From a virus (lineage: Duplodnaviria; Caudoviricetes), in the IMG/VR virus record IMGVR_UViG_2684623126_000004: DNA of 64,000 nucleotides; one strand, written 5' to 3'. The notes under the pieces were generated by a model, which was given only the letters and a program-made list of their open reading frames with translations, was not told the origin of the DNA and did not search any database. Both the position numbers and the translations under genes were made by a program. Shown one piece after another: positions 1 through 64,000 of the stretch (within the stretch, counting starts at the first letter, position 1; every line of letters starts with the position of its first letter).

Positions 1-1512
1 CTTGATGGTGTCGCCCACGGCGGCGAACGCAGTCATGGTGGCGTCCCAGCCCTTTTGCAAGGAGCCCACCACCGAATCCCAGCCGGACTTCACCCAGTCG
101 AAGGTGCCCAGCGCCGTGACTTTGACCTCGTTCCAGGCGTTGCCGATCATGCTGGGGATGTCGGCGGCGCGCAGGTCATTGACCCAGCCGCCTACGGTGT
201 CCCCGAGAATCTTCCCGGCGTCGTCGCCCAGGAACATGCCCACGGCGCCGCCGATAGCGCCGCCAATGGCCGTGCCGATACCGGGGAAGATTAGCGTGCC
301 CAGCGCCGCGCCGCCAGCCGCACCAGCGGCCATGCCAGCCATCGAGCCGGCGAACCCGCCGACGGCAGCCCCGGTCTTCTTGTCCTTCTCGCGCCGTGAC
401 AGGGTGTCATCGGATTCCGACGAATACACGTCCGCTGCTGCGCCCGCGCCGGCCAGCAGTGCCCCCAGAATCGGGACGCGCTTCAGCAGCCCGCCCATCT
501 TGGAGAGCGCGCCGCCCTCCTTCAGCAGGCCGCCGGCCTTGCCCAGAAGACCGGCTTCTTTCGCGGCTCCACTGGCTGCGGCAGCTTCTTTGCCCCCGAA
601 GCCCAGCAGGCGGCCCGCGCCCTTGAGCAAGCCACCGCCTGCACCCAGCAGGCCACCCACAACCGGGATGCGCGTCAGCACGCGGCCAAGGCCGCCGAAC
701 AGGCCGCCCAGAAGGCCAGACCCACCCTTCGCGCCGTCGTCCGGTTTTTCCTCGATGTTCTTCAGGCTCTTGTTGGCCGCCTTGTTGAAGGTCGTCTCGT
801 CCTTGCGGAAGCCGGTCAGCGAAGTCCAGATGCGGCGCAACCAGCCTTCCTGCCGCTTCTCGCGGCTGCCGCCGGTCAGCAGTTCGTAGCCGCGCGCCAT
901 CGGGCGCGCCACCTCGTTCATGGCCTTTACGGCGGGGTCGGCTTCCTCCATGCCGCTGCCGGATTCCCTGATGGCCCCAGCGATGCGGTCGGCGACGCCG
1001 CGCAGCGCGCCGGTTTCTTCTCCGTCTCCGCCACCACCGCCGCCACCATTTCCACCCCCAGAACCGGGCGCACCAGAGCCGCTGCGCCCATCGCCACGCA
1101 CGAAGCGCCCGCGCCCGTCGCGCGATACCGGCTTGGCGATGGCGCGCTGCGTGGCCTGGCTGGCCGCGCGCACGGCGGCCACCGCCTGCCCGGCAACCTC
1201 TACGGCCTGGGCATCGCGGCGGATTGCGCTGGCGCTGGCCCCGCCGGTCTGCGGCGTGGCGGTCTTGCGCAGCAGCGCCGGGATCTGGCTGGAACTGCGG
1301 GGAGTGCTCGGGGCGGGCGCCATCGGGCGCGCCACCTCGTTGCCGGTCTTGTCGGCGCGGCCAGGCCGTGCAGGCCCGCCGGATGCGCCGCTGGTCAGCG
1401 CGCGCCGGATAGCGCGCACGTCGTCGTGGATGTCGTCCCAGACCTTGAGTGCGCGCCCGATGTCGATGGGGTCGCCGGTCAGGAAGCCTTGTGCGTCGTG
1501 CTTGAGCGCCAT
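1..1512 (-). CDS. Tape measure-like protein, N-terminal part (runs off the left edge; not in the ORF track)
   Basis: ATG at 1512, 1 nt after the upstream stop, with an open frame to position 1 (MALKHDAQGFLTGDPIDIG...). Contains Gly/Ala-rich hydrophobic repeats (GAAGGAALGTLIFPGIGTAIGGAIGG) and W-spaced amphipathic repeats (AWNEVK..FDWVKSGWDSV) typical of TMPs. Confidence 0.75.
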   Translation of the reverse strand, partial: MALKHDAQGFLTGDPIDIGRALKVWDDIHDDVRAIRRALTSGASGGPARPGRADKTGNEVARPMAPAPSTPRSSSQIPALLRKTATPQTGGASASAIRRDAQAVEVAGQAVAAVRAASQATQRAIAKPVSRDGRGRFVRGDGRSGSGAPGSGGGNGGGGGGGDGEETGALRGVADRIAGAIRESGSGMEEADPAVKAMNEVARPMARGYELLTGGSREKRQEGWLRRIWTSLTGFRKDETTFNKAANKSLKNIEEKPDDGAKGGSGLLGGLFGGLGRVLTRIPVVGGLLGAGGGLLKGAGRLLGFGGKEAAAASGAAKEAGLLGKAGGLLKEGGALSKMGGLLKRVPILGALLAGAGAAADVYSSESDDTLSRREKDKKTGAAVGGFAGSMAGMAAGAAGGAALGTLIFPGIGTAIGGAIGGAVGMFLGDDAGKILGDTVGGWVNDLRAADIPSMIGNAWNEVKVTALGTFDWVKSGWDSVVGSLQKGWDATMTAFAAVGDTIK

Positions 1513-1513
1513 G

Positions 1514-2419
1514 CTACGGTCTCATAAAGGTGTCGAGTTGGGAGAAGGACATCTGCACCTCTTCCAGCCCGTCCTCGCGGCGGGACAGGCTCAATGCCAT
1601 GTTGGCCGGACGGAACATGCCGATGTCCTCATATCCGCCCCGGTTGCTGCCACGGGTGATGAAGGCATGGACTACCTTGATGGTGATGGCGTAGCTGTCC
1701 GGCACGCCTACCGTGCCGTCGCGCGGGGCCGCCGCGCCGTGGTGCGCCGCAAACCACCGCTTGAGCGTGCCTTGCTGGTCGTCGATGGTCGTCAGGCGCA
1801 GTTCCACCGGCTCCGCGCCCTGCACGGCGTCGATGACGGCACCGCCGACGCGGCGCTTCTCGCCGGCGATGATGAAAGGCTCGTATTCGACCTCGGTTGC
1901 GAAAAGGTTGAACCGCTGCGACATATCGCCGTTGAGGCGGCTCGAAACCTCGATCAGCCAGAGGTTCTTCTTCGCCAGTTTCTGGCCGCGCATGTCGTCG
2001 TAGATGTTGCGCGCCTCGGTCGGGCTGATGCCGCCGAACAACGGCGTGGGCGAGCCCCAATACATGGTCTGCGAGGCAACGCCGCCCATACCAGGCAGTA
2101 GATCGTTCAGCAGGCCGGAATCCAGCAGGCGCATCCCGGCGTCTTCCCAGTTGCCTTGCAGGACATCGCCCAGGGCACCACCGCCCACGTTAATAATGCG
2201 CTGGGCCTGAAGTGGCACGTACTTATTGACCAGGTTCATGGCGGCATTCGACGCCATGCTCTGGCCCATGCTGGTTACGGTCTTCGCCAACTTGCCGCCG
2301 CCCAGGGCATCGGACGCCGCGCTGCCGGCGCTGCCCAGCACGGAGTTCAGGCCCGACTTGATTGAACCGAACAGGCCGTTACTGGAAAGGCTCTCCGCGA
2401 TGTTGTTGTAGAGGGACAT
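1514..2419 (-). CDS. Tail tube-fold baseplate/tube-initiator protein (P1 Tub-like, T4 gp54-like)
   Basis: C-terminal beta-rich tube-like pattern (NLWLIEV..FATEVEY..VELRLTTIDD..WF..LSRREDGLEEVQMSFSQ); lies between portal and TMP. Confidence 0.55.
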   Translation of the reverse strand: MSLYNNIAESLSSNGLFGSIKSGLNSVLGSAGSAASDALGGGKLAKTVTSMGQSMASNAAMNLVNKYVPLQAQRIINVGGGALGDVLQGNWEDAGMRLLDSGLLNDLLPGMGGVASQTMYWGSPTPLFGGISPTEARNIYDDMRGQKLAKKNLWLIEVSSRLNGDMSQRFNLFATEVEYEPFIIAGEKRRVGGAVIDAVQGAEPVELRLTTIDDQQGTLKRWFAAHHGAAAPRDGTVGVPDSYAITIKVVHAFITRGSNRGGYEDIGMFRPANMALSLSRREDGLEEVQMSFSQLDTFMRP

Positions 2420-2422
2420 GGG

Positions 2423-3997
2423 TTAGCCCCTCATGCCACCGAACCCGCCGCCCATGCCGCCATCGTCCTCGGGCGGTTTAGCATCGACGACGCTGGCGTA
2501 GAGCTTGGCCTGGTCTTCGTCAAGCATCATGGTCTTCACGAGGAATTCGGTCATCACCTCCTTGCTCGCGCCCAGCTCCTTCATCATCTGCATGGCCTGG
2601 GCCAGCAGCATCCCCGCGTTCATCGAATCAGAGCGCGTGCGCTGCTTCTCGGCTTCCAGGGCCGAAATAGACCCGAAGAAGTTGATCGTCCAGGGGCGCT
2701 CCTTGGGGTCGAACACCACGCCGTAGCGGCGCATGGTGTGGATGTCGATGACGTGGTTGAAGAAGTCGGACAGCGCCACGCGGATGATGCGCGCGCGCTC
2801 GGCGGCCTGCGCGGACACGCGGAAGAAGCCGCCCTCGCCAAGCCCGCCGGAAAGCTGATCAGCGAAACCCAGCATGGACAAATCGACGCCCAGCGCGCCG
2901 GCCAGCATCCGGGCGTGCAGCATCACGTCCTCGATGCTGATGGTCGCAGCGCGGCCAGGTGCGCCGCCGTTCGCCGGCCCCACTGTGGAAAGCTGCTTTT
3001 CGTTGAAAACCGGGATGATGTGGCGGATCCGCTCCATGACCGGGCGGCCAGTTTTCACGGCCTGCTCGGCGTAGGCTTTCGACGCCATGAGCATAGCCTT
3101 GACCGATTCGACGAACCGCTGTTGCTGATCGAGGTTCATGGATTCCAGATTGACCGCCACCATCTGCTCGTCAATCGAATCCATCCACCTCTGCCCGACC
3201 AAGCCCAGCAGGGATGCCGTGAGATTGTCGTAAGGCCCTTCGGCGCTGTAGAGCAGAGAGCCGCCGACCATGCTTGGCATGATGGGCAGGCTGTCGATGT
3301 CGTCCTCGGAGATTGCCAGGCGCACCGCCTTTTCGACGACACCGTACTGCGGCACCCACTGGACGCGCGGCATCTTCAAGCGGGCCATCTGCGAAACGTC
3401 AAGCCGCTCGAAGCCTCGCTCGCCGGTATAGACGGCGAAACCCACCGTGCGGCTGCCGCGCTCGAATGGCTGCACCATCGGTGGGCGGATGGTTTCGTCC
3501 ATGTGGATGTCCACCACGCCGCGCGAGTTCGTGTAGAGGCGCGCGTAGGAATCCCCGAATGCGCCGCCGATGTAAGCCGCCTGAAAGGCCGTCTTGTTGA
3601 AGAGCGGCGCCAGCTCGGCGGCGATGTCATCGACGATGGCGGAAAGACGCTTGTCCTTCTTCGTCTCGGACTTCTTTTCGACGAAAACGAGGTCGCCATT
3701 GGTTTCGTGCCCACCAAGGGCCGAAGTGACCAGCAGCATGAGAGCCGTCGAAATGATGGGGTCGCCCTCCATCATCGACCACTTTTCGTAGATGATTTGC
3801 CGCGCCCGCGCCCCCTTGCTGCCGGAACCCAGAAGCGATGCAATGGTGGTCGTTCCGGCCCCGTACATGAAGGCATCGGAAGCCGTGATTTGCTGCGCCG
3901 GCGCGATGTGCGACGATGCCCACCGCTTGCGGGACAGGCCAAGCCGGGCCAGGAAGCCGGGCTTGGGCGGAACGGGGGTGTTGGAAATATCGGCCAT
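2423..3997 (-). CDS. prt: Portal protein (P1 Prt-like)
   Basis: 524 aa with the T4/P1-type portal N-terminal motif (YEKWSMMEGDPIISTAL); adjacent to darB/ulx as in P1. Confidence 0.8.
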   Translation of the reverse strand: MADISNTPVPPKPGFLARLGLSRKRWASSHIAPAQQITASDAFMYGAGTTTIASLLGSGSKGARARQIIYEKWSMMEGDPIISTALMLLVTSALGGHETNGDLVFVEKKSETKKDKRLSAIVDDIAAELAPLFNKTAFQAAYIGGAFGDSYARLYTNSRGVVDIHMDETIRPPMVQPFERGSRTVGFAVYTGERGFERLDVSQMARLKMPRVQWVPQYGVVEKAVRLAISEDDIDSLPIMPSMVGGSLLYSAEGPYDNLTASLLGLVGQRWMDSIDEQMVAVNLESMNLDQQQRFVESVKAMLMASKAYAEQAVKTGRPVMERIRHIIPVFNEKQLSTVGPANGGAPGRAATISIEDVMLHARMLAGALGVDLSMLGFADQLSGGLGEGGFFRVSAQAAERARIIRVALSDFFNHVIDIHTMRRYGVVFDPKERPWTINFFGSISALEAEKQRTRSDSMNAGMLLAQAMQMMKELGASKEVMTEFLVKTMMLDEDQAKLYASVVDAKPPEDDGGMGGGFGGMRG

Positions 3998-4003
3998 ACG
4001 GCA

Positions 4004-4048
4004 AGGGTAGGATGCCCCGCCGTGCCACTATCGGCCCGTTTTCCGCCT
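4004..4048 (-). promoter_or_regulatory. Putative late promoter (site A) upstream of portal
   Basis: AGGCGGAAAAC-N28-TACCCT, then 6 nt to the portal ATG. Confidence 0.7.
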
Positions 4049-4097
4049 CACGATAAAGGACGCGCAATGGCGGGCAACCGCCGCGCCATGAGAAGGG

Positions 4098-4511
4098 TTA
4101 CTGCGTCGGAAACTCCATGTCCTTGTCGAACAGGGTGTAGAAGTCCGGGCTGTTGGCGTCGAGCAGGAATTGGTTGCTGTAGATGATGTTCGACGCCAGG
4201 TAGGCCGTGCGGAACTCGTCGGCCATGATGAGGGTTTCCTCGCCGCTTTCGCCCTGGTAGGCCCGCTTGATGAGCGGGTCGCTCTGGTCGCCCAGCTCGA
4301 ACCCGCCCGCCTTCAGCTCGTCCTTCAGCGCCCACCAGTACGGGCCATAGTCACGGTAGCGGCGCGGGTCTTTCTGCAACCGCTCCGCCACCACGCTCAG
4401 CCCGAAGCCCAGAAGGTTCGAGAAACCCCGGTTCGCGCGCAGTCCAGCCGCGCGCTCCGTCACCAGAGCCTTGATGGTGTCCTTGTCGAACTTGTATTCG
4501 GTGTAGGCCAT
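4098..4511 (-). CDS. ulx: Ulx-like antirestriction accessory protein
   Basis: Motif RLQKDPRRYRDYGPYWWALK matches the recalled P1 Ulx motif RLLKNPRLYRSYGPYW; similar size; directly downstream of darB. Confidence 0.7.
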   Translation of the reverse strand: MAYTEYKFDKDTIKALVTERAAGLRANRGFSNLLGFGLSVVAERLQKDPRRYRDYGPYWWALKDELKAGGFELGDQSDPLIKRAYQGESGEETLIMADEFRTAYLASNIIYSNQFLLDANSPDFYTLFDKDMEFPTQ

Positions 4512-4522
4512 GATGTTTCCCT

Positions 4523-7500
4523 TCAGATTTCACGGGTGGCGGGGGCGAGCTCCAATTGCTCCTGCGCCTTCGGGTAGGTCTTGATGAGGTATTCCCACGT
4601 CGAACGATACACGTTCCACGTCAGGGCGTCTCCATCCCACTTGAATTTGCCGCTCCCGGCCACGCCGGCGCACTGCTTGATGGTTTCCTTCCAGGCGCGG
4701 GTGTTGCCCTTGATGCCCACCACGTCGTTCGGCAGGTCGCCCTTGGGCTGGCCGCCCGTCACCACCTTGCGCACGGCTTCCTCGATGGCGCGCTTGAACT
4801 GGTACGGCAGATAGTCGCTGGCCGGATCCTTCGCCTGCCAGTCGAACCACGGCGCCGCCGCGCGCATGAAGGCGGAAGCCTGCTCGATGATTTCCGGCTC
4901 GCTCTCACCGGTCAGCGCGGCCTTCAGGGCATCCAGCGAGACATTGCTCTCGATCTCGTTCTGCACCCACATATCGAAGTTGTCGAAGTCCGCGATGGTC
5001 ATCTTCAACCCGTAGGCCGTGGCGAACTCGCGCATCGCGGCGCGGTGCTTGTCGGCGCTGTTGCCATAGGCTCCACCGCCGATGCGCTCCACTGCCGCAT
5101 CGCTGGGCACCACGAAATTTCCAGCCTCGTCGAACGATCTGATGATGGCCTTCTGGCTGTCGAAGATGCGCTGCATGACCGTGGTCTTGCTGGCATCGCG
5201 CGGGGGAATGACGTAGGGGAAGAATGGCTGCGGCAGCATGTACGAATGCGTGGCATACGCTACCAGTGCCTCGGTCTTGCGGCGCTGCGCCACCTCGGGC
5301 ACGACCTCGTTGAAGCCGTTCTCGATGGTGCCGCCGCTATTCACCTTGTCCTCGATTTTGGCGGCGTCGGTGATGCAGGCATCGTAGTCGGCGGTGCCGC
5401 GATAGACCCACTCGCCGGCGAGAACGTCCTGGGTATTGGCCGCCAGCGGCTGGCCGTTGAGCGTCCGCCCGAAGGCGCGCGGGACGCCCTTGACCAGGGA
5501 CAGCACGGCCAGCCCGCCCTTCACGCGGACGAAGGTGCCGTCCAGCAGCGGCTTCCCGTTGTAGATGATGCCGTTGCCGGCGGCGATGTCCTCGGCTACG
5601 CTCGCCGGGTAGCCGCCGGATTCCTCGGCCTGGCGTGCGAAGTTGGCCTTGGATTCCGCGATCATGGACTGGGCCATATCCACTTCGGCCTGCCATTCGT
5701 TGGTGATGGGGCCGCCCTCGGTCGCCTCGATGGCGAACGCCGGGTAGGTGCGGCCCAGCAGCATGGATTCGATGTCGTCGTCCTTCTGCTTCCTCGGGTT
5801 GCTGCGCAACGCGGAGAAGAAGGCGTCCAGCGTGGCCGCTTCCCTCACCTGGCCGCCGGCGCGCCACTCGGTACGGAACAGGGTCGCCGATTCCTCGATC
5901 TGCCGGCGCAGGCCGCCCATGCTGGCGGTCAGCTCGGCCAACAGGCTTTCGTTCTTGGCGACGGCGGTAGCCGTAGCCTTCGGGTTGCTGATGCGGTCGC
6001 GCAGGGTCGCGGCCTGCCGTTCCAGCTTCCAGAGGCCGATGACCTTGCGGATGATGAAGCTGTCCGCGCTCTTGTTGTCGTTCAGGAAGGCGTTTTGCTT
6101 GCGGATGGTGTCCAGGTTAATCATCTGGCGGTCGCGGTTATTGGCCGCGCGCGCCTGGGCTTCCTTGACCGCGATGGTTTCCTGCATCCGGCGCATAGCA
6201 TCGGCGTCGCCCACCACGTCGATCAGGGCTTCCATCTGCTCCTTCGACAGGCCGCCGGTGACAGCCACGCTGCCGGAGCCATTCACGTCCATGACCTGGC
6301 CGATCCAGTCCGCCTTCTTGTTCACCATCGAACGCTTGCTGGTGTCGAAGGTGCCGTCGGCGTCGTAGTAGTAGAGGCTCACGCGCTGGGTCTTGTTGCC
6401 CTGGCGCACACCGCGCCCGTTGCGCTGTTCCAGGCTATCCGGCGTCCAGCCGATGGTCAGGTGGTGGATTGCCTGCGTGCCCTTCTGAAGGTTGATACCC
6501 ACCTCGGCCTTCTCGTTGGCGATGACGGTCTGGTACTTGTTGTCATCGCCGCCGGCGTTGAAGCCGTCCTGCACCGCAAGAATCTCGTCGGGCGAGTTGT
6601 TCGTGCGGCCCGTGATGACGGCGATGGCAGCGGAGGGGATACCGGCGCGACGGGTCAGCAGGCGCTTGATCTTGTTGTGCAGCGGGAGAATGTCGCAGAA
6701 CACGATTTGCTTGACGATGGACGCCGTAGCACCGCTTTCGTCGATGCCGCGCGGGCTGGCCTGCTCGTGCTGGAAGTTTTCGAGCATGGCGGCCAGCTTC
6801 GGCGGCACGGAAACGTCGAGGTCGAGGCCCAGCTTTTCGGCGATGGCCTCGAAGGCGCTCTGCGTGTCGGGGTCGATGGTGTCGATCACCACGCGGTTTC
6901 CGTCGATGACCTTGGCCTGCACTTGAATCTTCAGCAGTTCGGTTTCCTGGCCGGCGGTGTCCTTGATGGTGCGGTGCCCGACGATGGCCTTCTCGTCGGT
7001 CATGGGGCCGGGCCGGGGGCGTTCCTCGATGAACTTCTTGCCGTTGAACTGGGTGATGGCGTCCTTGGCCTTGGCGGCCTGGGTCTGGATGAAGCTGTAG
7101 AAGGTGGCGCGCTGGTCGAGCTCGGGATCCGCAATCAGCAGCGTCATCTTGTTGATGAGGTTGAATGGGTGCCCGATGAGGTTCAATTCCTCGCCGAAGT
7201 GCTCCGCCACCTGGTCGTAGGCGGCTTGATCGCCACGGTTCGGCGACTTCTCGGAAATGAGGTCGATGGCCCAGCGGAACGCGCCCTTGTAGAGCTTCAG
7301 GCGATCCACGATGTCCGGCGGCAGCGTTACCGGCGTGGCCTTCTCTTCGCGGTCAGGAACCACGATTTGCTCACCCACGTCCTCGGCGCTCTTGATGGTG
7401 GCCACCTCGCCGATGGCCTTGCGCAGCACGCCCACGTTGTTCAGGCCCACGAACACGTCGGTGGTGCGCGCCACGCCGTCCATCGTCACGTCGTCCTGGT

Positions 7501-10500
7501 TCTCCTTGGCGCACATCATTTCCATGAAGTTGTCGGCGCCCCGGATGCCCAGGCACATATCATTGACGCGCTCGTGGCCGGCGGCCAGAGACAGCATCGC
7601 GTACATTTCCAGCGGGCTATTGGTGATCGGCGTGGCCGTCAGCATGAGCACGCCATCCTTGCGCTCGGACTTACCACGGATGAACCAGGCTTTGGCCTGC
7701 GCGTCGATACCGCGCCGGGACGCCGGCGACAGGGACAGGAACTTGGCGCTCTTGAAGTCCACCGTCTGGGCGGAGTTCTTGAAGACGTGCGCCTCGTCGA
7801 ATACCACGCTGTCGATGCCCATGTCTTCGAGGTACGGCGCGCCGCCGCGCTTGTCCGACAGGACGGCCAGTAGGCCCGCCTGCTTGCCCTTGGCGCGCTC
7901 GTCCTCCTTCTTGTCCATGCTCTCGGCGAAGCTGGCGTCAGCCTGGCGCATGAACGCCTCGTAAGCGCTGATGGTGTCGTCGCGCAGCCGGATCCGCTCG
8001 AACGCTTCGAGGGTCATAAAAATCTTGCTGTGGCGGTTCTCCATCACCGCCGTCAGGTCGGTGTCGAAGTTGGACGAACTGACGGTCGCCTTGCCGTCCT
8101 TGCCCACACGCAGACCGATGAACAGGCAATCGTCGGTGCTGGCATAGGCGCGCGAGGCTTCCTTGCGCCAGTTCGACAGCACGGAGTTGGGCACGACGAA
8201 GGCCGTCTTGGCCTTGACGCCGATGCTCTGGGCGTACTGGGTCGCTGCCAGCGCCGTGAAGGTCTTGCCCAGGCCCACGCCGAAGCCGTTGATGCCGCCG
8301 AATTCACGGCTGGTTTTGCGCACGTAGGAATTCTGGTAGCCGTGCAAGGTGAGGTTGGGATTCATGCCGGGAATCGGCATCGGGGCCTCGTCCTCCACCT
8401 GGCGGAAACGCAGCTTCGCGGGGTCGGATGCGATGGCTTCCAGGCGGGCCACGATGGCGCGGTTGCCGCGCACCCAGCCGTTGAACTGCTCGTTGGCGGT
8501 ATTCACCATGCGGCGCAGCTCTTGCAGGGCCTTGGCGTCCTCCATGCCCAGCTTGACGCCGCCCAGGGTGATCGTGCCGTTCTTCAGGTAGTCGCCGATG
8601 CGGTTCAGCAGCTTTTCGCGGTCGGTGAGATTGCTCCCCGGCACGTCGATGTCCACGCGCTTCTCGCCCGTGCGCTCGTCGTAGATGACGGCGGCGGACG
8701 GATGCACGAAGCGGCGCAGGAAGTCGGCCTTCTCTTCCAGGGAGACGTGCGGGCTGAACAGGTTGAAGGTCAGCTTCGACACATCCACCTTGTCGATGCG
8801 GGCGGCGGCGTCCATCTTCTGGCGCAGCAGCTTGGCCCGCACTTCCTCGGTGGCCGCGCTGGCGATGTCGGCATCCACGCGCGTCAGGAAGTCGGCGTAG
8901 TTGCCCACGTAGTAATCGTCCGCGCGCGTGACGCTCTTGCCGTCCGGCGACAGGCACCAGGCCGGGTCGGCGTGCGGGTCGAAGCTCTCGCCGTAGATGG
9001 CCTTGGCGTCGTCCAGTCCGGCCCAGATGGATTTCGTCTTGTAGCGCAAGCCCTCGAAGGTGGAATCCGCCGTGGTTTCGACGCTCGGGGCTGCCTGCTG
9101 CACGTCGCCGCGCCAGACTGCCGAAAATCCGGTCTTCTTCTGGTAGTGGTTGCCGATGGTCAGCAGGCCGTCGCGCAACTTCCCGCCCAGCGCCGACGGG
9201 CGCTTCTTGGCGACGCCGGCGACGCGCTGCATGGCGTCGGACAGGGCCGGATACTCGGCCAAGAAATTGACGCCGGTTTCCTCGCCCAGGCGCTCTTGAA
9301 GCACCTGGGCGGCGGCCATGCCGACGATGCCGGCGTTCCAGAACTGGGCGCGGTCAGCATCGGTCTTCAGGCGGCGAATCTCGGCCATCGCGCCGCGCAG
9401 CCAGTCGGGAATGTCCAGCGACTGCGAGGTTTCCACCATGTAATTGACGCACTTCTCGGCGTCCGGCCAGGTGATAGCGGCCTCGAAGGCATCGTAGGGG
9501 CTCTTCAGCTTGCCCACCATGTCAGCCATGCTGGCGCTGTCCTCGCTGCGCGCCATTGGAACCCAGCGGCCATCCTGCATTTGCAGGGTCTGCCCAGCCT
9601 GGGTGATGGTGTCGCCGTCGCGGTAGATGATGGGCGTGGTTTCAGCCTCGCCCAGCACGTCCCAATTCACGCGCGAATCAGGGAAGCGTTTGAGCATCCG
9701 CGCGATTTCGCTGATGGGGGCCTTGGTGATGACGCGATCCACATCGCGGAACTTGGCCGGGTCTTTGGGCACGAACTCGCCCAATACGAACCGCTTGCCC
9801 TCGCCGTCGAAGTAGCGGCCCTCGATGAAGGGCTGCCACTGCACGTTCGTCTCGATCAGCACCTTGGGGGACTGCTCGCGCAGCTCGGCGATCTTGTCCA
9901 GGGTGTCGCGGCTGTATTTTCGGAACGCGATCACGTCCGTCATGGTGTCCGCGCTGGCCGTGCCGAACACGGCATTGGGGAGCCGGTAGGCCCCCAGGAA
10001 CTCCGCGACGTAGCTGGCCTTGACGCGCAGTTCTTCTTCCTTGCCGCCCTTGCCGGAGACGCAGCGCGGCGGCGTGATGAACACGGCCAGGCCGCCCGGC
10101 TTCAGCTTTTCCAGCGAGCGCAGGATGAAGTAGTTTTGCAGCGGTTCCTTCTGGTAGCGGCTGTCCAGCAATTGGTTCCCGCCACGGTCAGCGACGCCGC
10201 CAAAGGGGACATTCGTCACCACCGCGTCGTACTGCTCGTCCGGCGTGGCTGCGGCCACCTTCTCGAACGGGGAAACCGTCGCGGTGTAGCCAGGGCCATC
10301 ATTCACCAGGCCGTTGATGCGGCCCGACGTTTCATTCAGCTCCACCGCGTCGATAGCGGCGGACAGGGGCGCAGTCGCGCCGAAGACGCCCACGCCAGCG
10401 CACGGGTCGAGCACCTTGCCGCCGGAGAAGCCCAGCTCTCCCATGAGCTCCCAGACGCCTTCGGCGATGGGCTTGGGGGTGTAATACTCGTAGGCGCTGC

Positions 10501-10969
10501 CCTTCTTGCCGTCGGCGCCGATGAGCGCGCCGCCGGTGCCGGAATACTTCGCCAGAACCAGCTTTTCTTCCGGCGTCAGGCGCGCCGCATCCACTTCGCC
10601 AGTGTCGATGCGACGGAGCAAAGCCATCGCAGCGGTGTTGTCCTTCTTGCGCTGGGCCGGCTTGCGGTTAGGGTCAAACTCGTAATACTGGGCAGTCTGG
10701 TTGCGCGGCGCAGGCGGGGCGTCATCGCCGGCGGCGGCATCCGTCGGCGCGGCAGTTTCAGCCTGGGCGGTAGCGCCCCCCGTGGCCGTTTGGGCCGCGC
10801 CCAGTTCGACGCGGATCTGGTTCGCGCGCGCGGCCAGCTTCAGGCGCGCAAGCGCGTTGTCGGCATCCTTCAGACCCGCCTTGACGCGGGCGAGCTCGCC
10901 CACCAGTTTCAGCCGTGCCAGCACGCCACCTTTTCCCACGGCGCTATCGAAGGCGATACGGTTCAGCAT
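4523..10969 (-). CDS. darB: DarB-like virion antirestriction protein: N6-adenine MTase fused to SNF2-type helicase
   Basis: 2148 aa. MTase motifs EYYTPKPIA, VLDPCAGVGVF, VVTNVPFG; helicase motifs GVGLGKT, FDEAH, LTATP, EVGINLQ, QRNGRGVRQGN. Confidence 0.92.
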   Translation of the reverse strand: MLNRIAFDSAVGKGGVLARLKLVGELARVKAGLKDADNALARLKLAARANQIRVELGAAQTATGGATAQAETAAPTDAAAGDDAPPAPRNQTAQYYEFDPNRKPAQRKKDNTAAMALLRRIDTGEVDAARLTPEEKLVLAKYSGTGGALIGADGKKGSAYEYYTPKPIAEGVWELMGELGFSGGKVLDPCAGVGVFGATAPLSAAIDAVELNETSGRINGLVNDGPGYTATVSPFEKVAAATPDEQYDAVVTNVPFGGVADRGGNQLLDSRYQKEPLQNYFILRSLEKLKPGGLAVFITPPRCVSGKGGKEEELRVKASYVAEFLGAYRLPNAVFGTASADTMTDVIAFRKYSRDTLDKIAELREQSPKVLIETNVQWQPFIEGRYFDGEGKRFVLGEFVPKDPAKFRDVDRVITKAPISEIARMLKRFPDSRVNWDVLGEAETTPIIYRDGDTITQAGQTLQMQDGRWVPMARSEDSASMADMVGKLKSPYDAFEAAITWPDAEKCVNYMVETSQSLDIPDWLRGAMAEIRRLKTDADRAQFWNAGIVGMAAAQVLQERLGEETGVNFLAEYPALSDAMQRVAGVAKKRPSALGGKLRDGLLTIGNHYQKKTGFSAVWRGDVQQAAPSVETTADSTFEGLRYKTKSIWAGLDDAKAIYGESFDPHADPAWCLSPDGKSVTRADDYYVGNYADFLTRVDADIASAATEEVRAKLLRQKMDAAARIDKVDVSKLTFNLFSPHVSLEEKADFLRRFVHPSAAVIYDERTGEKRVDIDVPGSNLTDREKLLNRIGDYLKNGTITLGGVKLGMEDAKALQELRRMVNTANEQFNGWVRGNRAIVARLEAIASDPAKLRFRQVEDEAPMPIPGMNPNLTLHGYQNSYVRKTSREFGGINGFGVGLGKTFTALAATQYAQSIGVKAKTAFVVPNSVLSNWRKEASRAYASTDDCLFIGLRVGKDGKATVSSSNFDTDLTAVMENRHSKIFMTLEAFERIRLRDDTISAYEAFMRQADASFAESMDKKEDERAKGKQAGLLAVLSDKRGGAPYLEDMGIDSVVFDEAHVFKNSAQTVDFKSAKFLSLSPASRRGIDAQAKAWFIRGKSERKDGVLMLTATPITNSPLEMYAMLSLAAGHERVNDMCLGIRGADNFMEMMCAKENQDDVTMDGVARTTDVFVGLNNVGVLRKAIGEVATIKSAEDVGEQIVVPDREEKATPVTLPPDIVDRLKLYKGAFRWAIDLISEKSPNRGDQAAYDQVAEHFGEELNLIGHPFNLINKMTLLIADPELDQRATFYSFIQTQAAKAKDAITQFNGKKFIEERPRPGPMTDEKAIVGHRTIKDTAGQETELLKIQVQAKVIDGNRVVIDTIDPDTQSAFEAIAEKLGLDLDVSVPPKLAAMLENFQHEQASPRGIDESGATASIVKQIVFCDILPLHNKIKRLLTRRAGIPSAAIAVITGRTNNSPDEILAVQDGFNAGGDDNKYQTVIANEKAEVGINLQKGTQAIHHLTIGWTPDSLEQRNGRGVRQGNKTQRVSLYYYDADGTFDTSKRSMVNKKADWIGQVMDVNGSGSVAVTGGLSKEQMEALIDVVGDADAMRRMQETIAVKEAQARAANNRDRQMINLDTIRKQNAFLNDNKSADSFIIRKVIGLWKLERQAATLRDRISNPKATATAVAKNESLLAELTASMGGLRRQIEESATLFRTEWRAGGQVREAATLDAFFSALRSNPRKQKDDDIESMLLGRTYPAFAIEATEGGPITNEWQAEVDMAQSMIAESKANFARQAEESGGYPASVAEDIAAGNGIIYNGKPLLDGTFVRVKGGLAVLSLVKGVPRAFGRTLNGQPLAANTQDVLAGEWVYRGTADYDACITDAAKIEDKVNSGGTIENGFNEVVPEVAQRRKTEALVAYATHSYMLPQPFFPYVIPPRDASKTTVMQRIFDSQKAIIRSFDEAGNFVVPSDAAVERIGGGAYGNSADKHRAAMREFATAYGLKMTIADFDNFDMWVQNEIESNVSLDALKAALTGESEPEIIEQASAFMRAAAPWFDWQAKDPASDYLPYQFKRAIEEAVRKVVTGGQPKGDLPNDVVGIKGNTRAWKETIKQCAGVAGSGKFKWDGDALTWNVYRSTWEYLIKTYPKAQEQLELAPATREI

Positions 10970-10982
10970 GTCTTTCTTCCCT

Positions 10983-13900
10983 TCAGGAGAGGTTGGCGGT
11001 AGCGGCCAGCATGGCGTTCTGGTAGGTAGCCACGGCTTGCTCGAACAGGGTCACAAGCGCGGGGTCGTCTTGGTTGCGGTTGAAGGCGGCTTCCAGCGTG
11101 TCGGCGAGGTCAGGGGCCAGAATGTCGGGCACCGTGCCGTCGATGACGGACTGGAACAGGGCGCGGTCGGCATCCTTCTGCGGATCGGCCTGGCCGTCGC
11201 CAGCACCGCGCTTGGCGGCCTCGGCGTCCGCAATGGCGATGGCCGCTCCAACATCGGTCGTCCGGCCAATCTCGGCTGCCGCGCCCGTGATGCCGCCACT
11301 AAAGCCCACGGTGAGGCGCACCACAAAGCCGTCTTCAGTCACCCGGATGTTGAACTGAAGTTTCTTGTCGCCAGCCTGCACCGAGCGCACGTAGTCGTTG
11401 TTCAGAACGCGGCTGAAGCCGGCGGCGATCAACTCGGGAACGTCCGGCGAAATGTCGGGCAGCGCATCCGGTGCGGCGGTTTGCTGCGGCTGCTCTTCGG
11501 CGGCAGTCTTGCCGCGAATTTGCCCGATGGTCTTGGGGTTGAAGTGAAAGTCCAGTTCCACGCCGGCCTCCGTGAGTTCGTAGATGCTGATGTAGCCCAG
11601 CTCGCCGCCATCGCCGTACAAGTCGGCCAGGCCGAACGCCTGCTCGGTTCCGGTTCCCTCCATGTCCTTCTCGGTGATGTACCAGTCGCCAGCGCCACGG
11701 AAGTAGTGCAGGTGGGCCACGGCCTCGTCGCCCTTGCCGTCCTGGTCGTAGGTCTTCGGCATGGTGGCGATGACGCCGGCCAGCTCCTTCATCTTGTCCG
11801 CGAAGAACTGCCATTCCTCGCCCATCAGCCCGGCGATGACGGCCTTGTTTTGGGCTTCCGACATCCAGCGGTTCATGCCGGTGTCGGTCAGCACCTTGAG
11901 CGCGTCCATGCGGTCTTTCGCCGGGCCGGTGAAGGCTTCAGCCTGCGCGGTGGTGGGCTGCTCTTCAGCAGAGAACAGGGCCTCCACCATTTCCGGGGCA
12001 TCGTCTTCGGAATACATGAACGGGCGGCCCTCGCTGCCCTTCACGCGCTCGTCGCCGGCCTCGCCGACATACACCATCGCCTTGCCGTCGTCGCCGATGT
12101 CGATGCGGCCCAGCACCTGGTCGCCCTTCTTGACCTTGCCCACGTAGCCGTCGTCATCCACTCCGTCCAGCGCGGGCGACTGCTCGGGCTTCGCGCCCGC
12201 GCGCCCGGTCAGTCGGTCGCTGATGGCGCGGGCATCGTTGGCAAATGCACCTATGCGATCCGTTTCCTCTTGCGTCATTTCCACACCGGAAAGCGACGCT
12301 CCGAAAGACATCACCGAACGCAGCGGCACGAGCGCACTATCGAAGGTGGCGATTTCGCTCACGCTGTCCAGCGCAGCGGCGAACTTCTCATCCGACGCGA
12401 GGAAGACGCTGAAGTTGTTGAGCAGGGCCTTGGTGGCCGCGACGGCGCGCACCTCGGTTTCAACCTCGAAACCGGCGGCGCTGTCCAGGGCCGTCTCCAC
12501 GTCGAACGTAGCCCCGACTTCGGCTTCGTCCGGCTCGTAGTCGCCCTCGGTCAGGATGGCGATGGCTTCCTCAATGCTGGCCGCTACCTCGGCTTCGAGG
12601 TCGGCTTGCTCGGTGTTGCCCTCGCTGCGGTTGATGGGCTCGTTGTTCTTCGCCACATCCAGCGCCTGTTGCAGGGCAGCGACGGCGTGGCCGGTATCGT
12701 CGAGCGACGCGACAAGATCCCGGCCCTCGTTCGTCAGCCAGTTGTAGCCGTCACGGCGCTCGATGTAGCCGCGCTCCACCAGCGAATCTCGGGACGCCTT
12801 GGACGGCACATCGCCGTCCTCGATCTTGGGGTTCTTCTTCATGGCGCGCAGCGTGTCGAACTCGCCGCCGTCAAATTGCTCACCGGCGATGGTATGGACG
12901 GAATCCATCGCAGCGCCGGCGAACTCGCCCCACTCGATTTCCGCGCCGTGGCGCTTGGCGGCCTCGTCCATGCCCTTCGCGGTCACGAACGGCGAGTAGT
13001 CGCCCTTCAGCACGGATTCCGACAGCCAGAGCTTGAATTCGTCGGTAGCACTGGTGAAACGGTAGGCTTCATCGACGGCGGCGATTTTCTCGGCGTCGGT
13101 CTTCTCGGACTGCGGCTCGGCCACGCCCAGCGATTCCAGCGCCTGGCGCAGGCCGCCGAAGGCCAGCGCGGCCTTCAGGAAGCCGTTGAAGTTCTTGCTC
13201 TTCAGGCCCGTGATGCGGTCGCCCTTGCGCACGTAGTACGAGGTCGCGGCGCCGCGCTTGCGTGCCACCACCTCGCCGAAGCCCTGCTCGAAGAGCGATT
13301 TCACGAAGTCCTGCCCGTTGCTGACGGTGCCTTCGGTCGTGCGCACGCTGATGGAGGTCAGCCCGTTCCAGGCCCACTTCAGGTTGTCGTCGCGGCGCTT
13401 GGCTTCTTGGGCCTCGCTGCGTTGCGCTTCCAGTTCGGCGCGCTTTTCAGCGGTGATGCCCGCCCATTCGTCGATCTGCGGGCGACGGTCGCGCTGGGTC
13501 TTCGCCAGCTTGATGCCCGTGGCGCGCTCGAAAATCTCGGCGCTGGACTTGTTGTCGAGGTTGCTCAAGATGCTCCACGCCAGCGCGGCGTCCTTCGCCT
13601 CGATGGCGGCGACGATTTGCGGGGTCTGGCTGCCGGTGTCGATGCCGGCCTTGTGGAAGACGGCGGTGGCCACGTCGGCGAGCGGCGTTTCCGGGGTCAG
13701 CGCGGCGACTTCCGACGTGCCCTTGGCGATCAGGCGTTCCTTGGCGATGGACTGAATCCGGTCGCGCGCGGAAGCGGCGGCGTCCAGGGCGGCACTCCAC
13801 GCGGCGAAGCCGGGATCTTCGCGCAGGCTGGAAAGGCGCTCGTCCCAGGTCTTGATGCCGCCAGCTTCCAGCGCCTGCGACGCCTTGCCGATGATGTCGT

Positions 13901-16223
13901 ACTGGCCGGCGCGAGACGCGACGCCCAGTTTGTCGAGCTCGGCGCGCATGGTCTGGGTGTCGATGATGCCGTCCCAATTCACCGCAGCGACGGCGGCATT
14001 GATCACTGCGGCGGCGGCGCCGAACGACTGCACGTAGGCGTCGATCAGCTTCTGGGCGTCGTCCTGCTGGCCGGTTGCCTTGCTGAAAAGAATGTCCTCG
14101 CCCTTGACCAGCTTGAGCTTGGCGCGCACGTCATCCACGGTCAGAGACTTCCCGGCGAAGGCGTCGCCCATTCCGACGAACACATCGGAACGCAGCCATT
14201 CCACGATTTCGGCGGGCGTGCCTGCCCGCTCGCGGCCTAGGGTGCCGTCCTTGACGTGCGCCAGGTAGGCTCCGCCCTGCTCGGTCAGCGTCAGGTAGTC
14301 GTTGCTGCGAGACTTGCCCAGCAGGTACACGGCGGCGTATTTCTCGCCGAAAGAGCCTTCCCACCACTTGGCCGACTTCTTGGCCTGCTCGGCAGCGGCT
14401 TCGTCCCCGCCAAGCTCCTTCAGCAGGGCTTCGTCCTCTTCGGGCGTCGTCGCCGGGCTGGTGTCCTCGGCCACGGTGTAGCCGGCCTCGCGCAGTTGCG
14501 CGATGGTCGGTGCAGCATGGGCGGCCAGCACCTTGCCGCCTTCAGCGCCCGGCGTGGCGTTGATAGTGCTCCACGCCTTTTCGCCTTCCGGCGTGTTCGG
14601 GAAGAACGACGTGAAGAGGCCGTCGGCGCTGTTGCGATAGGTGATGTCGGGTTTCTGCTGCGCCTCCTTCGCGGCCTGTACGCGGCGCGCCACCTCTGCC
14701 ATCGCCGCCGCATCCACCTGGGCGGCGTAGTCTTCCGGCGTCTTGGTCAGGTCGTCGTCGATGCCGTTCATGGCCCAGCCGGCGACGTTGCGGCCCGCGC
14801 CGACGTGCGTAAAGGTCGGCTGCACTTCGGCGTCGCCCTTGTAAAGGCGGGTATCGCTCGGCTCGCGGCCCTCCCAGCCCAGCGCGCGCAGGGCATTTCG
14901 GACGGCAACGATGCGGCCCTGGAAGAAGGCGTCGAGGCGGTCTTGCCAGTAGAGTTGCAGGGCTTCGTCGCCGCGCACCTTGGCGTAGCCCTCGGGCGTG
15001 GTCGGGTCGAACTCCGGCTTACCCTCGGCGGCCACCTTCGCCACTTCGAGTTCATGCTGGGCGGTCGCCAGTTCGGTTTCCAGGGTGGCGATTTCGTCCT
15101 TCAGGGTCTGGATGTTCTGCATCCGGGCCGCGCGCGTGGCATTCACGCGCTGGAACGCCTCGCTGTTCTTCTCGGCCAGGCGCATGATGCGGCGCGCCAC
15201 CTCGCGGATGTTCAGGTCGGCGCCGCGCTCCGGCGCGACGACGATGGTGATGTCCTTCTTGTTCAGCAGCCATTTCCACGAGATAACCTCGTCCGCCGGG
15301 GCCATCTTGTTCGGCGTCACGTCGGGGTTGTGGAAGAAGATGGTCACGGTCTGGCCGTCGGACAGCTCGAAAATGGCCGCCACGTTGGCGACGCCGCGCT
15401 GCTTGAACGGGTCGGTGACTTGCAGGGCGATTGGCTTCACCTTGTCGCCGGTGCGCTCCATGATGCCGCGCAGCAGTTCCATCCGGCGTTCCAGCTTGGC
15501 GTAGGGCGTCACCAGCGCGTCGAAGGCCAGTGCGCCATCGGCGTCGTCGATGATTTCCTGGGCGGTCACGGCATCCAGAAGAAGGCCCTCGCCGCTGTCG
15601 GAGCGCCGGATGTCGTACAGCACCTTGTCCAAGGTGGTGTCGTAGGGCAGCGCGTCGGTGTTCCAGTGAGTTTTCTTCATGGTGTCAAGTCCTTCCTTGG
15701 GTAGGGTGTCGGCCCGAAGCGGGCTCTTCAGGTCGCCGTTGTCCAGCCACCACTTGAGTTGAGAAAGAGAGGCCGGGACGATGCTTTCCAGCCCGTCCCA
15801 GCCGCGTTCGTAGCTGTTCAAGTAGGCGGCGCGCGCCGATGCCAGGTCGGGAAAGGCGAGCATGACTTTGTGCTCGTCGAACTGGCCGCCGATGTTCTGG
15901 TTGATGACGTAGGCCCGCTCCGATTCGGGTAGCGGGCCGATGAAGCAATCCACGCCGTCGCCGTCCGCGCCGGTTGTGCCGCCGATGTAGCCGTAGTGCG
16001 CCGCCATGCGGCTAGACCACGCCTTGCCAGTCTTTTCATCCACGCCGGAGCGCGTGCTTCCGCGCGGCTGCTCGATGGCAAGATTCAGGCCGTACAGGCT
16101 CACCCGCCCCACCTTGTAGTTGCCGGCGCGGCACTGGGCTTCCGACGGTTCAGGCGTCAGGTTTTGGCCGAATGCGCCCTCGTGGGCGGCGCGCTCGATG
16201 AGGTGGAGAGGGGTATGGGACAT
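10983..16223 (-). CDS. darA: Extended DarA-like polyvalent protein: inorganic-pyrophosphatase-like domain, DarA_N, multiple inserted domains, DarA_C
   Basis: N-terminal HYGYI..GADGDGVDCFIG..DEHKV (InPase-like); FELSDGQTVTIFFHNPD..ISWKWLLNKKDIT (DarA_N); MPKTYDQDGKGDEAVAHLHYF..DWYITEKD..QAFGLADL..ELGYISI (DarA_C). Start placed at ATG 16223, just after promoter B; the ORF track extends to 16289. Confidence 0.85.
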   Translation of the reverse strand: MSHTPLHLIERAAHEGAFGQNLTPEPSEAQCRAGNYKVGRVSLYGLNLAIEQPRGSTRSGVDEKTGKAWSSRMAAHYGYIGGTTGADGDGVDCFIGPLPESERAYVINQNIGGQFDEHKVMLAFPDLASARAAYLNSYERGWDGLESIVPASLSQLKWWLDNGDLKSPLRADTLPKEGLDTMKKTHWNTDALPYDTTLDKVLYDIRRSDSGEGLLLDAVTAQEIIDDADGALAFDALVTPYAKLERRMELLRGIMERTGDKVKPIALQVTDPFKQRGVANVAAIFELSDGQTVTIFFHNPDVTPNKMAPADEVISWKWLLNKKDITIVVAPERGADLNIREVARRIMRLAEKNSEAFQRVNATRAARMQNIQTLKDEIATLETELATAQHELEVAKVAAEGKPEFDPTTPEGYAKVRGDEALQLYWQDRLDAFFQGRIVAVRNALRALGWEGREPSDTRLYKGDAEVQPTFTHVGAGRNVAGWAMNGIDDDLTKTPEDYAAQVDAAAMAEVARRVQAAKEAQQKPDITYRNSADGLFTSFFPNTPEGEKAWSTINATPGAEGGKVLAAHAAPTIAQLREAGYTVAEDTSPATTPEEDEALLKELGGDEAAAEQAKKSAKWWEGSFGEKYAAVYLLGKSRSNDYLTLTEQGGAYLAHVKDGTLGRERAGTPAEIVEWLRSDVFVGMGDAFAGKSLTVDDVRAKLKLVKGEDILFSKATGQQDDAQKLIDAYVQSFGAAAAVINAAVAAVNWDGIIDTQTMRAELDKLGVASRAGQYDIIGKASQALEAGGIKTWDERLSSLREDPGFAAWSAALDAAASARDRIQSIAKERLIAKGTSEVAALTPETPLADVATAVFHKAGIDTGSQTPQIVAAIEAKDAALAWSILSNLDNKSSAEIFERATGIKLAKTQRDRRPQIDEWAGITAEKRAELEAQRSEAQEAKRRDDNLKWAWNGLTSISVRTTEGTVSNGQDFVKSLFEQGFGEVVARKRGAATSYYVRKGDRITGLKSKNFNGFLKAALAFGGLRQALESLGVAEPQSEKTDAEKIAAVDEAYRFTSATDEFKLWLSESVLKGDYSPFVTAKGMDEAAKRHGAEIEWGEFAGAAMDSVHTIAGEQFDGGEFDTLRAMKKNPKIEDGDVPSKASRDSLVERGYIERRDGYNWLTNEGRDLVASLDDTGHAVAALQQALDVAKNNEPINRSEGNTEQADLEAEVAASIEEAIAILTEGDYEPDEAEVGATFDVETALDSAAGFEVETEVRAVAATKALLNNFSVFLASDEKFAAALDSVSEIATFDSALVPLRSVMSFGASLSGVEMTQEETDRIGAFANDARAISDRLTGRAGAKPEQSPALDGVDDDGYVGKVKKGDQVLGRIDIGDDGKAMVYVGEAGDERVKGSEGRPFMYSEDDAPEMVEALFSAEEQPTTAQAEAFTGPAKDRMDALKVLTDTGMNRWMSEAQNKAVIAGLMGEEWQFFADKMKELAGVIATMPKTYDQDGKGDEAVAHLHYFRGAGDWYITEKDMEGTGTEQAFGLADLYGDGGELGYISIYELTEAGVELDFHFNPKTIGQIRGKTAAEEQPQQTAAPDALPDISPDVPELIAAGFSRVLNNDYVRSVQAGDKKLQFNIRVTEDGFVVRLTVGFSGGITGAAAEIGRTTDVGAAIAIADAEAAKRGAGDGQADPQKDADRALFQSVIDGTVPDILAPDLADTLEAAFNRNQDDPALVTLFEQAVATYQNAMLAATANLS

Positions 16224-16229
16224 GCAGGC

Positions 16230-16274
16230 ATGGTATGGCCCGCGTTGCCCGTTATTTCGGGTGGTTTTCCGCCT
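16230..16274 (-). promoter_or_regulatory. Putative late promoter (site B) upstream of darA
   Basis: AGGCGGAAAAC-N28-TACCAT, then 6 nt to the ATG. Confidence 0.7.
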
Positions 16275-16461
16275 CAATGTCGGCGGCAAGCTGATGGATG
16301 GTGATGCAGATGTCGGCCAGGTCGCGGCCAGCTTTCGACTTCTTGGAGAGGCCCCCGAAGTAGTCCAGCTCGGCGGCGATGTCGGCCATTTCGTCGGCCA
16401 TCGCGCGCAGCCGCTTGGCCGGCGCTTCCGGCGGCGACTGCGGCGCGGGACTGCTGCTCAT
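16252..16461 (-). CDS. Small hypothetical protein between hdf and darA
   Basis: 69-aa helical ORF filling the gap, 4 nt after the hdf stop. Confidence 0.55.
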   Translation of the reverse strand: MSSSPAPQSPPEAPAKRLRAMADEMADIAAELDYFGGLSKKSKAGRDLADICITIHQLAADIEAENHPK

Positions 16462-16465
16462 GGCA

Positions 16466-16945
16466 TCAGGCGGCGGGGGCGAGGCTGGCGATCTGCTCGC
16501 GCACGGAGGCGATAGATTCCTTCAGCGCGTCGCGCTTCTGGGTCAGCACCTGCTCCATCTTCGGCGCGGCGGTGCGGATCCCGACGGGCGGCCTTACCTT
16601 CGCGGCGGCGAGCACCTTCTGGAACTTCACGCGCCCGGCGTCCATCGCCTGCACGATTTCGGCGATGGCCTTCACATGGTCGTCCTGGTTCTTGATGGGG
16701 AGCACCTTGCCATTCACCAGTACCTGGAAGATGTCGCCGGACTGCTTGATGCGCAACACCACTTGCTGGGAATCGGCGAAGGTCAGCGTCATTTCCCGGT
16801 AGGTGATGCCGGACGAACGCTTCACGGTGGTCGGCACGTCCTGCTGCACCACATTCGCGCCGGCGCGCGAGAAGTAGCGAACGGCCTGCTTGGCGGCCTT
16901 GTCTTTGGCCGACAGGTCTTCAAAGCTGAAAAGCAGGTTCTTCAT
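16466..16945 (-). CDS. hdf: Hdf-like protein (stand-alone DarA_N domain)
   Basis: SD AAAGGAAA before ATG 16945; FADSQQVVLRIKQSGDIFQVLVNGKVLPIKN DarA_N pattern plus a C-terminal coiled coil. Confidence 0.7.
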   Translation of the reverse strand: MKNLLFSFEDLSAKDKAAKQAVRYFSRAGANVVQQDVPTTVKRSSGITYREMTLTFADSQQVVLRIKQSGDIFQVLVNGKVLPIKNQDDHVKAIAEIVQAMDAGRVKFQKVLAAAKVRPPVGIRTAAPKMEQVLTQKRDALKESIASVREQIASLAPAA

Positions 16946-16956
16946 GGTGTTTCCTT

Positions 16957-17565
16957 TCAATGCGAATGGTGGTTGCTGTTGCCGCCGCCGTCCATGATGG
17001 TGCCGGATGCGTCGATGTTGCCCTGCACGCCGATGTTGCCCTCGACCGAAACGCCAGAACCGCCGGAAACGGCCAAGCCGCCCTTGCCGACGATGGCGCC
17101 ATCCACGGTGAGGTTTCCGGTGACGTGCGTATCGTCCGCCTGCACCGTGGCCGAAGGGGCCTGCACCGTCACATGGGAACCGGACTTGATGAGCACGTCG
17201 CCCTGCGCAATCAGGTTCATCAGCGCATCGGCAAGCAACTCCATGTTGGCATGGTGCCAGCGCCGCCAGCCCGTCGAATTTCCTGCCTGCGGGTTCCGAT
17301 AGCCGGTGATGATGGGGTAGCGGGCGTCGCCGCCGATGAACGCCACCCAGACGGTATCGCCCGCCGTGATTTCGACCTCGGTAGCGTTCGCGCCGGCGCG
17401 CGACTTGTCGCCCAGGGAATACTCGATCTCGGCCAGCGGCAGCACGTCGCCGCCGTCGGTCAGGCCCGGAATCTCCACGCGGCACATGCGCGCGCCCGCG
17501 TCGTAGCCGCGCACGATGGCGGGATAGCGGCCAGGCCAGAAGCCGTAGGTTTCGCCCGCCTTCAT
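16957..17565 (-). CDS. Baseplate central spike (gpV/P1 gp5-like)
   Basis: N-terminal OB-fold (GRYPAIVRGYD..CRVEIPGL..VWVAFIGGDARYPIITG), beta-helix repeats and C-terminal HxH tip motif (NHHSH); start overlaps the hub gene stop. Confidence 0.85.
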   Translation of the reverse strand: MKAGETYGFWPGRYPAIVRGYDAGARMCRVEIPGLTDGGDVLPLAEIEYSLGDKSRAGANATEVEITAGDTVWVAFIGGDARYPIITGYRNPQAGNSTGWRRWHHANMELLADALMNLIAQGDVLIKSGSHVTVQAPSATVQADDTHVTGNLTVDGAIVGKGGLAVSGGSGVSVEGNIGVQGNIDASGTIMDGGGNSNHHSH

Positions 17566-18458
17566 TCTTCGAGGCTCCCCACCCAGAGCCGGGTATAGGC
17601 TTCCTGCTGGCCGCCGTCGTCCGTGCCGCTGCCGAAGACGTGGGCCGCCGTGATGACGGCCAGCTTCGCGCCGCCGGCGTAGGCGATCAGGTCGCCGGCC
17701 ACGACATTCCCTCGCATGGTTGTCCGCGAGGTCTTGCGATGCACCAGGCAGCGCGTCATGTTGCGCAGGCGCTGGGCGTCCTTGAATGGGGAGTAGCGCA
17801 CCGCGCGCGGCTTGTCGCGGTTGCCGAACACAGCCGCGCCGGATGCGGCCAGCGAGAAGAACCAGGGCACGGTATGCCGTTCTAGGAAGCCGCTTTCCAC
17901 GTCCTCGCTGGTGTTGTCGGGCAGGGTCAGCACCGTGGCCTGCTTGAACAGGTCGCCCAGTCGGACGAATTGCAGCTTGCCGTTCTTCCAGCGCACCGCG
18001 CCGCCCTCTTCCTGAAGCACGCGGGCAATATGGAAGGTCGGGGTGTCGCCCACGGGGCAATAGAAGCGCGGCACGGGGAAGTCGGCATCCACGCCATTGA
18101 TGGTCGCGCCGGCGGCCCGATAGATGGCGGCCAGCGAGGCGTTCTCTTTGATGATGGCGCGCTGGCGCACGTAGGCCGCGCCCTGGCAGGCATCCAGCAG
18201 CGCGGTCACGCTGTACGCCTCCATGTCACGCTGCCCCTGGGAAGAGCGCCCGGCGATGCGCTTGGACTTGACGATGCGCAGCGCGTCGCCTCCGACGTTC
18301 AACACCTGGCCCTCGGCCAACCGCTTGTCCAGCCCGTCGTCGCCGGCCCGGATCTCGGCTTCCAGCGTCAGGGGAATAGGGGAAAGGTCGGAGCGTAGCG
18401 TGGCGGACTTGATGAGGTCGCCGCGAAGCTGCTTACCGTCGGCGAAGGTCACGATCAC
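17562..18458 (-). CDS. Baseplate hub protein (P1 gp6-like)
   Basis: Directly upstream of the spike; segment VGDTPTFHIARVLQEEGGAVRWKNGKLQF resembles hub proteins. Confidence 0.65.
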   Translation of the reverse strand: MIVTFADGKQLRGDLIKSATLRSDLSPIPLTLEAEIRAGDDGLDKRLAEGQVLNVGGDALRIVKSKRIAGRSSQGQRDMEAYSVTALLDACQGAAYVRQRAIIKENASLAAIYRAAGATINGVDADFPVPRFYCPVGDTPTFHIARVLQEEGGAVRWKNGKLQFVRLGDLFKQATVLTLPDNTSEDVESGFLERHTVPWFFSLAASGAAVFGNRDKPRAVRYSPFKDAQRLRNMTRCLVHRKTSRTTMRGNVVAGDLIAYAGGAKLAVITAAHVFGSGTDDGGQQEAYTRLWVGSLEE

Positions 18459-18460
18459 GG

Positions 18461-18844
18461 CTACACCGTCAGGATGGGTTGAAAGAAAGCCCTATGCGGC
18501 ATTTCCGCTTCGGTCTGGGCGATGTCGCCAGCAATCTCGCTGGCGCTGCGCCCGAAGGGATCGACACCCATGCCGCGCGAGGCTTCGAGCTGCAAGGCCG
18601 TCTCACGCTCGACGTACAGCAGGAACAGGGGGCGAATCAGCGCCCATTCGGGGTCGGTGATTTCCAGGTCGCCATTGATGGCCGGCACCGGGTCGGCGTT
18701 CTCGCGCGCGCGGATGACGGCATACCCGGCATAGAACCGGGTAGCCGCCATTGCCTGCGCAAGTACCGTTTCCTCGTCCAGCAGATTGCCGGCGGGGCGC
18801 TCTTGCGTGGCGAACTGCGTAGCCAGCGCGGAGAGCGTCGTCAT
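18461..18844 (-). CDS. Conserved P1-like structural protein
   Basis: LEASRGMGVDPFGRSASE resembles a recalled P1 virion protein segment; lies in the tail operon. Confidence 0.5.
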   Translation of the reverse strand: MTTLSALATQFATQERPAGNLLDEETVLAQAMAATRFYAGYAVIRARENADPVPAINGDLEITDPEWALIRPLFLLYVERETALQLEASRGMGVDPFGRSASEIAGDIAQTEAEMPHRAFFQPILTV

Positions 18845-19344
18845 TAGCGGTAGTCGTTCGAGTTGCCGGCGCCGATTTCGCCGAAGTAGTGGAAGAACGC
18901 CGTGCCGGTAATCATCAGCACCTGCGAGCGGTTCTCCCAGTCGCGGTCGGGGTCATCCACTTGGATGAAGCAATCGACGATGCGCTTGACGCGAAGGTAC
19001 TGCTGCGGCGTGCCCTCGTACACCTTGGCGTTGAAGTAGCCGCCCTTGGCGATGAGATTCACCAGCATCTGATCGACGCTGCCGGCCACATCTTCCAGCA
19101 GGGAGATTTGGCCCTGGTGGGCGATCTTGATTTGCTGGGCCTGGTACATCATCGAGCCCAGCGGCATCGGCACTTCGATTTCGCCGGCGGGCGCGGTCTG
19201 CGGCCACGGGAACTGCTTGCACTTGAGCCAGCTTTGCTCGAAGCCTTCGATTTCCAGGGAGAAGTCGCTGGAAATGGCCTTCGCGCCCAGGGCGCGGGTC
19301 GCGTCGTAGTGCCCCTTCAAAAGGGCAGAAGTAGAAACGGTCAT
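18844..19344 (-). CDS. Tail tube protein (P1 BplB-like)
   Basis: SD GAAAGGA and ATG at 19344 (MTVSTSALL...); 166 aa with tube-fold pattern; has its own late promoter C. Confidence 0.75.
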   Translation of the reverse strand: MTVSTSALLKGHYDATRALGAKAISSDFSLEIEGFEQSWLKCKQFPWPQTAPAGEIEVPMPLGSMMYQAQQIKIAHQGQISLLEDVAGSVDQMLVNLIAKGGYFNAKVYEGTPQQYLRVKRIVDCFIQVDDPDRDWENRSQVLMITGTAFFHYFGEIGAGNSNDYR

Positions 19345-19383
19345 GTCGTTGTCCTTTCGTAGGGGATAGAGACGTACATAGGC

Positions 19384-19428
19384 ACTGTATGGCACGCCCT
19401 GCCCAGCACCCGGCGCAGTTTTCCGCCT
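19384..19428 (-). promoter_or_regulatory. Putative late promoter (site C) upstream of tube gene
   Basis: AGGCGGAAAAC-N28-TACAGT. Confidence 0.7.
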
Positions 19429-19699
19429 ACTGACAAGCCAGAATGGCCGCTTCCAGCTCGGCCTCGTAGCCCTGGCGCTGCTTGCGCTCTGCGCGCAGGG
19501 CCGCCATCTGGCGGAAGACGGTGGAGCCCAGCGGAAGCGCCTCGACAGCGTAGGCCGGCTTCGTCGGAGCGGACACCTTGCACGGGACAGGAACAGGGAC
19601 AAGCACCTGCTGCACGTCGGGCGCGCGCTGCGCGGGCGCGGCGCACCCGGCAAGGCAGGTCAGCGCAGCAAGGGCGATGGTGAGGATGACGGTCTTCAT
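19427..19699 (-). CDS. o-spanin (Rz1-like lipoprotein)
   Basis: Lipobox LAGC after a hydrophobic signal, Pro-rich segment (VPVPVPC); start overlaps the i-spanin stop. Confidence 0.85.
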   Translation of the reverse strand: MKTVILTIALAALTCLAGCAAPAQRAPDVQQVLVPVPVPCKVSAPTKPAYAVEALPLGSTVFRQMAALRAERKQRQGYEAELEAAILACQ

Positions 19700-20109
19700 G
19701 GCTTCCCTCGCTCGGTCTTCAGTTCGGCGTCGAACGCGGCGGACGCGGCGGCGCACTCGTTGGCGCCGACTGGCGGCTGGGACTGCAAGATGCTCGCGGC
19801 CTGCGCCTGGTAGCCGGCGGATTCGGTCTTCGCCTTGTCGGCGGCGGCCTTGGCCTGCTGCTCGCGCTCGGCGGCCTGCGCAACCAGCTTCGTGAGTTCG
19901 TCGTTCTGCTTCTGCGCGGCGACGGCGACGGCGTTGTAGGACTGCTCGAAGGAATCGGCGCGGTCGTTGGCCGCCTTCAGTTGCGTTTCCAGCGCGGACA
20001 CCTTGGGCGAGTAGTAGGCGGACGTGGCCTTGTAGCCAAGCCCAATACCCACGGCGATCATGGCAATGACGCCCAGCGCCTTCCAGAGCAAGGGATTGAG
20101 CGGGTTCAT
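19696..20109 (-). CDS. i-spanin (Rz-like)
   Basis: N-terminal TM helix, long Ala/Gln coiled coil and a C-terminal Cys. Confidence 0.8.
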   Translation of the reverse strand: MNPLNPLLWKALGVIAMIAVGIGLGYKATSAYYSPKVSALETQLKAANDRADSFEQSYNAVAVAAQKQNDELTKLVAQAAEREQQAKAAADKAKTESAGYQAQAASILQSQPPVGANECAAASAAFDAELKTERGKP

Positions 20110-20351
20110 TGCGCCTCGCCTCCCGGCGCGTGCTCCTTGGGCTTGCTCTTGTCGCCCATGAGATACACGCCCAGGCCACCGACGAGGGAGCCGAAGCCGA
20201 TGCCGAACGCCTGCATGTCGAAGTCCTTGCCCTGGGCGATCACGCCCCACGCAGCCAGGACGATGAACGCGGCGATGCCGACAATGGCGGCAACCCGCCC
20301 CGTTTCCAGCGTCTCGCCGTCGTAGTCGGTGATGAGATCCTTGAGCGACAT
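20106..20351 (-). CDS. Holin-like protein (2 TM)
   Basis: 81 aa with two hydrophobic helices and a basic C-terminus; between endolysin and spanins. Confidence 0.65.
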   Translation of the reverse strand: MSLKDLITDYDGETLETGRVAAIVGIAAFIVLAAWGVIAQGKDFDMQAFGIGFGSLVGGLGVYLMGDKSKPKEHAPGGEAQ

Positions 20352-20370
20352 ATCATGCCCCTTTCTGCCG

Positions 20371-20979
20371 TCAGGCAAGTTCCGTGTCGTGCCGCTCGAA
20401 GGCAGCGGCCATCTTGGTGTCGTACTTGTTGGCCGCGTAGTTCGGGCCGTTGTAGTTCTTGGCGAACTTCGCCCAGTCCTGCGCCTTCAGCGCCGACCAG
20501 ATGGCCGGGTTCGCTTTCACGAAACGCACGAAGGCGTCCAGTTGTGCGGCCTCGTCCCGGTACATGGCATTGATGAACTCCTGCACGGAGCCGTAGCCCA
20601 GCAGTTGCCAGTGGAAGCCCATGATCTGGAACAGACCCCAGCTCGCCGATTCCAGCGCGCAGGCCCGGTGAATCTTCGCCGCCTCGTCCAGGCGGTCACA
20701 CTCGGCGACGCCGCCACGGTATCCGCCGGGCGTCGCATTGACGACGCCGGGGTGGCTCTTGGCGTAGGTTTCGGTCAGTTGCGGGCCGATGGCGTCCTTC
20801 AGGCGGCGGTACATGATGTGCCGCTCGAACAGGATGACGGGGCGGCCATCGTCGAAGAAGCCGGAGCCACGGCTTTCTACTTCGGTGACGGCCTTCACCG
20901 CCGCCACGGGCACGGACAGCAGCAGCGCGGCTTTCTGGAAGTCGGCGGGAATAAGTCGTTTGGATTCAGGCGTCGCCAT
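20371..20979 (-). CDS. Endolysin, N-acetylmuramidase (DUF3380/muramidase family)
   Basis: AVKAVTEVESRGSGF..PVILFERH..SASWGLFQIMGFHW..FAKNYNGP..YDTK motifs. Confidence 0.9.
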   Translation of the reverse strand: MATPESKRLIPADFQKAALLLSVPVAAVKAVTEVESRGSGFFDDGRPVILFERHIMYRRLKDAIGPQLTETYAKSHPGVVNATPGGYRGGVAECDRLDEAAKIHRACALESASWGLFQIMGFHWQLLGYGSVQEFINAMYRDEAAQLDAFVRFVKANPAIWSALKAQDWAKFAKNYNGPNYAANKYDTKMAAAFERHDTELA

Positions 20980-20980
20980 A

Positions 20981-21340
20981 TCAGCCACCCTTCTTGAATT
21001 TGTCCGTCATGCCCTGGATCAGGTCGTAGTAGTCGCGCTGCAACTCTTCGCGCGTCGGCGGCTCTACGCCATCGCACTCGCAACGACTGATGTATGCCAT
21101 GCACTTCGTGACGAAGCCGAAGATGTGGTTTCGCGCCGCCTCGACCTCGGCAAGGCGTTCGTCCAAGTCCTCCACGCGCTTCTGCAAGCGGGTGAAGGCG
21201 TCGCGGTCAGAGGCGTCGGCCTTGAGGGTCACAGCATCCTTGCTGACGCGAAGGCCAATCCATCGAAGGATCGTGAAGCCCAGCAGCGCCAGGCCGGCAA
21301 TGCCGCCTGCTTTCTGTTCGGGTGGAAGTCCGTCCAGCAT
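20981..21340 (-). CDS. Holin/antiholin-like membrane protein (1 TM plus coiled coil)
   Basis: N-terminal TM helix then a coiled coil; first gene of the lysis cassette. Confidence 0.5.
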   Translation of the reverse strand: MLDGLPPEQKAGGIAGLALLGFTILRWIGLRVSKDAVTLKADASDRDAFTRLQKRVEDLDERLAEVEAARNHIFGFVTKCMAYISRCECDGVEPPTREELQRDYYDLIQGMTDKFKKGG

Positions 21341-21342
21341 CC

Positions 21343-21570
21343 TTACATCCTCCGACGGGCAAGCACCTTCCCGAGATTGCCAATGGAGCGAATCACGGTG
21401 TTCAGGCGATCAACGGTTGCGGCTTGCGTTTTCAACTCGGCTTCCTTTCCTTTCTTCCAGTCCTCGAAGGGCTTACCCTCGAAGAACCGTTTAGCGACGC
21501 TGGGCTGCATCGCCAAGGCTTCGTTCAGTGATGTGGATGAATATAGGGTGAGGCTAGATGCCGTCCCCAT
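21343..21570 (-). CDS. Small ORF overlapping the PmgB-like gene (tail-assembly 'T'-like ORF)
   Basis: 75 aa, overlapping the upstream gene end by 17 nt; its frame is also open further upstream. Confidence 0.55.
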   Translation of the reverse strand: MGTASSLTLYSSTSLNEALAMQPSVAKRFFEGKPFEDWKKGKEAELKTQAATVDRLNTVIRSIGNLGKVLARRRM

Positions 21571-21581
21571 CAGGTTTTCCG
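21540..21581 (-). promoter_or_regulatory. Putative late promoter (site F) pointing into the lysis cassette
   Basis: CGGAAAAC-N28-TATATT, same spacing as sites A-C. Confidence 0.55.
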
Positions 21582-22327
21582 ACCAACTCGCGCGCCATTC
21601 GGGAGAGACAGGAATGAACCGGAAATCGGGCCGGAGGCAAGTTGCTTGCCGCCCCTCCTTTCGGCATAGCCACGATGCCGTCCTCGGTAAATTCCAGCTT
21701 GAAGAAGTGGTGCAGCTTGTCGCGGCCTTCCAGGTACAAGCCCATCAGCCGCGTGAAGTCGCTGTCCGGGTAGCCCTTCAGCACGCGCACGCGCGACAGC
21801 AGGTATTCGTCGAATGCGCCCTCGCCGTCGGCGGCCTCCGGCGCTTCCTCGCCGGTGCGCAGTAGTTGCGCAGCCATCGCGCCGAACAACCAGTGCAGAC
21901 GGCCAGAAAGGCCCTCGACCTCGCCTACCATGCGCTCGATGGATTCAGCCATCGCGCCGGTGAGGTGTCGGACGTGCCAGGTGTCGCCGCCGACCTCGCC
22001 CACCTCGACGGCCTGCACCGAAGTCTGGATGTCGGCTTCGCCTTGCAGGTAGTCCGAGTAGCGCCCCGCGCCCAGCGAGAAGTCGGGGCCGTCCTCGGTC
22101 GTGGCGGAAAGGTAGTGGCAGACGGCCAGGATGCGCTCCTGCACCGTCCAGCGGGCCGGGTCATCGACGCCACCCTTCGACGCATCGACGGCAGCGCGCA
22201 GGAAGGCCGTGGTGCTGGCTTCTTCCATGTGGCCGGGCATGGCGGCCAGGGCCAGCGAATCGCCGATGGACAGTTCGCGCAGTTGCAGCGTCAAGCGTCG
22301 CGTGCGAAGTGGGGGAAAGTAGATCAT
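21554..22327 (-). CDS. Baseplate/tail assembly protein (P1 PmgB-like)
   Basis: FPPLRT..LRELSIGD..TTAFLRA..RWTVQERILAV resembles recalled P1 PmgB (WTAQDRITAL). Confidence 0.55.
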   Translation of the reverse strand: MIYFPPLRTRRLTLQLRELSIGDSLALAAMPGHMEEASTTAFLRAAVDASKGGVDDPARWTVQERILAVCHYLSATTEDGPDFSLGAGRYSDYLQGEADIQTSVQAVEVGEVGGDTWHVRHLTGAMAESIERMVGEVEGLSGRLHWLFGAMAAQLLRTGEEAPEAADGEGAFDEYLLSRVRVLKGYPDSDFTRLMGLYLEGRDKLHHFFKLEFTEDGIVAMPKGGAASNLPPARFPVHSCLSRMARELVGKPDGDGI

Positions 22328-22341
22328 GGGGTCTGGTGCTC

Positions 22342-23166
22342 CTACGTGAGGCTGACTTTCTGGGAATTCGCCCAGTCCTTGCGGTCAAGGGCGGTCAGCG
22401 TGCAGAGGGTCATGGGCACGGCGAGCTCGACGTACTGGCCGTTCGCATCCACGGGGGAGTTCATGGGCATACCGATGGACTCGATCACCAGTGGCGAGTA
22501 GGTACGGCCCTTGAACTTCATGGCGACGCGCGTGGGCGACTTCGACGGCATCAGGGCTTCGACATAGCCCATGTCACCCTTCGTCGTCTCGGCGGCGCGC
22601 GCCAGCAGGGAGCCATCCTTCGAGAGCTCGATGGGCAAGGCCCACTCCATCAGCTTGTTGAACGGGGCTTCGACCTCGCTTGCCGGGTCGCGCCAAGCGC
22701 GGAACAGGGCCACCACCTGGATCTTCACCGGCGGCATCCCGTTGAAAACCTGCGTGCTGTTCAGCTTCGTGATGCCGGTGCGCCCCTCGAATTGCTTGAG
22801 GAAGTCGTTGGACTTCTGCTGGGCGCTGCCCTCCGTCTTCGTCCCCGACTTGTTGCCGGGCAGCATGACATCGACGATGGGCTGAAGCGCGCCGGACTGA
22901 AGCATCGCCATGAGCGCCGGGGCCTTCGATTCCGGCCCGGCCTGCTCGAACGGGCTCTGCCAGTTCAGCACCATTTCCATATTCGCCTCGGTCAGCGGCG
23001 CGAGCACGGTGGCCGCGTCGCTCTGCGAGGTGCGCCCCCAGGAATCGTCGCCGGTCTTGACCACCTCGTAGAAGCTGGCGATCAGGTGCGGCGAAAGCCC
23101 GTCCCAGAGAGAGGACAGGCCGCCGCCTACCAGTGTGGGCGGGAGAATGGAAGGGATGTTTGGCAT
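22342..23166 (-). CDS. Tube-initiator baseplate protein (P1 PmgG-like, T4 gp48-like)
   Basis: LNWQSPF..STQVFNGMPP..DPASEVEAP..LVIESIGMPMNSPVDANGQY pattern. Confidence 0.6.
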   Translation of the reverse strand: MPNIPSILPPTLVGGGLSSLWDGLSPHLIASFYEVVKTGDDSWGRTSQSDAATVLAPLTEANMEMVLNWQSPFEQAGPESKAPALMAMLQSGALQPIVDVMLPGNKSGTKTEGSAQQKSNDFLKQFEGRTGITKLNSTQVFNGMPPVKIQVVALFRAWRDPASEVEAPFNKLMEWALPIELSKDGSLLARAAETTKGDMGYVEALMPSKSPTRVAMKFKGRTYSPLVIESIGMPMNSPVDANGQYVELAVPMTLCTLTALDRKDWANSQKVSLT

Positions 23167-23168
23167 AG

Positions 23169-23204
23169 AATAAAAAGGGCGCTACCGCTCTCGCAGCAGC
23201 GCCC
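23169..23204 (-). terminator. Intrinsic terminator after capsid/sheath/gp7-like operon
   Basis: GGGCGCT-GCTGC-GAGA-GCGGT-AGCGCCC hairpin followed by TTTTTATT. Confidence 0.7.
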
Positions 23205-23232
23205 AAGGCCCCATCATGGCAAGGAGAACTTC

Positions 23233-23919
23233 TTACTTCAGGCCCGCGCGCTGGCGGATGCGCATGGACTTCATGCGGCGCATCATCGCCCCGGCGGAAT
23301 GGCTCTTCATGCGCGCCTTGCGGATCGCCACCTTCTGCTTGGCAGACAGGCGGACGTGGCCGGAGATACGCTTGTTGATGCGCACCTTCTTCCCGCCACG
23401 GATGACCACCTTCTTGCGGTAGGCAGCGTCCAGCGCAGGCTCTTGGTCGTCGTCGGAGAACACGAAGGCGTCGATGTCATCGCCGGCGCCGTCTTCGCCA
23501 TCGGGCAGCACGGATGCCACCAGGTCGCGCACGCGGTCGGCGGCCTCGCCGTCCCAGTCGTTCAGCAGCGCGCCGGCGTCCTCTTCGGACACGCCGCACT
23601 TCACGAGGTAGTCCCAGGCGGTGTTGAGCGCCACTTGCAGGACGCCCTGCTCGTCTTCGGTGATGTCGCCGTCCTTGTTGGCATCGGCGATACCCACGAA
23701 GAGAGCCATCAGGCGGTCGGCGTAGCTTTCGCCATCGTCCAGGTCGTCGGTTTCTGCCCATTGCTGGACGGCGGCCACAGCCGACACGGAAATGTCGGCG
23801 ATGGTGTAGTCGTCGGCGCCGGACAGCTTCGGCTCCTTGTCGTCGGCGCTGTCCAGCGTCTTCTTGGCAGCGGGATCCGGGCGCTTGAGCGCGCCACGCA
23901 GCATTTCAGTCACGTTCAT
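23233..23919 (-). CDS. P1 gp7-like prohead core/scaffold-type protein
   Basis: Very acidic body with a highly basic C-terminal tail (KKVVIRGGKKVRINKR..LSAKQKVAIRKARMKS), like P1 gp7 and T4 core proteins. Confidence 0.7.
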   Translation of the reverse strand: MNVTEMLRGALKRPDPAAKKTLDSADDKEPKLSGADDYTIADISVSAVAAVQQWAETDDLDDGESYADRLMALFVGIADANKDGDITEDEQGVLQVALNTAWDYLVKCGVSEEDAGALLNDWDGEAADRVRDLVASVLPDGEDGAGDDIDAFVFSDDDQEPALDAAYRKKVVIRGGKKVRINKRISGHVRLSAKQKVAIRKARMKSHSAGAMMRRMKSMRIRQRAGLK

Positions 23920-23959
23920 GGTTTTGCTTCCTTTCCTCTATACGGTTTGCGGGTGGCGG

Positions 23960-25657
23960 TTACTTGCTCAAGGTCTGCGTTACGAAGGTGCGGCGGTTCG
24001 TGCCGTCGTAGCGCAGGGCGTAGGTCACATCCATGTCTTCGTAGGGCCGCATTTCATTGGGCCGCACGTCATACACGAACGCCTTGCCGCCCATTTCCGG
24101 CTCGCTGGAAGGCACGATCCACTTGGACGCCTCCGCACCCTCGAAGAGGGTTTGCAGGAAGTCCTTGGTCTTCTTCACCGACATATCCATCGGCAGTTGC
24201 AGGTTGTCCTTCGCAGCGCGCGTCACGGCCTCGTCGATGCTGGTGCTCATGTCGGCCACCGCGATCAGCTTCTTGAGGCTGGATTCGACCAGCGCGCAGG
24301 TCAGCGAATCGCGGAAGACGTAGCGCCCGCCGCCGGTGTAGGTTTCGTACACCACCGGGTTGATCTTGGCGCGCGCGAGCGCGTTCAAGTCCTGGTCGCG
24401 CAGCTTGACGGTCTGCGTAATCTTCACGCGCTGGATGGCCCATTCGCGGCCCGCAATCGGGTAGTTCTTCGGCGCGAAGCCCTTGGCATTCACCTGGGCG
24501 TTACGACCGCAGGCGTAGGCGATGTTCAGCGTCGCCGTGCCGAAGTAGCCGTTGGGATTCACGCCCGTCGGGTCGTCGGACTTCAGCGGAGCCCAGAAGG
24601 CGTGCATCAGGTGCGCGGTCTGGCTGGCGCCCATGTTGAGCTGATTGACGAACGCGATGGCCGCTTCCACCGACAGGTTGCCGGGGATGTCGAAGCGGAG
24701 CTGGCGGTTCGTGTCGAACGCCAGTTGCGCGAGCTGGGCCAGCAGCGCCGGGGCCTGCGTGCCGCCGGACGAGATATAGGCGTAATCGAACTGCGTGTAT
24801 TGCAGCTTTTCACGCGCGCCCATGTAGTCCTGCGTGGTGTAGGCCGTGCCGCCTTCGGAGAAGCACACCTGCACGCCGGACTTCGCCCATTGCTGGCGCC
24901 CGTTGGTGTCGTAGCCGTAGGCTTCGGAGCCGGCGGCGATGACGGCGGCAGCGCCCAGCACGCCGGTCTGCAATTCGACGGCATCGGTCTGGCCCTGGGC
25001 CACGTCCGGCAGGTAGTTCGAGTTGCCGTAGTCGTCCTTGGAATCGGACTTCAGCGAGCCGTAGAACTCGTACAGCAGGTTGTCGTCCTTGTCGCGCAGG
25101 CGCAGCGTGAGCTTGTCGTTGGCGACATCCAGGCCAGCGTCCTGCACGGATTCGGCACGGAACTCGATCTGGATGCCGTCGTTGTGGCATTCCAGGTGCT
25201 TGACGGCGAACAGGAACGGGGTTTCCAGTTCCTCGAAGGCGTCCTCGGTCATCACCGTGTAGGTGAAGTCGCCCGTCGGGGCCGGAGCCACGGGCGGCTC
25301 GGCTGCCGGGTCGCCGGCGGTCATTTCGACGGCCACCACCAGCCACTTGATGGCGGCGGAGGTCGTGGAAAGACGCTGGATGATGGCCTGGTAAGCGCCC
25401 TTGTTCAGGGCTTCCACGACATGCACCCACGCCTCGTTGAGCGCGGACAAGCGCACCTGCTCGCCGTTGCCCAGCTTCTTGAACACGTTGCCGCGATCCA
25501 CGGCGAACGGCTTGTCGATACGGCCACGAGTGGCCCGCATCATGATCCCGAACACCTGGTCGGAGTTATCACCGGCGGGAATCTCGGAGTTGTCGCGCAG
25601 CGGGTTGAGCTGAACGCCGGATTCCGCACCGAGTTGTCGCACGAAAGCGGTACTCAT
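23960..25657 (-). CDS. Contractile tail sheath protein (P1 gp22-like)
   Basis: 565 aa; RGRIDKPF at the N-terminus and LNALARAKINPV..YVFRDSLT..YDVRP..VTYALRYDG sheath C-terminal pattern. Confidence 0.85.
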   Translation of the reverse strand: MSTAFVRQLGAESGVQLNPLRDNSEIPAGDNSDQVFGIMMRATRGRIDKPFAVDRGNVFKKLGNGEQVRLSALNEAWVHVVEALNKGAYQAIIQRLSTTSAAIKWLVVAVEMTAGDPAAEPPVAPAPTGDFTYTVMTEDAFEELETPFLFAVKHLECHNDGIQIEFRAESVQDAGLDVANDKLTLRLRDKDDNLLYEFYGSLKSDSKDDYGNSNYLPDVAQGQTDAVELQTGVLGAAAVIAAGSEAYGYDTNGRQQWAKSGVQVCFSEGGTAYTTQDYMGAREKLQYTQFDYAYISSGGTQAPALLAQLAQLAFDTNRQLRFDIPGNLSVEAAIAFVNQLNMGASQTAHLMHAFWAPLKSDDPTGVNPNGYFGTATLNIAYACGRNAQVNAKGFAPKNYPIAGREWAIQRVKITQTVKLRDQDLNALARAKINPVVYETYTGGGRYVFRDSLTCALVESSLKKLIAVADMSTSIDEAVTRAAKDNLQLPMDMSVKKTKDFLQTLFEGAEASKWIVPSSEPEMGGKAFVYDVRPNEMRPYEDMDVTYALRYDGTNRRTFVTQTLSK

Positions 25658-25672
25658 GGCCTCTCCCTTCTA

Positions 25673-26323
25673 TTACGCGCCGGTGGCTTGTTGGCCGTCG
25701 GCAGCGCCGTTTTCTTGACCGGCAGCGCCGGCACCTTCACCGCTGGCATCGCCGGTCGGCGCAACAGGGTCGGCGGTCTTGTCACCCTCGGGGGCGACAG
25801 GAGCGGCGTCCAGCAGCGCGGCCAGGTCGGCCTTCTTGGCATTGGCCTGGAACTCGATGCCCTTGGCCTTCAGTGCGTCCTTGAGTTGGTCGTAGGACAG
25901 ACCTTCGGACGGCTTCTTGACGATGGTTTCGCCGCCCTCGCCGCCGGCGCCCGTGCCTTCGCCCGAACCCGTGCCGCCGGCACCTTCACCGCTGGCATCG
26001 CCATCGGTTTCAGCCGGGATAGCGCCGTCGGAAATGGTCACGGCCAGCTTGTAGCGGTTGAGCTCGGCGATCTGCTCGATGCTCGAAGCCACGCGCTGGA
26101 ACAGGTCGTGCGAGGCAACCTTGACGGTCTTCGCGCTTTCCTTGTCGTTGGCGACGTGCTTCAGGAACAGGCCCGGCACCTCGGGGAAAACCACGTCGCG
26201 CGGCATGTGGTTCTTCACCGTGATGGTGAGCGGGTACTTGGCGTCGGCGAAAGCCTCGGCCACCAGTTGGTTGGCGTCCTTCCCCGTGAGGGAAGGAGCG
26301 CCCAGCTTGACGATCTTGGTCAT
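25673..26323 (-). CDS. Capsid-adjacent protein with HeH/LEM-like motif
   Basis: LSYDQLKDALKAKGIEFQANAKKADLAALL within low-complexity linkers; directly after the MCP gene. Confidence 0.6.
   Translation of the reverse strand: MTKIVKLGAPSLTGKDANQLVAEAFADAKYPLTITVKNHMPRDVVFPEVPGLFLKHVANDKESAKTVKVASHDLFQRVASSIEQIAELNRYKLAVTISDGAIPAETDGDASGEGAGGTGSGEGTGAGGEGGETIVKKPSEGLSYDQLKDALKAKGIEFQANAKKADLAALLDAAPVAPEGDKTADPVAPTGDASGEGAGAAGQENGAADGQQATGA
25727..26002. repeat. 27-bp exact direct repeat flanking the HeH motif
   Basis: GCCGGCACCTTCACCGCTGGCATCGCC at 25727-25753 and 25976-26002, 249 bp apart. Confidence 0.85.
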
Positions 26324-26350
26324 GTTGGTGCTCCTTTCCGGCCTGGGCGA

Positions 26351-28033
26351 TTAGCGCAGGTTGGTCACGTTGATGGTGGCGCAGCCCAGCGAAGACGGGC
26401 CGTGCGGATTGACCGCCGTGAAGTTGCGGGCGTAGAAGCCGGCGCCTTCGCGCAGGTCATCGCCGGCCAGCAGGGGCTTGACGGTCGGGGGAACGGCATC
26501 GCCCAGGACGATGGGGTTGCGCGCCACGTCGGTAGCACGGCCCACGCAGAGGATGTTGCCGCTGTTGGCGGTTTCGGCCACTTCCTTCGGGGTGTAGTAC
26601 ACCTCGTACTGGCCGAACAGGCGGCCCACGCGGAAGATGCCGGGGCGGACGGCGATACCGGACGGCTCGAAGATGTCGTTGGCGAGCGTCAGGAACTGCG
26701 AAGCGATGTCCTTGCCGACATACAGGTGGGTGATACCGTGGTTCATGGTATCGACGGCCATCTGCTGCGACGCATTGGCGAGAGCCGCGCCGAAGTCGTG
26801 CCAGATGTCGTTGCGCTTGAGCTGCGTCGAACGGTTCGCCCAGTCGAAGTTGTAGGTGGACTGGTTGTTCGCGGCCAGACGGCGGGCCTTCGCCAGCACG
26901 TTGTAGTGGCGCTCGTTGGCAAACTGGTTCTGGATGGCGATGATGCTTTCGCTGTACGGATCCAGGTTCAGTTCGTTCGCCATCTGGGTGCGGCCGTCGA
27001 TGCTCTGACGGGTGATGACGCGCCACGGGGCCGCGTACAGCGGGAAGGTGCTGACGGACGTGATGATCGAGGGGGTAACGCTCGGGTCACGCTCGAAGTC
27101 GATGAAGCCTTCCACCGTCACGGGGATGGTGTCGGGCATCTTCGGGGTCGTGGTCAGCGCATACACGCCGGTGTCGGTGTTGATGGTGCCGCCGATCACG
27201 TAGGTGGTGCCCGCGATGGTGATGCTGCCATTGACCGGCGAGTTGCCGGCGCCGGAGCTGTTGATCGGCTCTTGGGCGGCAAGCACGCCATTGACATACA
27301 CCTGCGAGCGGCCACGCAGCAGCTTGACGCCGGTAGCGCCCTGGTCGCAGGTGTCGCTGGTGGCTTGACCGACGGTCAGCTTGCCGCCCACGGTGCCGTC
27401 AGCGGTCGCCGGGGTGGTGGTATGGACGCGGGACGCGCCGACGTAGGCGCCGCCGGAGTGCGTGCCGTCCAGCAGGTCGTTCTGGGCGTAGGCGCCGAAG
27501 GTGTTGCCGGCCTGGTGGCTCACGATGGCGAGCTTGGCTTCGTTGGAGCCGATGTCCGCCGGCAGGTAGTGCGCGAACGGGATGGCTTCGGCGAAGGTGG
27601 TCAGGATGGACACCACGGCGCGGTTCGGCTGGATGGAACCCTGGTCGTGATGGACGGACGAGGCCGAATCCAGCGCGGCGCCGTACTTGCGCTTGGCTTC
27701 GCTGGTGGTGGCGTAGGCCAGGTGCAGAGCCTGCTCGGCCACGTCAGCGGGGACGGTCATGCCGTGCTGCTCTTCGTAGATTTTCACGCCGTCGAGGATG
27801 GCGCGAGTGACGCGCTCCTTCTCGCCTTCATCCTTGCAGTCGTCGAGGACGGCTTGCAGGGTTTCGGGGATCTTGACGCCCGAACTTTGGCTCGTCGCGG
27901 TCGCCATGAAGTCGGCGGCTGCGGCGGAATCGAAGGTGCCGCTCGGGGCGGCATTGTCCTTCAGGGAGGTGATGAAATTGGATACTTCGGCAGTCTCGCG
28001 CTTGAAGTAATCCTGTTGGATGCGCTTGGTCAT
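26351..28033 (-). CDS. Major capsid protein (P1 gp23-like)
   Basis: 560 aa; AGNTFGAYAQNDLLD, LLRGRSQVYVNG, RVGRLFGQYEVYY and VLGDAVP match P1-type MCP features; N-terminal propeptide. Confidence 0.88.
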   Translation of the reverse strand: MTKRIQQDYFKRETAEVSNFITSLKDNAAPSGTFDSAAAADFMATATSQSSGVKIPETLQAVLDDCKDEGEKERVTRAILDGVKIYEEQHGMTVPADVAEQALHLAYATTSEAKRKYGAALDSASSVHHDQGSIQPNRAVVSILTTFAEAIPFAHYLPADIGSNEAKLAIVSHQAGNTFGAYAQNDLLDGTHSGGAYVGASRVHTTTPATADGTVGGKLTVGQATSDTCDQGATGVKLLRGRSQVYVNGVLAAQEPINSSGAGNSPVNGSITIAGTTYVIGGTINTDTGVYALTTTPKMPDTIPVTVEGFIDFERDPSVTPSIITSVSTFPLYAAPWRVITRQSIDGRTQMANELNLDPYSESIIAIQNQFANERHYNVLAKARRLAANNQSTYNFDWANRSTQLKRNDIWHDFGAALANASQQMAVDTMNHGITHLYVGKDIASQFLTLANDIFEPSGIAVRPGIFRVGRLFGQYEVYYTPKEVAETANSGNILCVGRATDVARNPIVLGDAVPPTVKPLLAGDDLREGAGFYARNFTAVNPHGPSSLGCATINVTNLR

Positions 28034-28097
28034 GGTTTCGTGTCCTTTCGGAGAAGTTCAAACACAGGAAATGCCGACTGGTAGCCGACTGCTGGTC

Positions 28098-28140
28098 ATT
28101 CTCCGGGCCGCAAAATCACGCCAAAGGCGGTTTTTCCGGT
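28098..28140 (-). promoter_or_regulatory. Degenerate late-promoter-like site (D) upstream of MCP
   Basis: CCGGAAAAAC with a -10-like GAGAAT one base off the consensus spacing. Confidence 0.35.
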
Positions 28141-28165
28141 TTTCTACTACCCCGTCCAAGGGGGG

Positions 28166-28336
28166 CTACGACGGGAGCCTTTCGCCGCTCTCGAATTGCT
28201 CGCGCCCGTCCATCGCGTGATGCACGAACAGGCCCGGCTCGTCCTCGTCGGATGTCGAGCGACACCAGCACGAATCGCTAACCTCGTGCTCCCGAAAGTC
28301 GCCCAGCGGGATGATGTGGAGCTGTTCAGGGTTCAT
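28166..28336 (-). CDS. Small His/Cys-containing phage protein
   Basis: 56 aa, HIIPLGDFREHE..CWC..VHHAMDGRE. Confidence 0.55.
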   Translation of the reverse strand: MNPEQLHIIPLGDFREHEVSDSCWCRSTSDEDEPGLFVHHAMDGREQFESGERLPS

Positions 28337-28871
28337 CCGGCGCCCCGTCTTCAATGTCTTCCACCGGCCCGGCGGGCAGGTGCAGGTCGTCGCGGCGGTT
28401 GGTCACATACCGGGTGGTGTATGGCGGGATGTTGGACGTGGTTTCGTAGCCGACGACCTCGAAGGCGATGCGCGCCGGGTTCGGGCCGTCGCCCAGCAGC
28501 ACGTAGATCACGTCGTTGGTGCGCACGTCGAACCACTCCGCGCTGCCCGACGGGCCTTCCGGTTCGATGAGGAAGCGGAACTCGTCGATGCCACCCGTGT
28601 TCGCGTCCTTCCTGTCCATCATCGGCGACGCCCCGAAGGGATCCGCCGGCAAGGCGTAGCCGTTGCCGACGTAGGCGTACTCGAACTGCTCTTCGTCGCC
28701 GGTGTTGAGCACGGCCAGGCCGCCCAGCGTCGGGTTGCCATCCACCGTTTCCTCGCCGGCGCCGGAGCGCGTGACGCTCTTGCGGAAAAGCTGGATGTTG
28801 AAGGCGTTGGGGTGATTGACCACGACATTGCGGGCCATGCGGTTGATTGCTTCGGGCACGTTGTTGAGCAT
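28326..28871 (-). CDS. Putative head-tail joining protein (P1-like)
   Basis: NHPNAFNIQLFRK motif resembles a recalled P1 neck protein; position among head genes. Confidence 0.45.
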   Translation of the reverse strand: MLNNVPEAINRMARNVVVNHPNAFNIQLFRKSVTRSGAGEETVDGNPTLGGLAVLNTGDEEQFEYAYVGNGYALPADPFGASPMMDRKDANTGGIDEFRFLIEPEGPSGSAEWFDVRTNDVIYVLLGDGPNPARIAFEVVGYETTSNIPPYTTRYVTNRRDDLHLPAGPVEDIEDGAPDEP

Positions 28872-28875
28872 CGCT

Positions 28876-29943
28876 CTATCCCTTCTGATTCTGTTGGGCC
28901 TGGGCCAGCAGCTTCATCACCTGATCGGGCGTCATGCCGAACTGGGCGGCCAGGGTCTTTGCCGACGACTGCACGGCGCGGCGGGTTGCGGTCGCCTTCC
29001 TCTTCGGCGGTGGGGGCGCTGCTTTCTTGGCGGCTCGGACAAGCGCGGCGCGCTCCCGTGCGCGCTGGCGCTGGCGCATGGTGGCTTCCACGTCGCGGAT
29101 GCGGGCGGCAGGTTTCCCGGCCAGCTTTTCGGCCTCTTCCTGGGACATCTGCACGCTCACGCGGTTGTTGTCCTGGGCGCGGGCCTTGTCGATCAGCCGG
29201 GCGAGGAAGTTCTGGATGGAAGGTGAGGATTCCACCTCGGCCATGACGCGCAGAATGTGCTTGCAGGCGACGCCGTGCAGGTTCGGGTTGCGCACCTTCG
29301 GGTAGCCCGTCTCGTCGCGCCCGGCGTTGAACTTGCCGATGGTGGCGATGTATCGGAACCAGTAGCGCCAGCGCCCGCAGTCGCACTCGATGCGCAGCGG
29401 TTCCTTGCGCATCCACGCCGCCGACTTCTTACCATCCCCGCGCGCACCGGAGGCGGCGGAGGCGTAGGACAGAAAATCGACGATGACGTGGTGGTGCGAC
29501 ACGTCGGAGTTCGGCCCGGCGTTGGTCATAAACCGCACCTTGCTCCCGTAGGCGGCCACCGGGACGGCGGTGCGAATCTCCGCATTGGCGCGCGCGCGGT
29601 CATCGGGCAGGGACAGGTCAAGCACCTGCCGGGCGCGGATGCCGCCCTTGTAGCGGCCCTGGGCGACACGGACGTTGTGGCGGAACTGCGCCAGGTCGTC
29701 ATGCGTCAGGGGGCGCACATTCCCGCCCATCGTCGTCATCAGCATCCGGTGGGCGTCGTACTCGCCCTGCACGTCCTTGGCGTTGAGGATGACGGACTTG
29801 GGAGATTCGCCGGCGGCGCGGCGCTGGGCGGCATCTTCGGCGGCGCGGGCCTTCTGGTCGGTCGCGGAGCCGCGCAGCTTGGGCAGCCAGCCGCTGGGGC
29901 TGGAACCACCACTGGATCGGCCCGTGGGCTTCTTGGTCGCCAT
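28876..29943 (-). CDS. P1-like morphogenetic protein with SWIM-type Zn motif
   Basis: CDCGRWRYWFRYIAT..PKVRNPNLHGVACKH; basic C-terminal tail. Confidence 0.65.
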   Translation of the reverse strand: MATKKPTGRSSGGSSPSGWLPKLRGSATDQKARAAEDAAQRRAAGESPKSVILNAKDVQGEYDAHRMLMTTMGGNVRPLTHDDLAQFRHNVRVAQGRYKGGIRARQVLDLSLPDDRARANAEIRTAVPVAAYGSKVRFMTNAGPNSDVSHHHVIVDFLSYASAASGARGDGKKSAAWMRKEPLRIECDCGRWRYWFRYIATIGKFNAGRDETGYPKVRNPNLHGVACKHILRVMAEVESSPSIQNFLARLIDKARAQDNNRVSVQMSQEEAEKLAGKPAARIRDVEATMRQRQRARERAALVRAAKKAAPPPPKRKATATRRAVQSSAKTLAAQFGMTPDQVMKLLAQAQQNQKG

Positions 29944-29945
29944 GC

Positions 29946-30284
29946 CTACGCCCCCGCCCAGGACGGCGCGCCAGCTTCGCGCAGGTCGGCGATGGATTCA
30001 AACCCGACGCGGCGCTTGATGGCGATGAGCTGGCCCTCGTTCGGGAGCACGATGCGCTTCTGGGGAAGCGGCTGGTCGATGCTGTCCAGGCCGGCGGCGG
30101 CCATGACCGTCAGGTATTCGTCGCGGCGGCCATAGACGCGCTGGGAAACCAGCGTCAGGTCGAGGGCTTCGTCCGGCTTCGTCTCGTAGTAGATGGCCGT
30201 AGTGTCCCAGGGCTTGACGCTCTCCGCGAACTTGCGGACTTCGCGGTAGAAGGACTTGGCGGCGCGGGTGTCTTGGTCGAGCAT
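29946..30284 (-). CDS. Baseplate wedge LysM/tail-X-like protein (P1 gp26-like)
   Basis: YETKPDEALDLTLVSQRVYG..VMAAAGL..IVLP LysM-like pattern. Confidence 0.6.
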   Translation of the reverse strand: MLDQDTRAAKSFYREVRKFAESVKPWDTTAIYYETKPDEALDLTLVSQRVYGRRDEYLTVMAAAGLDSIDQPLPQKRIVLPNEGQLIAIKRRVGFESIADLREAGAPSWAGA

Positions 30285-30295
30285 GGCCGGGCCTT

Positions 30296-30784
30296 TCAGA
30301 TGGTCAGGATGCCGCCCCCGGCCAGGTGCCGGAAGGCTTCAGCCATGCGGACGGTGCTTTCCACCGTGTCGGAGCGCAAGGCGTACAGGCAGGTCGCCAG
30401 CGCGGCCACCTGCGCGCACGTCACGCTGGCGTTGATGCGGTACTTGGGGCCGCTGGTTTCGATGCCGTCCTGCTCGATGGCATTGCTGGGGTTCGCCCGG
30501 TTTGCCCGGTCGCCGAACACCAGGCGCGGGGCCTTTCCGTCCGCCGCCACGCCGTTCTTCAGGGACTGGAAGGCGGCGATGGCAGGCAGCAGGTCGGCAT
30601 CGGTGAAGAGCTTGTCGCGGGTAATGTCCGGCACGTTGGTCAGGATGGTGCAACCCTCGCGGCGGTCGGCGCGGTATCCGGCCTCGGCGCTCACCACCAG
30701 CACGCGGGCGTCGGTGTCGTAGGCTGAAAACAGGCTGCACGGCTGGCCGCCGTAGCCGGTGAAGGTCGCCTGAATCTGGATCAT
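30296..30784 (-). CDS. Hypothetical protein in the structural operon
   Basis: 162-aa ORF overlapping the upstream gene stop, in operon context. Confidence 0.55.
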   Translation of the reverse strand: MIQIQATFTGYGGQPCSLFSAYDTDARVLVVSAEAGYRADRREGCTILTNVPDITRDKLFTDADLLPAIAAFQSLKNGVAADGKAPRLVFGDRANRANPSNAIEQDGIETSGPKYRINASVTCAQVAALATCLYALRSDTVESTVRMAEAFRHLAGGGILTI

Positions 30785-31581
30785 GCCCCGCCCCCTTCGC
30801 CGCCGGCGTCAGGCGCGGACACGCCGTAGGGTCGGATGTCGGTCGCGCCGCCGTTCGGCCCGGCTTCGCGGCTGGTGATGCCGATTTGCTGCACCACGGG
30901 GTAGCCGGCAGGATCCGCAGCGTCGCCCGGCGTGCCCTTGCCGTCGTTCGGTTCGCCAGCCTTGGGAGCGTCGAAGAGCGGGATTTCCGCGCGCAGGGTG
31001 ATGTCGATGGCGAGTACCGTCAGGTTCTTGGCCTCGGTCGGGATGTTCATGGCTGGCACGTCGGGAAGCTCCACCTGCACGGGCCAGTCCATCGGCTGGC
31101 TGGCGAAGGCGTAGCGCGCCGTGAATCGGCGGTTCGGTGTGGCATCGAGGAACAGGCCGAATTGCGCGGCCAGCGAATGCGCGGTTGGTTCGTCCGTGGC
31201 GAAGATGACGATCTGCGCCCGGATGTCGCCAGCCACGGCGCGCAGGCCGAACATGCGCTCCTTCGGGTCGGTGGGGATGATGACCATTTCCCGGTCGGCC
31301 ACCTGGCGGGTGTAGTCGCGCCCCGTCGGGGTGTAGTCCTTCGCCAGCGCAACGAGGATGGCGGGCATGTCAGGCGGGCGCGTGGGAGCGTCGTGGATGT
31401 CGCTGCGCATCCAGAGGGAAAGCATGTCCTCGGCAGCGTCGATCATGCGGGACGGCGCCCAGGCGATGCTCTTTGCCACCCCGCGCGTGACGTAGCTTTC
31501 CAGCGGCTTCGTGGTCGGGACGAGGGTCGCGTAGAAACGGCCCATGAACAGGCCGAAGGCTTCCTTGACGGGTTGGAGCAT
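30781..31581 (-). CDS. Tail terminator/completion protein (P1 gp24-like)
   Basis: DMPAILVAL..QIVIFATDE..FTARY..LAIDITLRAEIPLF aligns by eye with recalled P1 gp24. Confidence 0.55.
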   Translation of the reverse strand: MLQPVKEAFGLFMGRFYATLVPTTKPLESYVTRGVAKSIAWAPSRMIDAAEDMLSLWMRSDIHDAPTRPPDMPAILVALAKDYTPTGRDYTRQVADREMVIIPTDPKERMFGLRAVAGDIRAQIVIFATDEPTAHSLAAQFGLFLDATPNRRFTARYAFASQPMDWPVQVELPDVPAMNIPTEAKNLTVLAIDITLRAEIPLFDAPKAGEPNDGKGTPGDAADPAGYPVVQQIGITSREAGPNGGATDIRPYGVSAPDAGGEGGGA

Positions 31582-31593
31582 GGGCGCGGCCTA

Positions 31594-32412
31594 TCAGCGG
31601 GTGAACTTGCCGATGAGCCGGCCATACAGCGGGTCGGCGGGCGGCTCTTCCTGCTTCGGCTCCACGAAACGCGGCAGCGCGCCGGCGCTATGGAAGGCGG
31701 CCATGTCGCGCGCCATGCGCTCGCTCACGCCACCGGCCAGCACCAGCGGGGCAATCCCGGCGGCGTCCAGCGCCACACCCGCGTCGATGCCCTTGGCGGC
31801 CAGCATGGACAGAAGCTGCTCGTTCTCGGCGCTCAACCGCTCGATCACCTCGCAGGCCCGCTCGCGCTCGCTATTCGCGGCGTCCAGCAGATGGGCCATG
31901 CCGCGCAACTGCTCGTCGTAGATGGCGGCCTCGATGTCGTCCAGCGTCATGTCGCGCACGTCGTCCAAGGTGTAGCCCCGGTTCGTGCTGTAGTTCGGTT
32001 CCAGCACGTAGTCGAAGCCGAAGAACTCGGGCCGGGTCTGGTCGATGGCGGACGAAAAGCCGCCGGTGCGGCTGGCGTACAGCTTCGCGGCCACTTGGCC
32101 GGAATCGGTATCAAGGAACTCGGCCTGATGCTCGATGGTGCCGTCGTCGTGCGCGCGCAGTAGCGTGGTCACGAGGGCCGGTTCGACGATGGACGGCTTG
32201 CCGCCTTCCAGTCCGCCCTCGGCAGGGTTCAGGCCGAACTTGATGCGCGGCCAATGGCCGTAGTAGCCCTGCATGTCGCGGTTGCGCACGCGCTCTTGGC
32301 AGGCCGGGCCGTTGATGGCGGCGACGATGGCGCGGATGTTGAAATGCCGCTCCTTGCCGCGATACTGCCGGCCCCGCTCTTTCAGGTTGTAGGTGATGAC
32401 GTTGGTTTGCAT
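31594..32412 (-). CDS. pro: Prohead protease (P1 Pro-like)
   Basis: GYYGH, EHQAEFLDT, GGFSSA and FFGFDYVLEPNY motifs of the HK97/P1-type serine prohead protease. Confidence 0.8.
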   Translation of the reverse strand: MQTNVITYNLKERGRQYRGKERHFNIRAIVAAINGPACQERVRNRDMQGYYGHWPRIKFGLNPAEGGLEGGKPSIVEPALVTTLLRAHDDGTIEHQAEFLDTDSGQVAAKLYASRTGGFSSAIDQTRPEFFGFDYVLEPNYSTNRGYTLDDVRDMTLDDIEAAIYDEQLRGMAHLLDAANSERERACEVIERLSAENEQLLSMLAAKGIDAGVALDAAGIAPLVLAGGVSERMARDMAAFHSAGALPRFVEPKQEEPPADPLYGRLIGKFTR

Positions 32413-32439
32413 GGGGAGCCCCCTTTCTTCACTCGCCTG

Positions 32440-32481
32440 ATGGTAGGTCGTGGGCGTCGCCGGGCAGGGTCGCTTTTTCCC
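32440..32481 (-). promoter_or_regulatory. Putative late promoter (site E) upstream of prohead protease
   Basis: GGGAAAAAG followed by TACCAT at the same offset as sites A-C. Confidence 0.6.
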
Positions 32482-32492
32482 GTTCTTGCGGG

Positions 32493-33326
32493 CTACCTGG
32501 TCTTCATCCTCACCTCAAGGCCGCGCAGCAGGCGGTGGGCGGTATCGTGGTTGCAGCCGCCGATGAACTTGCAAACGTCCTCGGCGGTCGGGCTGATTTC
32601 GCTGTTTTCCAGCGCCGCGTAGAGCCGTTCCACCATGTCGGCGTCGTCCGGCTGGCCGTGCCGCGCGACGGTCTGCCCGGCCAGCGCCGCCACCCACAGC
32701 AGGGAGCCCAGCACCTCAAGCAGCATGGCGATCACCACACCAGACCACGTATTCAAAGCCTCGATGGGCAGGCCGGTCACGGCGGTCACGCGCGCCACCA
32801 CGGGATCCACCTCGGCCCCGGCGGCTTCCTGGTCGGTCAGCGCGGTCAGCCGGGCGCGCAGGTCGTTCGCCCTCTTGCCCTGGGCCAGCTCGATTTCCAG
32901 CGCGACGCGGCGCTGGGGGTCTTTCGTGCCGGCGAGGATGCCCGCCACGGTCGCGGCGGAGCGGGCCTTGTTCTGGGAAAGCTCGGCCTCGATGGCGGCG
33001 CGCTGCTCCTGCATGGCGCTGGCCTTGGCGGATGACGCGGCCCGGCCCTCGGCGGCGCCGTGGCTGGCATTGGCGAAGAACCAGATATGCCCCCAGAGCG
33101 CGGCCAGGAAGCAAAGGCACCAGACCGGCCAGACCACCAGTCGGGAGAAGCGGCCTAGCAGCGCGGGAAGCAGATGCACGGCCAGCACGATCACGGACGA
33201 CAGCCCGGCCAGCAGCCATCTATCCACCTCCGCGCCGGCGCGCTGCCATGCGCTCACGACGGCCATAGACACGGCCAGGCCAGTGACGGCCACGGCAAAG
33301 ATGCGGGTAATTGCGTCCTTCATCAT
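32493..33326 (-). CDS. DdrA-like membrane protein (3 TM, coiled coil, TM, C-terminal wHTH-like)
   Basis: Architecture and segment VTGLPIEALNTWSGVVIAMLLE resemble P1 DdrA. Confidence 0.5.
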   Translation of the reverse strand: MMKDAITRIFAVAVTGLAVSMAVVSAWQRAGAEVDRWLLAGLSSVIVLAVHLLPALLGRFSRLVVWPVWCLCFLAALWGHIWFFANASHGAAEGRAASSAKASAMQEQRAAIEAELSQNKARSAATVAGILAGTKDPQRRVALEIELAQGKRANDLRARLTALTDQEAAGAEVDPVVARVTAVTGLPIEALNTWSGVVIAMLLEVLGSLLWVAALAGQTVARHGQPDDADMVERLYAALENSEISPTAEDVCKFIGGCNHDTAHRLLRGLEVRMKTR

Positions 33327-33336
33327 CGGGTTTCTC

Positions 33337-34911
33337 CTACACGTCGGCGAACATTTCGGCGGCCTTCTTCGATACCTCGTCGGTCAGGCTGTTCGTCAAT
33401 TCCCCGGCGCTGTCGCTCACCATGTAGGTAGCGCCTTCGAGGTATGCAAAGCTCATGGCGTCGATCAAGTCAGGGGACTTGATGCCCTCGCGCCGCATGT
33501 CCTCCTTGGACATCATCACGTAGCGCAGGCCGCCGGCCTCGCTGAAGTGGTACGGCAGCCGGGAGCCCTGGTCGATGATCTTCTCGCGCAGCTTCTTGGA
33601 AATGCCCTGCGGCAGCACCACGCGGCCCTGCCGGACGGCATCACGGAAGCGCACCATCGCGCACGCGCGCAGGTTGTAGAACCGGCTCTTGTATTCGTTC
33701 TTGAAGCAAGGGATGCCCCAATTCACCCGAACCACCGTGGCGCCGGAACGCTCGATCAGCTTGCACACGGTCGCGCCGACGCCGCCAGCATCCACGTACA
33801 GCGTGGCGTTGGACAGCTTGCCCACCAGATTCACCAGGTCGCCGGCCAGGTCGATTTCGTTCTTGTCGTTGGCCGCGATGGGGATTTCGATGTATTCCAC
33901 GCGGCGCGCGTCCGGCCCGTGGTCGGTGTCGCCGATGATCTTGGCGACGATGGCAACCGAATCGTCGCGGTACTCGCCCAAGGCCACGTCGGACAGCACC
34001 ACCAGGCCGAAGGGTTCGTCGTCGGCGATCAGCTTGCGCGGCTCGAAGGCGGCCTCGATGTCGGCGCGGGTCAGAAGGACATTGCTGCTGCTTTGGGCGA
34101 ACAGGCCCAGCACGCGGATCTGGTATTCGACGGAACTGCGCCCGCCGCTCTCGTTCGCCCGCTCGCGCAGCCATTGGGTCGTGACGAAGGGCGACAGCTC
34201 GGAATTGAAGCGCAGCGCGTGCCAGCTTCCCCCGTTCTCGCGCTTCAGCGTGTGGTGCGAATCGTAGAAGCGCCCAGCGTTGCGCGCCCCCTGCGACGCC
34301 ATGAGCGTGCGGTTCCCGCCCTGGGTCTGGGTGCCGTCGATCACGTCGAAGTGGTCGTCGGACACGCCGGCTGCTTCGTCGATGATGATGAGCTGCCAGT
34401 AGCGGTGCTTACCCGCTACCCCGATGGCCTCGCCCTTCTTCATTGCGATCTGGGTGATGAACCACTGCTCGGCGAACCCATTCACATGCACGCGGGTCTT
34501 CGTGATGGTGAAAAAGTCGTTCAGCCAGGCGTGCGGCCCGTTGGCGATGGCGATGCGGGCATCCTGCATTTCCTTCCAGATGCCGTCGGCAACCTGCTGG
34601 ATGAACGGCGCGCCGATGTAGGTGTTGCTGCCCACCTCCACCTTGCCGTCATAGACCGCCACAGGGAAGCAGAGCAAGTGCCAGAGCGCGATGCGCGCGA
34701 AGCTGGCCGTCTTGCCGGTGCCGGTGCCGGACACCACGGACACCTTGGCATTCTCCGGCGTGATGGCCTGGAACAAATCCATCTGGTCGGCGCTGGGCAT
34801 GAAGCCCGTCACCTCCACGGCGAAGCGCAGCGGGTCGGCGTGATACCGCTCCACGAACTCCGCGTAGCGCGGGTCTTCCAGCAGGTTCCGGTTCCTCTTC
34901 TTGGCCGCCAT
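33337..34911 (-). CDS. pacB: Terminase large subunit (P1 PacB-like)
   Basis: Walker A SGTGTGKT, Walker B IIIDEAAG, nuclease acidic residues (LSDVA, YVDAGGVG, SPDLID); start at ATG 34911. Confidence 0.9.
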   Translation of the reverse strand: MAAKKRNRNLLEDPRYAEFVERYHADPLRFAVEVTGFMPSADQMDLFQAITPENAKVSVVSGTGTGKTASFARIALWHLLCFPVAVYDGKVEVGSNTYIGAPFIQQVADGIWKEMQDARIAIANGPHAWLNDFFTITKTRVHVNGFAEQWFITQIAMKKGEAIGVAGKHRYWQLIIIDEAAGVSDDHFDVIDGTQTQGGNRTLMASQGARNAGRFYDSHHTLKRENGGSWHALRFNSELSPFVTTQWLRERANESGGRSSVEYQIRVLGLFAQSSSNVLLTRADIEAAFEPRKLIADDEPFGLVVLSDVALGEYRDDSVAIVAKIIGDTDHGPDARRVEYIEIPIAANDKNEIDLAGDLVNLVGKLSNATLYVDAGGVGATVCKLIERSGATVVRVNWGIPCFKNEYKSRFYNLRACAMVRFRDAVRQGRVVLPQGISKKLREKIIDQGSRLPYHFSEAGGLRYVMMSKEDMRREGIKSPDLIDAMSFAYLEGATYMVSDSAGELTNSLTDEVSKKAAEMFADV

Positions 34912-34918
34912 GATGCGC

Positions 34919-36121
34919 CTAGCTGCCCGTGGATTCCGGCTCTTGCAGCGGCTGCCCGTCCTCACCGCCGCCCGCCGGCGTGGCATCCTCGATCAGGCCG
35001 CGCTCGGACAGCACCGCCGCCTGCCGCGTGCGCGCCTGGTGCATCTTGTCCTCGTAGATGCGGTAGAGGTCTTCGCCCGACACCATGTTGATATTGACCT
35101 CGACATCCTTCTCCTTGAACAGGCCCAGCGCGCGCGCCAGGTTGTCCATCGCCTTCTCTTTGGACAGCATCAATACCTCGATGCCCTCCTTGCCCACCTT
35201 GACGCCGCAATAGACGAGGCGCGCCGCCGGCGACAGGTTGCGGGTGTCGTTGAAGAACACTTCCTCGATGCCGTGGCCGTGGCACTCCGGGCAGTCCTCG
35301 TGCGGGGCCTTGCGCTTGTCATACCAAGCGTCGGTGTAGTCAGGGAACTCGCCGATGTCGTCGGCACTGTCCGCCTTCTTCCGGCGGGCGCGCTCCCGGT
35401 CGTGCTTCTTCTTGGCCTCTTCCAGGCCGGACGGGGTGTATTGCCGGGCATGGCCCTCGCCCCAGCAGTACGGGCAACAGACCCGGCGAAGCTGGGAGAT
35501 TTCGTTCGCGTCGAACGTGACGATGGCGGCCCACAGGCGCATGAGTTCGTCGCCGTCGATTCCCAGCCGGCGGGCGCGGGCCGTGGCGAGGGTGACGATG
35601 GCCTGGCTCACCTTCGGATTTTGTAGAAGCTGCCAGCCCTGCGTCATCGCGCTCTTGGGGCTGTATCCGGCCCTGATTGCCGCTGCCGATGCGTTCCAAT
35701 CCACAAGGTATTCGCGCACGAAGATTTCTTGCTGGTCGGTCAGGTCGGCGAACACTCCGAACTCGTCCGGGTCGCGCTCCACGGCCTGCATGGTCGTAGC
35801 CGGCAAGGTTTCGATGGTTTCTCCGGCGATGGTTTCGCCCTTCTCGGAAACCATGCGGCCAGAAACCTTTGCCTTCGGCTTCCCGCTCTTGCCGGTCTTT
35901 GCTTTGGTTTCGATGGTTTCGGGCGTAGGTTTCTCGCCCGGCAGGTGCAGCGGGGACTTCTTCAGCCAGCCGTCGGCGGTCGCGCGCTTGCGCACGGCAG
36001 GCGCGGAGACGGGCAGTTCCATTTCGGCCACCAGCCAGGTGTAGCCGTCGCGGGGGTCGTTCTCCCACTTGGCGCGAACAGCAGTCCACTTCTGCGGGGA
36101 GAGCTTCGGGGGTGCAGCCAT
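34919..36121 (-). CDS. pacA: Terminase small subunit with Zn-finger insert (PacA-like)
   Basis: N-terminal HTH, LTDQQEIFVREYLVDWNASAAAIRAGYS (Terminase_2), CCPYCWG...CPECHGHG. Confidence 0.85.
   Translation of the reverse strand: MAAPPKLSPQKWTAVRAKWENDPRDGYTWLVAEMELPVSAPAVRKRATADGWLKKSPLHLPGEKPTPETIETKAKTGKSGKPKAKVSGRMVSEKGETIAGETIETLPATTMQAVERDPDEFGVFADLTDQQEIFVREYLVDWNASAAAIRAGYSPKSAMTQGWQLLQNPKVSQAIVTLATARARRLGIDGDELMRLWAAIVTFDANEISQLRRVCCPYCWGEGHARQYTPSGLEEAKKKHDRERARRKKADSADDIGEFPDYTDAWYDKRKAPHEDCPECHGHGIEEVFFNDTRNLSPAARLVYCGVKVGKEGIEVLMLSKEKAMDNLARALGLFKEKDVEVNINMVSGEDLYRIYEDKMHQARTRQAAVLSERGLIEDATPAGGGEDGQPLQEPESTGS
35807..35933. repeat. Cluster of eight GAAACC/GGTTTC hexamers inside terS (pac-like)
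   Basis: GGTTTC at 35807, 35816, 35831, 35906, 35915, 35928; GAAACC at 35847, 35862. Confidence 0.7.
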
Positions 36122-36143
36122 ACGGATCTCGTCTTCTTCAAGG

Positions 36144-36770
36144 TCAGAGCGCCAGGCTCAATTGATGGGTCTGCGGGGCGGCGACGGCACACTCCATGCG
36201 GAACCGCTCCATCTTGGTCTTCGCCGCCTTGGCGGAATCGCTGGCGCGCTCCACGGCGGACACCAGCCGGGAGCCGGCGCGCATTTCCTCGAACGCGGGG
36301 TTGAGCTCGGCGAACCGGGCCAGGGCGACGCTGGCATCCTCGGACGCGGCCAGCATGACGGCCACGGCATCGGTCAGGGTCTGCACCCGGTCATGCAGAC
36401 GCTTGAGGGTTTCCATGTCCCGCTGGCGCAGCTTGTCGAAGGTGTCGAACATCCAGGCGGACACTTCCCGCTCTTGGGTCATCCGGGCGCCCACCTCCCA
36501 GTCATCGGTAGCACCGAACAGGAAGTCCACGGACACCTCATACACGCGCGCTGCGCGCACGATGAGCCACAGTGGCACGGAGTTGGTATCCGTCGCCAGC
36601 TCCACCTTCGACAGCTTCGAGGGGTTCGCATACCCCAGACGACGCGCTGCCGCGCTCTGGGACAGGTTGCACAGTTCCCGCGCCGCGCGCATCCGGGCAC
36701 CGATGGTCTTGACCGCCGCCGCCTGCTCTTGGCGCGTGGTCAGGGACATGGTTTTCTTCTCTGTTGCCAT
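36144..36770 (-). CDS. XRE-family HTH regulator upstream of terminase
   Basis: IGARMRAARELCNLSQSAAARRLGY..LSKVE..AARVYEVSVDFLFG; C-terminal coiled coil; ATG at 36770. Confidence 0.8.
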   Translation of the reverse strand: MATEKKTMSLTTRQEQAAAVKTIGARMRAARELCNLSQSAAARRLGYANPSKLSKVELATDTNSVPLWLIVRAARVYEVSVDFLFGATDDWEVGARMTQEREVSAWMFDTFDKLRQRDMETLKRLHDRVQTLTDAVAVMLAASEDASVALARFAELNPAFEEMRAGSRLVSAVERASDSAKAAKTKMERFRMECAVAAPQTHQLSLAL

Positions 36771-36772
36771 CG

Positions 36773-37219
36773 TTACACCCTCCTGATAGTCCAGCCGCCG
36801 CCCGCCTTCTTCGCCTGCTTTTGGCAGAGGAAGAACCGGAACGGGAACATGCCGGCGGCCACCTTCAATTTCAGCCACCCGTCTTCGCGGATGAATCCGC
36901 CCTTCGTTTCATGCACCTCCAAGGCCCCGTCGGCCAGCATCACCAGGAAGTCCGGCGTGTAGCGCGTGTTGTCCGCCAGCTTCAGGGTCATGGCTTCGTA
37001 GGCCCACCACTGGATTTCCCCGCTCACGCGGCGGGCTTCCAGCATCTGGGCGTACTCGGCCTCGGTCTTGTTCATGTCGGGCTCGCGCACAGTGCCCGTG
37101 GCCACGGGGAGCGCGACGGCCTGTCCGCCTTCGGCCACACCGGCGCGGGCGGGCTCCGCCGCGCGCTTCTGGTGTGCGGCAAGCTGCTCTTCCGTCCAGC
37201 GCAAGGTATTCGCGGCCAT
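36773..37219 (-). CDS. PD-(D/E)XK endonuclease (DUF1064-like)
   Basis: MNKTEAEY..YTPDFLV..HETKGG..KLK; TGATG overlap with the upstream gene. Confidence 0.75.
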   Translation of the reverse strand: MAANTLRWTEEQLAAHQKRAAEPARAGVAEGGQAVALPVATGTVREPDMNKTEAEYAQMLEARRVSGEIQWWAYEAMTLKLADNTRYTPDFLVMLADGALEVHETKGGFIREDGWLKLKVAAGMFPFRFFLCQKQAKKAGGGWTIRRV

Positions 37220-37243
37220 CAGGCAGCCTCCCCGCGTTTTTCC
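37203..37243 (-). promoter_or_regulatory. Putative late promoter (site G) pointing to XRE regulator and terminase
   Basis: GGAAAAA-N28-TACCTT at the exact consensus offset, inside the 5' end of the nuclease gene. Confidence 0.45.
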
Positions 37244-37449
37244 AGCCACGCGCGGCGCGCGCCCAGGGTCTTCTCGTCGGCCAGGCGGAACTGCGCGCAC
37301 TGGCGGGGATACACCGACGACGGGAAGGACGACGTGCTGGGGCTCATGGCGCAGAGGCCGAAACCCAGGCGGCCCATCTGCCCGGCATCCTTCATCCGGT
37401 AGTGGCCGCAGTCGATGCACTTCACGGTGTCGTCGGCATTTACCGGCAT
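37219..37449 (-). CDS. Small Cys-rich hypothetical protein
   Basis: 76 aa, CIDCGHY..GLC..C. Confidence 0.55.
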   Translation of the reverse strand: MPVNADDTVKCIDCGHYRMKDAGQMGRLGFGLCAMSPSTSSFPSSVYPRQCAQFRLADEKTLGARRAWLEKRGEAA

Positions 37450-37742
37450 CCGGCCCCCAGTCGTTCGATGGTCATGGCGAGCAAGTCCAGCTCGGACAGC
37501 CGGTAGGTGCGCTCGAAGGCGTTGGTGCCCAGCCCGTGCAGGCCGCTCTTGCCCTGGTGGTGCTCCGGGCACAAGGGCACGGTCAGGAAGTTGCTGGCGC
37601 GCTGGCTGGCCCCTTGCCCCTCGCGGATGTGATGCACCTGCGCCGGCGTGGCGCCAAGGCCAAGGTGATCGCAGAGGACGCAGCCCAGCGCGGCGACGCG
37701 GCCCATGTGGCGCTTCTCGGCGGCGGTCGGGGCGCGCTTCAT
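37440..37742 (-). CDS. Ref-like HNH nuclease (recombination enhancement family)
   Basis: LGCVLC..AQVHHIR..VPLCPEHH..GLH motif. Confidence 0.75.
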   Translation of the reverse strand: MKRAPTAAEKRHMGRVAALGCVLCDHLGLGATPAQVHHIREGQGASQRASNFLTVPLCPEHHQGKSGLHGLGTNAFERTYRLSELDLLAMTIERLGAGCR

Positions 37743-38215
37743 TGGTCGAACCTCATCAGCTCATTGACGACGCGCTCCACCTCTTCCTCGCTGGCGTAGC
37801 CGGCGGCCTTCAGCACTCGATCCCAGACCACCGTGAGCACGGCGCGGAACACCTGCTCGAACCGCTCATCGTCCATGCTGGAAAAGGACAGGCTTTCGGC
37901 TTCCAGCCGCAGCTCGCCGCGCACGTTGTAAACCGGCTTGTAGAACCCGGCCAGGATGGTCATGTCCTTGCGGAACCGCTCGAAGTCCTTGGCGACGGGC
38001 AGTCCCTTGTATTCCAGGGGCGTGACCGGCTCCCAGACCTCGAAGGCCAGCTTGAACAGGGCGAACGCCTTGCGGTGGAACTTGACGTTGCGCGCCTTGC
38101 GCACCGTTGCGCGCACGCCCTGGCCGGCCTTCAGCTTTTCGACGAAGGCGGCGGCCTCCGCGTCCGCCGGCGCCAGCGCGCCGTTGAGGGTCTTCACCAG
38201 AACCACGTCGCTCAT
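37739..38215 (-). CDS. DUF1367-family protein (nin-like region)
   Basis: RNVKFHRKAFAL..FERFRKDMTILAGFY..AESLSFSSMD motifs. Confidence 0.8.
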   Translation of the reverse strand: MSDVVLVKTLNGALAPADAEAAAFVEKLKAGQGVRATVRKARNVKFHRKAFALFKLAFEVWEPVTPLEYKGLPVAKDFERFRKDMTILAGFYKPVYNVRGELRLEAESLSFSSMDDERFEQVFRAVLTVVWDRVLKAAGYASEEEVERVVNELMRFDQ

Positions 38216-38217
38216 GG

Positions 38218-38415
38218 TCAGGCTCCAATCCGCGTGCGGTAGGTCACGATGTCGCGCGCCGTCCAGGGGCTGCAACCGAACAGGCGGCCCAGAACGCCGT
38301 AGCCCTTGCGGTGCTCGCAGTTGCTGGCCTGCCAGCCGTGGTACACGGCGCGCATTTCGCGCACCTTGGCGTCGGACAGCCGGGCCTTGTGGTGCTTCTC
38401 GCCGGGCTTAGGCAT
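38218..38415 (-). CDS. Small HTH protein
   Basis: GEKHHKARLSDAKVREMR..YGVLGRLFGCSPWTARDIV. Confidence 0.6.
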   Translation of the reverse strand: MPKPGEKHHKARLSDAKVREMRAVYHGWQASNCEHRKGYGVLGRLFGCSPWTARDIVTYRTRIGA

Positions 38416-39235
38416 GGTCGCCCCCTTTCCGATGGCTGGGCCAGTCAAAGACGACGGACTGGCCGCCGTCCTCGCGCAGACGGTCGAACACCCGCTCGCC
38501 CAGGTAGGACTTGATGCCCGGCACCACGCGCCCACCCTCTTCGGCGTCGTCCAGGGCCAGGTTCGACATGAGGATGGTCGGGCGCCGGCGCTCGTACCGC
38601 TCGTTCAGGATGTCGAACAGCAGCAGTTTTTCGGTGTCAGAGCCGAACTGCACGCCCACCTCATCGAGGATCAGCAGGTCGGGGAACACCAGCGCGGCGA
38701 TGGCCTCGCTCTCGCTCTCCCGGCTGTCGCGCCCCCAGGTGTCCTTGACGCGGCGCACCGCGCGCATGACCGTGGTGAAGAGCACGGCGGCGCCGTGGTG
38801 CTCCATGACTTCCAGGCCGATGCCGACGGCCAGGTGCGTCTTGCCGGTTCCGGGCAGGCCGATGAACAGCGCGGAGCGGCCCGTCTTGCGGATCTCGCCG
38901 AACTGGGCGGCGTAGGCGATGGCGAAGTCCAGCGCGCGCTTCTGTCCGGGCAGTTTCGCCGCGTAGGTGGCAAGGCGGCGTTCGCGGAACCGCTCGGGGA
39001 TGCCGGCCTCGCCGATCTTGCGCTGCCAGCGGGCCACCGCATCGGCGCGCACCTTGGCGTCAGCCTCGGCCTGCTCGCGGGCCTTCTCTTCGGCGGCGCA
39101 GGTCGGGCAGGCCGTCCAGGCGTTGCCCAGGAAGCAGCGCGCCTCGAACGGGCCGTGCGTCGCGCAGGTGTCCTCGCGGGTCAGCGGCGGAGTGTGGAAG
39201 CCGGAATGGATGGGTTTCGCGGTCGTGGCGGTCAC
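38408..39235 (-). CDS. DnaC/IstB-like helicase loader
   Basis: Zn motif CATH..CPTC, Walker A GLPGTGKT, LLILDEVG, ILNERYE, SNL, R.FDRL. Confidence 0.9.
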   Translation of the reverse strand: MTATTAKPIHSGFHTPPLTREDTCATHGPFEARCFLGNAWTACPTCAAEEKAREQAEADAKVRADAVARWQRKIGEAGIPERFRERRLATYAAKLPGQKRALDFAIAYAAQFGEIRKTGRSALFIGLPGTGKTHLAVGIGLEVMEHHGAAVLFTTVMRAVRRVKDTWGRDSRESESEAIAALVFPDLLILDEVGVQFGSDTEKLLLFDILNERYERRRPTILMSNLALDDAEEGGRVVPGIKSYLGERVFDRLREDGGQSVVFDWPSHRKGGDHA

Positions 39236-40152
39236 AGTGCGCCTCCTTGGCCGTAGTTGCGGTTCTCGTAGCCGCCGTGGGTGCCGGTCGCCGCCGGGCC
39301 GCGCGCGGCACTACCCTCTTGGCCCTGCTTGGCGTACCAGGTCGCCCGGAAGCCCTGCCACGAGTTCGTCGCGGACACGCGCACGGCATCGGCGGGGGTG
39401 ATGCCGGCCTTGGCGGCCTCGGCCTTCACGTCATCCCAAGCGGTTTGCGTCAGAGGGGCGCGCTTCGCGGAACGCACCTTCAGCCAGTCCTCGGCATGCT
39501 TGCGCTCCACGCCCTCGGCAACCAGCTCGCGCACGCCCAGCGCACGCGGCAGACGGTCGGCACCCTTGCCGCCTTCGGCAGCAGGCGCAGCAGCACCGCC
39601 AGGCTGTCCGGGTTCAGCAGGCAAGCCTTCGCCGTCAGGCCCAGGGGCCGAAGGTGCAGGCGCGCAAGCGCCCCCTGTATTCCCGTCAGGGAATACAGAA
39701 GAATCTTTATCTGTATCTTTATCTAGCGTGACATCGCGTGACGCGACGTGACCACTGCCATTCCCAGCAGCTTCGCGGGCCTGCTTTTCGCGCTCGCGCT
39801 GGGCCTGCTTCCTCTCGGCAGCGGACTTTGCGCCGGTTTCCGGGTTGCCCGCATCCTCGCGTTTCGGCTGGCGCTTTTCCCAGCCGGACAGGCGATCACC
39901 GTCCAGCACGCGGCCCTGCATGGCCTTGAAAATCGCCTCGATGGCCTCGTCCGTCACGTCGAGCGCGCTTGCCACATCTTCCGCCGTGACAGTGACGTGA
40001 CCGCGCGTGACATTTCGTGACGCATCCACCATCAGATGCAGGGCAACCGACAGAACAAGGGAAATAGGCTGGCCGGAAGTGCGCGCGACGGTACGCCACT
40101 TCGGGTCATTGGGCATGTCATGCCACAGCCTGAACCACTCAATAGCCGCCAT
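39232..40152 (-). CDS. Lambdoid replication initiator (O-analogue, YdaU-like)
   Basis: WFRLWHDMPNDPKW..GWEKRQPKRED; DKDTDKD linker; WQGF C-terminal domain; upstream of the DnaC-like gene. Confidence 0.8.
   Translation of the reverse strand: MAAIEWFRLWHDMPNDPKWRTVARTSGQPISLVLSVALHLMVDASRNVTRGHVTVTAEDVASALDVTDEAIEAIFKAMQGRVLDGDRLSGWEKRQPKREDAGNPETGAKSAAERKQAQREREKQAREAAGNGSGHVASRDVTLDKDTDKDSSVFPDGNTGGACAPAPSAPGPDGEGLPAEPGQPGGAAAPAAEGGKGADRLPRALGVRELVAEGVERKHAEDWLKVRSAKRAPLTQTAWDDVKAEAAKAGITPADAVRVSATNSWQGFRATWYAKQGQEGSAARGPAATGTHGGYENRNYGQGGAL
39700..40021. repeat. Iteron-like CGTGAC repeats with 10-bp phasing and an adjacent AT-rich patch (putative ori)
   Basis: CGTGAC at 39727, 39737, 39747 and 39985, 39996, 40006, 40016; AT-rich 39700-39726. 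Confidence 0.6.
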
Positions 40153-41392
40153 GCAGCCCCCCATTGCTGGCAGCGAAAGCCGCGTTGAAGCCGGGGGCGC
40201 CCCGGAAGCGTTGCGCCGCCGCAATCAGGTATTCCCGGCACCGCTCCGTAACCAGCCAGCGCCGGTTATTCAGCTCGGCACCGCGCCCGGTCGTCGCCCA
40301 TCCACCAAACGGATCCACGATCAGGTCGCCGACCTCGGACAGGAAACGGACGAAGTGCTCTGCCAGCTTGACCGGCATCAGCGCCGGATGGGCCGGCAGG
40401 TCGTGCCGCATCGCAAAGTCACGCGCGGGTTGCTGGTCTGGGTCGCGGTGTGGGACGGCCAGCACGTTGCGGGCGATAGCGCCCTCGGTCGGCGCGCTGA
40501 AACTGCCCTCGCGCACCGTGTAGGCTCCGCCGGCGTAACGGGCGTACTGCCGCACGCCACCAGCGTCCATGAACCTGCGGTGCTTGTCGGTGTGCTCGCG
40601 CAGGCAGCGGCGATTGTCGGCAATCACCAGCTCCGGGTCATTGGTGAACCACAGCACATGCTCGTAGGCCGTGTTGTGATGCACGCGCTTGATCGAGGCC
40701 CATTGCACGGGGCCGGGCGGCTTCGTCGGGTTGTGCCAGACGAAACGCTCCATCAGATGCAGGCCCAGCTTGTCGTGCAGCGCCAGGGTCAGCCGTTCCA
40801 GGTAAAGCGAGCGCGCCGGGGATCCAGGCACGAAAATATCGTTACCAAGGTTCAGCACCACGCTACCGCCGGGCCGCAAGTGCGCCACAATGGGCTCAAG
40901 AATCGGCAGCAGCCAGTCAATGTAGGCGGTTTGGTTGGCATTGCCGTAGGCGCGTTGTTTCGCCAGCGGGTACGGCGGCGAGGTAAAGGCCAGTGTGATT
41001 TGCTCGCCAAGTCCAGAGAACACATCCTCGGCATTCGCCCAGAGGGCGCAGCCAAGGTCGGTAGAGAACGCCAGCAGGATGGAGCGACGCGGTGCCGGCG
41101 TCAGCTCCTTCTTCGCATCACCGCTCAAGCGCCAGGTGCCACGATCAACCCGTTCCAGAACACCAAGGTGCTTCAGGGTCTGTTGGTGCCAGCGCACCTT
41201 GCGCTCGAACAGGTTGTAGCTCTTGCCGGACTTGCCTACGGGTGCGCGCGCGTCAAGCGCCGCCTCGGGGATGTCGAGCTGTAGGGCAAGCTGCTGGAAA
41301 AGCTCGCGGTTCGTCAGGTGGTCACGGCCAACAAACGGCGCCAGCACGTCTTCGGCGGAAAGGCCCTTGATGTCATCCATCTGCGGCTTCAT
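40139..41392 (-). CDS. Orphan beta-class DNA MTase (SPPY, probably N4-cytosine) with Mrr_N-like winged-helix N-terminus
   Basis: FTSPPY (motif IV) precedes DPFGGWATTG (motif I); N-terminal FERKVRWHQQTLKHLGVLERVDRGTW. Confidence 0.85.
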   Translation of the reverse strand: MKPQMDDIKGLSAEDVLAPFVGRDHLTNRELFQQLALQLDIPEAALDARAPVGKSGKSYNLFERKVRWHQQTLKHLGVLERVDRGTWRLSGDAKKELTPAPRRSILLAFSTDLGCALWANAEDVFSGLGEQITLAFTSPPYPLAKQRAYGNANQTAYIDWLLPILEPIVAHLRPGGSVVLNLGNDIFVPGSPARSLYLERLTLALHDKLGLHLMERFVWHNPTKPPGPVQWASIKRVHHNTAYEHVLWFTNDPELVIADNRRCLREHTDKHRRFMDAGGVRQYARYAGGAYTVREGSFSAPTEGAIARNVLAVPHRDPDQQPARDFAMRHDLPAHPALMPVKLAEHFVRFLSEVGDLIVDPFGGWATTGRGAELNNRRWLVTERCREYLIAAAQRFRGAPGFNAAFAASNGGLHGGY

Positions 41393-41890
41393 TCAGCACC
41401 CCGCAATCGGATGAACGCGCCCGACAGGCCGCACGCGGCCAAGGCTTCGGCATTGGCCTTGCCAAAGGCGATCAGGACGGATGGGGCGCCCGAATTTCCG
41501 GCACGCCCCCCCCCCAGGAAGCCTGAACGACAGGCGCCCACGCAGGAACAGCATGGCGTCGGCCTTGGGCCAAACGTGGTCTTGGAAGACAGCGGTTTCG
41601 GTGCGCGCAAACACCAGGGCAATAGCGTTGCCGTGGGCGGCGCAGCGTTCCAGCCACAGGGCCGCGTGCGGGCCATAGGGCGGGTTGCACCAGACACGGC
41701 CAGCCCATTCGCGGGTCAGGCCGTCGTCGCGGATGGTGAATTGCTGGCGTGCCGTGCGCCACGGCTGAAACTCGCTCGCGCAGGGGTCGAGGTCGAACTC
41801 GCCCAGCGTCGCCAGTAGTTCGGGCGGGGTCAGCCAGTCGTGTGTCGTGGCGGTCGAGCCGGATTCTCCGGTTTCAAACAGGACGTTCAA
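41389..41890 (-). pseudogene. Phage Dam-like N6-adenine MTase frameshifted at a G10 tract
   Basis: DWLTP..FDLDPCA..WCNPPY..ARTET..FLRGRL in one frame; the conserved GNSGAPSVLIAFG continues in another frame after poly-G 41506-41515. G9 would restore the frame and an ATGA overlap with the next gene. Confidence 0.8.
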
Positions 41891-42279
41891 GCCTGGCCCT
41901 CCGCCTGTTTGCCGTTGCCGGGTGCATAGAGGCGTCCGCCGGCGGTTCCATGCCCGCGCACGCGCGCGCAGGTTCCCGCCACGCGGATGTCTCCGTTGCG
42001 GATGGCCTTGGCGTAGATGGAACCGAAAGCCCGGTCGTCCTTGGGGCGGATGCCAGCGGCGCGCGCGGCAAGCGTCACCTGCTCGCCGGGCACGCTGCCC
42101 AGCGCGGCTGCCTGCTCGCGCACGTAGGCGACGATGAAGGCATAGGCCCGCTCGCCGAAGCTGGGGTCGGCGGACGTGGCCGCGTCGAAGGAAAGCTGCA
42201 TCTGCTGCTCACCCAGGCGGCGCGCGGTGGCGGCGCGGCGGGCGTGCGAAGGATGTTGCAGGGTTTCGGTGTTCATCAT
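41887..42279 (-). CDS. Hypothetical protein
   Basis: 130-aa ORF; stop overlaps the next start. Confidence 0.6.
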   Translation of the reverse strand: MMNTETLQHPSHARRAATARRLGEQQMQLSFDAATSADPSFGERAYAFIVAYVREQAAALGSVPGEQVTLAARAAGIRPKDDRAFGSIYAKAIRNGDIRVAGTCARVRGHGTAGGRLYAPGNGKQAEGQA

Positions 42280-42291
42280 GGCATCCAGCTC

Positions 42292-42489
42292 CTACACGTC
42301 GGTCGGCCCGATCTGGATGCGGCGCGCCGGCTGGGCCTGCTCGGCGGGTGCGTGGGATTCCGTGGCCGGCGTACTGACGAAGCGCGAACGCTCCGGGCGC
42401 GTGGCGCGGTAGGTGGTCTGGCTCATGCCATCGCGCACGGCCTGCTCGGGCTGCACGCCGTCAAGAACGGTGGTCGGGGCGCTGGTCAT
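42292..42489 (-). CDS. Small hypothetical protein
   Basis: 65 aa; ATG 2 nt after the cII stop. Confidence 0.45.
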   Translation of the reverse strand: MTSAPTTVLDGVQPEQAVRDGMSQTTYRATRPERSRFVSTPATESHAPAEQAQPARRIQIGPTDV

Positions 42490-42491
42490 GG

Positions 42492-42950
42492 TCAGTTCCC
42501 CCGGATGGCCTGAAGAAGCTCTCCACTGGCCTTCATCAGCGCCAGCAGCAGCGGTTCCAGCGTGCGGCGCTCGTCGCCGTCGAAGCGGCCATCCATCGCG
42601 GCCTCGGATCCGGCGCCGAACAGCTCGGACGACGCCTTCACCAGGGACAGGAACAGCTTGACGGCCTCGGCAGGCGGACGGGCTTCCAACTCGAAGTCCA
42701 TAGGAACCTGCCCGACGAGGTGGGCCAGCGCGAAGATGGCGCGCTTGGCTTGGGCCACGACGACGATTTCGAGGATGACGCTGAAGGACGGCGGCGGGGC
42801 CTCGTGGTCGGGGTTGATGCCGTTGGCGAGGGTGTTGCCGTTCATACCCATCGTTTCGGCGATGGCGCGGACGCCGCCGGGGTATTCCTTGGCGTCGGCC
42901 TGAAGGGCCAGAAACAGGGCGCGGTGAGCTTGTTTGATGGGGCGGCGCAT
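42492..42950 (-). CDS. cII: CII-like regulator
   Basis: YPGGVRAIAETMGMNGNTLANGINP HTH pattern; position after cro; strong SD AAGGAG. Confidence 0.7.
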   Translation of the reverse strand: MRRPIKQAHRALFLALQADAKEYPGGVRAIAETMGMNGNTLANGINPDHEAPPPSFSVILEIVVVAQAKRAIFALAHLVGQVPMDFELEARPPAEAVKLFLSLVKASSELFGAGSEAAMDGRFDGDERRTLEPLLLALMKASGELLQAIRGN

Positions 42951-43030
42951 TGGCGAACGTCTCCTTTTTTTCGTCTAGTCCCGCGCTTGGCGGTGGTGGA
43001 AACTGGCTTCGTCGAAAGAAAGGAAACCCG

Positions 43031-43291
43031 TCATGCAGCAGCCTCGCTTCCAGTCGTCTCGTTATTTGCAGCAGCGCCAGAGCCGCGCAGGTAGGCCCAA
43101 TCAACGTCAGGGCGCAGCTCTTCGCACGTCACGGCACCGCCCGTGGCCTTCTCGATGGCCGGGCAGCGTTCAGCGGGGATGGGCCGGGTGTTGTTCGCCC
43201 ACTGGGAAATGAGCACGGGCGCAACTTCGAGCGCCCGCCCAAGGGCGGCAGCCCGTCCGCGTTGCTGATCGATGTAGGTTCGCAGGTTCAT
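43031..43291 (-). CDS. cro: Cro-like repressor (YdaS family)
   Basis: AAALGRALEVAPVLISQW..IPAERCPAIEKATGGAVTCEELRPDVDW; divergent from cI. Confidence 0.85.
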   Translation of the reverse strand: MNLRTYIDQQRGRAAALGRALEVAPVLISQWANNTRPIPAERCPAIEKATGGAVTCEELRPDVDWAYLRGSGAAANNETTGSEAAA

Positions 43292-43302
43292 GCTGCGAAT
43301 AA

Positions 43303-43363
43303 TAGCACGGTGCTACACAAAAGCAATAGCACCGTGCGTCTTCCAATAATTAGCAGGGTGCTA
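43303..43363. promoter_or_regulatory. OR-like operator region with three 13-bp palindromes (consensus TAGCACNGTGCTA) and overlapping PR/PRM-like promoters
   Basis: Sites at 43303, 43327 and 43351 (24-bp spacing). Minus strand TTGCTT-N16-TATTAT; plus strand TTCCAA-N17-TGGAAT. Confidence 0.85.
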
Positions 43364-43376
43364 TGGAATAGAGGGT

Positions 43377-43823
43377 ATGAGAACAATAGAAGAGGTACGT
43401 CACGATTGGCTCTTGCGGCTGGTTGAAAAGCACGGCACGGTGGCCGACCTGAACGCCGCGCTGGGCCGCACGCGCACGGACGCAACCCTCACCCAAATCA
43501 AGAACAAAGCGCCCAATACCCGGACTGGGAAGGTCAGGAGCATGGGCAGCGACCTCGCGCGCGAAATCGAAGAAAAATTAGGGATGGAGCGCGGAACCCT
43601 CGATCACGAGCCGAAAGAAACTGCTCAAGTCGGTGATGCGCAAGGGCCTTGGACGGCCTACGAGCGCGCGGACGAGGTGCGCCGAGAGCTGGTCAATGCC
43701 GTCCTCAACATCGGCAGCGCGCCGCCGTGGCTGGATCCGTCGGCAGTTAAGTTCCTCGTTGGAATGACGAAGGAAGCTGCCGACAGTTTCAGCGCCGAGA
43801 GAAAAAAGAAACCCGCCGCCTAA
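43377..43823 (+). CDS. cI: CI-like repressor (N-terminal HTH, no S24 peptidase domain)
   Basis: Divergent from cro across the operators; MGSDLAREIEEKLGMERGTLD motif of prophage repressors. Confidence 0.75.
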   Translation: MRTIEEVRHDWLLRLVEKHGTVADLNAALGRTRTDATLTQIKNKAPNTRTGKVRSMGSDLAREIEEKLGMERGTLDHEPKETAQVGDAQGPWTAYERADEVRRELVNAVLNIGSAPPWLDPSAVKFLVGMTKEAADSFSAERKKKPAA

Positions 43824-43835
43824 GCTGACGCTCGT

Positions 43836-44684
43836 ATGGTCGAGGGGAACGTAGTGCAAGAAAAAATCGAAGTCGCCACCGATGACATAGAAACCATCCT
43901 GCGCTTCATGCTGGGCTTCTATCACATCAACACGGGCGCCGCCGACGACCTGTTTAATATCGAGCCGGCGCACCGCGAGCGCGTCGTGGAAACCGGCATG
44001 GCACGCACCGTCGCCCAGCTCGCCAAGCTGGGAATCCCGTGCATCGAAGGAAAGCTGCGCGGCGGCTCCCTGGTCTTCCTGGGCGACCCAGACCTTGAAG
44101 CACACAAGGCACTGTATGGGCCGGGCACCATCTGCGTGTTGGAGAAGCACATGGCCCAGCACGATGAGCGCGCCCTGCTCGATGGGTTCGAGGCCAGGGT
44201 GAGGCTGGATGGCTCCGACACTTGGCTATGTGTCGGCATCAGCCCCACGGCAGCCTTTGAAGATGAAGATGAAGAGCCCGAAGAGGAAGAGCCGCCGATG
44301 CTCCCTCCGCCATCCACCATGCACGACATCAACCGCGTCGCAGTCATTGCGGCAAGTGCCGATGGCTTCGGTGTCGTAGCGCGAAACCGCGAGCTACGCG
44401 CCGACTTCGTGCGCCCTATTGCGCAGAGCGAGTTGCCTGAATCGGAAGAGTCCATCGTCCAGGCCATCGCGCAACAGGCCGTGACGTTCTGGGAGTTCGG
44501 TGTGGTGCCGATGCGCGCGAAGGAATTAAAATCGAGCGGAAAGAAGATCGCCGAGATTGCAGAAGCCCTTGGCATCACCAAGCAGCGCGCCGAACGCGCC
44601 GTGGGCATGGAAATGAAGCTCACGCTCATTGAGAAGATGGCAGAGTATCAGGCCAAGAACGAACAGAAAGGAATCGCACCATGA
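43836..44684 (+). CDS. Unknown protein with acidic linker and C-terminal HTH (immunity-region accessory)
   Basis: 282-aa ORF; KKIAEIAEALGITKQRAERAV. Confidence 0.65.
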   Translation: MVEGNVVQEKIEVATDDIETILRFMLGFYHINTGAADDLFNIEPAHRERVVETGMARTVAQLAKLGIPCIEGKLRGGSLVFLGDPDLEAHKALYGPGTICVLEKHMAQHDERALLDGFEARVRLDGSDTWLCVGISPTAAFEDEDEEPEEEEPPMLPPPSTMHDINRVAVIAASADGFGVVARNRELRADFVRPIAQSELPESEESIVQAIAQQAVTFWEFGVVPMRAKELKSSGKKIAEIAEALGITKQRAERAVGMEMKLTLIEKMAEYQAKNEQKGIAP

Positions 44685-45118
44685 CCATGCTTCGCACCGC
44701 GCTCCTTGCCGCCATGCTGCTGGCCGGCGTAGCGCAGGCCGCACCACCCGCGCTGTCCGATCAGCAAATATCGACGATTGCCGGGATGATGTTCCAAGCC
44801 TACGCCGAGGGTGGCGTGCCCCAGATGTTCGCCGACGAAATGAAGTGCTGGGACGACGCATCGAAGACCAAGCGCGCCGACAAAAACGTGGTGGCCGCCT
44901 GCGCCACAGCGGCAATGTCCGGCGGCCTGATCGAGGCATCATTTGCACGCAAGCAGCGGCGCGGCCCGAGTCCGCAGTACGCCGGCGACGCCATCCGCGC
45001 GCGCATATCCGACCTGTCCGGCTTGAATCCCGACGTGCTGCAATCCCTATCCGATGAAACCCTGCGGCCAGGCGTACCCGCCATGCTGACCGGCCTACAG
45101 GGCGCCGGCATGAGATAG
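44681..45118 (+). CDS. Secreted/periplasmic protein (signal peptide, two Cys)
   Basis: MTMLRTALLAAMLLAGVAQA signal peptide; ATGA overlap with the upstream gene. Confidence 0.7.
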   Translation: MTMLRTALLAAMLLAGVAQAAPPALSDQQISTIAGMMFQAYAEGGVPQMFADEMKCWDDASKTKRADKNVVAACATAAMSGGLIEASFARKQRRGPSPQYAGDAIRARISDLSGLNPDVLQSLSDETLRPGVPAMLTGLQGAGMR

Positions 45119-45148
45119 CCGCCTCTCCCTCCCGCCCCCGCACCGCCC

Positions 45149-45180
45149 AGAAGCCCGGCCATTTGGCCGGGTTTTCTTTT
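45149..45180 (+). terminator. Intrinsic terminator ending the cI operon
   Basis: AAGCCCGGCC-ATTT-GGCCGGGTTTTCTTTT. Confidence 0.85.
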
Positions 45181-45191
45181 GTCGAAAAATT

Positions 45192-45232
45192 TAGCACGGT
45201 GCTATTGACAATGAAAAGCACGGTGCTATCAT
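45192..45232 (+). promoter_or_regulatory. PL-like promoter with two OL operators
   Basis: TAGCACGGTGCTA at 45192 and AAGCACGGTGCTA at 45216 (24-bp spacing); TTGACA 45205-45210 and TATCAT 45227-45232. Confidence 0.88.
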
Positions 45233-45239
45233 TCGCCTT

Positions 45240-45720
45240 ACTGAAGCGCGCAACAGCAGGCAAATGCAGAGCGCGGTGCTCCTTAAAAACTTGGTGGATG
45301 AACAGAGGCGAGGCCCCTTCGCAAGAGGCGCGGCGACAACCTCCTACCCCGTGGCGCGCACGGTAGAAGCAAAAGTGCGCGAAACCCGAATCTCCCTGGG
45401 GGAGTGGCCCGTGGGGCTGCGTTGAAACCATAGGTTCGGTTTGCACGTTCGCTATTTGCGAACTGCGAACGCCCACCCGTCCGTGGCGCAGGTAACGACG
45501 GGCAGAAGTGAAGTCCCTGCAATCAGGCCCCGCGAAGTCGGGGCGAGCCGCCCGTGACAGCGGGCATAGCAGGGGCGCGGCGCGCGCACTACGTCGCATC
45601 AATGCCGCAACCGGCCAGGCCCAGCGTCTGGCCGGAGTGATGCCCTGGCAACAGGGCCATCACCACCGCCGATTGCACCCAGTCGCCGGTGCTGATGCTC
45701 CCCTCAACCACAACCGAAAG
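45240..45720 (+). ncRNA. Long structured PL leader (candidate cis-acting RNA)
   Basis: No credible ORF; many hairpins and an H-type pseudoknot at 45344-45381. Confidence 0.4.
45277..45290 (+). promoter_or_regulatory. boxA-like antitermination element
   Basis: TGCTCCTTAAAAAC about 40 nt after the predicted PL start; resembles lambda/rrn boxA. Confidence 0.45.
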
Positions 45721-45727
45721 GCCAACC

Positions 45728-46018
45728 ATGCAAATTGACGCCAGCCCCATCGCCATGAAGGCGGTCGAATCCTCGCGCATCGCCGAGATCGGCCACAACG
45801 CCGAAACCAACACCCTCGCCATCCGCTTCAAGCGGGCCGACGGCAGCCACGGCGCGCTGTACCACTACGGCAATTTCAACGCCGAGGAATTCGCCACCTT
45901 CGACAGCGCCGAATCGCTGGGCACGCACTTCAGCCAGCACATCAAGAAGGAAACCGAGAAGCACCCGTACCTGCGCGTGGCCGAGCCGCCGGCGAACGCC
46001 GAGGCCGCCACCGCGTAA
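45728..46018 (+). CDS. KTSC domain protein
   Basis: VESSRIAEIGHN..TLAIRF..LYHY..S.G.HF..HIK KTSC signature. Confidence 0.85.
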   Translation: MQIDASPIAMKAVESSRIAEIGHNAETNTLAIRFKRADGSHGALYHYGNFNAEEFATFDSAESLGTHFSQHIKKETEKHPYLRVAEPPANAEAATA

Positions 46019-46337
46019 TCCATGCCCGCGCCGCCGCGCGATAGGCGGAGGGACGACGCCAACAGTCGCACCCCGGTGAAAGGCCGGGGCCATCAAGAGG
46101 CGCCCTGGGCAAATCCAGCGCCGACCAACCCCAGAGCGAAGCACCCACGGGCAAGTTGGAGCCCGTCTCCGGGGCGCCCCTTGATGGCGGTCGCATGACC
46201 GAATCCCCTACCCGTGAGGACGGGTAGGCGGCGGACGAGCCCCGATGACGCCTGCCAGCCAGGCCGAGAAAAGCGCGCTTGCAAATGGTGCAGGTAGCCC
46301 GACCGCCATCAGCATCATCAACCACCGGAGCAAAGCC

Positions 46338-46592
46338 ATGAACCGAAACCAGTACGAAGTTGCCCGTCGCGCGCGCGTCGAACGAGAGGTTCGCGCCAGC
46401 TCCGGCCCCGAAGACAGCGAAGCCGACATCCAAGAAATGATCGAGGACGCCATCGAAGAAGAGTTGCGCGCCGAGGCGCACGACCGCGAGGAAGACCTGG
46501 CGATGTTCGGCAGCCCAGAGGACACGCCCTGCATCCAGTCGGCGGACATCTGGGGCACGGGCGAAGGTCAGTACCACGGCTTCATCGGCTGA
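46338..46592 (+). CDS. Small acidic hypothetical protein
   Basis: 84 aa with GGAG SD. Confidence 0.55.
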   Translation: MNRNQYEVARRARVEREVRASSGPEDSEADIQEMIEDAIEEELRAEAHDREEDLAMFGSPEDTPCIQSADIWGTGEGQYHGFIG

Positions 46593-46612
46593 CGCACCGC
46601 GAGGCACAGAAC

Positions 46613-46876
46613 ATGCGCATCAACATCTACAGCCAGGAACTGACGGACGAAGTGCTACGTGTCGAAAAGCCGAGCAACACCGGCGTCACGTATCACGCCG
46701 TCCAGTTCATCTTGCACAGCAGCGACAGGCTGCACCACCCGCCGCAGGACGACGACCGGAGCGCCGTGACGTTCTGGCTCCCCAAGTCGTCGGCACGCCG
46801 GGAACAGCTTGCAAAAGCCTTCGATGAAGCGGCGCGCATCGTGCGCACCGCGCCGCCCGAAACCGGGCTCGATTGA
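46613..46876 (+). CDS. Conserved phage hypothetical protein
   Basis: 87 aa, MRINIYSQELT..DDDRSAVTFWLP; GAGG SD. Confidence 0.65.
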   Translation: MRINIYSQELTDEVLRVEKPSNTGVTYHAVQFILHSSDRLHHPPQDDDRSAVTFWLPKSSARREQLAKAFDEAARIVRTAPPETGLD

Positions 46877-46882
46877 CCGAAT

Positions 46883-46958
46883 TGCGGCGTAGAGCAGTTG
46901 GCAGCTCGCCGGCTTCATAAGCCGGAGGTCGCTGGTTCGATTCCAGCCGCCGCTACCA
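46883..46958 (+). tRNA. tRNA-Met (CAT), initiator-type scaffold with atypical anticodon stem
   Basis: Cloverleaf TGCGGCG/CGCCGCT, D arm GAGC/GCTC, anticodon arm CCGGC-TTCATAA-GCCGG, T arm GCTGG-TTCGATT-CCAGC, encoded CCA; 1:72 mismatch and A11:U24. Confidence 0.92.
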
Positions 46959-47203
46959 CCTTCCGACCCCACTGACAGGCTGGACTGGGAATCAAACCGG
47001 GCGCATGTCTGTTCGACCAGCCGGAGGTCGTGGAAACCGGAACGAAAGCGGATGCTGGCCTGGGATTGCTTCGGCGGTCGTGCGCAGCCAGACGCAGCGA
47101 GTAGGACGCGAGCCTGAACGCGCACAGGCCCATGCCGGACATGGTGAAAGCCGGAATCCCGCTCCTGCCCATCAAGCACCCCATCAACGCAAAGGACATC
47201 AAC

Positions 47204-48178
47204 ATGAGCCAAATCGGCATCGTCTTCGGCAAAAAGCACGCGCCCTGGACGCGCATCGACAACAGCGGCGCCATCGTCACCCCGGACGCCAGCTTCTTCA
47301 GTAACCACCCGACCTTCGCCGGCATCGCCGACGAGGAAATCGACGGCCAGAGCATGGTGCGCGTGCCGGCCTTCTACTACCGCTCCGACATCGTGCGCGA
47401 CGGCCCGCTGCTGGGCAAGAAGGCGCTCTGGGTGAGCGACGAACCCGCCGAAGGCTACGCGCTGCATCCGGCCTTCCGCAACAACGGCGCCGACCTCGCG
47501 CAATACTGGCTGGGCAAGTACCAGGGCACGCCGGACGGCGACGACAAGCTGGGCTCGCAAGCCGGCCTGATGCCGCTGGCACGCATCGACTTCCCCACCA
47601 TGCAGGCGCGCGCCGCCGCGCGCGGCGAGGGCTGGATGTTGTGGAGCATTTACCAGCTCGCGGCCATCCAGGCGCTGGCGCTGATCGAGTGCGGCACGCC
47701 CAACGTCAAGTCCATCCTGGGCGAGGGCTACATCGACGGAAACGGCGTGCGCAAGGTCGATGACGCCGAGGTGGTGCAGGCGGCCTACCGGGGCATCACG
47801 GGCCTCTGGGGCAACGTCTGGCAGATGCTGGACGGCTTGCAGACCGGCGCGAACCGCGAGTTCCTCATCTGGGACAAGGACGGCCACCGCAACCTGCTCA
47901 ATACTGGCATCGAAGCGCCGGAGCATGGCTGGATCCACAAGCGCCTGCGCAACGTCGGCGAGGGATTCGACCTGGGTGCGGCGTTCGTGCCCAAGAAGAC
48001 CCGCGACGAGCAAGAGGACGCGGCCTACGGCAACTACTCGTGGTTCTGGTCTGGCGGCGTGGCGTACCACGGCGGCAATTGGGGCGACGGCGCGGCCGGC
48101 GGGCTCTTCTGCCTGTACGTCTACAGTCCCGCGTCGCACGTCAGCACGACTGTCGGCGGTCGCCTCGCAAAGGTGTAA
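47204..48178 (+). CDS. C-type-lectin-fold (FGE/Mtd-like) protein with a DGR variable-region-type C-terminus
   Basis: DGQSMVRVPAFYY, HPAF, YRGITGLWGNVWQMLDG, and C-terminal YHGGNWGDGAAGGLFCLYVYSPASHVSTTVGGRLAKV. Confidence 0.8.
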   Translation: MSQIGIVFGKKHAPWTRIDNSGAIVTPDASFFSNHPTFAGIADEEIDGQSMVRVPAFYYRSDIVRDGPLLGKKALWVSDEPAEGYALHPAFRNNGADLAQYWLGKYQGTPDGDDKLGSQAGLMPLARIDFPTMQARAAARGEGWMLWSIYQLAAIQALALIECGTPNVKSILGEGYIDGNGVRKVDDAEVVQAAYRGITGLWGNVWQMLDGLQTGANREFLIWDKDGHRNLLNTGIEAPEHGWIHKRLRNVGEGFDLGAAFVPKKTRDEQEDAAYGNYSWFWSGGVAYHGGNWGDGAAGGLFCLYVYSPASHVSTTVGGRLAKV

Positions 48179-48205
48179 TGGGTCATGTCGGCATGTGTCA
48201 TGTAT

Positions 48206-48241
48206 CCGGGCGAGCCTGCCGAGCAGGCCGCCCGGTTTTTT
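48206..48241 (+). terminator. GC-rich hairpin plus U6 (terminator and/or DGR homing hairpin)
   Basis: CCGGGCG-A-GCCTGC-CGA-GCAGGC-CGCCCGG-TTTTTT, 27 nt after the stop codon. Confidence 0.75.
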
Positions 48242-48254
48242 CGCAGCGCGAAAA

Positions 48255-48753
48255 ATGGCACTCCGGCGATCACGGCGGAAGTGCTTAGGCTCCTTCTGCA
48301 CTATGACCCCTACACCGGCGTCTTCGCCTGGCGCGCCCCCCCCAGTCGAACCGCGCTCCCGCCGGAAGCCCGGCAGGAACAATGCGAAACGGCTACGTCC
48401 GCATCCGCATCGCGGGAAAGGACTACAACGCGCATCGCCTCGCCTGGCTCTACGTGTTCGGCGTCTGGCCTGAAAAGCTGGTCGATCACATCAACGGCAG
48501 GCGCGACGACAACCGCATCGGCAACCTGCGCGAGCTCTCGAACACCGAGAACCAGCAGAACCGCCGCCGCGCTGCGCGGCACAGCAGCACCGGCCTGATA
48601 GGCGTCAGCCAAGGCCGGCGTGAGGGCACGTTCCGCGCCCACATCACGCTGAACCGGGAGCGTCAATTCCTGGGCCACTTCTCCGACCCATTGCAGGCCC
48701 AGCAGGCGTACATCGACGCCAAGCGGTGCCTGCATCCGTTCGGAACCATCTGA
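48255..48753 (+). pseudogene. HNH homing endonuclease (HNH_3 plus AP2-like), frameshifted
   Basis: ITAEVLRLLLHYDPYTGVFAWR is in a different frame from AGSPAGTMRNGY..AHRLAW..DHING..DNRIGNL; the break is at a C8 run, 48336-48343. The residual ORF is 48382-48753. Confidence 0.7.
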
Positions 48754-48764
48754 AAGGGAAATCC

Positions 48765-48962
48765 ATGAGCACACCGCAGGCTGCGGCCTTGGCGGGCGAC
48801 TTCGCACGCCCCAAGCCGCTCATCAAGTGCCAGGTCAAGGTGACGACCACCACAGGCGCGCGCTTCCGTTACGCCGCGCTCTTCGCCAGCACCTGCGACG
48901 CCGCCATCGACGCGCTCGAACGGTTCGGCATTTCCAAGATCAGCGTGGAGCCGGCCCGATGA
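48765..48962 (+). CDS. Small hypothetical protein
   Basis: 65 aa with AAAGGG SD. Confidence 0.6.
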   Translation: MSTPQAAALAGDFARPKPLIKCQVKVTTTTGARFRYAALFASTCDAAIDALERFGISKISVEPAR

Positions 48963-49057
48963 AGAAGACGCTGAAGCTGCTGGCCGATTTTCACTACTAC
49001 CTCAAACGCGGGTACGGCATCCGCAAGTCCTGGCGTCTCGCCAAGGTCACGCTGTAA
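48959..49057 (+). CDS. 32-aa basic peptide
   Basis: MKKTLKLLADFHYYLKRGYGIRKSWRLAKVTL; ATGA overlap. Confidence 0.5.
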   Translation: MKKTLKLLADFHYYLKRGYGIRKSWRLAKVTL

Positions 49058-49092
49058 CCGCCGCCCATCCATCCCATCATCAAGGAAAACAC

Positions 49093-50190
49093 ATGGACAA
49101 CATGCAACAGGGCGGCGCGCTCGCTGCCCGTCAAGAGTTCGGCGGTTCCGCCGTCACGCTCGCCGCCACCGAAACCGCATCCGCCTACGTGGCCGCCCAA
49201 GCAAAGGCTGTCGTCGAAGCGCGCTATGTCATGGCGCTGCGCCGCCCGCGCAACTGGGATCAGGTGCGCCAAGACCTGCTCAAGGAGTGCCGCCGCCCCA
49301 GCTTCGCGCACAACAAGAGCGCCTACTACCGCAAGCCCATCGGCGACGGCGTGGAAGGTCTGGGGATCCGCTTCGTCGAAGTCGCGCTGCGCTGCATGAC
49401 GAACGTCCTGGTGGAAACCACCATGATCTTCGAGGACGAGAGCAAGGAAATCCACCGCGTCAGCGTGACCGACCTGGAATCCAACCTCACCTACCCGCTC
49501 GACGTGCGCGTGACCAAGACCGTCGAACGCTCGAAGCCCGCCGACGACGGCAGCTACATCAGCGTGCGCAAGAACAGCTACAACCGCAACGTCTATACGG
49601 TGCCCGCCACCGACGACGACCTGCTGAACAAGCGCGCGGCGCAAATCTCCAAGGCTATCCGCACGCTGGGCCTGCGCATCATCCCTGGCGACATGCAGGA
49701 CGAGGCCGAGGGAATCATCAAGGCCATCCGCCTCGACGAAGCCGCGCGCGACCCCGACACCGAGCGCAAGCGCATCGCCGACGCCTTCAACGAAATCGGC
49801 GTCAAGGCCGCCGACCTGACCGAATACCTGGGCCACACGCTGGACACCTGCTCGCCTGCCGAGCTGGTGAATCTGCGCGGCATCTACGGCGCCATCCGCG
49901 ACGGTGAATCCTCGTGGAAGAGCGTCATGGAGAACAAGGCCGAACAAGCTGGCAAGAGTGCCGGCACTGGCACGGGCAATACCGGCGGCGCGGGCACGGG
50001 CGGCGGGAAGGCCCTGCCGACGTGCAGCCCCGAGAACTTCGCCAAGAAGTCGGCGGGCTGGAAGAAGCAGGTCGAAGCCGGCAAGCCGGTGAATGACCTC
50101 ATCGCCATGATCGAAACCAAGGAACTGCTCACGCCCGACATGAAGATGGAGATTGCGGGCTGGGCCACTGCTGGGGGTACTCAAGAATGA
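49093..50190 (+). CDS. Putative single-strand annealing recombinase partner of the exonuclease
   Basis: 365 aa with AAGGA SD; translationally coupled to the YqaJ-like exonuclease. Confidence 0.55.
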   Translation: MDNMQQGGALAARQEFGGSAVTLAATETASAYVAAQAKAVVEARYVMALRRPRNWDQVRQDLLKECRRPSFAHNKSAYYRKPIGDGVEGLGIRFVEVALRCMTNVLVETTMIFEDESKEIHRVSVTDLESNLTYPLDVRVTKTVERSKPADDGSYISVRKNSYNRNVYTVPATDDDLLNKRAAQISKAIRTLGLRIIPGDMQDEAEGIIKAIRLDEAARDPDTERKRIADAFNEIGVKAADLTEYLGHTLDTCSPAELVNLRGIYGAIRDGESSWKSVMENKAEQAGKSAGTGTGNTGGAGTGGGKALPTCSPENFAKKSAGWKKQVEAGKPVNDLIAMIETKELLTPDMKMEIAGWATAGGTQE

Positions 50191-51836
50191 AAATCCATGA
50201 CCTTCAACAAGGCAGCCCCGAGTGGCAAGCCTTCCGCCTGACCCACCACGGCGCCAGCGAGGCCGCCGCGATGCTGGGCCTGTCGAAGAAAACGACGCGC
50301 TCCGAACTGCTGCGCATGAAGCACACCGGCACGCCCAAGGAGTTCAGCGACTGGGTACAGGTGAACATCCTCGACTACGGTCACGAAGTCGAAGCGATGG
50401 CGCGGCCCATCATCGAAGACCTGATCGGCGAAGACCTCTACCCGGTGACGTGCTCGAACGAGGACACCGGCGGCATTCTGTCGGCGTCGTGCGACGGCCT
50501 GACGATGGGCTACGACACCGCCTTCGAGCACAAGCAATGGGCCGCCGAACTGGCCGCTTCCGTCGCCGCCGGCGTGTTGCCCGAAGAGCACATGCCACAG
50601 TGCCAGCAAATCATGCTGGTGACGGGTGCCAAGCGCGTCATCTTCACCGTATCCGACGGCACGCCCGAGAACTGCGTGCATGTCGAAGTGCTGCCGGATC
50701 CTGCCTGGTTCGTTCGCATCGAGGCGGGCTGGGCGCAGTTCGACCGCGACCTGGCCGACTACGTGCTGCCCGAGGCGAAGCCGGTCATCGTCGCCGAGGT
50801 CGTGCAGGCGCTGCCGGCGGTGGCGGTGCAGATCAGCGGCGAAATCACGGTGCGGGACAACTTCAAGGTGTTCGAGGCTGCCTTGCGCGACTTCCTTGAA
50901 AACCGCCTCATCCGCGAGCCGGAAACCGACAAGGACTTCATCGACCTGGATGCGCAAATCAAGGCGCTGAAGAAGGCCGAGGACGCACTCAACTCCGCCG
51001 AGACGATGATGCTGGCGCAAATCCAGACCGTCGATGAAGCCAAGCGTCAGAAGGACATGCTCTACAAGCTGACGCGCGACAACCGCCTCATGGCCGAAAA
51101 GCTGCTGGAAAGCGAGAAGACACGCCGGCGCGCGGAGAAGGTGGAAACGGCCCGCAAGGCTTACGTCGCCCACGTCGCCGAGCTTCAGCGTGAAATCGCT
51201 GGCCTGCGCATGGACGTTGCCACTCCGGACTTCGCGGGCGCCATCAAGGGCCTGAAGACGCTGGAAAGTATGCAGGACAAGCTCGACACGGCTCTGGCGA
51301 ACGGCAAGATCGCCGCCGAGCAACAGGCCGCCGACCTACGCACGAAGCTGGGCTGGATCGAGGCCAACGCCGCCGAATACCGCGCGCTGCTGGCCGACCT
51401 GCAACAGCTCGCGGCCAAGCCGTTCGACGACTTCAAGCTGGCGGTAACGGCGCGCATCGACGCGCACAAGAAGGCCGAGGCCGACCGCCTGGAAGCGGAG
51501 CGCGCACGTATCCGGCAGGAGGAAGAGGCCAAGGCGAAGGCCGAAGCCGAAGCGAAGCTGCGTGCAGAACAGCGGGCCGCCACGCCCGCCGTTCCGCTGG
51601 CCGACCCGACGCCCCAGGTTACGGCCAAACCCACCACCACGGCCCGGCCTTCCACCGCGCCGGCGGTATCCCGCGCCAACCCGGCGCCCACCAGCAAGAG
51701 CCGCCCCAGCGACGACGAAATCATCGACGTGCTGGCGCTGCATTTCCGCGTCCATGAATCCGCCGTGGTGGCCTGGCTGCTCGAAATCGACCTCGAAGCC
51801 GCCAGCCAGCGCATCGCCGACAGCATGGCCGCATAG
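50187..51836 (+). CDS. YqaJ/lambda-Exo family exonuclease with long coiled-coil extension
   Basis: QQGSPEWQAFR..GASEAAAMLG..GHEVE..SASCDG..FEHK..QCQQIM motifs. Confidence 0.9.
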   Translation: MKIHDLQQGSPEWQAFRLTHHGASEAAAMLGLSKKTTRSELLRMKHTGTPKEFSDWVQVNILDYGHEVEAMARPIIEDLIGEDLYPVTCSNEDTGGILSASCDGLTMGYDTAFEHKQWAAELAASVAAGVLPEEHMPQCQQIMLVTGAKRVIFTVSDGTPENCVHVEVLPDPAWFVRIEAGWAQFDRDLADYVLPEAKPVIVAEVVQALPAVAVQISGEITVRDNFKVFEAALRDFLENRLIREPETDKDFIDLDAQIKALKKAEDALNSAETMMLAQIQTVDEAKRQKDMLYKLTRDNRLMAEKLLESEKTRRRAEKVETARKAYVAHVAELQREIAGLRMDVATPDFAGAIKGLKTLESMQDKLDTALANGKIAAEQQAADLRTKLGWIEANAAEYRALLADLQQLAAKPFDDFKLAVTARIDAHKKAEADRLEAERARIRQEEEAKAKAEAEAKLRAEQRAATPAVPLADPTPQVTAKPTTTARPSTAPAVSRANPAPTSKSRPSDDEIIDVLALHFRVHESAVVAWLLEIDLEAASQRIADSMAA

Positions 51837-51845
51837 GGGAAGTCC

Positions 51846-52535
51846 ATGAGCACCGTTCAACAAGCTGCGCCGGCGGTCTGCCCCGACGGCGCTCACATGG
51901 GCGAGCACGCCTGCACGAACCGTTCCCGGTGCTGGGAGCCGTGCGGCGAACTCGGGCACAGCGAAGAGCACGCCAAGGCCATCCATCCCGACGATGAGGC
52001 CGTGGATCGCTTCGCCGCCGTGCTGAAGGACAAGCTGGCCGTGGCGCGCGCGAAGGGGCGCGGCGGCTGGGAGGACAAGGCGGAAGTGTCCGGCGACGAA
52101 CTGACCGACATGCTGGTGGGCCACCTCTGGAAGGGCGACCCGCGCGACGTGGCGAACTTCTGCATGTTCCTCTGGGAGCGCGGCGAGCGCATCACCCTGG
52201 CCGGCGGCCCGCGCATGGAGCGCGCCACCGACGCCTTCCAGATTGCCGAGGCTCAATGCGCGGAGCGGCACGCCGCCGCTGGCCGGCTGATCGACCCGTC
52301 CATCAGCACGGAAGCGGGCCTGCTGGCCGCCGCGCCCTACTTGGTTAGCCAGAACTCCCCGTCGACTGCCGACGGCCAACAAGCCAAGCAGGCGCTGCGC
52401 AAGGTGCTGGGCGTCCTGCACCGCTACCTGGAACCGAACGGCATCAGCAAGTATGACGCCCTGAACGAAATCTTGGGCATCGTCGATTCGGTTCCGCTGG
52501 TGGCCACCGATAGCGAGGAAAGGGGTGAAGCATGA
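51846..52535 (+). CDS. Accessory protein with a MazG-like helical segment
   Basis: KLAVARAKGRGGWE..HLWKGDPRDVANFCMFLWERG. Confidence 0.55.
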   Translation: MSTVQQAAPAVCPDGAHMGEHACTNRSRCWEPCGELGHSEEHAKAIHPDDEAVDRFAAVLKDKLAVARAKGRGGWEDKAEVSGDELTDMLVGHLWKGDPRDVANFCMFLWERGERITLAGGPRMERATDAFQIAEAQCAERHAAAGRLIDPSISTEAGLLAAAPYLVSQNSPSTADGQQAKQALRKVLGVLHRYLEPNGISKYDALNEILGIVDSVPLVATDSEERGEA

Positions 52536-53332
52536 GCGGGAACAGCACCGGAATCCTTAGCCAGGTTGCCACCAGCATGATGAACTTCGGCGCCCCGATG
52601 CTGCTGGACGAGAAGGACTGGGAGGAAGCCGAACGCATGGCCGATGCCGGCCTGCTTCAGCGCCATGACCCCGTTTTCAAGAGCTTCGGCTACTCGCTCA
52701 CGGACGCTGGCATCGAGGCGTACAACAAGGCTTTTCCGCCAGCACCGCTGCCGGATCCCGTGAAAGCGTGGGGCGATCAGCCGCCGAAATCGCTGAAGGG
52801 CCGTATCGCCTTCATCAAAAGGCAATGCGTCAAGCCGCTCGAAGACGCCTACTGGCTGGAAATCGAGGGCGACAAGGGAAGCGTCGAATCAATGACGCTA
52901 TCTTCCTCCGCCCTGGACAAGAAGCTCGAAGAACTGGGATATGACCGATATTCCAACGATGGGCGCATCTACTTCGGGAAAGAGGACAGCTACGCGCTCT
53001 ACACCTGCGACATCACCGGGGCGCTGCTGGAAGGTGCATGGAGCTCCGAGCCCGATTATCTGGCCTATGAACTTGGCGGGTTCGCATGGCGCCGGAGCAA
53101 CCGATTCCAGATGGAAGAGCGCGACTGGCAAGAGGCGAAAGCCTTTATCGACCGGCTCGACGCCAGCAGCCGCGAGCAAGCGAAGCTACGCCGACTGATC
53201 GCCGACAGTTGCTTCCTTGACCCTGCCAGCGTGAACGATACGGGGCTTCTCAACCCCGGCGGTGGCGGCCAGAGCGAATTCGCGGAACTGATCGCCCTTT
53301 TCGACTTCATGGGCGCAACACCGCAGCCATGA
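52532..53332 (+). CDS. Hypothetical protein
   Basis: 266-aa ORF with ATGA couplings at both ends. Confidence 0.6.
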   Translation: MSGNSTGILSQVATSMMNFGAPMLLDEKDWEEAERMADAGLLQRHDPVFKSFGYSLTDAGIEAYNKAFPPAPLPDPVKAWGDQPPKSLKGRIAFIKRQCVKPLEDAYWLEIEGDKGSVESMTLSSSALDKKLEELGYDRYSNDGRIYFGKEDSYALYTCDITGALLEGAWSSEPDYLAYELGGFAWRRSNRFQMEERDWQEAKAFIDRLDASSREQAKLRRLIADSCFLDPASVNDTGLLNPGGGGQSEFAELIALFDFMGATPQP

Positions 53333-53616
53333 ACTACCCGCCCGGCTCCCTCATTGGGATGCAGGTGCGGACAAACCCCTTGCTCACCGTGGCCGGCCCG
53401 CCGGTCAAGGTTCGCCGCGCGTGGCGGGAACGCCTGTTCTCGCGCCCGTGGAAGCCGTGGCGAGCAACCCGCACCGTCATCCCGCAAATCCCCGACCCCC
53501 ACGCAATGCTCGTCGGCAACTTTCTCATCATGCACCCGGACACCTGGGCGCGCATGAGGCGGGAGCTGGACGAGCGCGGGGCCACATCCCTATCCCCAAG
53601 AAAGGACTGCCCGTGA
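53329..53616 (+). CDS. Conserved phage hypothetical protein
   Basis: RRAWRERLFSRPWKPWRAT motif; coupled to both neighbours. Confidence 0.6.
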   Translation: MNYPPGSLIGMQVRTNPLLTVAGPPVKVRRAWRERLFSRPWKPWRATRTVIPQIPDPHAMLVGNFLIMHPDTWARMRRELDERGATSLSPRKDCP

Positions 53617-54619
53617 GCAAATCCACTTGCCCAGACCTGCAAGACCTGCGTGAAAAACTGCTGGCACCGCGCGCCATCGTGCGCGATGAAAACGGCCACC
53701 TCACCCATCCCGATCTGCCCGCCTGCGACGAGGGCGTGCGCTACGACGACCTGCTGGCCGTGTTCGGCATCGAATCGGCCTTCGTCAGCATGGAATCCGA
53801 TGCACCCCACGACGTTTCGGAACGCTACTTCGATTCCGGCGACCCGGATTGCAGCTACTGGACGCCCACACCGCCCGACGGCGATGGCTGGATGCTGCTG
53901 GAAATCTACGACACCGAGGATGGCCCCTACGCCCTGTTCGGGCGCGCCATGCCCGACACCATGTACCCGCGCCGTGGCGGCAAGCCCTTCGACTTCTACG
54001 CGCACCTGGAGCGCCAGGCCGAGTTCTCGCGCAAGACCTTCGGGCCGGGCCGCCGCACCCAGGGCGTGATCGACCACATCAAGAAGGAACTGCGCGAAAT
54101 CGGCAGCAAGCCGGACGACATCGAAGAGTGGATCGACGTGGTGATTCTGGCCCTCGATGGCGCGCCGGCGCGTCGCCGAAAGTCATCATCCGCACGCTGG
54201 CTGCGAAGCAGGCCAAGAACGAGGCCCGCGACTGGCCGGACTGGCGTACCTCTGACCCCAACAAGGCCATCGAGCACAGCAAGCCGAAGAAGCGCCGCAT
54301 CTACATCAGCGGCCCGATGTCCGGCCTGCCGGAGCACAACTTCCCGGCCTTCCACGCCGAAGCCGCGCGCCTGCGCGACCTGGGCTACGACGCGGTGAAT
54401 CCCGCCGACCTCAACCCTGATCCCGGCAAGGGCTGGAAGGACTGCCTGCGGGTCGATTTGCTTGAACTGCTGGGCTGCGACGCCATCGCCATGTTGCCCG
54501 GCTGGCAGAAATCCGAGGGCGCCCATCTGGAAATGCACGTCGCCCACCGCGTCGGCATCGACATCTTGGACGCCACGGACATCCAGGCCCCGGCGGACGC
54601 CGTGGCTTTGGCCGCGTAG
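53613..54619 (+). pseudogene. Fusion of an unknown N-domain, DUF550 (dATP/dGTP pyrophosphohydrolase) and DUF4406 (NDT-like), frameshifted
   Basis: FSRKTFGPG..GVIDHIKKELREI..EWIDVVILALDGA is in one frame; RAGASP..KQAKNEARDWPDWR..IEH and IYISGPMSGLPEHNF..DAIAMLPGWQKSEGA are in another. The break at 54158-54164 fits loss of one TGGCGCG copy. Confidence 0.8.
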
Positions 54620-54655
54620 CCCGCTTCACCCACCAACCTGAAAGGAAATCCCGAA

Positions 54656-55009
54656 ATGTCGAAGCCGCTTAACGAAAACCTCGCATCCGTCCGCCTCGAA
54701 ACCGAGGACGGCGACCTGCTGCCCATCATGGACGTGGCGGGCGCGAAGTTCAGCGAACTCATCAACGCCGTCGCTTCGCACCAGAAGGCCGGCACGCTGA
54801 CGCTGAAGATTGCCGTCAAGCCCTCCACCGCCGGCGCGATGGCGGTCAAGGCGGACGTGAGCATCACCAAGCCCAAGGGCTTGCCGCCCGAATCGCTGCT
54901 CTGGGCGACGCCCGAAGGCAACCTCATTGGCGAAGACCCGCGCCAAACCAAGCTCGACCTCAAGGCCGTCGCACCCGACCCGGTGCGCGAGCTGAAGGCC
55001 GTCCAGTAA
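54656..55009 (+). CDS. Conserved phage protein (partner of DUF2303)
   Basis: KAGTLTLKIAVKP..TPEGNL..DPRQ pattern; AAAGGA SD. Confidence 0.7.
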   Translation: MSKPLNENLASVRLETEDGDLLPIMDVAGAKFSELINAVASHQKAGTLTLKIAVKPSTAGAMAVKADVSITKPKGLPPESLLWATPEGNLIGEDPRQTKLDLKAVAPDPVRELKAVQ

Positions 55010-55042
55010 TCCCACCACCCGCAACCAAGGAGCCTATTCCTC

Positions 55043-55873
55043 ATGGAACAAACCACCGACAACATCCAGACCGCGCTCGCCGCCGGCGCTGCCAGCGTGC
55101 AGCCCGTGACCAGCCACGGCGGCATCCCCTTCGTGGCCGTGCCCGACGGCTACAAAGTCCACGACCTGGAGAGCCTGTTGCCCGTGCCCACGCGCAAGCG
55201 CGCCGAGGTCACGATCACCGACACCGATAGCTTCATCCACTACACGAAGAAGCACGGCGTCACCGACACCACCACCATCTTCGCGGACATCGACGCCGAG
55301 GCCAGCCGCTTCAACCTGATCGGCGTTCTCAACGACCACGGCACCGACGCCGGTGCGGCCCAGTGGCGTGACCACCAGTGCAAGTTCCAGCCCGCGCAAG
55401 CCGTGGAATGGAAACGCTGGCTGTCCCGCAACAAGCAGCACTTCAGCCAGATCGACTTCGCCGCCTGGCTGGAAGAAAACCTGTCCGACATCGCCAGCGT
55501 GGCCGGTATGCCGTCCGGTGCCGACATCCTGAAGATGGCGCTGGGCTTCGAGGCCAACTCCGACAAGAAGCTGCGCAGCAAGGTCAATCTGCAAGACGGC
55601 GGCGTGCAGTTCGAGTTCGTCGATGATTCGACGCAGGAAACCCGGACGACCATGCAGGCGTTCGAGCGTTTCACCCTGGGCCTGCCGGTGTTCGACGGCA
55701 GCACCAGTGCCTACCCGCTGGAAGCGCGCCTGAAGTACCGGGAGAAGGACGGCAAGCTGACCTTCTGGTACGAGCTCATCCGCCCCGACCGCGTGTTCAA
55801 GACCGCCGTCACCGACGAGCTGGGCCGCATCAAGGAAGCGACCGGCTTCCCTGTCGTCTCCGGCAAGCCGTAA
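55043..55873 (+). CDS. DUF2303 (YfdQ-like) family protein
   Basis: SFIHY..LNDH..WRDH..FSQIDFAAWLEENLSDI..FTLGLPVF..ARLKYR motifs. Confidence 0.85.
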   Translation: MEQTTDNIQTALAAGAASVQPVTSHGGIPFVAVPDGYKVHDLESLLPVPTRKRAEVTITDTDSFIHYTKKHGVTDTTTIFADIDAEASRFNLIGVLNDHGTDAGAAQWRDHQCKFQPAQAVEWKRWLSRNKQHFSQIDFAAWLEENLSDIASVAGMPSGADILKMALGFEANSDKKLRSKVNLQDGGVQFEFVDDSTQETRTTMQAFERFTLGLPVFDGSTSAYPLEARLKYREKDGKLTFWYELIRPDRVFKTAVTDELGRIKEATGFPVVSGKP

Positions 55874-55924
55874 CCACCAGCGCCCCGCCTGGGCGCAAGC
55901 CTGGGCGGGAAAGGAGCCCCGCAC

Positions 55925-56182
55925 ATGGAACTCGCAACACTCAAGCAATTTGCCCTCTGGCTGTTCTGGCTGTTCGTCGTCGGCCTTGTTTTCTCATGGG
56001 TCATTTCCCTCACGCCCATCGGACGCGACGACACCGACAAGGGTTCATGGGGCGGTGGCCGCAGCGGCATCAAGCCCGTCACGGACGCGCTGACCGGATG
56101 CCAATACCTCGTTTCGCCGGGCGGCGGTATCACGCCGCGCCTTGACGCCGAGGGCAAGCACATCTGCGTCAAGGCGGAATAG
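55925..56182 (+). CDS. Membrane-anchored DUF6440-like protein
   Basis: TM helix followed by TDALTGCQYL..GGITPRLDAEGK. Confidence 0.65.
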   Translation: MELATLKQFALWLFWLFVVGLVFSWVISLTPIGRDDTDKGSWGGGRSGIKPVTDALTGCQYLVSPGGGITPRLDAEGKHICVKAE

Positions 56183-56185
56183 CTC

Positions 56186-56389
56186 ATGGCCTGCGCATTC
56201 GACCGTGGCGCGCACGACCTGCGCGAGGTGGGGCGACAGCCGTACAGCATGGCCCCCGATGCCTACACCGTCGTCCGGTGGTGCTCGAAGTGCGGCGCCG
56301 TCGTGATCGACACCGACCTGGACGGACGCACGATGCCGGGCGACATCCTGCCGATGCAGTTCCCCAGGATTGCAACCGAAAAACGATAG
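56186..56389 (+). CDS. Small Zn-ribbon protein
   Basis: H..CSKCG motif. Confidence 0.55.
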   Translation: MACAFDRGAHDLREVGRQPYSMAPDAYTVVRWCSKCGAVVIDTDLDGRTMPGDILPMQFPRIATEKR

Positions 56390-56399
56390 GGACACCCCA

Positions 56400-57179
56400 A
56401 TGGAACAGAACAAGCCCGCCTTCGCGCAACGCTGCGAAGCCCTCGCCAATGACGAGAAAGCCTGCCACGAAGCCTACAACAACCAGTACCACAAGGTGCG
56501 CGCCGAAGTCGGCTTCGACGACTGGCGCAGCGTGTGGCGCTTCCTGCTGATTTGCGCGCTGCCCACGCTGCTGAAGCCCGAAGGCGAGCAAGAACCCGGC
56601 GCGCCGGTGGCCTATCAGGGCATCGTCTCCGCCATCCGCGCCGTGGGCGACGAGGCCGCGCGACGCGGCGCGATGTTCCCGCAAACCCGCGACGAGCAGG
56701 AAGAGGACAAGCGCGCCGTGCGCCGCGTGGCGGAAATGATCGAGTGGTACGCGACCGCCGGCGGCGCCGTGGCCACTGGCCTGCCGGGCTGGCCGAAACA
56801 CCCGGCGCAGCCCAAGGAAAGCGACGAAATCGCGCGCCTGAAGCAAACCCTCAACGACCTGGGCAAGATCATCCACGACATGACAGTGGCCCAGCAGGCC
56901 GCATGGATTGAATGGCAGCACGGCAAGGGTGCCGAAGAAGCCATGAGCTGGATCCACAACGGCCTCGTCGGCCCCGGCTTCATCCCAGACGAAGACGAGC
57001 CCTACGGCAAGGAGGCGCAGGCGTACTTCGACGCCAACCGCTCCGGCCCGTTCCCCGCCTGCTACTGCGGCAGGCCGTCGAACAGCCTCTGGATGGGGCA
57101 GGGCTTCTGCTGCCGCGAGCACTACGACACGCGCCGCGCGCAGATCGAGGCCCAGCAGCAGGCCGGCAAAGAGGGCTGA
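56400..57179 (+). CDS. Hypothetical multi-domain accessory protein
   Basis: 259 aa; QQAAWIEWQHG..AMSWI..CYCG..CC. Confidence 0.6.
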   Translation: MEQNKPAFAQRCEALANDEKACHEAYNNQYHKVRAEVGFDDWRSVWRFLLICALPTLLKPEGEQEPGAPVAYQGIVSAIRAVGDEAARRGAMFPQTRDEQEEDKRAVRRVAEMIEWYATAGGAVATGLPGWPKHPAQPKESDEIARLKQTLNDLGKIIHDMTVAQQAAWIEWQHGKGAEEAMSWIHNGLVGPGFIPDEDEPYGKEAQAYFDANRSGPFPACYCGRPSNSLWMGQGFCCREHYDTRRAQIEAQQQAGKEG

Positions 57180-57181
57180 CC

Positions 57182-57565
57182 ATGAAGGCCCTCTCCATCC
57201 GCCAGCCTTGGGCATGGCTGATTGCAAACGGCTACAAGGACATCGAGAACAGGTCATGGCCGACGGGATACCGGGGGCAGTTCCTGATTCATGCCGCCAA
57301 GGGCATGACCCGCGCCGAGTACGAAGACGGGGCCGACCTGGCCGCGCAACTCGGAATCACGATTCCCCCTTTCGACAACTTGGAGCGCGGCGGCATCGTC
57401 GGGCGCGCAACCATCGTCGGATGCGTCGAAGACAGTCCTTCACCCTGGTTTTTCGGGAAGCATGGATTCGTCCTGAAGGATGCGGTGACGCTGCCGTTTC
57501 AGGCCGTGCGCGGGCACCTGGGGTTCTTCGACCCAACACAAGAACAGGAAGGGCCTCATGGCTGA
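57182..57565 (+). CDS. ASCH domain protein
   Basis: MKALSIRQPWAWLI..GYKDIENRSW..RG..LIHA..G.IVG..PWFFG..RGHLGFF. Confidence 0.9.
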   Translation: MKALSIRQPWAWLIANGYKDIENRSWPTGYRGQFLIHAAKGMTRAEYEDGADLAAQLGITIPPFDNLERGGIVGRATIVGCVEDSPSPWFFGKHGFVLKDAVTLPFQAVRGHLGFFDPTQEQEGPHG

Positions 57566-58532
57566 AAACTCGAAAATCGAATGGACGCACCACACGTTCA
57601 ACCCCTGGGAGGGCTGCCAGAAAGTCGGGCCTGGCTGCGATCACTGCTACGCTGAAACGCGCAATGCCCGCTTCGGTGGCGGCGTGGCGATCAACTGGGG
57701 GCCGGGCGCACCACGCCGCCGCACCAGTGCATCGAACTGGGCGCAGCCGGCGAAGTGGAACGCCACGGCGGCCCGTCTGGGCGTGCGCTACCGCGTCTTC
57801 TGCGCCTCGCTGGCCGACGTGTTCGACAACCAGGTGCCGGACGAATGGCGCCGCGACCTGGCTGCCCTCATCCTCGCCACGCCTCACCTGGACTGGCTGC
57901 TGCTGACCAAGCGCATCGGCAATGCCGACAAGATGCTGGCCGCCATGTTCCCCGAGGGCATCCCCGATAACGTCTGGGTGGGCGCGACCATCACCAGCCA
58001 GGAAGAAGCCGACCGCGACATTCCGAAGCTGCTGGCGCTGCCGGTAGCCGTGCGGTTCCTGTCGATGGAGCCCTTGCTGGGCCGCGTGGATCTTCGGTTC
58101 CACATCTTCAGCGAGCCGACGGGCAACTTCCGCACCCACGCGGGCAAGCGACAGATGGAGCTGCGCAAGCCTGCCGACGGCGGCCTGCACTGGGTCATCG
58201 TCGGTGGCGAGAGCGGTTCCGCCGATTCCCGCCCGATGAACCCCGACTGGGTGCGCGCGCTGCGCGAACAGTGCCGCGCCGGCGGCGTCGCCTTCCACTT
58301 CAAGCAATGGGGCGACTGGCGCCCACCTGAAGAGGACGAGGAATACGACACGTCGATGGGCCGCGCCCAGCGCGTGCCAGCGTTCATCGTCGCCGACGCC
58401 GGAACCGTGCATTGCTTCGAGAACGATAGCACGAAGGACGGCGGCGCGGTGATGCTGCGTGTCGGCAAATCGAAATCGGGCCGGACGCTGGACGGCCTGC
58501 TGCATGACGGATACCCGGAGATAGCTCAATGA
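57558..58532 (+). CDS. DUF5131 / Gp37-Gp68 family radical-SAM-like protein
   Basis: SKIEWTHHTFNPWEGCQKVGPGCDHCYA..LADVFD..LLLTKR..FLSMEPLL..WVIVGGESG..FHFKQWG. Confidence 0.9.
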   Translation: MAENSKIEWTHHTFNPWEGCQKVGPGCDHCYAETRNARFGGGVAINWGPGAPRRRTSASNWAQPAKWNATAARLGVRYRVFCASLADVFDNQVPDEWRRDLAALILATPHLDWLLLTKRIGNADKMLAAMFPEGIPDNVWVGATITSQEEADRDIPKLLALPVAVRFLSMEPLLGRVDLRFHIFSEPTGNFRTHAGKRQMELRKPADGGLHWVIVGGESGSADSRPMNPDWVRALREQCRAGGVAFHFKQWGDWRPPEEDEEYDTSMGRAQRVPAFIVADAGTVHCFENDSTKDGGAVMLRVGKSKSGRTLDGLLHDGYPEIAQ

Positions 58533-58906
58533 CCGACAAAGAAGTTTTCAAGTCCATGCGCGATGACATCGTGGAAGCGAAATCGCGCCTTGAGGTGCAA
58601 ACCAGCCAGCACGGCGTCGCCGCGCTGACCACCGCGCTCACGCAAGCCAACGCGGCCCTGCTGCTGGCGCTCACGGAGCCGACCGATGACGCGCCGGCGG
58701 GTGTCCTGCCGCCCGAAATCTCGCGCGAACTGCTGGGCCAGGTCGTGGATGAAGTCTTCGGCGGCGCCATCGAGGACGCCACCGTGATCGAGGACATCTA
58801 CCGGGTGATTGCGCGCAGCGTCGCCCCCCCCGCACGGGAGGGCTTGAACCATGACCCCCGGCAAGCTCAACAAGATCCTTCAGGGGCAAACGGCGCTGGC
58901 GCGTAA
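58529..58906 (+). CDS. Hypothetical protein
   Basis: 125-aa ORF coupled by ATGA overlap. Confidence 0.55.
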   Translation: MTDKEVFKSMRDDIVEAKSRLEVQTSQHGVAALTTALTQANAALLLALTEPTDDAPAGVLPPEISRELLGQVVDEVFGGAIEDATVIEDIYRVIARSVAPPAREGLNHDPRQAQQDPSGANGAGA

Positions 58907-59384
58907 GGTCTTCGAGGTCGTCCCCATCAAGGAAGCCTGGCCCGCGAGCCAAATTCGGCACTCCCTGAAGGAGGTCGAGCGCAGCAACGCCGACCTGCAT
59001 ACCGTGCGTGGCTGCCTGGCGACGCTGCGCGAAATCGGCCTCGTCCGCGAGCCCGAACCCGGCTGCTTCCAGCGCCACGCCATCAGAACGCCCCAGCCCA
59101 CCCCGAAGAAGGAAATCATCACCATGCACAAGACCGCCGTGGCGCCTCAAGCCGTCCAATCAGCAGCACCCGCCAGCGCCGCGCCGGCGAGCAAGTCTCC
59201 CCTCGAAATCCTGGGCAACCTGTCCAGCCAGATCACGGCGCTGGCCGACGACTTCAGCACCCGCCTGAAGCAACTGGCCGCCCAGGTCGAGGAAGCTGCG
59301 CTCACCATCGAGCAGGAACAGGAAGGAAACGCCCAGAGCCTTGAAAAGTTGAAGCAGCTCCAATCCATCCTGAAGAGCCTGTAG
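58851..59384 (+). CDS. Conserved phage protein (wHTH-like N-terminus, coiled coil)
   Basis: GQTALARKVFEVVPI..GCLATLREIGLVRE. Confidence 0.65.
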   Translation: MTPGKLNKILQGQTALARKVFEVVPIKEAWPASQIRHSLKEVERSNADLHTVRGCLATLREIGLVREPEPGCFQRHAIRTPQPTPKKEIITMHKTAVAPQAVQSAAPASAAPASKSPLEILGNLSSQITALADDFSTRLKQLAAQVEEAALTIEQEQEGNAQSLEKLKQLQSILKSL

Positions 59385-59397
59385 GGGGACGCCGACC

Positions 59398-59703
59398 ATG
59401 AGCAGCCACTACGAATGGGCCAAGGAAGTCACCGCCCGGCACGACGCCAAAAAGCCATTCGCCCCGGAGAACGGCCAGCCCTTGCAGTTCAAGGCTGGCG
59501 ACCCAGTGATCTACACGAACCCGGCAGGCATCGAATTCGCCCTGCGCGTGACCGGCTTCTATGAGCGCCCGGCGTCGCCGGATGGCATGTACGCCAATGG
59601 CGCGCGCTATCTGCTGGACTGGGACTGCCCTTGGTTCCCCGTGGCGGAATCGTGCTTGCGCCTGGACGAATCCCGCACCGAGCGGGAGGCGCGTCATGGG
59701 TGA
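59398..59703 (+). CDS. Hypothetical protein (SH3-like barrel)
   Basis: FKAGDPVIYTN..VTGF..YLLDWDCPWFPV. Confidence 0.6.
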   Translation: MSSHYEWAKEVTARHDAKKPFAPENGQPLQFKAGDPVIYTNPAGIEFALRVTGFYERPASPDGMYANGARYLLDWDCPWFPVAESCLRLDESRTEREARHG

Positions 59704-60007
59704 CATGGGCGACTACTGGCGGGACGTGCGACCCGCCATGCAGGAAGAAAGCCGGCAAAAGCGGGCGAGCAACCGCGAATCGTCGGCCAAGATGCTTGCC
59801 GCCGCCGGCATCGCCTTCGAGGCGAAGAACGAGGGCGCGCACCTCATCGTGATGGCGAACGGGCGCACGGTTGATTTTTGGCCCGGCACCGGCCTCTGGA
59901 TAGAGCGCGGCACGTCGAGGCAGAAGCGCGGCGTGCGCCGCCTGATTGCCGAACTGAAGAACAGCGCGCGAACTGCGCCACAACATCAACCCCATTCCAA
60001 GGAGTAA
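59696..60007 (+). CDS. Conserved phage hypothetical protein
   Basis: MGDMGDYWRD..GAHLIV..VDFWPGTGLW. Confidence 0.65.
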   Translation: MGDMGDYWRDVRPAMQEESRQKRASNRESSAKMLAAAGIAFEAKNEGAHLIVMANGRTVDFWPGTGLWIERGTSRQKRGVRRLIAELKNSARTAPQHQPHSKE

Positions 60008-60014
60008 CTCCACC

Positions 60015-60380
60015 ATGCCTATCCTGCGTTTCGAGGGCTACAGCGACGACACCTTCGGCGAAGTCCAGCACTTCAAGGACGACTACGACAACTGCGCCAG
60101 CGGCAAGCCGATTGAATACCTCGTGCTTGGCCCGGCCATCGACGGCCAGCCCCAACTTGGCATCATCGTGACCGGCCAGCACTGCCCCGGCAACAGCGGT
60201 AGCTGGCTGATCGGCGTCGCCAACCACGACCCGGACAGCGAAGACCGCGACTTCCCGCGCTGGCCCATGCGCATCGAGGCGCAGGACTACCGCAACGGGT
60301 TCCAGCCGTCCCTTGTCATCGAAGCGCCCGACGGCGTGACGATCAAGTGCCTGCAACGCTCCGGCGACGACGAGGACTGA
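60015..60380 (+). CDS. Hypothetical protein
   Basis: LRFEGYSDDTF motif; AAGGAG SD. Confidence 0.65.
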   Translation: MPILRFEGYSDDTFGEVQHFKDDYDNCASGKPIEYLVLGPAIDGQPQLGIIVTGQHCPGNSGSWLIGVANHDPDSEDRDFPRWPMRIEAQDYRNGFQPSLVIEAPDGVTIKCLQRSGDDED

Positions 60381-60384
60381 TGCC

Positions 60385-60561
60385 ATGAGCGCCCACGACG
60401 AGCACCAGCAGATGGTGAAGGACTGCATCGACCGCGAGGCCAAGCTGACCGACTGGGAGCGCAGCTTCATCGACAGCATCGAGCGCCAGCTCGCGCAGGA
60501 TCGCGCTCTTTCCCAGAAGCAGGCGGACACGCTGGATTCCATCTGGGAGCGCGTGACGTGA
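60385..60561 (+). CDS. 58-aa hypothetical protein (not in the ORF track)
   Basis: MSAHDEHQQMVKDCIDREAKLTDWERSFIDSI..LSQKQ..LDSIWERVT; stop overlaps the next start. Confidence 0.6.
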   Translation: MSAHDEHQQMVKDCIDREAKLTDWERSFIDSIERQLAQDRALSQKQADTLDSIWERVT

Positions 60562-60791
60562 GCGAGTACCAGCCGCTTTCATCGGTGCGCGACCTGGACG
60601 TGCTGGACGAGGACGACTGTATGGCGGGCTATCTCGCCGGCCTGGACGGCCTGCCCGAACCCGGCAGCGACAAGAGCAAGTCCTACTGGCACGGCTGGCG
60701 CAACGGGATGATGGACAAGGGGCGGCTCCCCATCGACGGCGCTGCCCGCAACCTGGCCCATGAGTTCGTGCGCAGGCAGCGCGCGCACTGA
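60558..60791 (+). CDS. Rmf-like small protein
   Basis: GYLAGLDG..YWHGWRNG resembles the ribosome modulation factor core GY.AG..G...W..GW. Confidence 0.45.
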   Translation: MSEYQPLSSVRDLDVLDEDDCMAGYLAGLDGLPEPGSDKSKSYWHGWRNGMMDKGRLPIDGAARNLAHEFVRRQRAH

Positions 60792-60818
60792 CGGCCACAG
60801 AATGAGAGAAGGAACAGC

Positions 60819-61322
60819 ATGGCTTCAGTCAATAAAGTAATCCTCGTCGGCAACCTTGGAGCCGACCCCGAAACCCGCTACATGCCGAACGGCGACGCCG
60901 TGACAAACGTCCGCCTGGCGACGACCGATAGCTGGAAGGACAAGGCCAGCGGCGAGAAGAAGGAAATCACGGAATGGCATCGCGTGGTGTTCTACCGCCG
61001 CCTCGCCGAAATCGCCGGCGAATACCTGCGCAAGGGCTCGTCGGTGTATGTCGAGGGCCGCATCCGCACGCGCAAGTGGCAGGACAAGGACGGCCAAGAC
61101 CGCTACACGACCGAGATCGAGGCCACGGAAATGCAGATGCTGGGCCAGCGTGGCGGTGGCGACGGTGGCAGCCAGCAGTATGGCGGCGAATCGTCGGCCC
61201 AGCCTTCGCGCCAGCAGCAGCGTTCCGCGCCCGCGCGCGGTGCCCCGGCCTCTAAGCCAGCTCCACCGCCGTCCGGTGGCGGTGGCTTCGCCGACATGGA
61301 TGACGACATCCCTTTTGATTGA
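60819..61322 (+). CDS. ssb: Single-stranded DNA-binding protein
   Basis: [38 protein letters not shown]..acidic DDDIPF tail. Confidence 0.95.
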
Positions 61323-61389
61323 GCAGCGCACGACTGCTTCATCAACGTGCAGGCCCCGACGAGGGCCTACCCAACACCATCACCTACAA

Positions 61390-61416
61390 GGGGCGCCGCG
61401 AGCGCCCCAATTTTTT
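61390..61416 (+). terminator. Intrinsic terminator after ssb
   Basis: GGGGCGC-CGCGA-GCGCCCC-AA-TTTTTT. Confidence 0.65.
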
Positions 61417-61432
61417 GCAAGGAGCCCGCCAG

Positions 61433-63664
61433 ATGCTGCGCCCGCAACTCGCCCTGCCGTTCCCCGGAGAACTCATCATCGACAACTTCGCCGGTGGCGG
61501 CGGCACCAGCACCGGACTGGAAGCAGCCTTCGGGCGCCCCGTGGACATCGCCATCAACCACGACCCCGAAGCTCTGGCGATGCACGCGATCAACCACCCT
61601 TACACCAAGCACCTCTGCGAGAGCGTATGGGATGTGGATCCCATCGAAGTAACCGGCAACCAGCCGGTGGGCCTGGTCTGGCTTTCGCCGGACTGCAAGC
61701 ACTTCTCGAAGGCGAAGGGCGGAACGCCTGTTTCCAAGGAGATTCGCGGACTGGCCTGGGTCACGATGCGCTGGGCTGCGCTCTGCCGCCCGCGCGTCAT
61801 CATGTTGGAGAACGTCGAGGAATTTCAGACCTGGGGGCCGGTCATCGTCGGAGAGGACGGCAAGCTCTACCCCGACCCGAAGCGCAAGGGCAAGACCTTC
61901 GATAGCTTCATCCGGCAGTTGCGCCAGCACGGCTACAAAGTGGACTGGCGTGAAATGCGCGCGTGCGACAACGGCGCCCCGACTATTCGCAAGCGCCTCT
62001 TCCTGGTGGCGCGCCGCGACGGCCTGCCCATCATCTGGCCCGAGCAGACCCACGGCGAGCCGACCTCGCGCGAAGTGCTGGCCGGCTCCCTGGCCCCGTA
62101 CCGCACTGCCGCCGAGTGCATCGACTTCAGCCTGCCCGCCGAGAGCATCTTCGACCGCAAGAAGCCCTTGGCCGTGAATACCCAGCGGCGCGTCGCCAAG
62201 GGCCTGTACCGCCACGTCCTGACGAGCGCCAAGCCGTTCATCGTCACCAACACCACCGAGCACTCCGGCGCGGCTGCCGATGAACCGCTGCCGACCGTGA
62301 CGACCGGCAATCACCACATGCTGGGCGCGCCCGTGCTCGCCCCGTTCATGGCTGGTGCCGGCGGCCCAGCCTATTCCGGCAAACCCGTGGCTGCAAACCA
62401 GCCGTTCGGCACGCTCACCACGGAGAACCACCGCGCCATCGTGGCGCCGGCCCTGGTGCCGTTCCTCACCGAGCACGCCAACGCCAGCAACCAGCGCACC
62501 ATGCCCGCCGACGCGCCGCTGCGCACCGTCTGCGCCCAGGTGAAGGGCGGCCACTTCTCCGTCGTCGCCCCGACCTTGGCCCCGCTGCGCGGCACCAGCG
62601 ATGCCCACATGGGCGGTCATAGCATCGAGCAGCCGCTTTCGACTATCTCCGCCGGCGGCACGCACCATGCGATGGTAGGCGCGCACCTCGTCACCATCGG
62701 CTACGGCGAACGCGAGGGCCAGCAGCCGCGCGTGCAGGACATCGAGGCCCCACTGGGAACCGTCGTAGCTGGTGGGGTGAAGCAGGCCCTGGTGGCCGCG
62801 CATCTGGCCCACCTGACGCACCACGGCGAGCGCGCTGGAACGACGCCGGCGGAGCCCTTGCCGACGGTCACGGGCGCACATCGTGGCGAGCAGGCCCTGA
62901 TCGTCGCCAACCTGGTGGATATGGGGCATGGCGAATCGTGCAGCACCGGCGCGAAGCGGTGGAGCAACGGCGTCCGCTCCCTGGAAACTCCGCTCAATTC
63001 GGTTACGGCCAGCAGCGTCCCGAGCGCCCTGGCGTCGGCCTTTTTCGAGCAGGCCAACGGCGGGTTCTACGACGGCTCTGGGCGGGCTGCGGAAGCGCCC
63101 ATGTCCACCATCACCTCGTCGGGCAGCAATCAGCAGTTGGTAACGGCCTACCTGGTCAAGTATTACAGCAGCGGCGGCCAGTGGCAGAAGGCGGACGAAC
63201 CGATGCACACTCTGCCGACCAAGGGCCGTATGGGCCTGGTGCAGTCGGTGCAGGTGCCGGCGGACTGCTTGTCACCGGAACATCGGGCGAAGGCCCGCCG
63301 CTGCGCCGAACTGCTGCATGAACATCTGCCCGAGCACTTCCCAGAGCCCGCCGACCTGGTGCTGATGAGCTACGACGGCATCTGGTGGGTGCTGGTGGAC
63401 ATCACGCTGCGGATGCTGAAAGCGCGCGAGCTGTACCGCGCCCAGGCGTTCCCCGACAGCTACATCATCCACGAGATCCCCGACCCGCTGCTGCTCTTCA
63501 AGGAGGGCGTGCAGGTTGCCGACCCCTTGGCTATCCCCCGCGTCCCGCTGACCGTCACCGCACAGGTTCGCATGTGCGGAAACAGCGTGTCGCCGGCGCA
63601 GGCCGAGGCCCTTGTGCGGGCCAACTTCCGCCACGAAGCGGCCTTCATGGGGCAAGTCGCGTAA
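61433..63664 (+). CDS. C5-cytosine DNA methyltransferase with expanded repetitive variable region
   Basis: DNFAGGGG (motif I), SPDC (IV), ENV (VI), RKRLF (VIII), CGNSV (X); AAGGAG SD before ATG 61433. Confidence 0.9.
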   Translation: MLRPQLALPFPGELIIDNFAGGGGTSTGLEAAFGRPVDIAINHDPEALAMHAINHPYTKHLCESVWDVDPIEVTGNQPVGLVWLSPDCKHFSKAKGGTPVSKEIRGLAWVTMRWAALCRPRVIMLENVEEFQTWGPVIVGEDGKLYPDPKRKGKTFDSFIRQLRQHGYKVDWREMRACDNGAPTIRKRLFLVARRDGLPIIWPEQTHGEPTSREVLAGSLAPYRTAAECIDFSLPAESIFDRKKPLAVNTQRRVAKGLYRHVLTSAKPFIVTNTTEHSGAAADEPLPTVTTGNHHMLGAPVLAPFMAGAGGPAYSGKPVAANQPFGTLTTENHRAIVAPALVPFLTEHANASNQRTMPADAPLRTVCAQVKGGHFSVVAPTLAPLRGTSDAHMGGHSIEQPLSTISAGGTHHAMVGAHLVTIGYGEREGQQPRVQDIEAPLGTVVAGGVKQALVAAHLAHLTHHGERAGTTPAEPLPTVTGAHRGEQALIVANLVDMGHGESCSTGAKRWSNGVRSLETPLNSVTASSVPSALASAFFEQANGGFYDGSGRAAEAPMSTITSSGSNQQLVTAYLVKYYSSGGQWQKADEPMHTLPTKGRMGLVQSVQVPADCLSPEHRAKARRCAELLHEHLPEHFPEPADLVLMSYDGIWWVLVDITLRMLKARELYRAQAFPDSYIIHEIPDPLLLFKEGVQVADPLAIPRVPLTVTAQVRMCGNSVSPAQAEALVRANFRHEAAFMGQVA

Positions 63665-63748
63665 TCGGAAATCATGGCCCGCTGGTGCCCAGCACGTTTG
63701 CAATCATGGGCATCAGCAGGCAACTACACGAACTATAAGGATTCCGAA

Positions 63749-64000
63749 ATGACCGAAACAAAGAATGAAGCAGGCGCGGGCCAAGAAGGCCAGCGCATCT
63801 ACAGCCACGAGCAAGTCCTCGCCAAGGTGCCCATGTGCGCCCGAACCATCCTGAATATGGAAAAGCGCAGCGAGTTCCCCCGTCGCTTCCGCGTGTCGCC
63901 GCGCCGCGTGGGCTGGGATGCCGACGAGGTGGAAGCGTGGATTGCTGCCCGCAAGAAAGAGCGTCAGCAGGCCGCCGCGCCCGGCGCCAAGACTGCGTAA
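63749..64000 (+). CDS. AlpA-family excisionase/regulator
   Basis: VLAKVPMCARTILNMEKRSEFPRRFRVSPRRVGW..EVEAWI; AAGGA SD. Confidence 0.8.
   Translation: MTETKNEAGAGQEGQRIYSHEQVLAKVPMCARTILNMEKRSEFPRRFRVSPRRVGWDADEVEAWIAARKKERQQAAAPGAKTA

Follow-up and report, generated by a model that had tools for sequence, protein, structure and literature searches.

A very probable second, non-adjacent target of a prophage's single DGR, lying in a PL-like early operon

The usual account of phage DGRs is that they diversify tail fibres. In their mechanism, the reverse transcriptase (RT) and Avd copy the RNA of a template repeat (TR) with misincorporation at adenines, and the cDNA replaces any variable region (VR) that carries an IMH and a downstream hairpin. 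In Bordetella phage BPP-1, whose cassette is ordered mtd-avd-TR-brt, the one target adjoins the cassette and encodes the trimeric fibre-tip protein Mtd. TaqVP from a Thermus aquaticus prophage (PDB 5VF4) is a monomeric single-domain variable protein, whereas Mtd trimerises via extra N-terminal domains, and taqvp is drawn adjoining its avd-TR-RT (PMC6328139). Targets are not always adjacent to their cassettes: the survey of Wu et al. (2018, NAR 46:11; PMC5758913) has 45 DGRs with non-adjacent targets, describes prophage DGRs that pair an adjacent target with a non-adjacent one, usually within ~50 kb, and two DGRs with solely a non-adjacent target, 20 kb away, and gives neither the phage module nor the identity of the second target. 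In Treponema denticola, Legionella and cyanobacteria, one TR acts in trans on distant signal-bearing VRs; these are cellular elements with surface or regulatory targets. Furthermore, tentaclin DGRs of gut phages diversify two different CLec proteins, proposed adhesins with an N-terminal CLec domain followed by Ig domains (PMC10743442). The approach of the largest metagenome survey, that of Roux et al. (2021), could not detect remote targets (PMC8144416), and cytosolic VR proteins have been hypothesised only, for cellular DGRs, as recognition modules (PMC10053308). A literature search gave no report of a phage DGR target in an early operon, nor of a function or an anti-defence role for such a target.

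The gene described here, called target 2 (Table 1), is very probably the second, non-adjacent target of the single DGR of its prophage, and encodes a stand-alone variable protein from an early operon. Its DGR resembles that of BPP-1 in having Avd, RT and an AAY-rich TR, adenine-specific changes, an IMH/IMH* pair, a GC hairpin and a CLec protein. However, one TR here faces both an adjacent fibre gene and a remote gene, and the remote target is single-domain, belongs to an early operon and is 56.7 kb from TR on the chromosome, or ~18.7 kb via attP in the circular phage. TaqVP is matched over the whole length by profile and by fold, being likewise a stand-alone single-domain CLec protein of the FGE type with a C-terminal VR, but target 2 is remote from its cassette and the identity is only ~18%. 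The architecture, one adjacent plus one non-adjacent target, is that of the prophage DGRs of Wu et al.; what was worked out here beyond that survey (PMC5758913) is the early-operon position, the operator-controlled promoter, the family of short paralogues and a cassette without an adjacent target. Unlike the Treponema, Legionella and cyanobacterial elements, this DGR is carried by a phage and its two targets move with that phage, and unlike the tentaclins, the target 2 protein has neither Ig domains nor a position in the structural module (PMC10743442). Non-adjacent prophage targets are thus already known, and it is the class of early-operon, non-fibre targets that seems uncharacterised.

Table 1. 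Coordinates of the features at the target 2 locus and of one related locus; positions are those of the window unless a contig is named.
Feature	Position	Strand	Description
Three operator copies	43303..43363	.	TAGCACGGTGCTA-like, spaced 24 bp; flanked by the divergent cro-like (-) and cI-like (+) genes
cI-position ORF, 148 aa	43377..43823	+	first of the cI-orf282-orf145 unit; role inferred from position alone
PL-like promoter	45192..45232	+	TTGACA-16-TATCAT with TG, 11/12 matches
tRNA-Met (CAT)	46883..46958	+	in the early operon, directly 5' of the target 2 gene
Target 2 gene	47204..48178	+	324-aa stand-alone single-domain TaqVP-like CLec/FGE-fold variable protein
VR2	48062..48171	+	110 nt homologous to TR; 13 substitutions, every one at a TR adenine
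IMH region	48155..48205	+	GC-rich stretch common to TR, then sequence in common with VR1 only (twin GTCATGT motifs), where TR diverges (IMH*)
Target-recognition hairpin	48206-48235	+	5 bp, bulged A, 6 bp, 3-nt loop CGA; T6 at 48236-48241
HNH_3 homing-endonuclease gene	48185..48753	+	frameshift in C8 run ~48340; C-terminal piece 48382-48753 matches PF13392
Pigmentiphaga sp. NML080357 tandem cassettes	L097, G303:C7:4000-20000, 4911-10127		two complete avd-TR-RT sets

The window, that is, the whole stretch of 64,000 nucleotides that was analysed, corresponds to G000:C1:3464818-3528817 and lies in a 75.6-kb prophage of a 6.17-Mb genome. A sequence-only reading of the window had regarded the gene as an orphan target with no TR copy in the 64 kb. 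A repeat search of the window agrees as to the TR and gave no second VR copy either, but the orphan look is an artefact of the window edge, and a search of the genome for TR, RT and avd, which that reading had advised, found all three in the same prophage: the complete DGR (bAvd, TR and intact RT) is 8.6-10 kb left of the window start, beside a fibre-like target with VR1. When the whole genome was searched with the DNA of 47980-48260, two further copies were obtained, both on the minus strand, at 3457472-3457650 and 3456056-3456166. The cassette occupies the minus strand at G000 3454831-3460183, in the order 884-aa ORF ending in VR1, 193-aa ORF, 102-aa ORF, 117-aa bAvd, TR (110 nt, ~3456061-3456170) and 354-aa RT. 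The RT matches RVT_1 at 6.7e-27, the single RVT_1 match in the whole 6.17-Mb genome (3455074-3455682), and retains YMDD and the DGR-typical VGALTSQ motif, while bAvd matches PF22296 at 3.9e-24; target 2 and its cognate RT and Avd are, in short, in one replicon. Tail-to-tail with the RT gene is a tyrosine integrase gene (Arm-DNA-bind_3 plus Phage_integrase) with a riboflavin-synthase-like gene to its left, and at the far end of the prophage a C5 methylase gene is followed to the right by an Exo_endo_phos (xthA-like) gene. In addition, a 15-bp direct repeat, AAAGTGGGTAGCTAG, is present at G000 3453479-3453493 and 3529090-3529104, with host genes beyond; such a repeat is expected by chance at an estimated ~4e-4 and is likely the att core. 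From the integrase, the flanking host genes and the repeat, the element is therefore taken to be ~75.6 kb long with both targets inside.

TR, VR1 and VR2 align without gaps. From the first AAC codon to the IMH, 13 of the 13 differences between VR2 and TR are on TR adenines and none is on another base (sites 48068, 48084, 48086, 48095, 48096, 48099, 48116, 48122, 48126, 48137, 48144, 48150 and 48152). The TR core contains 28 A in 110 nt, mostly within AAC/AAT codons, and the chance of 13/13 at A is ~(28/104)^13, roughly 4e-8 as an arithmetic estimate. The variable codons in VR2 are CAC, GGC, GAC, GCC, GGC, TAC, TAC, AGT, CAC, AGC, ACT and GTC, and those of TR, in the same order, are AAC, GAC, AAC, AAC, GAC, AAC, AAC, AAT, AAC, AAC, AAT and ATC. 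Ten of the 12 variable codons guessed earlier without a TR were right, and two, TGC and CCC, were wrong, being invariant scaffold codons that also stand in TR. At the 5' edge of VR2 there are two or three non-adenine differences (T>G, T>C), which we read as outside the homing tract, and VR1 differs from TR at 14 adenines and by one T>G. Since the residues of VR1 and VR2 differ at most variable codons, neither was copied from the other, and recombination between the two VRs as the origin of their likeness was rejected for this reason.

VR1 and VR2 are identical over ~34 nt spanning the stop codon, while TR departs right after GCAAA (IMH versus IMH*); the tract 3' of the VR2 stop that is common to VR1 reads TAATGGGTCATGT...TGTGTCATGTA. 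It is followed by the hairpin, so that both the IMH-like tract and the GC-rich hairpin expected after the stop are present. As DNA, the VR2 hairpin folds at -21.6 kcal/mol (z -4.2). The VR1 and VR2 hairpins have the same shape, and their inner stems differ yet pair (GCCTGC/GCAGGC versus GCGCGC/GCGCGC). Moreover, when 21 targets, short and long, are compared across genomes, both sides change in 7 of the 11 pairs, and pairing is found in 90.5% of cells, as against 36-47% with the 3' arm slid. Because both VRs carry the IMH and the hairpin, each would be rewritten independently from the one shared TR; judged by the adenine-only differences and by the near-identical alleles described below, VR2 is a live or recently live target, and retrohoming would still be active. 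The hairpin with its T6 at 48206-48241 also looks like an intrinsic terminator, a reading that is local because the T6 after the hairpin is not conserved in relatives. A possible start of the HNH_3 gene overlaps the IMH and hairpin of VR2.

The target 2 ORF runs on the plus strand from ATG 47204 (MSQIGIV...) to TAA 48176-48178. This start is backed by ~57 full-length homologues of 319-331 aa with the same start; a longer ORF from 47132 is possible, to which the homologues give no support. The ORF is intact, and its GC3 of 0.91 is the top value in the early region. A Pfam search of the protein gave no family, and PHROG 5302 ("tail protein") matches it at 3.4e-36 over the C-terminal 315 of 548 profile positions. 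Of the 884-aa fibre-like target, the protein aligns to residues 541-884 only, with 48% identity: it is without the first 540 residues of the fibre, including its Ig-like domain, and N-terminal trimerisation or attachment domains (Mtd-type beta-prism, beta-sandwich) were not found in it. An AlphaFold2 (AF2) model built with 42 homologues (pLDDT 95.9, pTM 0.94) is one compact domain. The closest PDB structure, both by profile (9.6e-18) and by Foldseek (2e-15), is TaqVP, after which come PvdO, TvpA, Mtd and formylglycine-generating enzymes (FGE); the Foldseek values of the model for 2Y3C and 1YU1 are 4.8e-4 and 7.3e-4, respectively. The AF2 model, Foldseek and HMM comparisons thus give a CLec fold with the C-terminal VR on its binding face, and the earlier view of the gene as coding for a DGR variable protein of CLec fold is borne out by this model, the TaqVP match and the relation of TR to VR2. 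No signal-peptide-like hydrophobic run was seen when the N-terminus was inspected by eye. Our best guess is that the protein is a soluble, probably monomeric early binder. The predicted compact single-domain fold of the family would make a natural scaffold for binder engineering.

As the sequence-only reading had proposed, the setting of the gene is like that of lambda PL and not a tail module; the operators, the promoter and the tRNA-Met were all found (Table 1), promoter, operator and terminator calls being consensus matches. The 13-nt palindrome TAGCACGGTGCTA has 9 strand-matches at 5 sites in the window versus 0.69 expected. Besides the three copies between the divergent cro-like and cI-like genes, copies at 45192-45204 and 45216-45228 overlap the -35 and -10 of the PL-like promoter. 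The 148-aa ORF at the cI position gave no match in a Pfam search, and its unit is ended by a terminator-like hairpin with a T-run at 45150-45175. From the promoter, the gene order is a KTSC-like gene, two small ORFs, tRNA-Met, target 2 and the hairpin with T6, and then, further downstream, the HNH gene, which the earlier note had rightly called decayed (it is frameshifted in the C8 run), a gene in the RecT position (PHROG 3657) and a YqaJ exonuclease gene. With such a layout the lysogen should not express the target 2 gene, which should come on soon after induction or infection; early expression is inferred because the near-consensus promoter is overlapped by two repressor operators. The single-domain CLec protein would accordingly be transcribed from a repressor-controlled promoter together with recombination genes.

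The arrangement is repeated in relatives. The same layout is found in a 75.9-kb IMG/VR provirus, whose short gene is 93% identical; several non-adenine positions distinguish its TR from the TR studied here, and at these the two VRs of the provirus track their own TR, from which they differ solely at adenines. In genome contigs, the family comprises long forms (840-945 aa) with an RT 1.6-2.7 kb downstream and short forms (321-399 aa) without an RT within 10 kb, with the single exception of L038. Furthermore, eight genomes carry a long and a short form on the same contig (Xylophilus, Gulbenkiania, a Burkholderiaceae MAG, an Alcaligenaceae strain, Bordetella hinzii, Pseudomonas sp., Pusillimonas and an alphaproteobacterial MAG), and there the VR of the short gene matches the TR adjacent to its long counterpart, nearly all mismatches being at A. 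Clusters of the short protein at 90% identity hold 63 to 126 different sequences. In two alignments (11 and 15 members), body identity to the first sequence is 92-97%, and heavy variation is confined to ~12 columns, which are the TR adenine codons; the comparison of alleles across strains proposed earlier thus gave variation limited to the VR, a pattern that fits repeated rewriting and not a relic. Close relatives among isolated phages were not found, since tblastn against 50,697 phage records gave partial matches of 26-30% only, and among 300 genomes of the same GTDB family the sole match was the source genome itself. Short-form proteins 93-97% identical outside the VR occur in Alcaligenes, Pseudomonas nitroreducens, P. 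aeruginosa, Burkholderia anthina and Pseudothauera, and this spread may mean either a very broad host range of the phage group or a recent spread.

In a domain tree built without the last 42 residues (the VR), a 100/100 clade of 13 short forms sits on a long stem, separate from the fibre domains, while the short forms of Pusillimonas and the alphaproteobacterial MAG each cluster with the long form of their own genome. With two separate short groupings, the stand-alone state needs two changes on the tree, and the stand-alone copy therefore seems to have arisen twice. The tree thus gives, in silico, the picture of an old paralogous split of the short form from the fibre domain, apparently long retained. 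Many Proteobacteria have lambdoid or Mu-like prophages in which a short copy is found with the early genes. In a 93% relative (a Logan contig), P. aeruginosa, a Pseudomonas-type prophage and B. hinzii, the short gene is on the early strand downstream of a repressor-type gene, with RecT, YqaJ, SSB, RdgC or methylase genes as neighbours; in Pusillimonas it follows RecT, YqaJ and Dam-type methylase genes, and in the alphaproteobacterial MAG, a Mu-like phage, it is between MuA/MuB and Mor, that is, in the Mu early region. The short gene is in an early operon here and in all relatives examined, and was not seen in the tail module beside the DGR cassette.

Five genomes have a short gene without a listed long partner, and each has two tandem RTs, 74-75% and 43-47% identical to the RT studied here. 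At the locus of Pigmentiphaga sp. NML080357, a 364-aa TaqVP-like target with VR is followed by a DUF5658 gene, avd-b, TR-b, RT-b, avd-a, TR-a and RT-a; both avd copies were located by tblastn, and avd-a is 83% identical to the avd of the studied prophage. The remote short gene, ~60 kb away, matches TR-a with differences mostly at adenines, and no target adjacent to cassette a was found at the locus. Comamonas nitrativorans (L096) has the same tandem layout, but its short-gene VR is out of step with TR-a (differences at A 9, G 3, C 3 and T 5), and owing to this poor fit it was not counted as a supporting case.

The readings of target 2 that compete with an actively rewritten early binder differ in what they deny. 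That VR2 is rewritten at all is denied by the frozen-relic option of the earlier note, according to which the gene is a duplicated former fibre-tip target that no longer receives cDNA and is decaying. The distance of the cassette, the broken HNH gene downstream and the out-of-step VR of the Comamonas lineage would suit such decay, but VR2 has 0 non-A differences from TR over ~76 non-A positions while identity to the fibre domain is only 48% in the remaining gene, IMH and hairpin have been preserved, with compensatory changes, the ORF is unbroken and has a high GC3, and close alleles each bear a different VR with hypervariability limited to the VR codons; we consider a relic very improbable. 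That the rewriting comes from the prophage is denied if a host (non-phage) DGR acts in trans, which had also been offered and for which the absence of TR from the window is the sole argument. The chance of this is practically negligible, as the one RT match of the genome is in the same prophage beside the matching TR, and it was the other option, diversification in trans by a DGR near the tail genes, that the cassette beside the fibre-like target upheld.

The remaining rivals concern the use of the variation. The short protein could be an auxiliary receptor-binding protein, made or kept until late and acting as a second, independently variable adhesin on the virion. Homology to the binding domain of the fibre and the PHROG 5302 "tail protein" match (3.4e-36) argue for this, early placement is compatible with late read-through, and two-target phage DGRs with two putative adhesins, the tentaclins, have been described (PMC10743442). 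However, the short protein is without an N-terminal attachment or trimerisation region and is modelled as a compact domain like monomeric TaqVP, the target 2 gene is behind an operator-covered promoter, and in every context examined, lambdoid as well as Mu-like, the short gene is among early genes and never in a tail module, so that a virion adhesin is held to be unlikely. Alternatively, target 2 may be collateral, that is, a protein of fixed function that is rewritten because it retains IMH and hairpin, its variation being tolerated and not used. No ligand is known, and one TR feeds both VRs, so the phage cannot tune them separately, which counts for this reading; against it, short genes of many lineages retain the targeting signals, with covariation, one lineage maintains an avd-TR-RT set for which no match but the short gene was detected, and the stand-alone copy seems to have arisen twice. 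We regard collateral rewriting as distinctly unlikely. A soluble binder that acts after entry and not on the virion is what we would choose at slightly better than even chances. A more specific form of this soluble-binder reading is tentative and well short of an even chance: the DGR would diversify, besides the fibre tip, an early cytoplasmic, antibody-like CLec protein that faces a variable intracellular factor of the host or of a rival phage, for example, a defence protein, the anti-defence role raised in the earlier note being likewise speculative. If this is true, every burst would carry a library of specificities for use inside the cell, and DGR-driven tropism would have a second axis, one that acts "after entry". 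Target 2 and its relatives are, in any case, a recurrent second target class, non-structural by position and predicted to be early. If the ligand is intracellular, hypermutation would serve the phage post-entry as well as at adsorption, and if the protein is a virion adhesin, the locus would still be a clean, testable case of one TR serving two targets 57 kb apart.

Several other features of the prophage and its relatives may be recorded. In the structural region, two very large ORFs are present on the minus strand (4523-10969, 2148 aa; 10983-16289, 1768 aa). There are three genes of DNA methyltransferase type, at 40139-41392 (-), 41393-41890 (-) and 61319-63664 (+), comprising an N6_N4 MTase with a Mrr_N domain, a Dam-like enzyme (by synteny with L014) and a 781-aa C5 methylase. 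After the cI-position gene and upstream of the PL-like promoter are two ORFs of 282 and 145 aa (43836-45118, +), for which no Pfam or PHROG match was obtained; in lambda, rexA and rexB occupy the position after cI, and by this position the two ORFs are therefore candidate lysogen-expressed exclusion or defence genes. An apparently non-coding leader of ~450 nt (45240-45688) separates the PL-like promoter from the first early gene and could hold an antitermination (nut/put-like) element. In the chromosome of Bordetella hinzii LR134382.1 (L020, L021), the same 323-aa short form is encoded twice, each copy being the third gene from the end of an element with a C5 methylase, one of them also with a VapE/DUF5906-type primase, and the phage or satellite type of this strain appears to differ from the prophage studied here.
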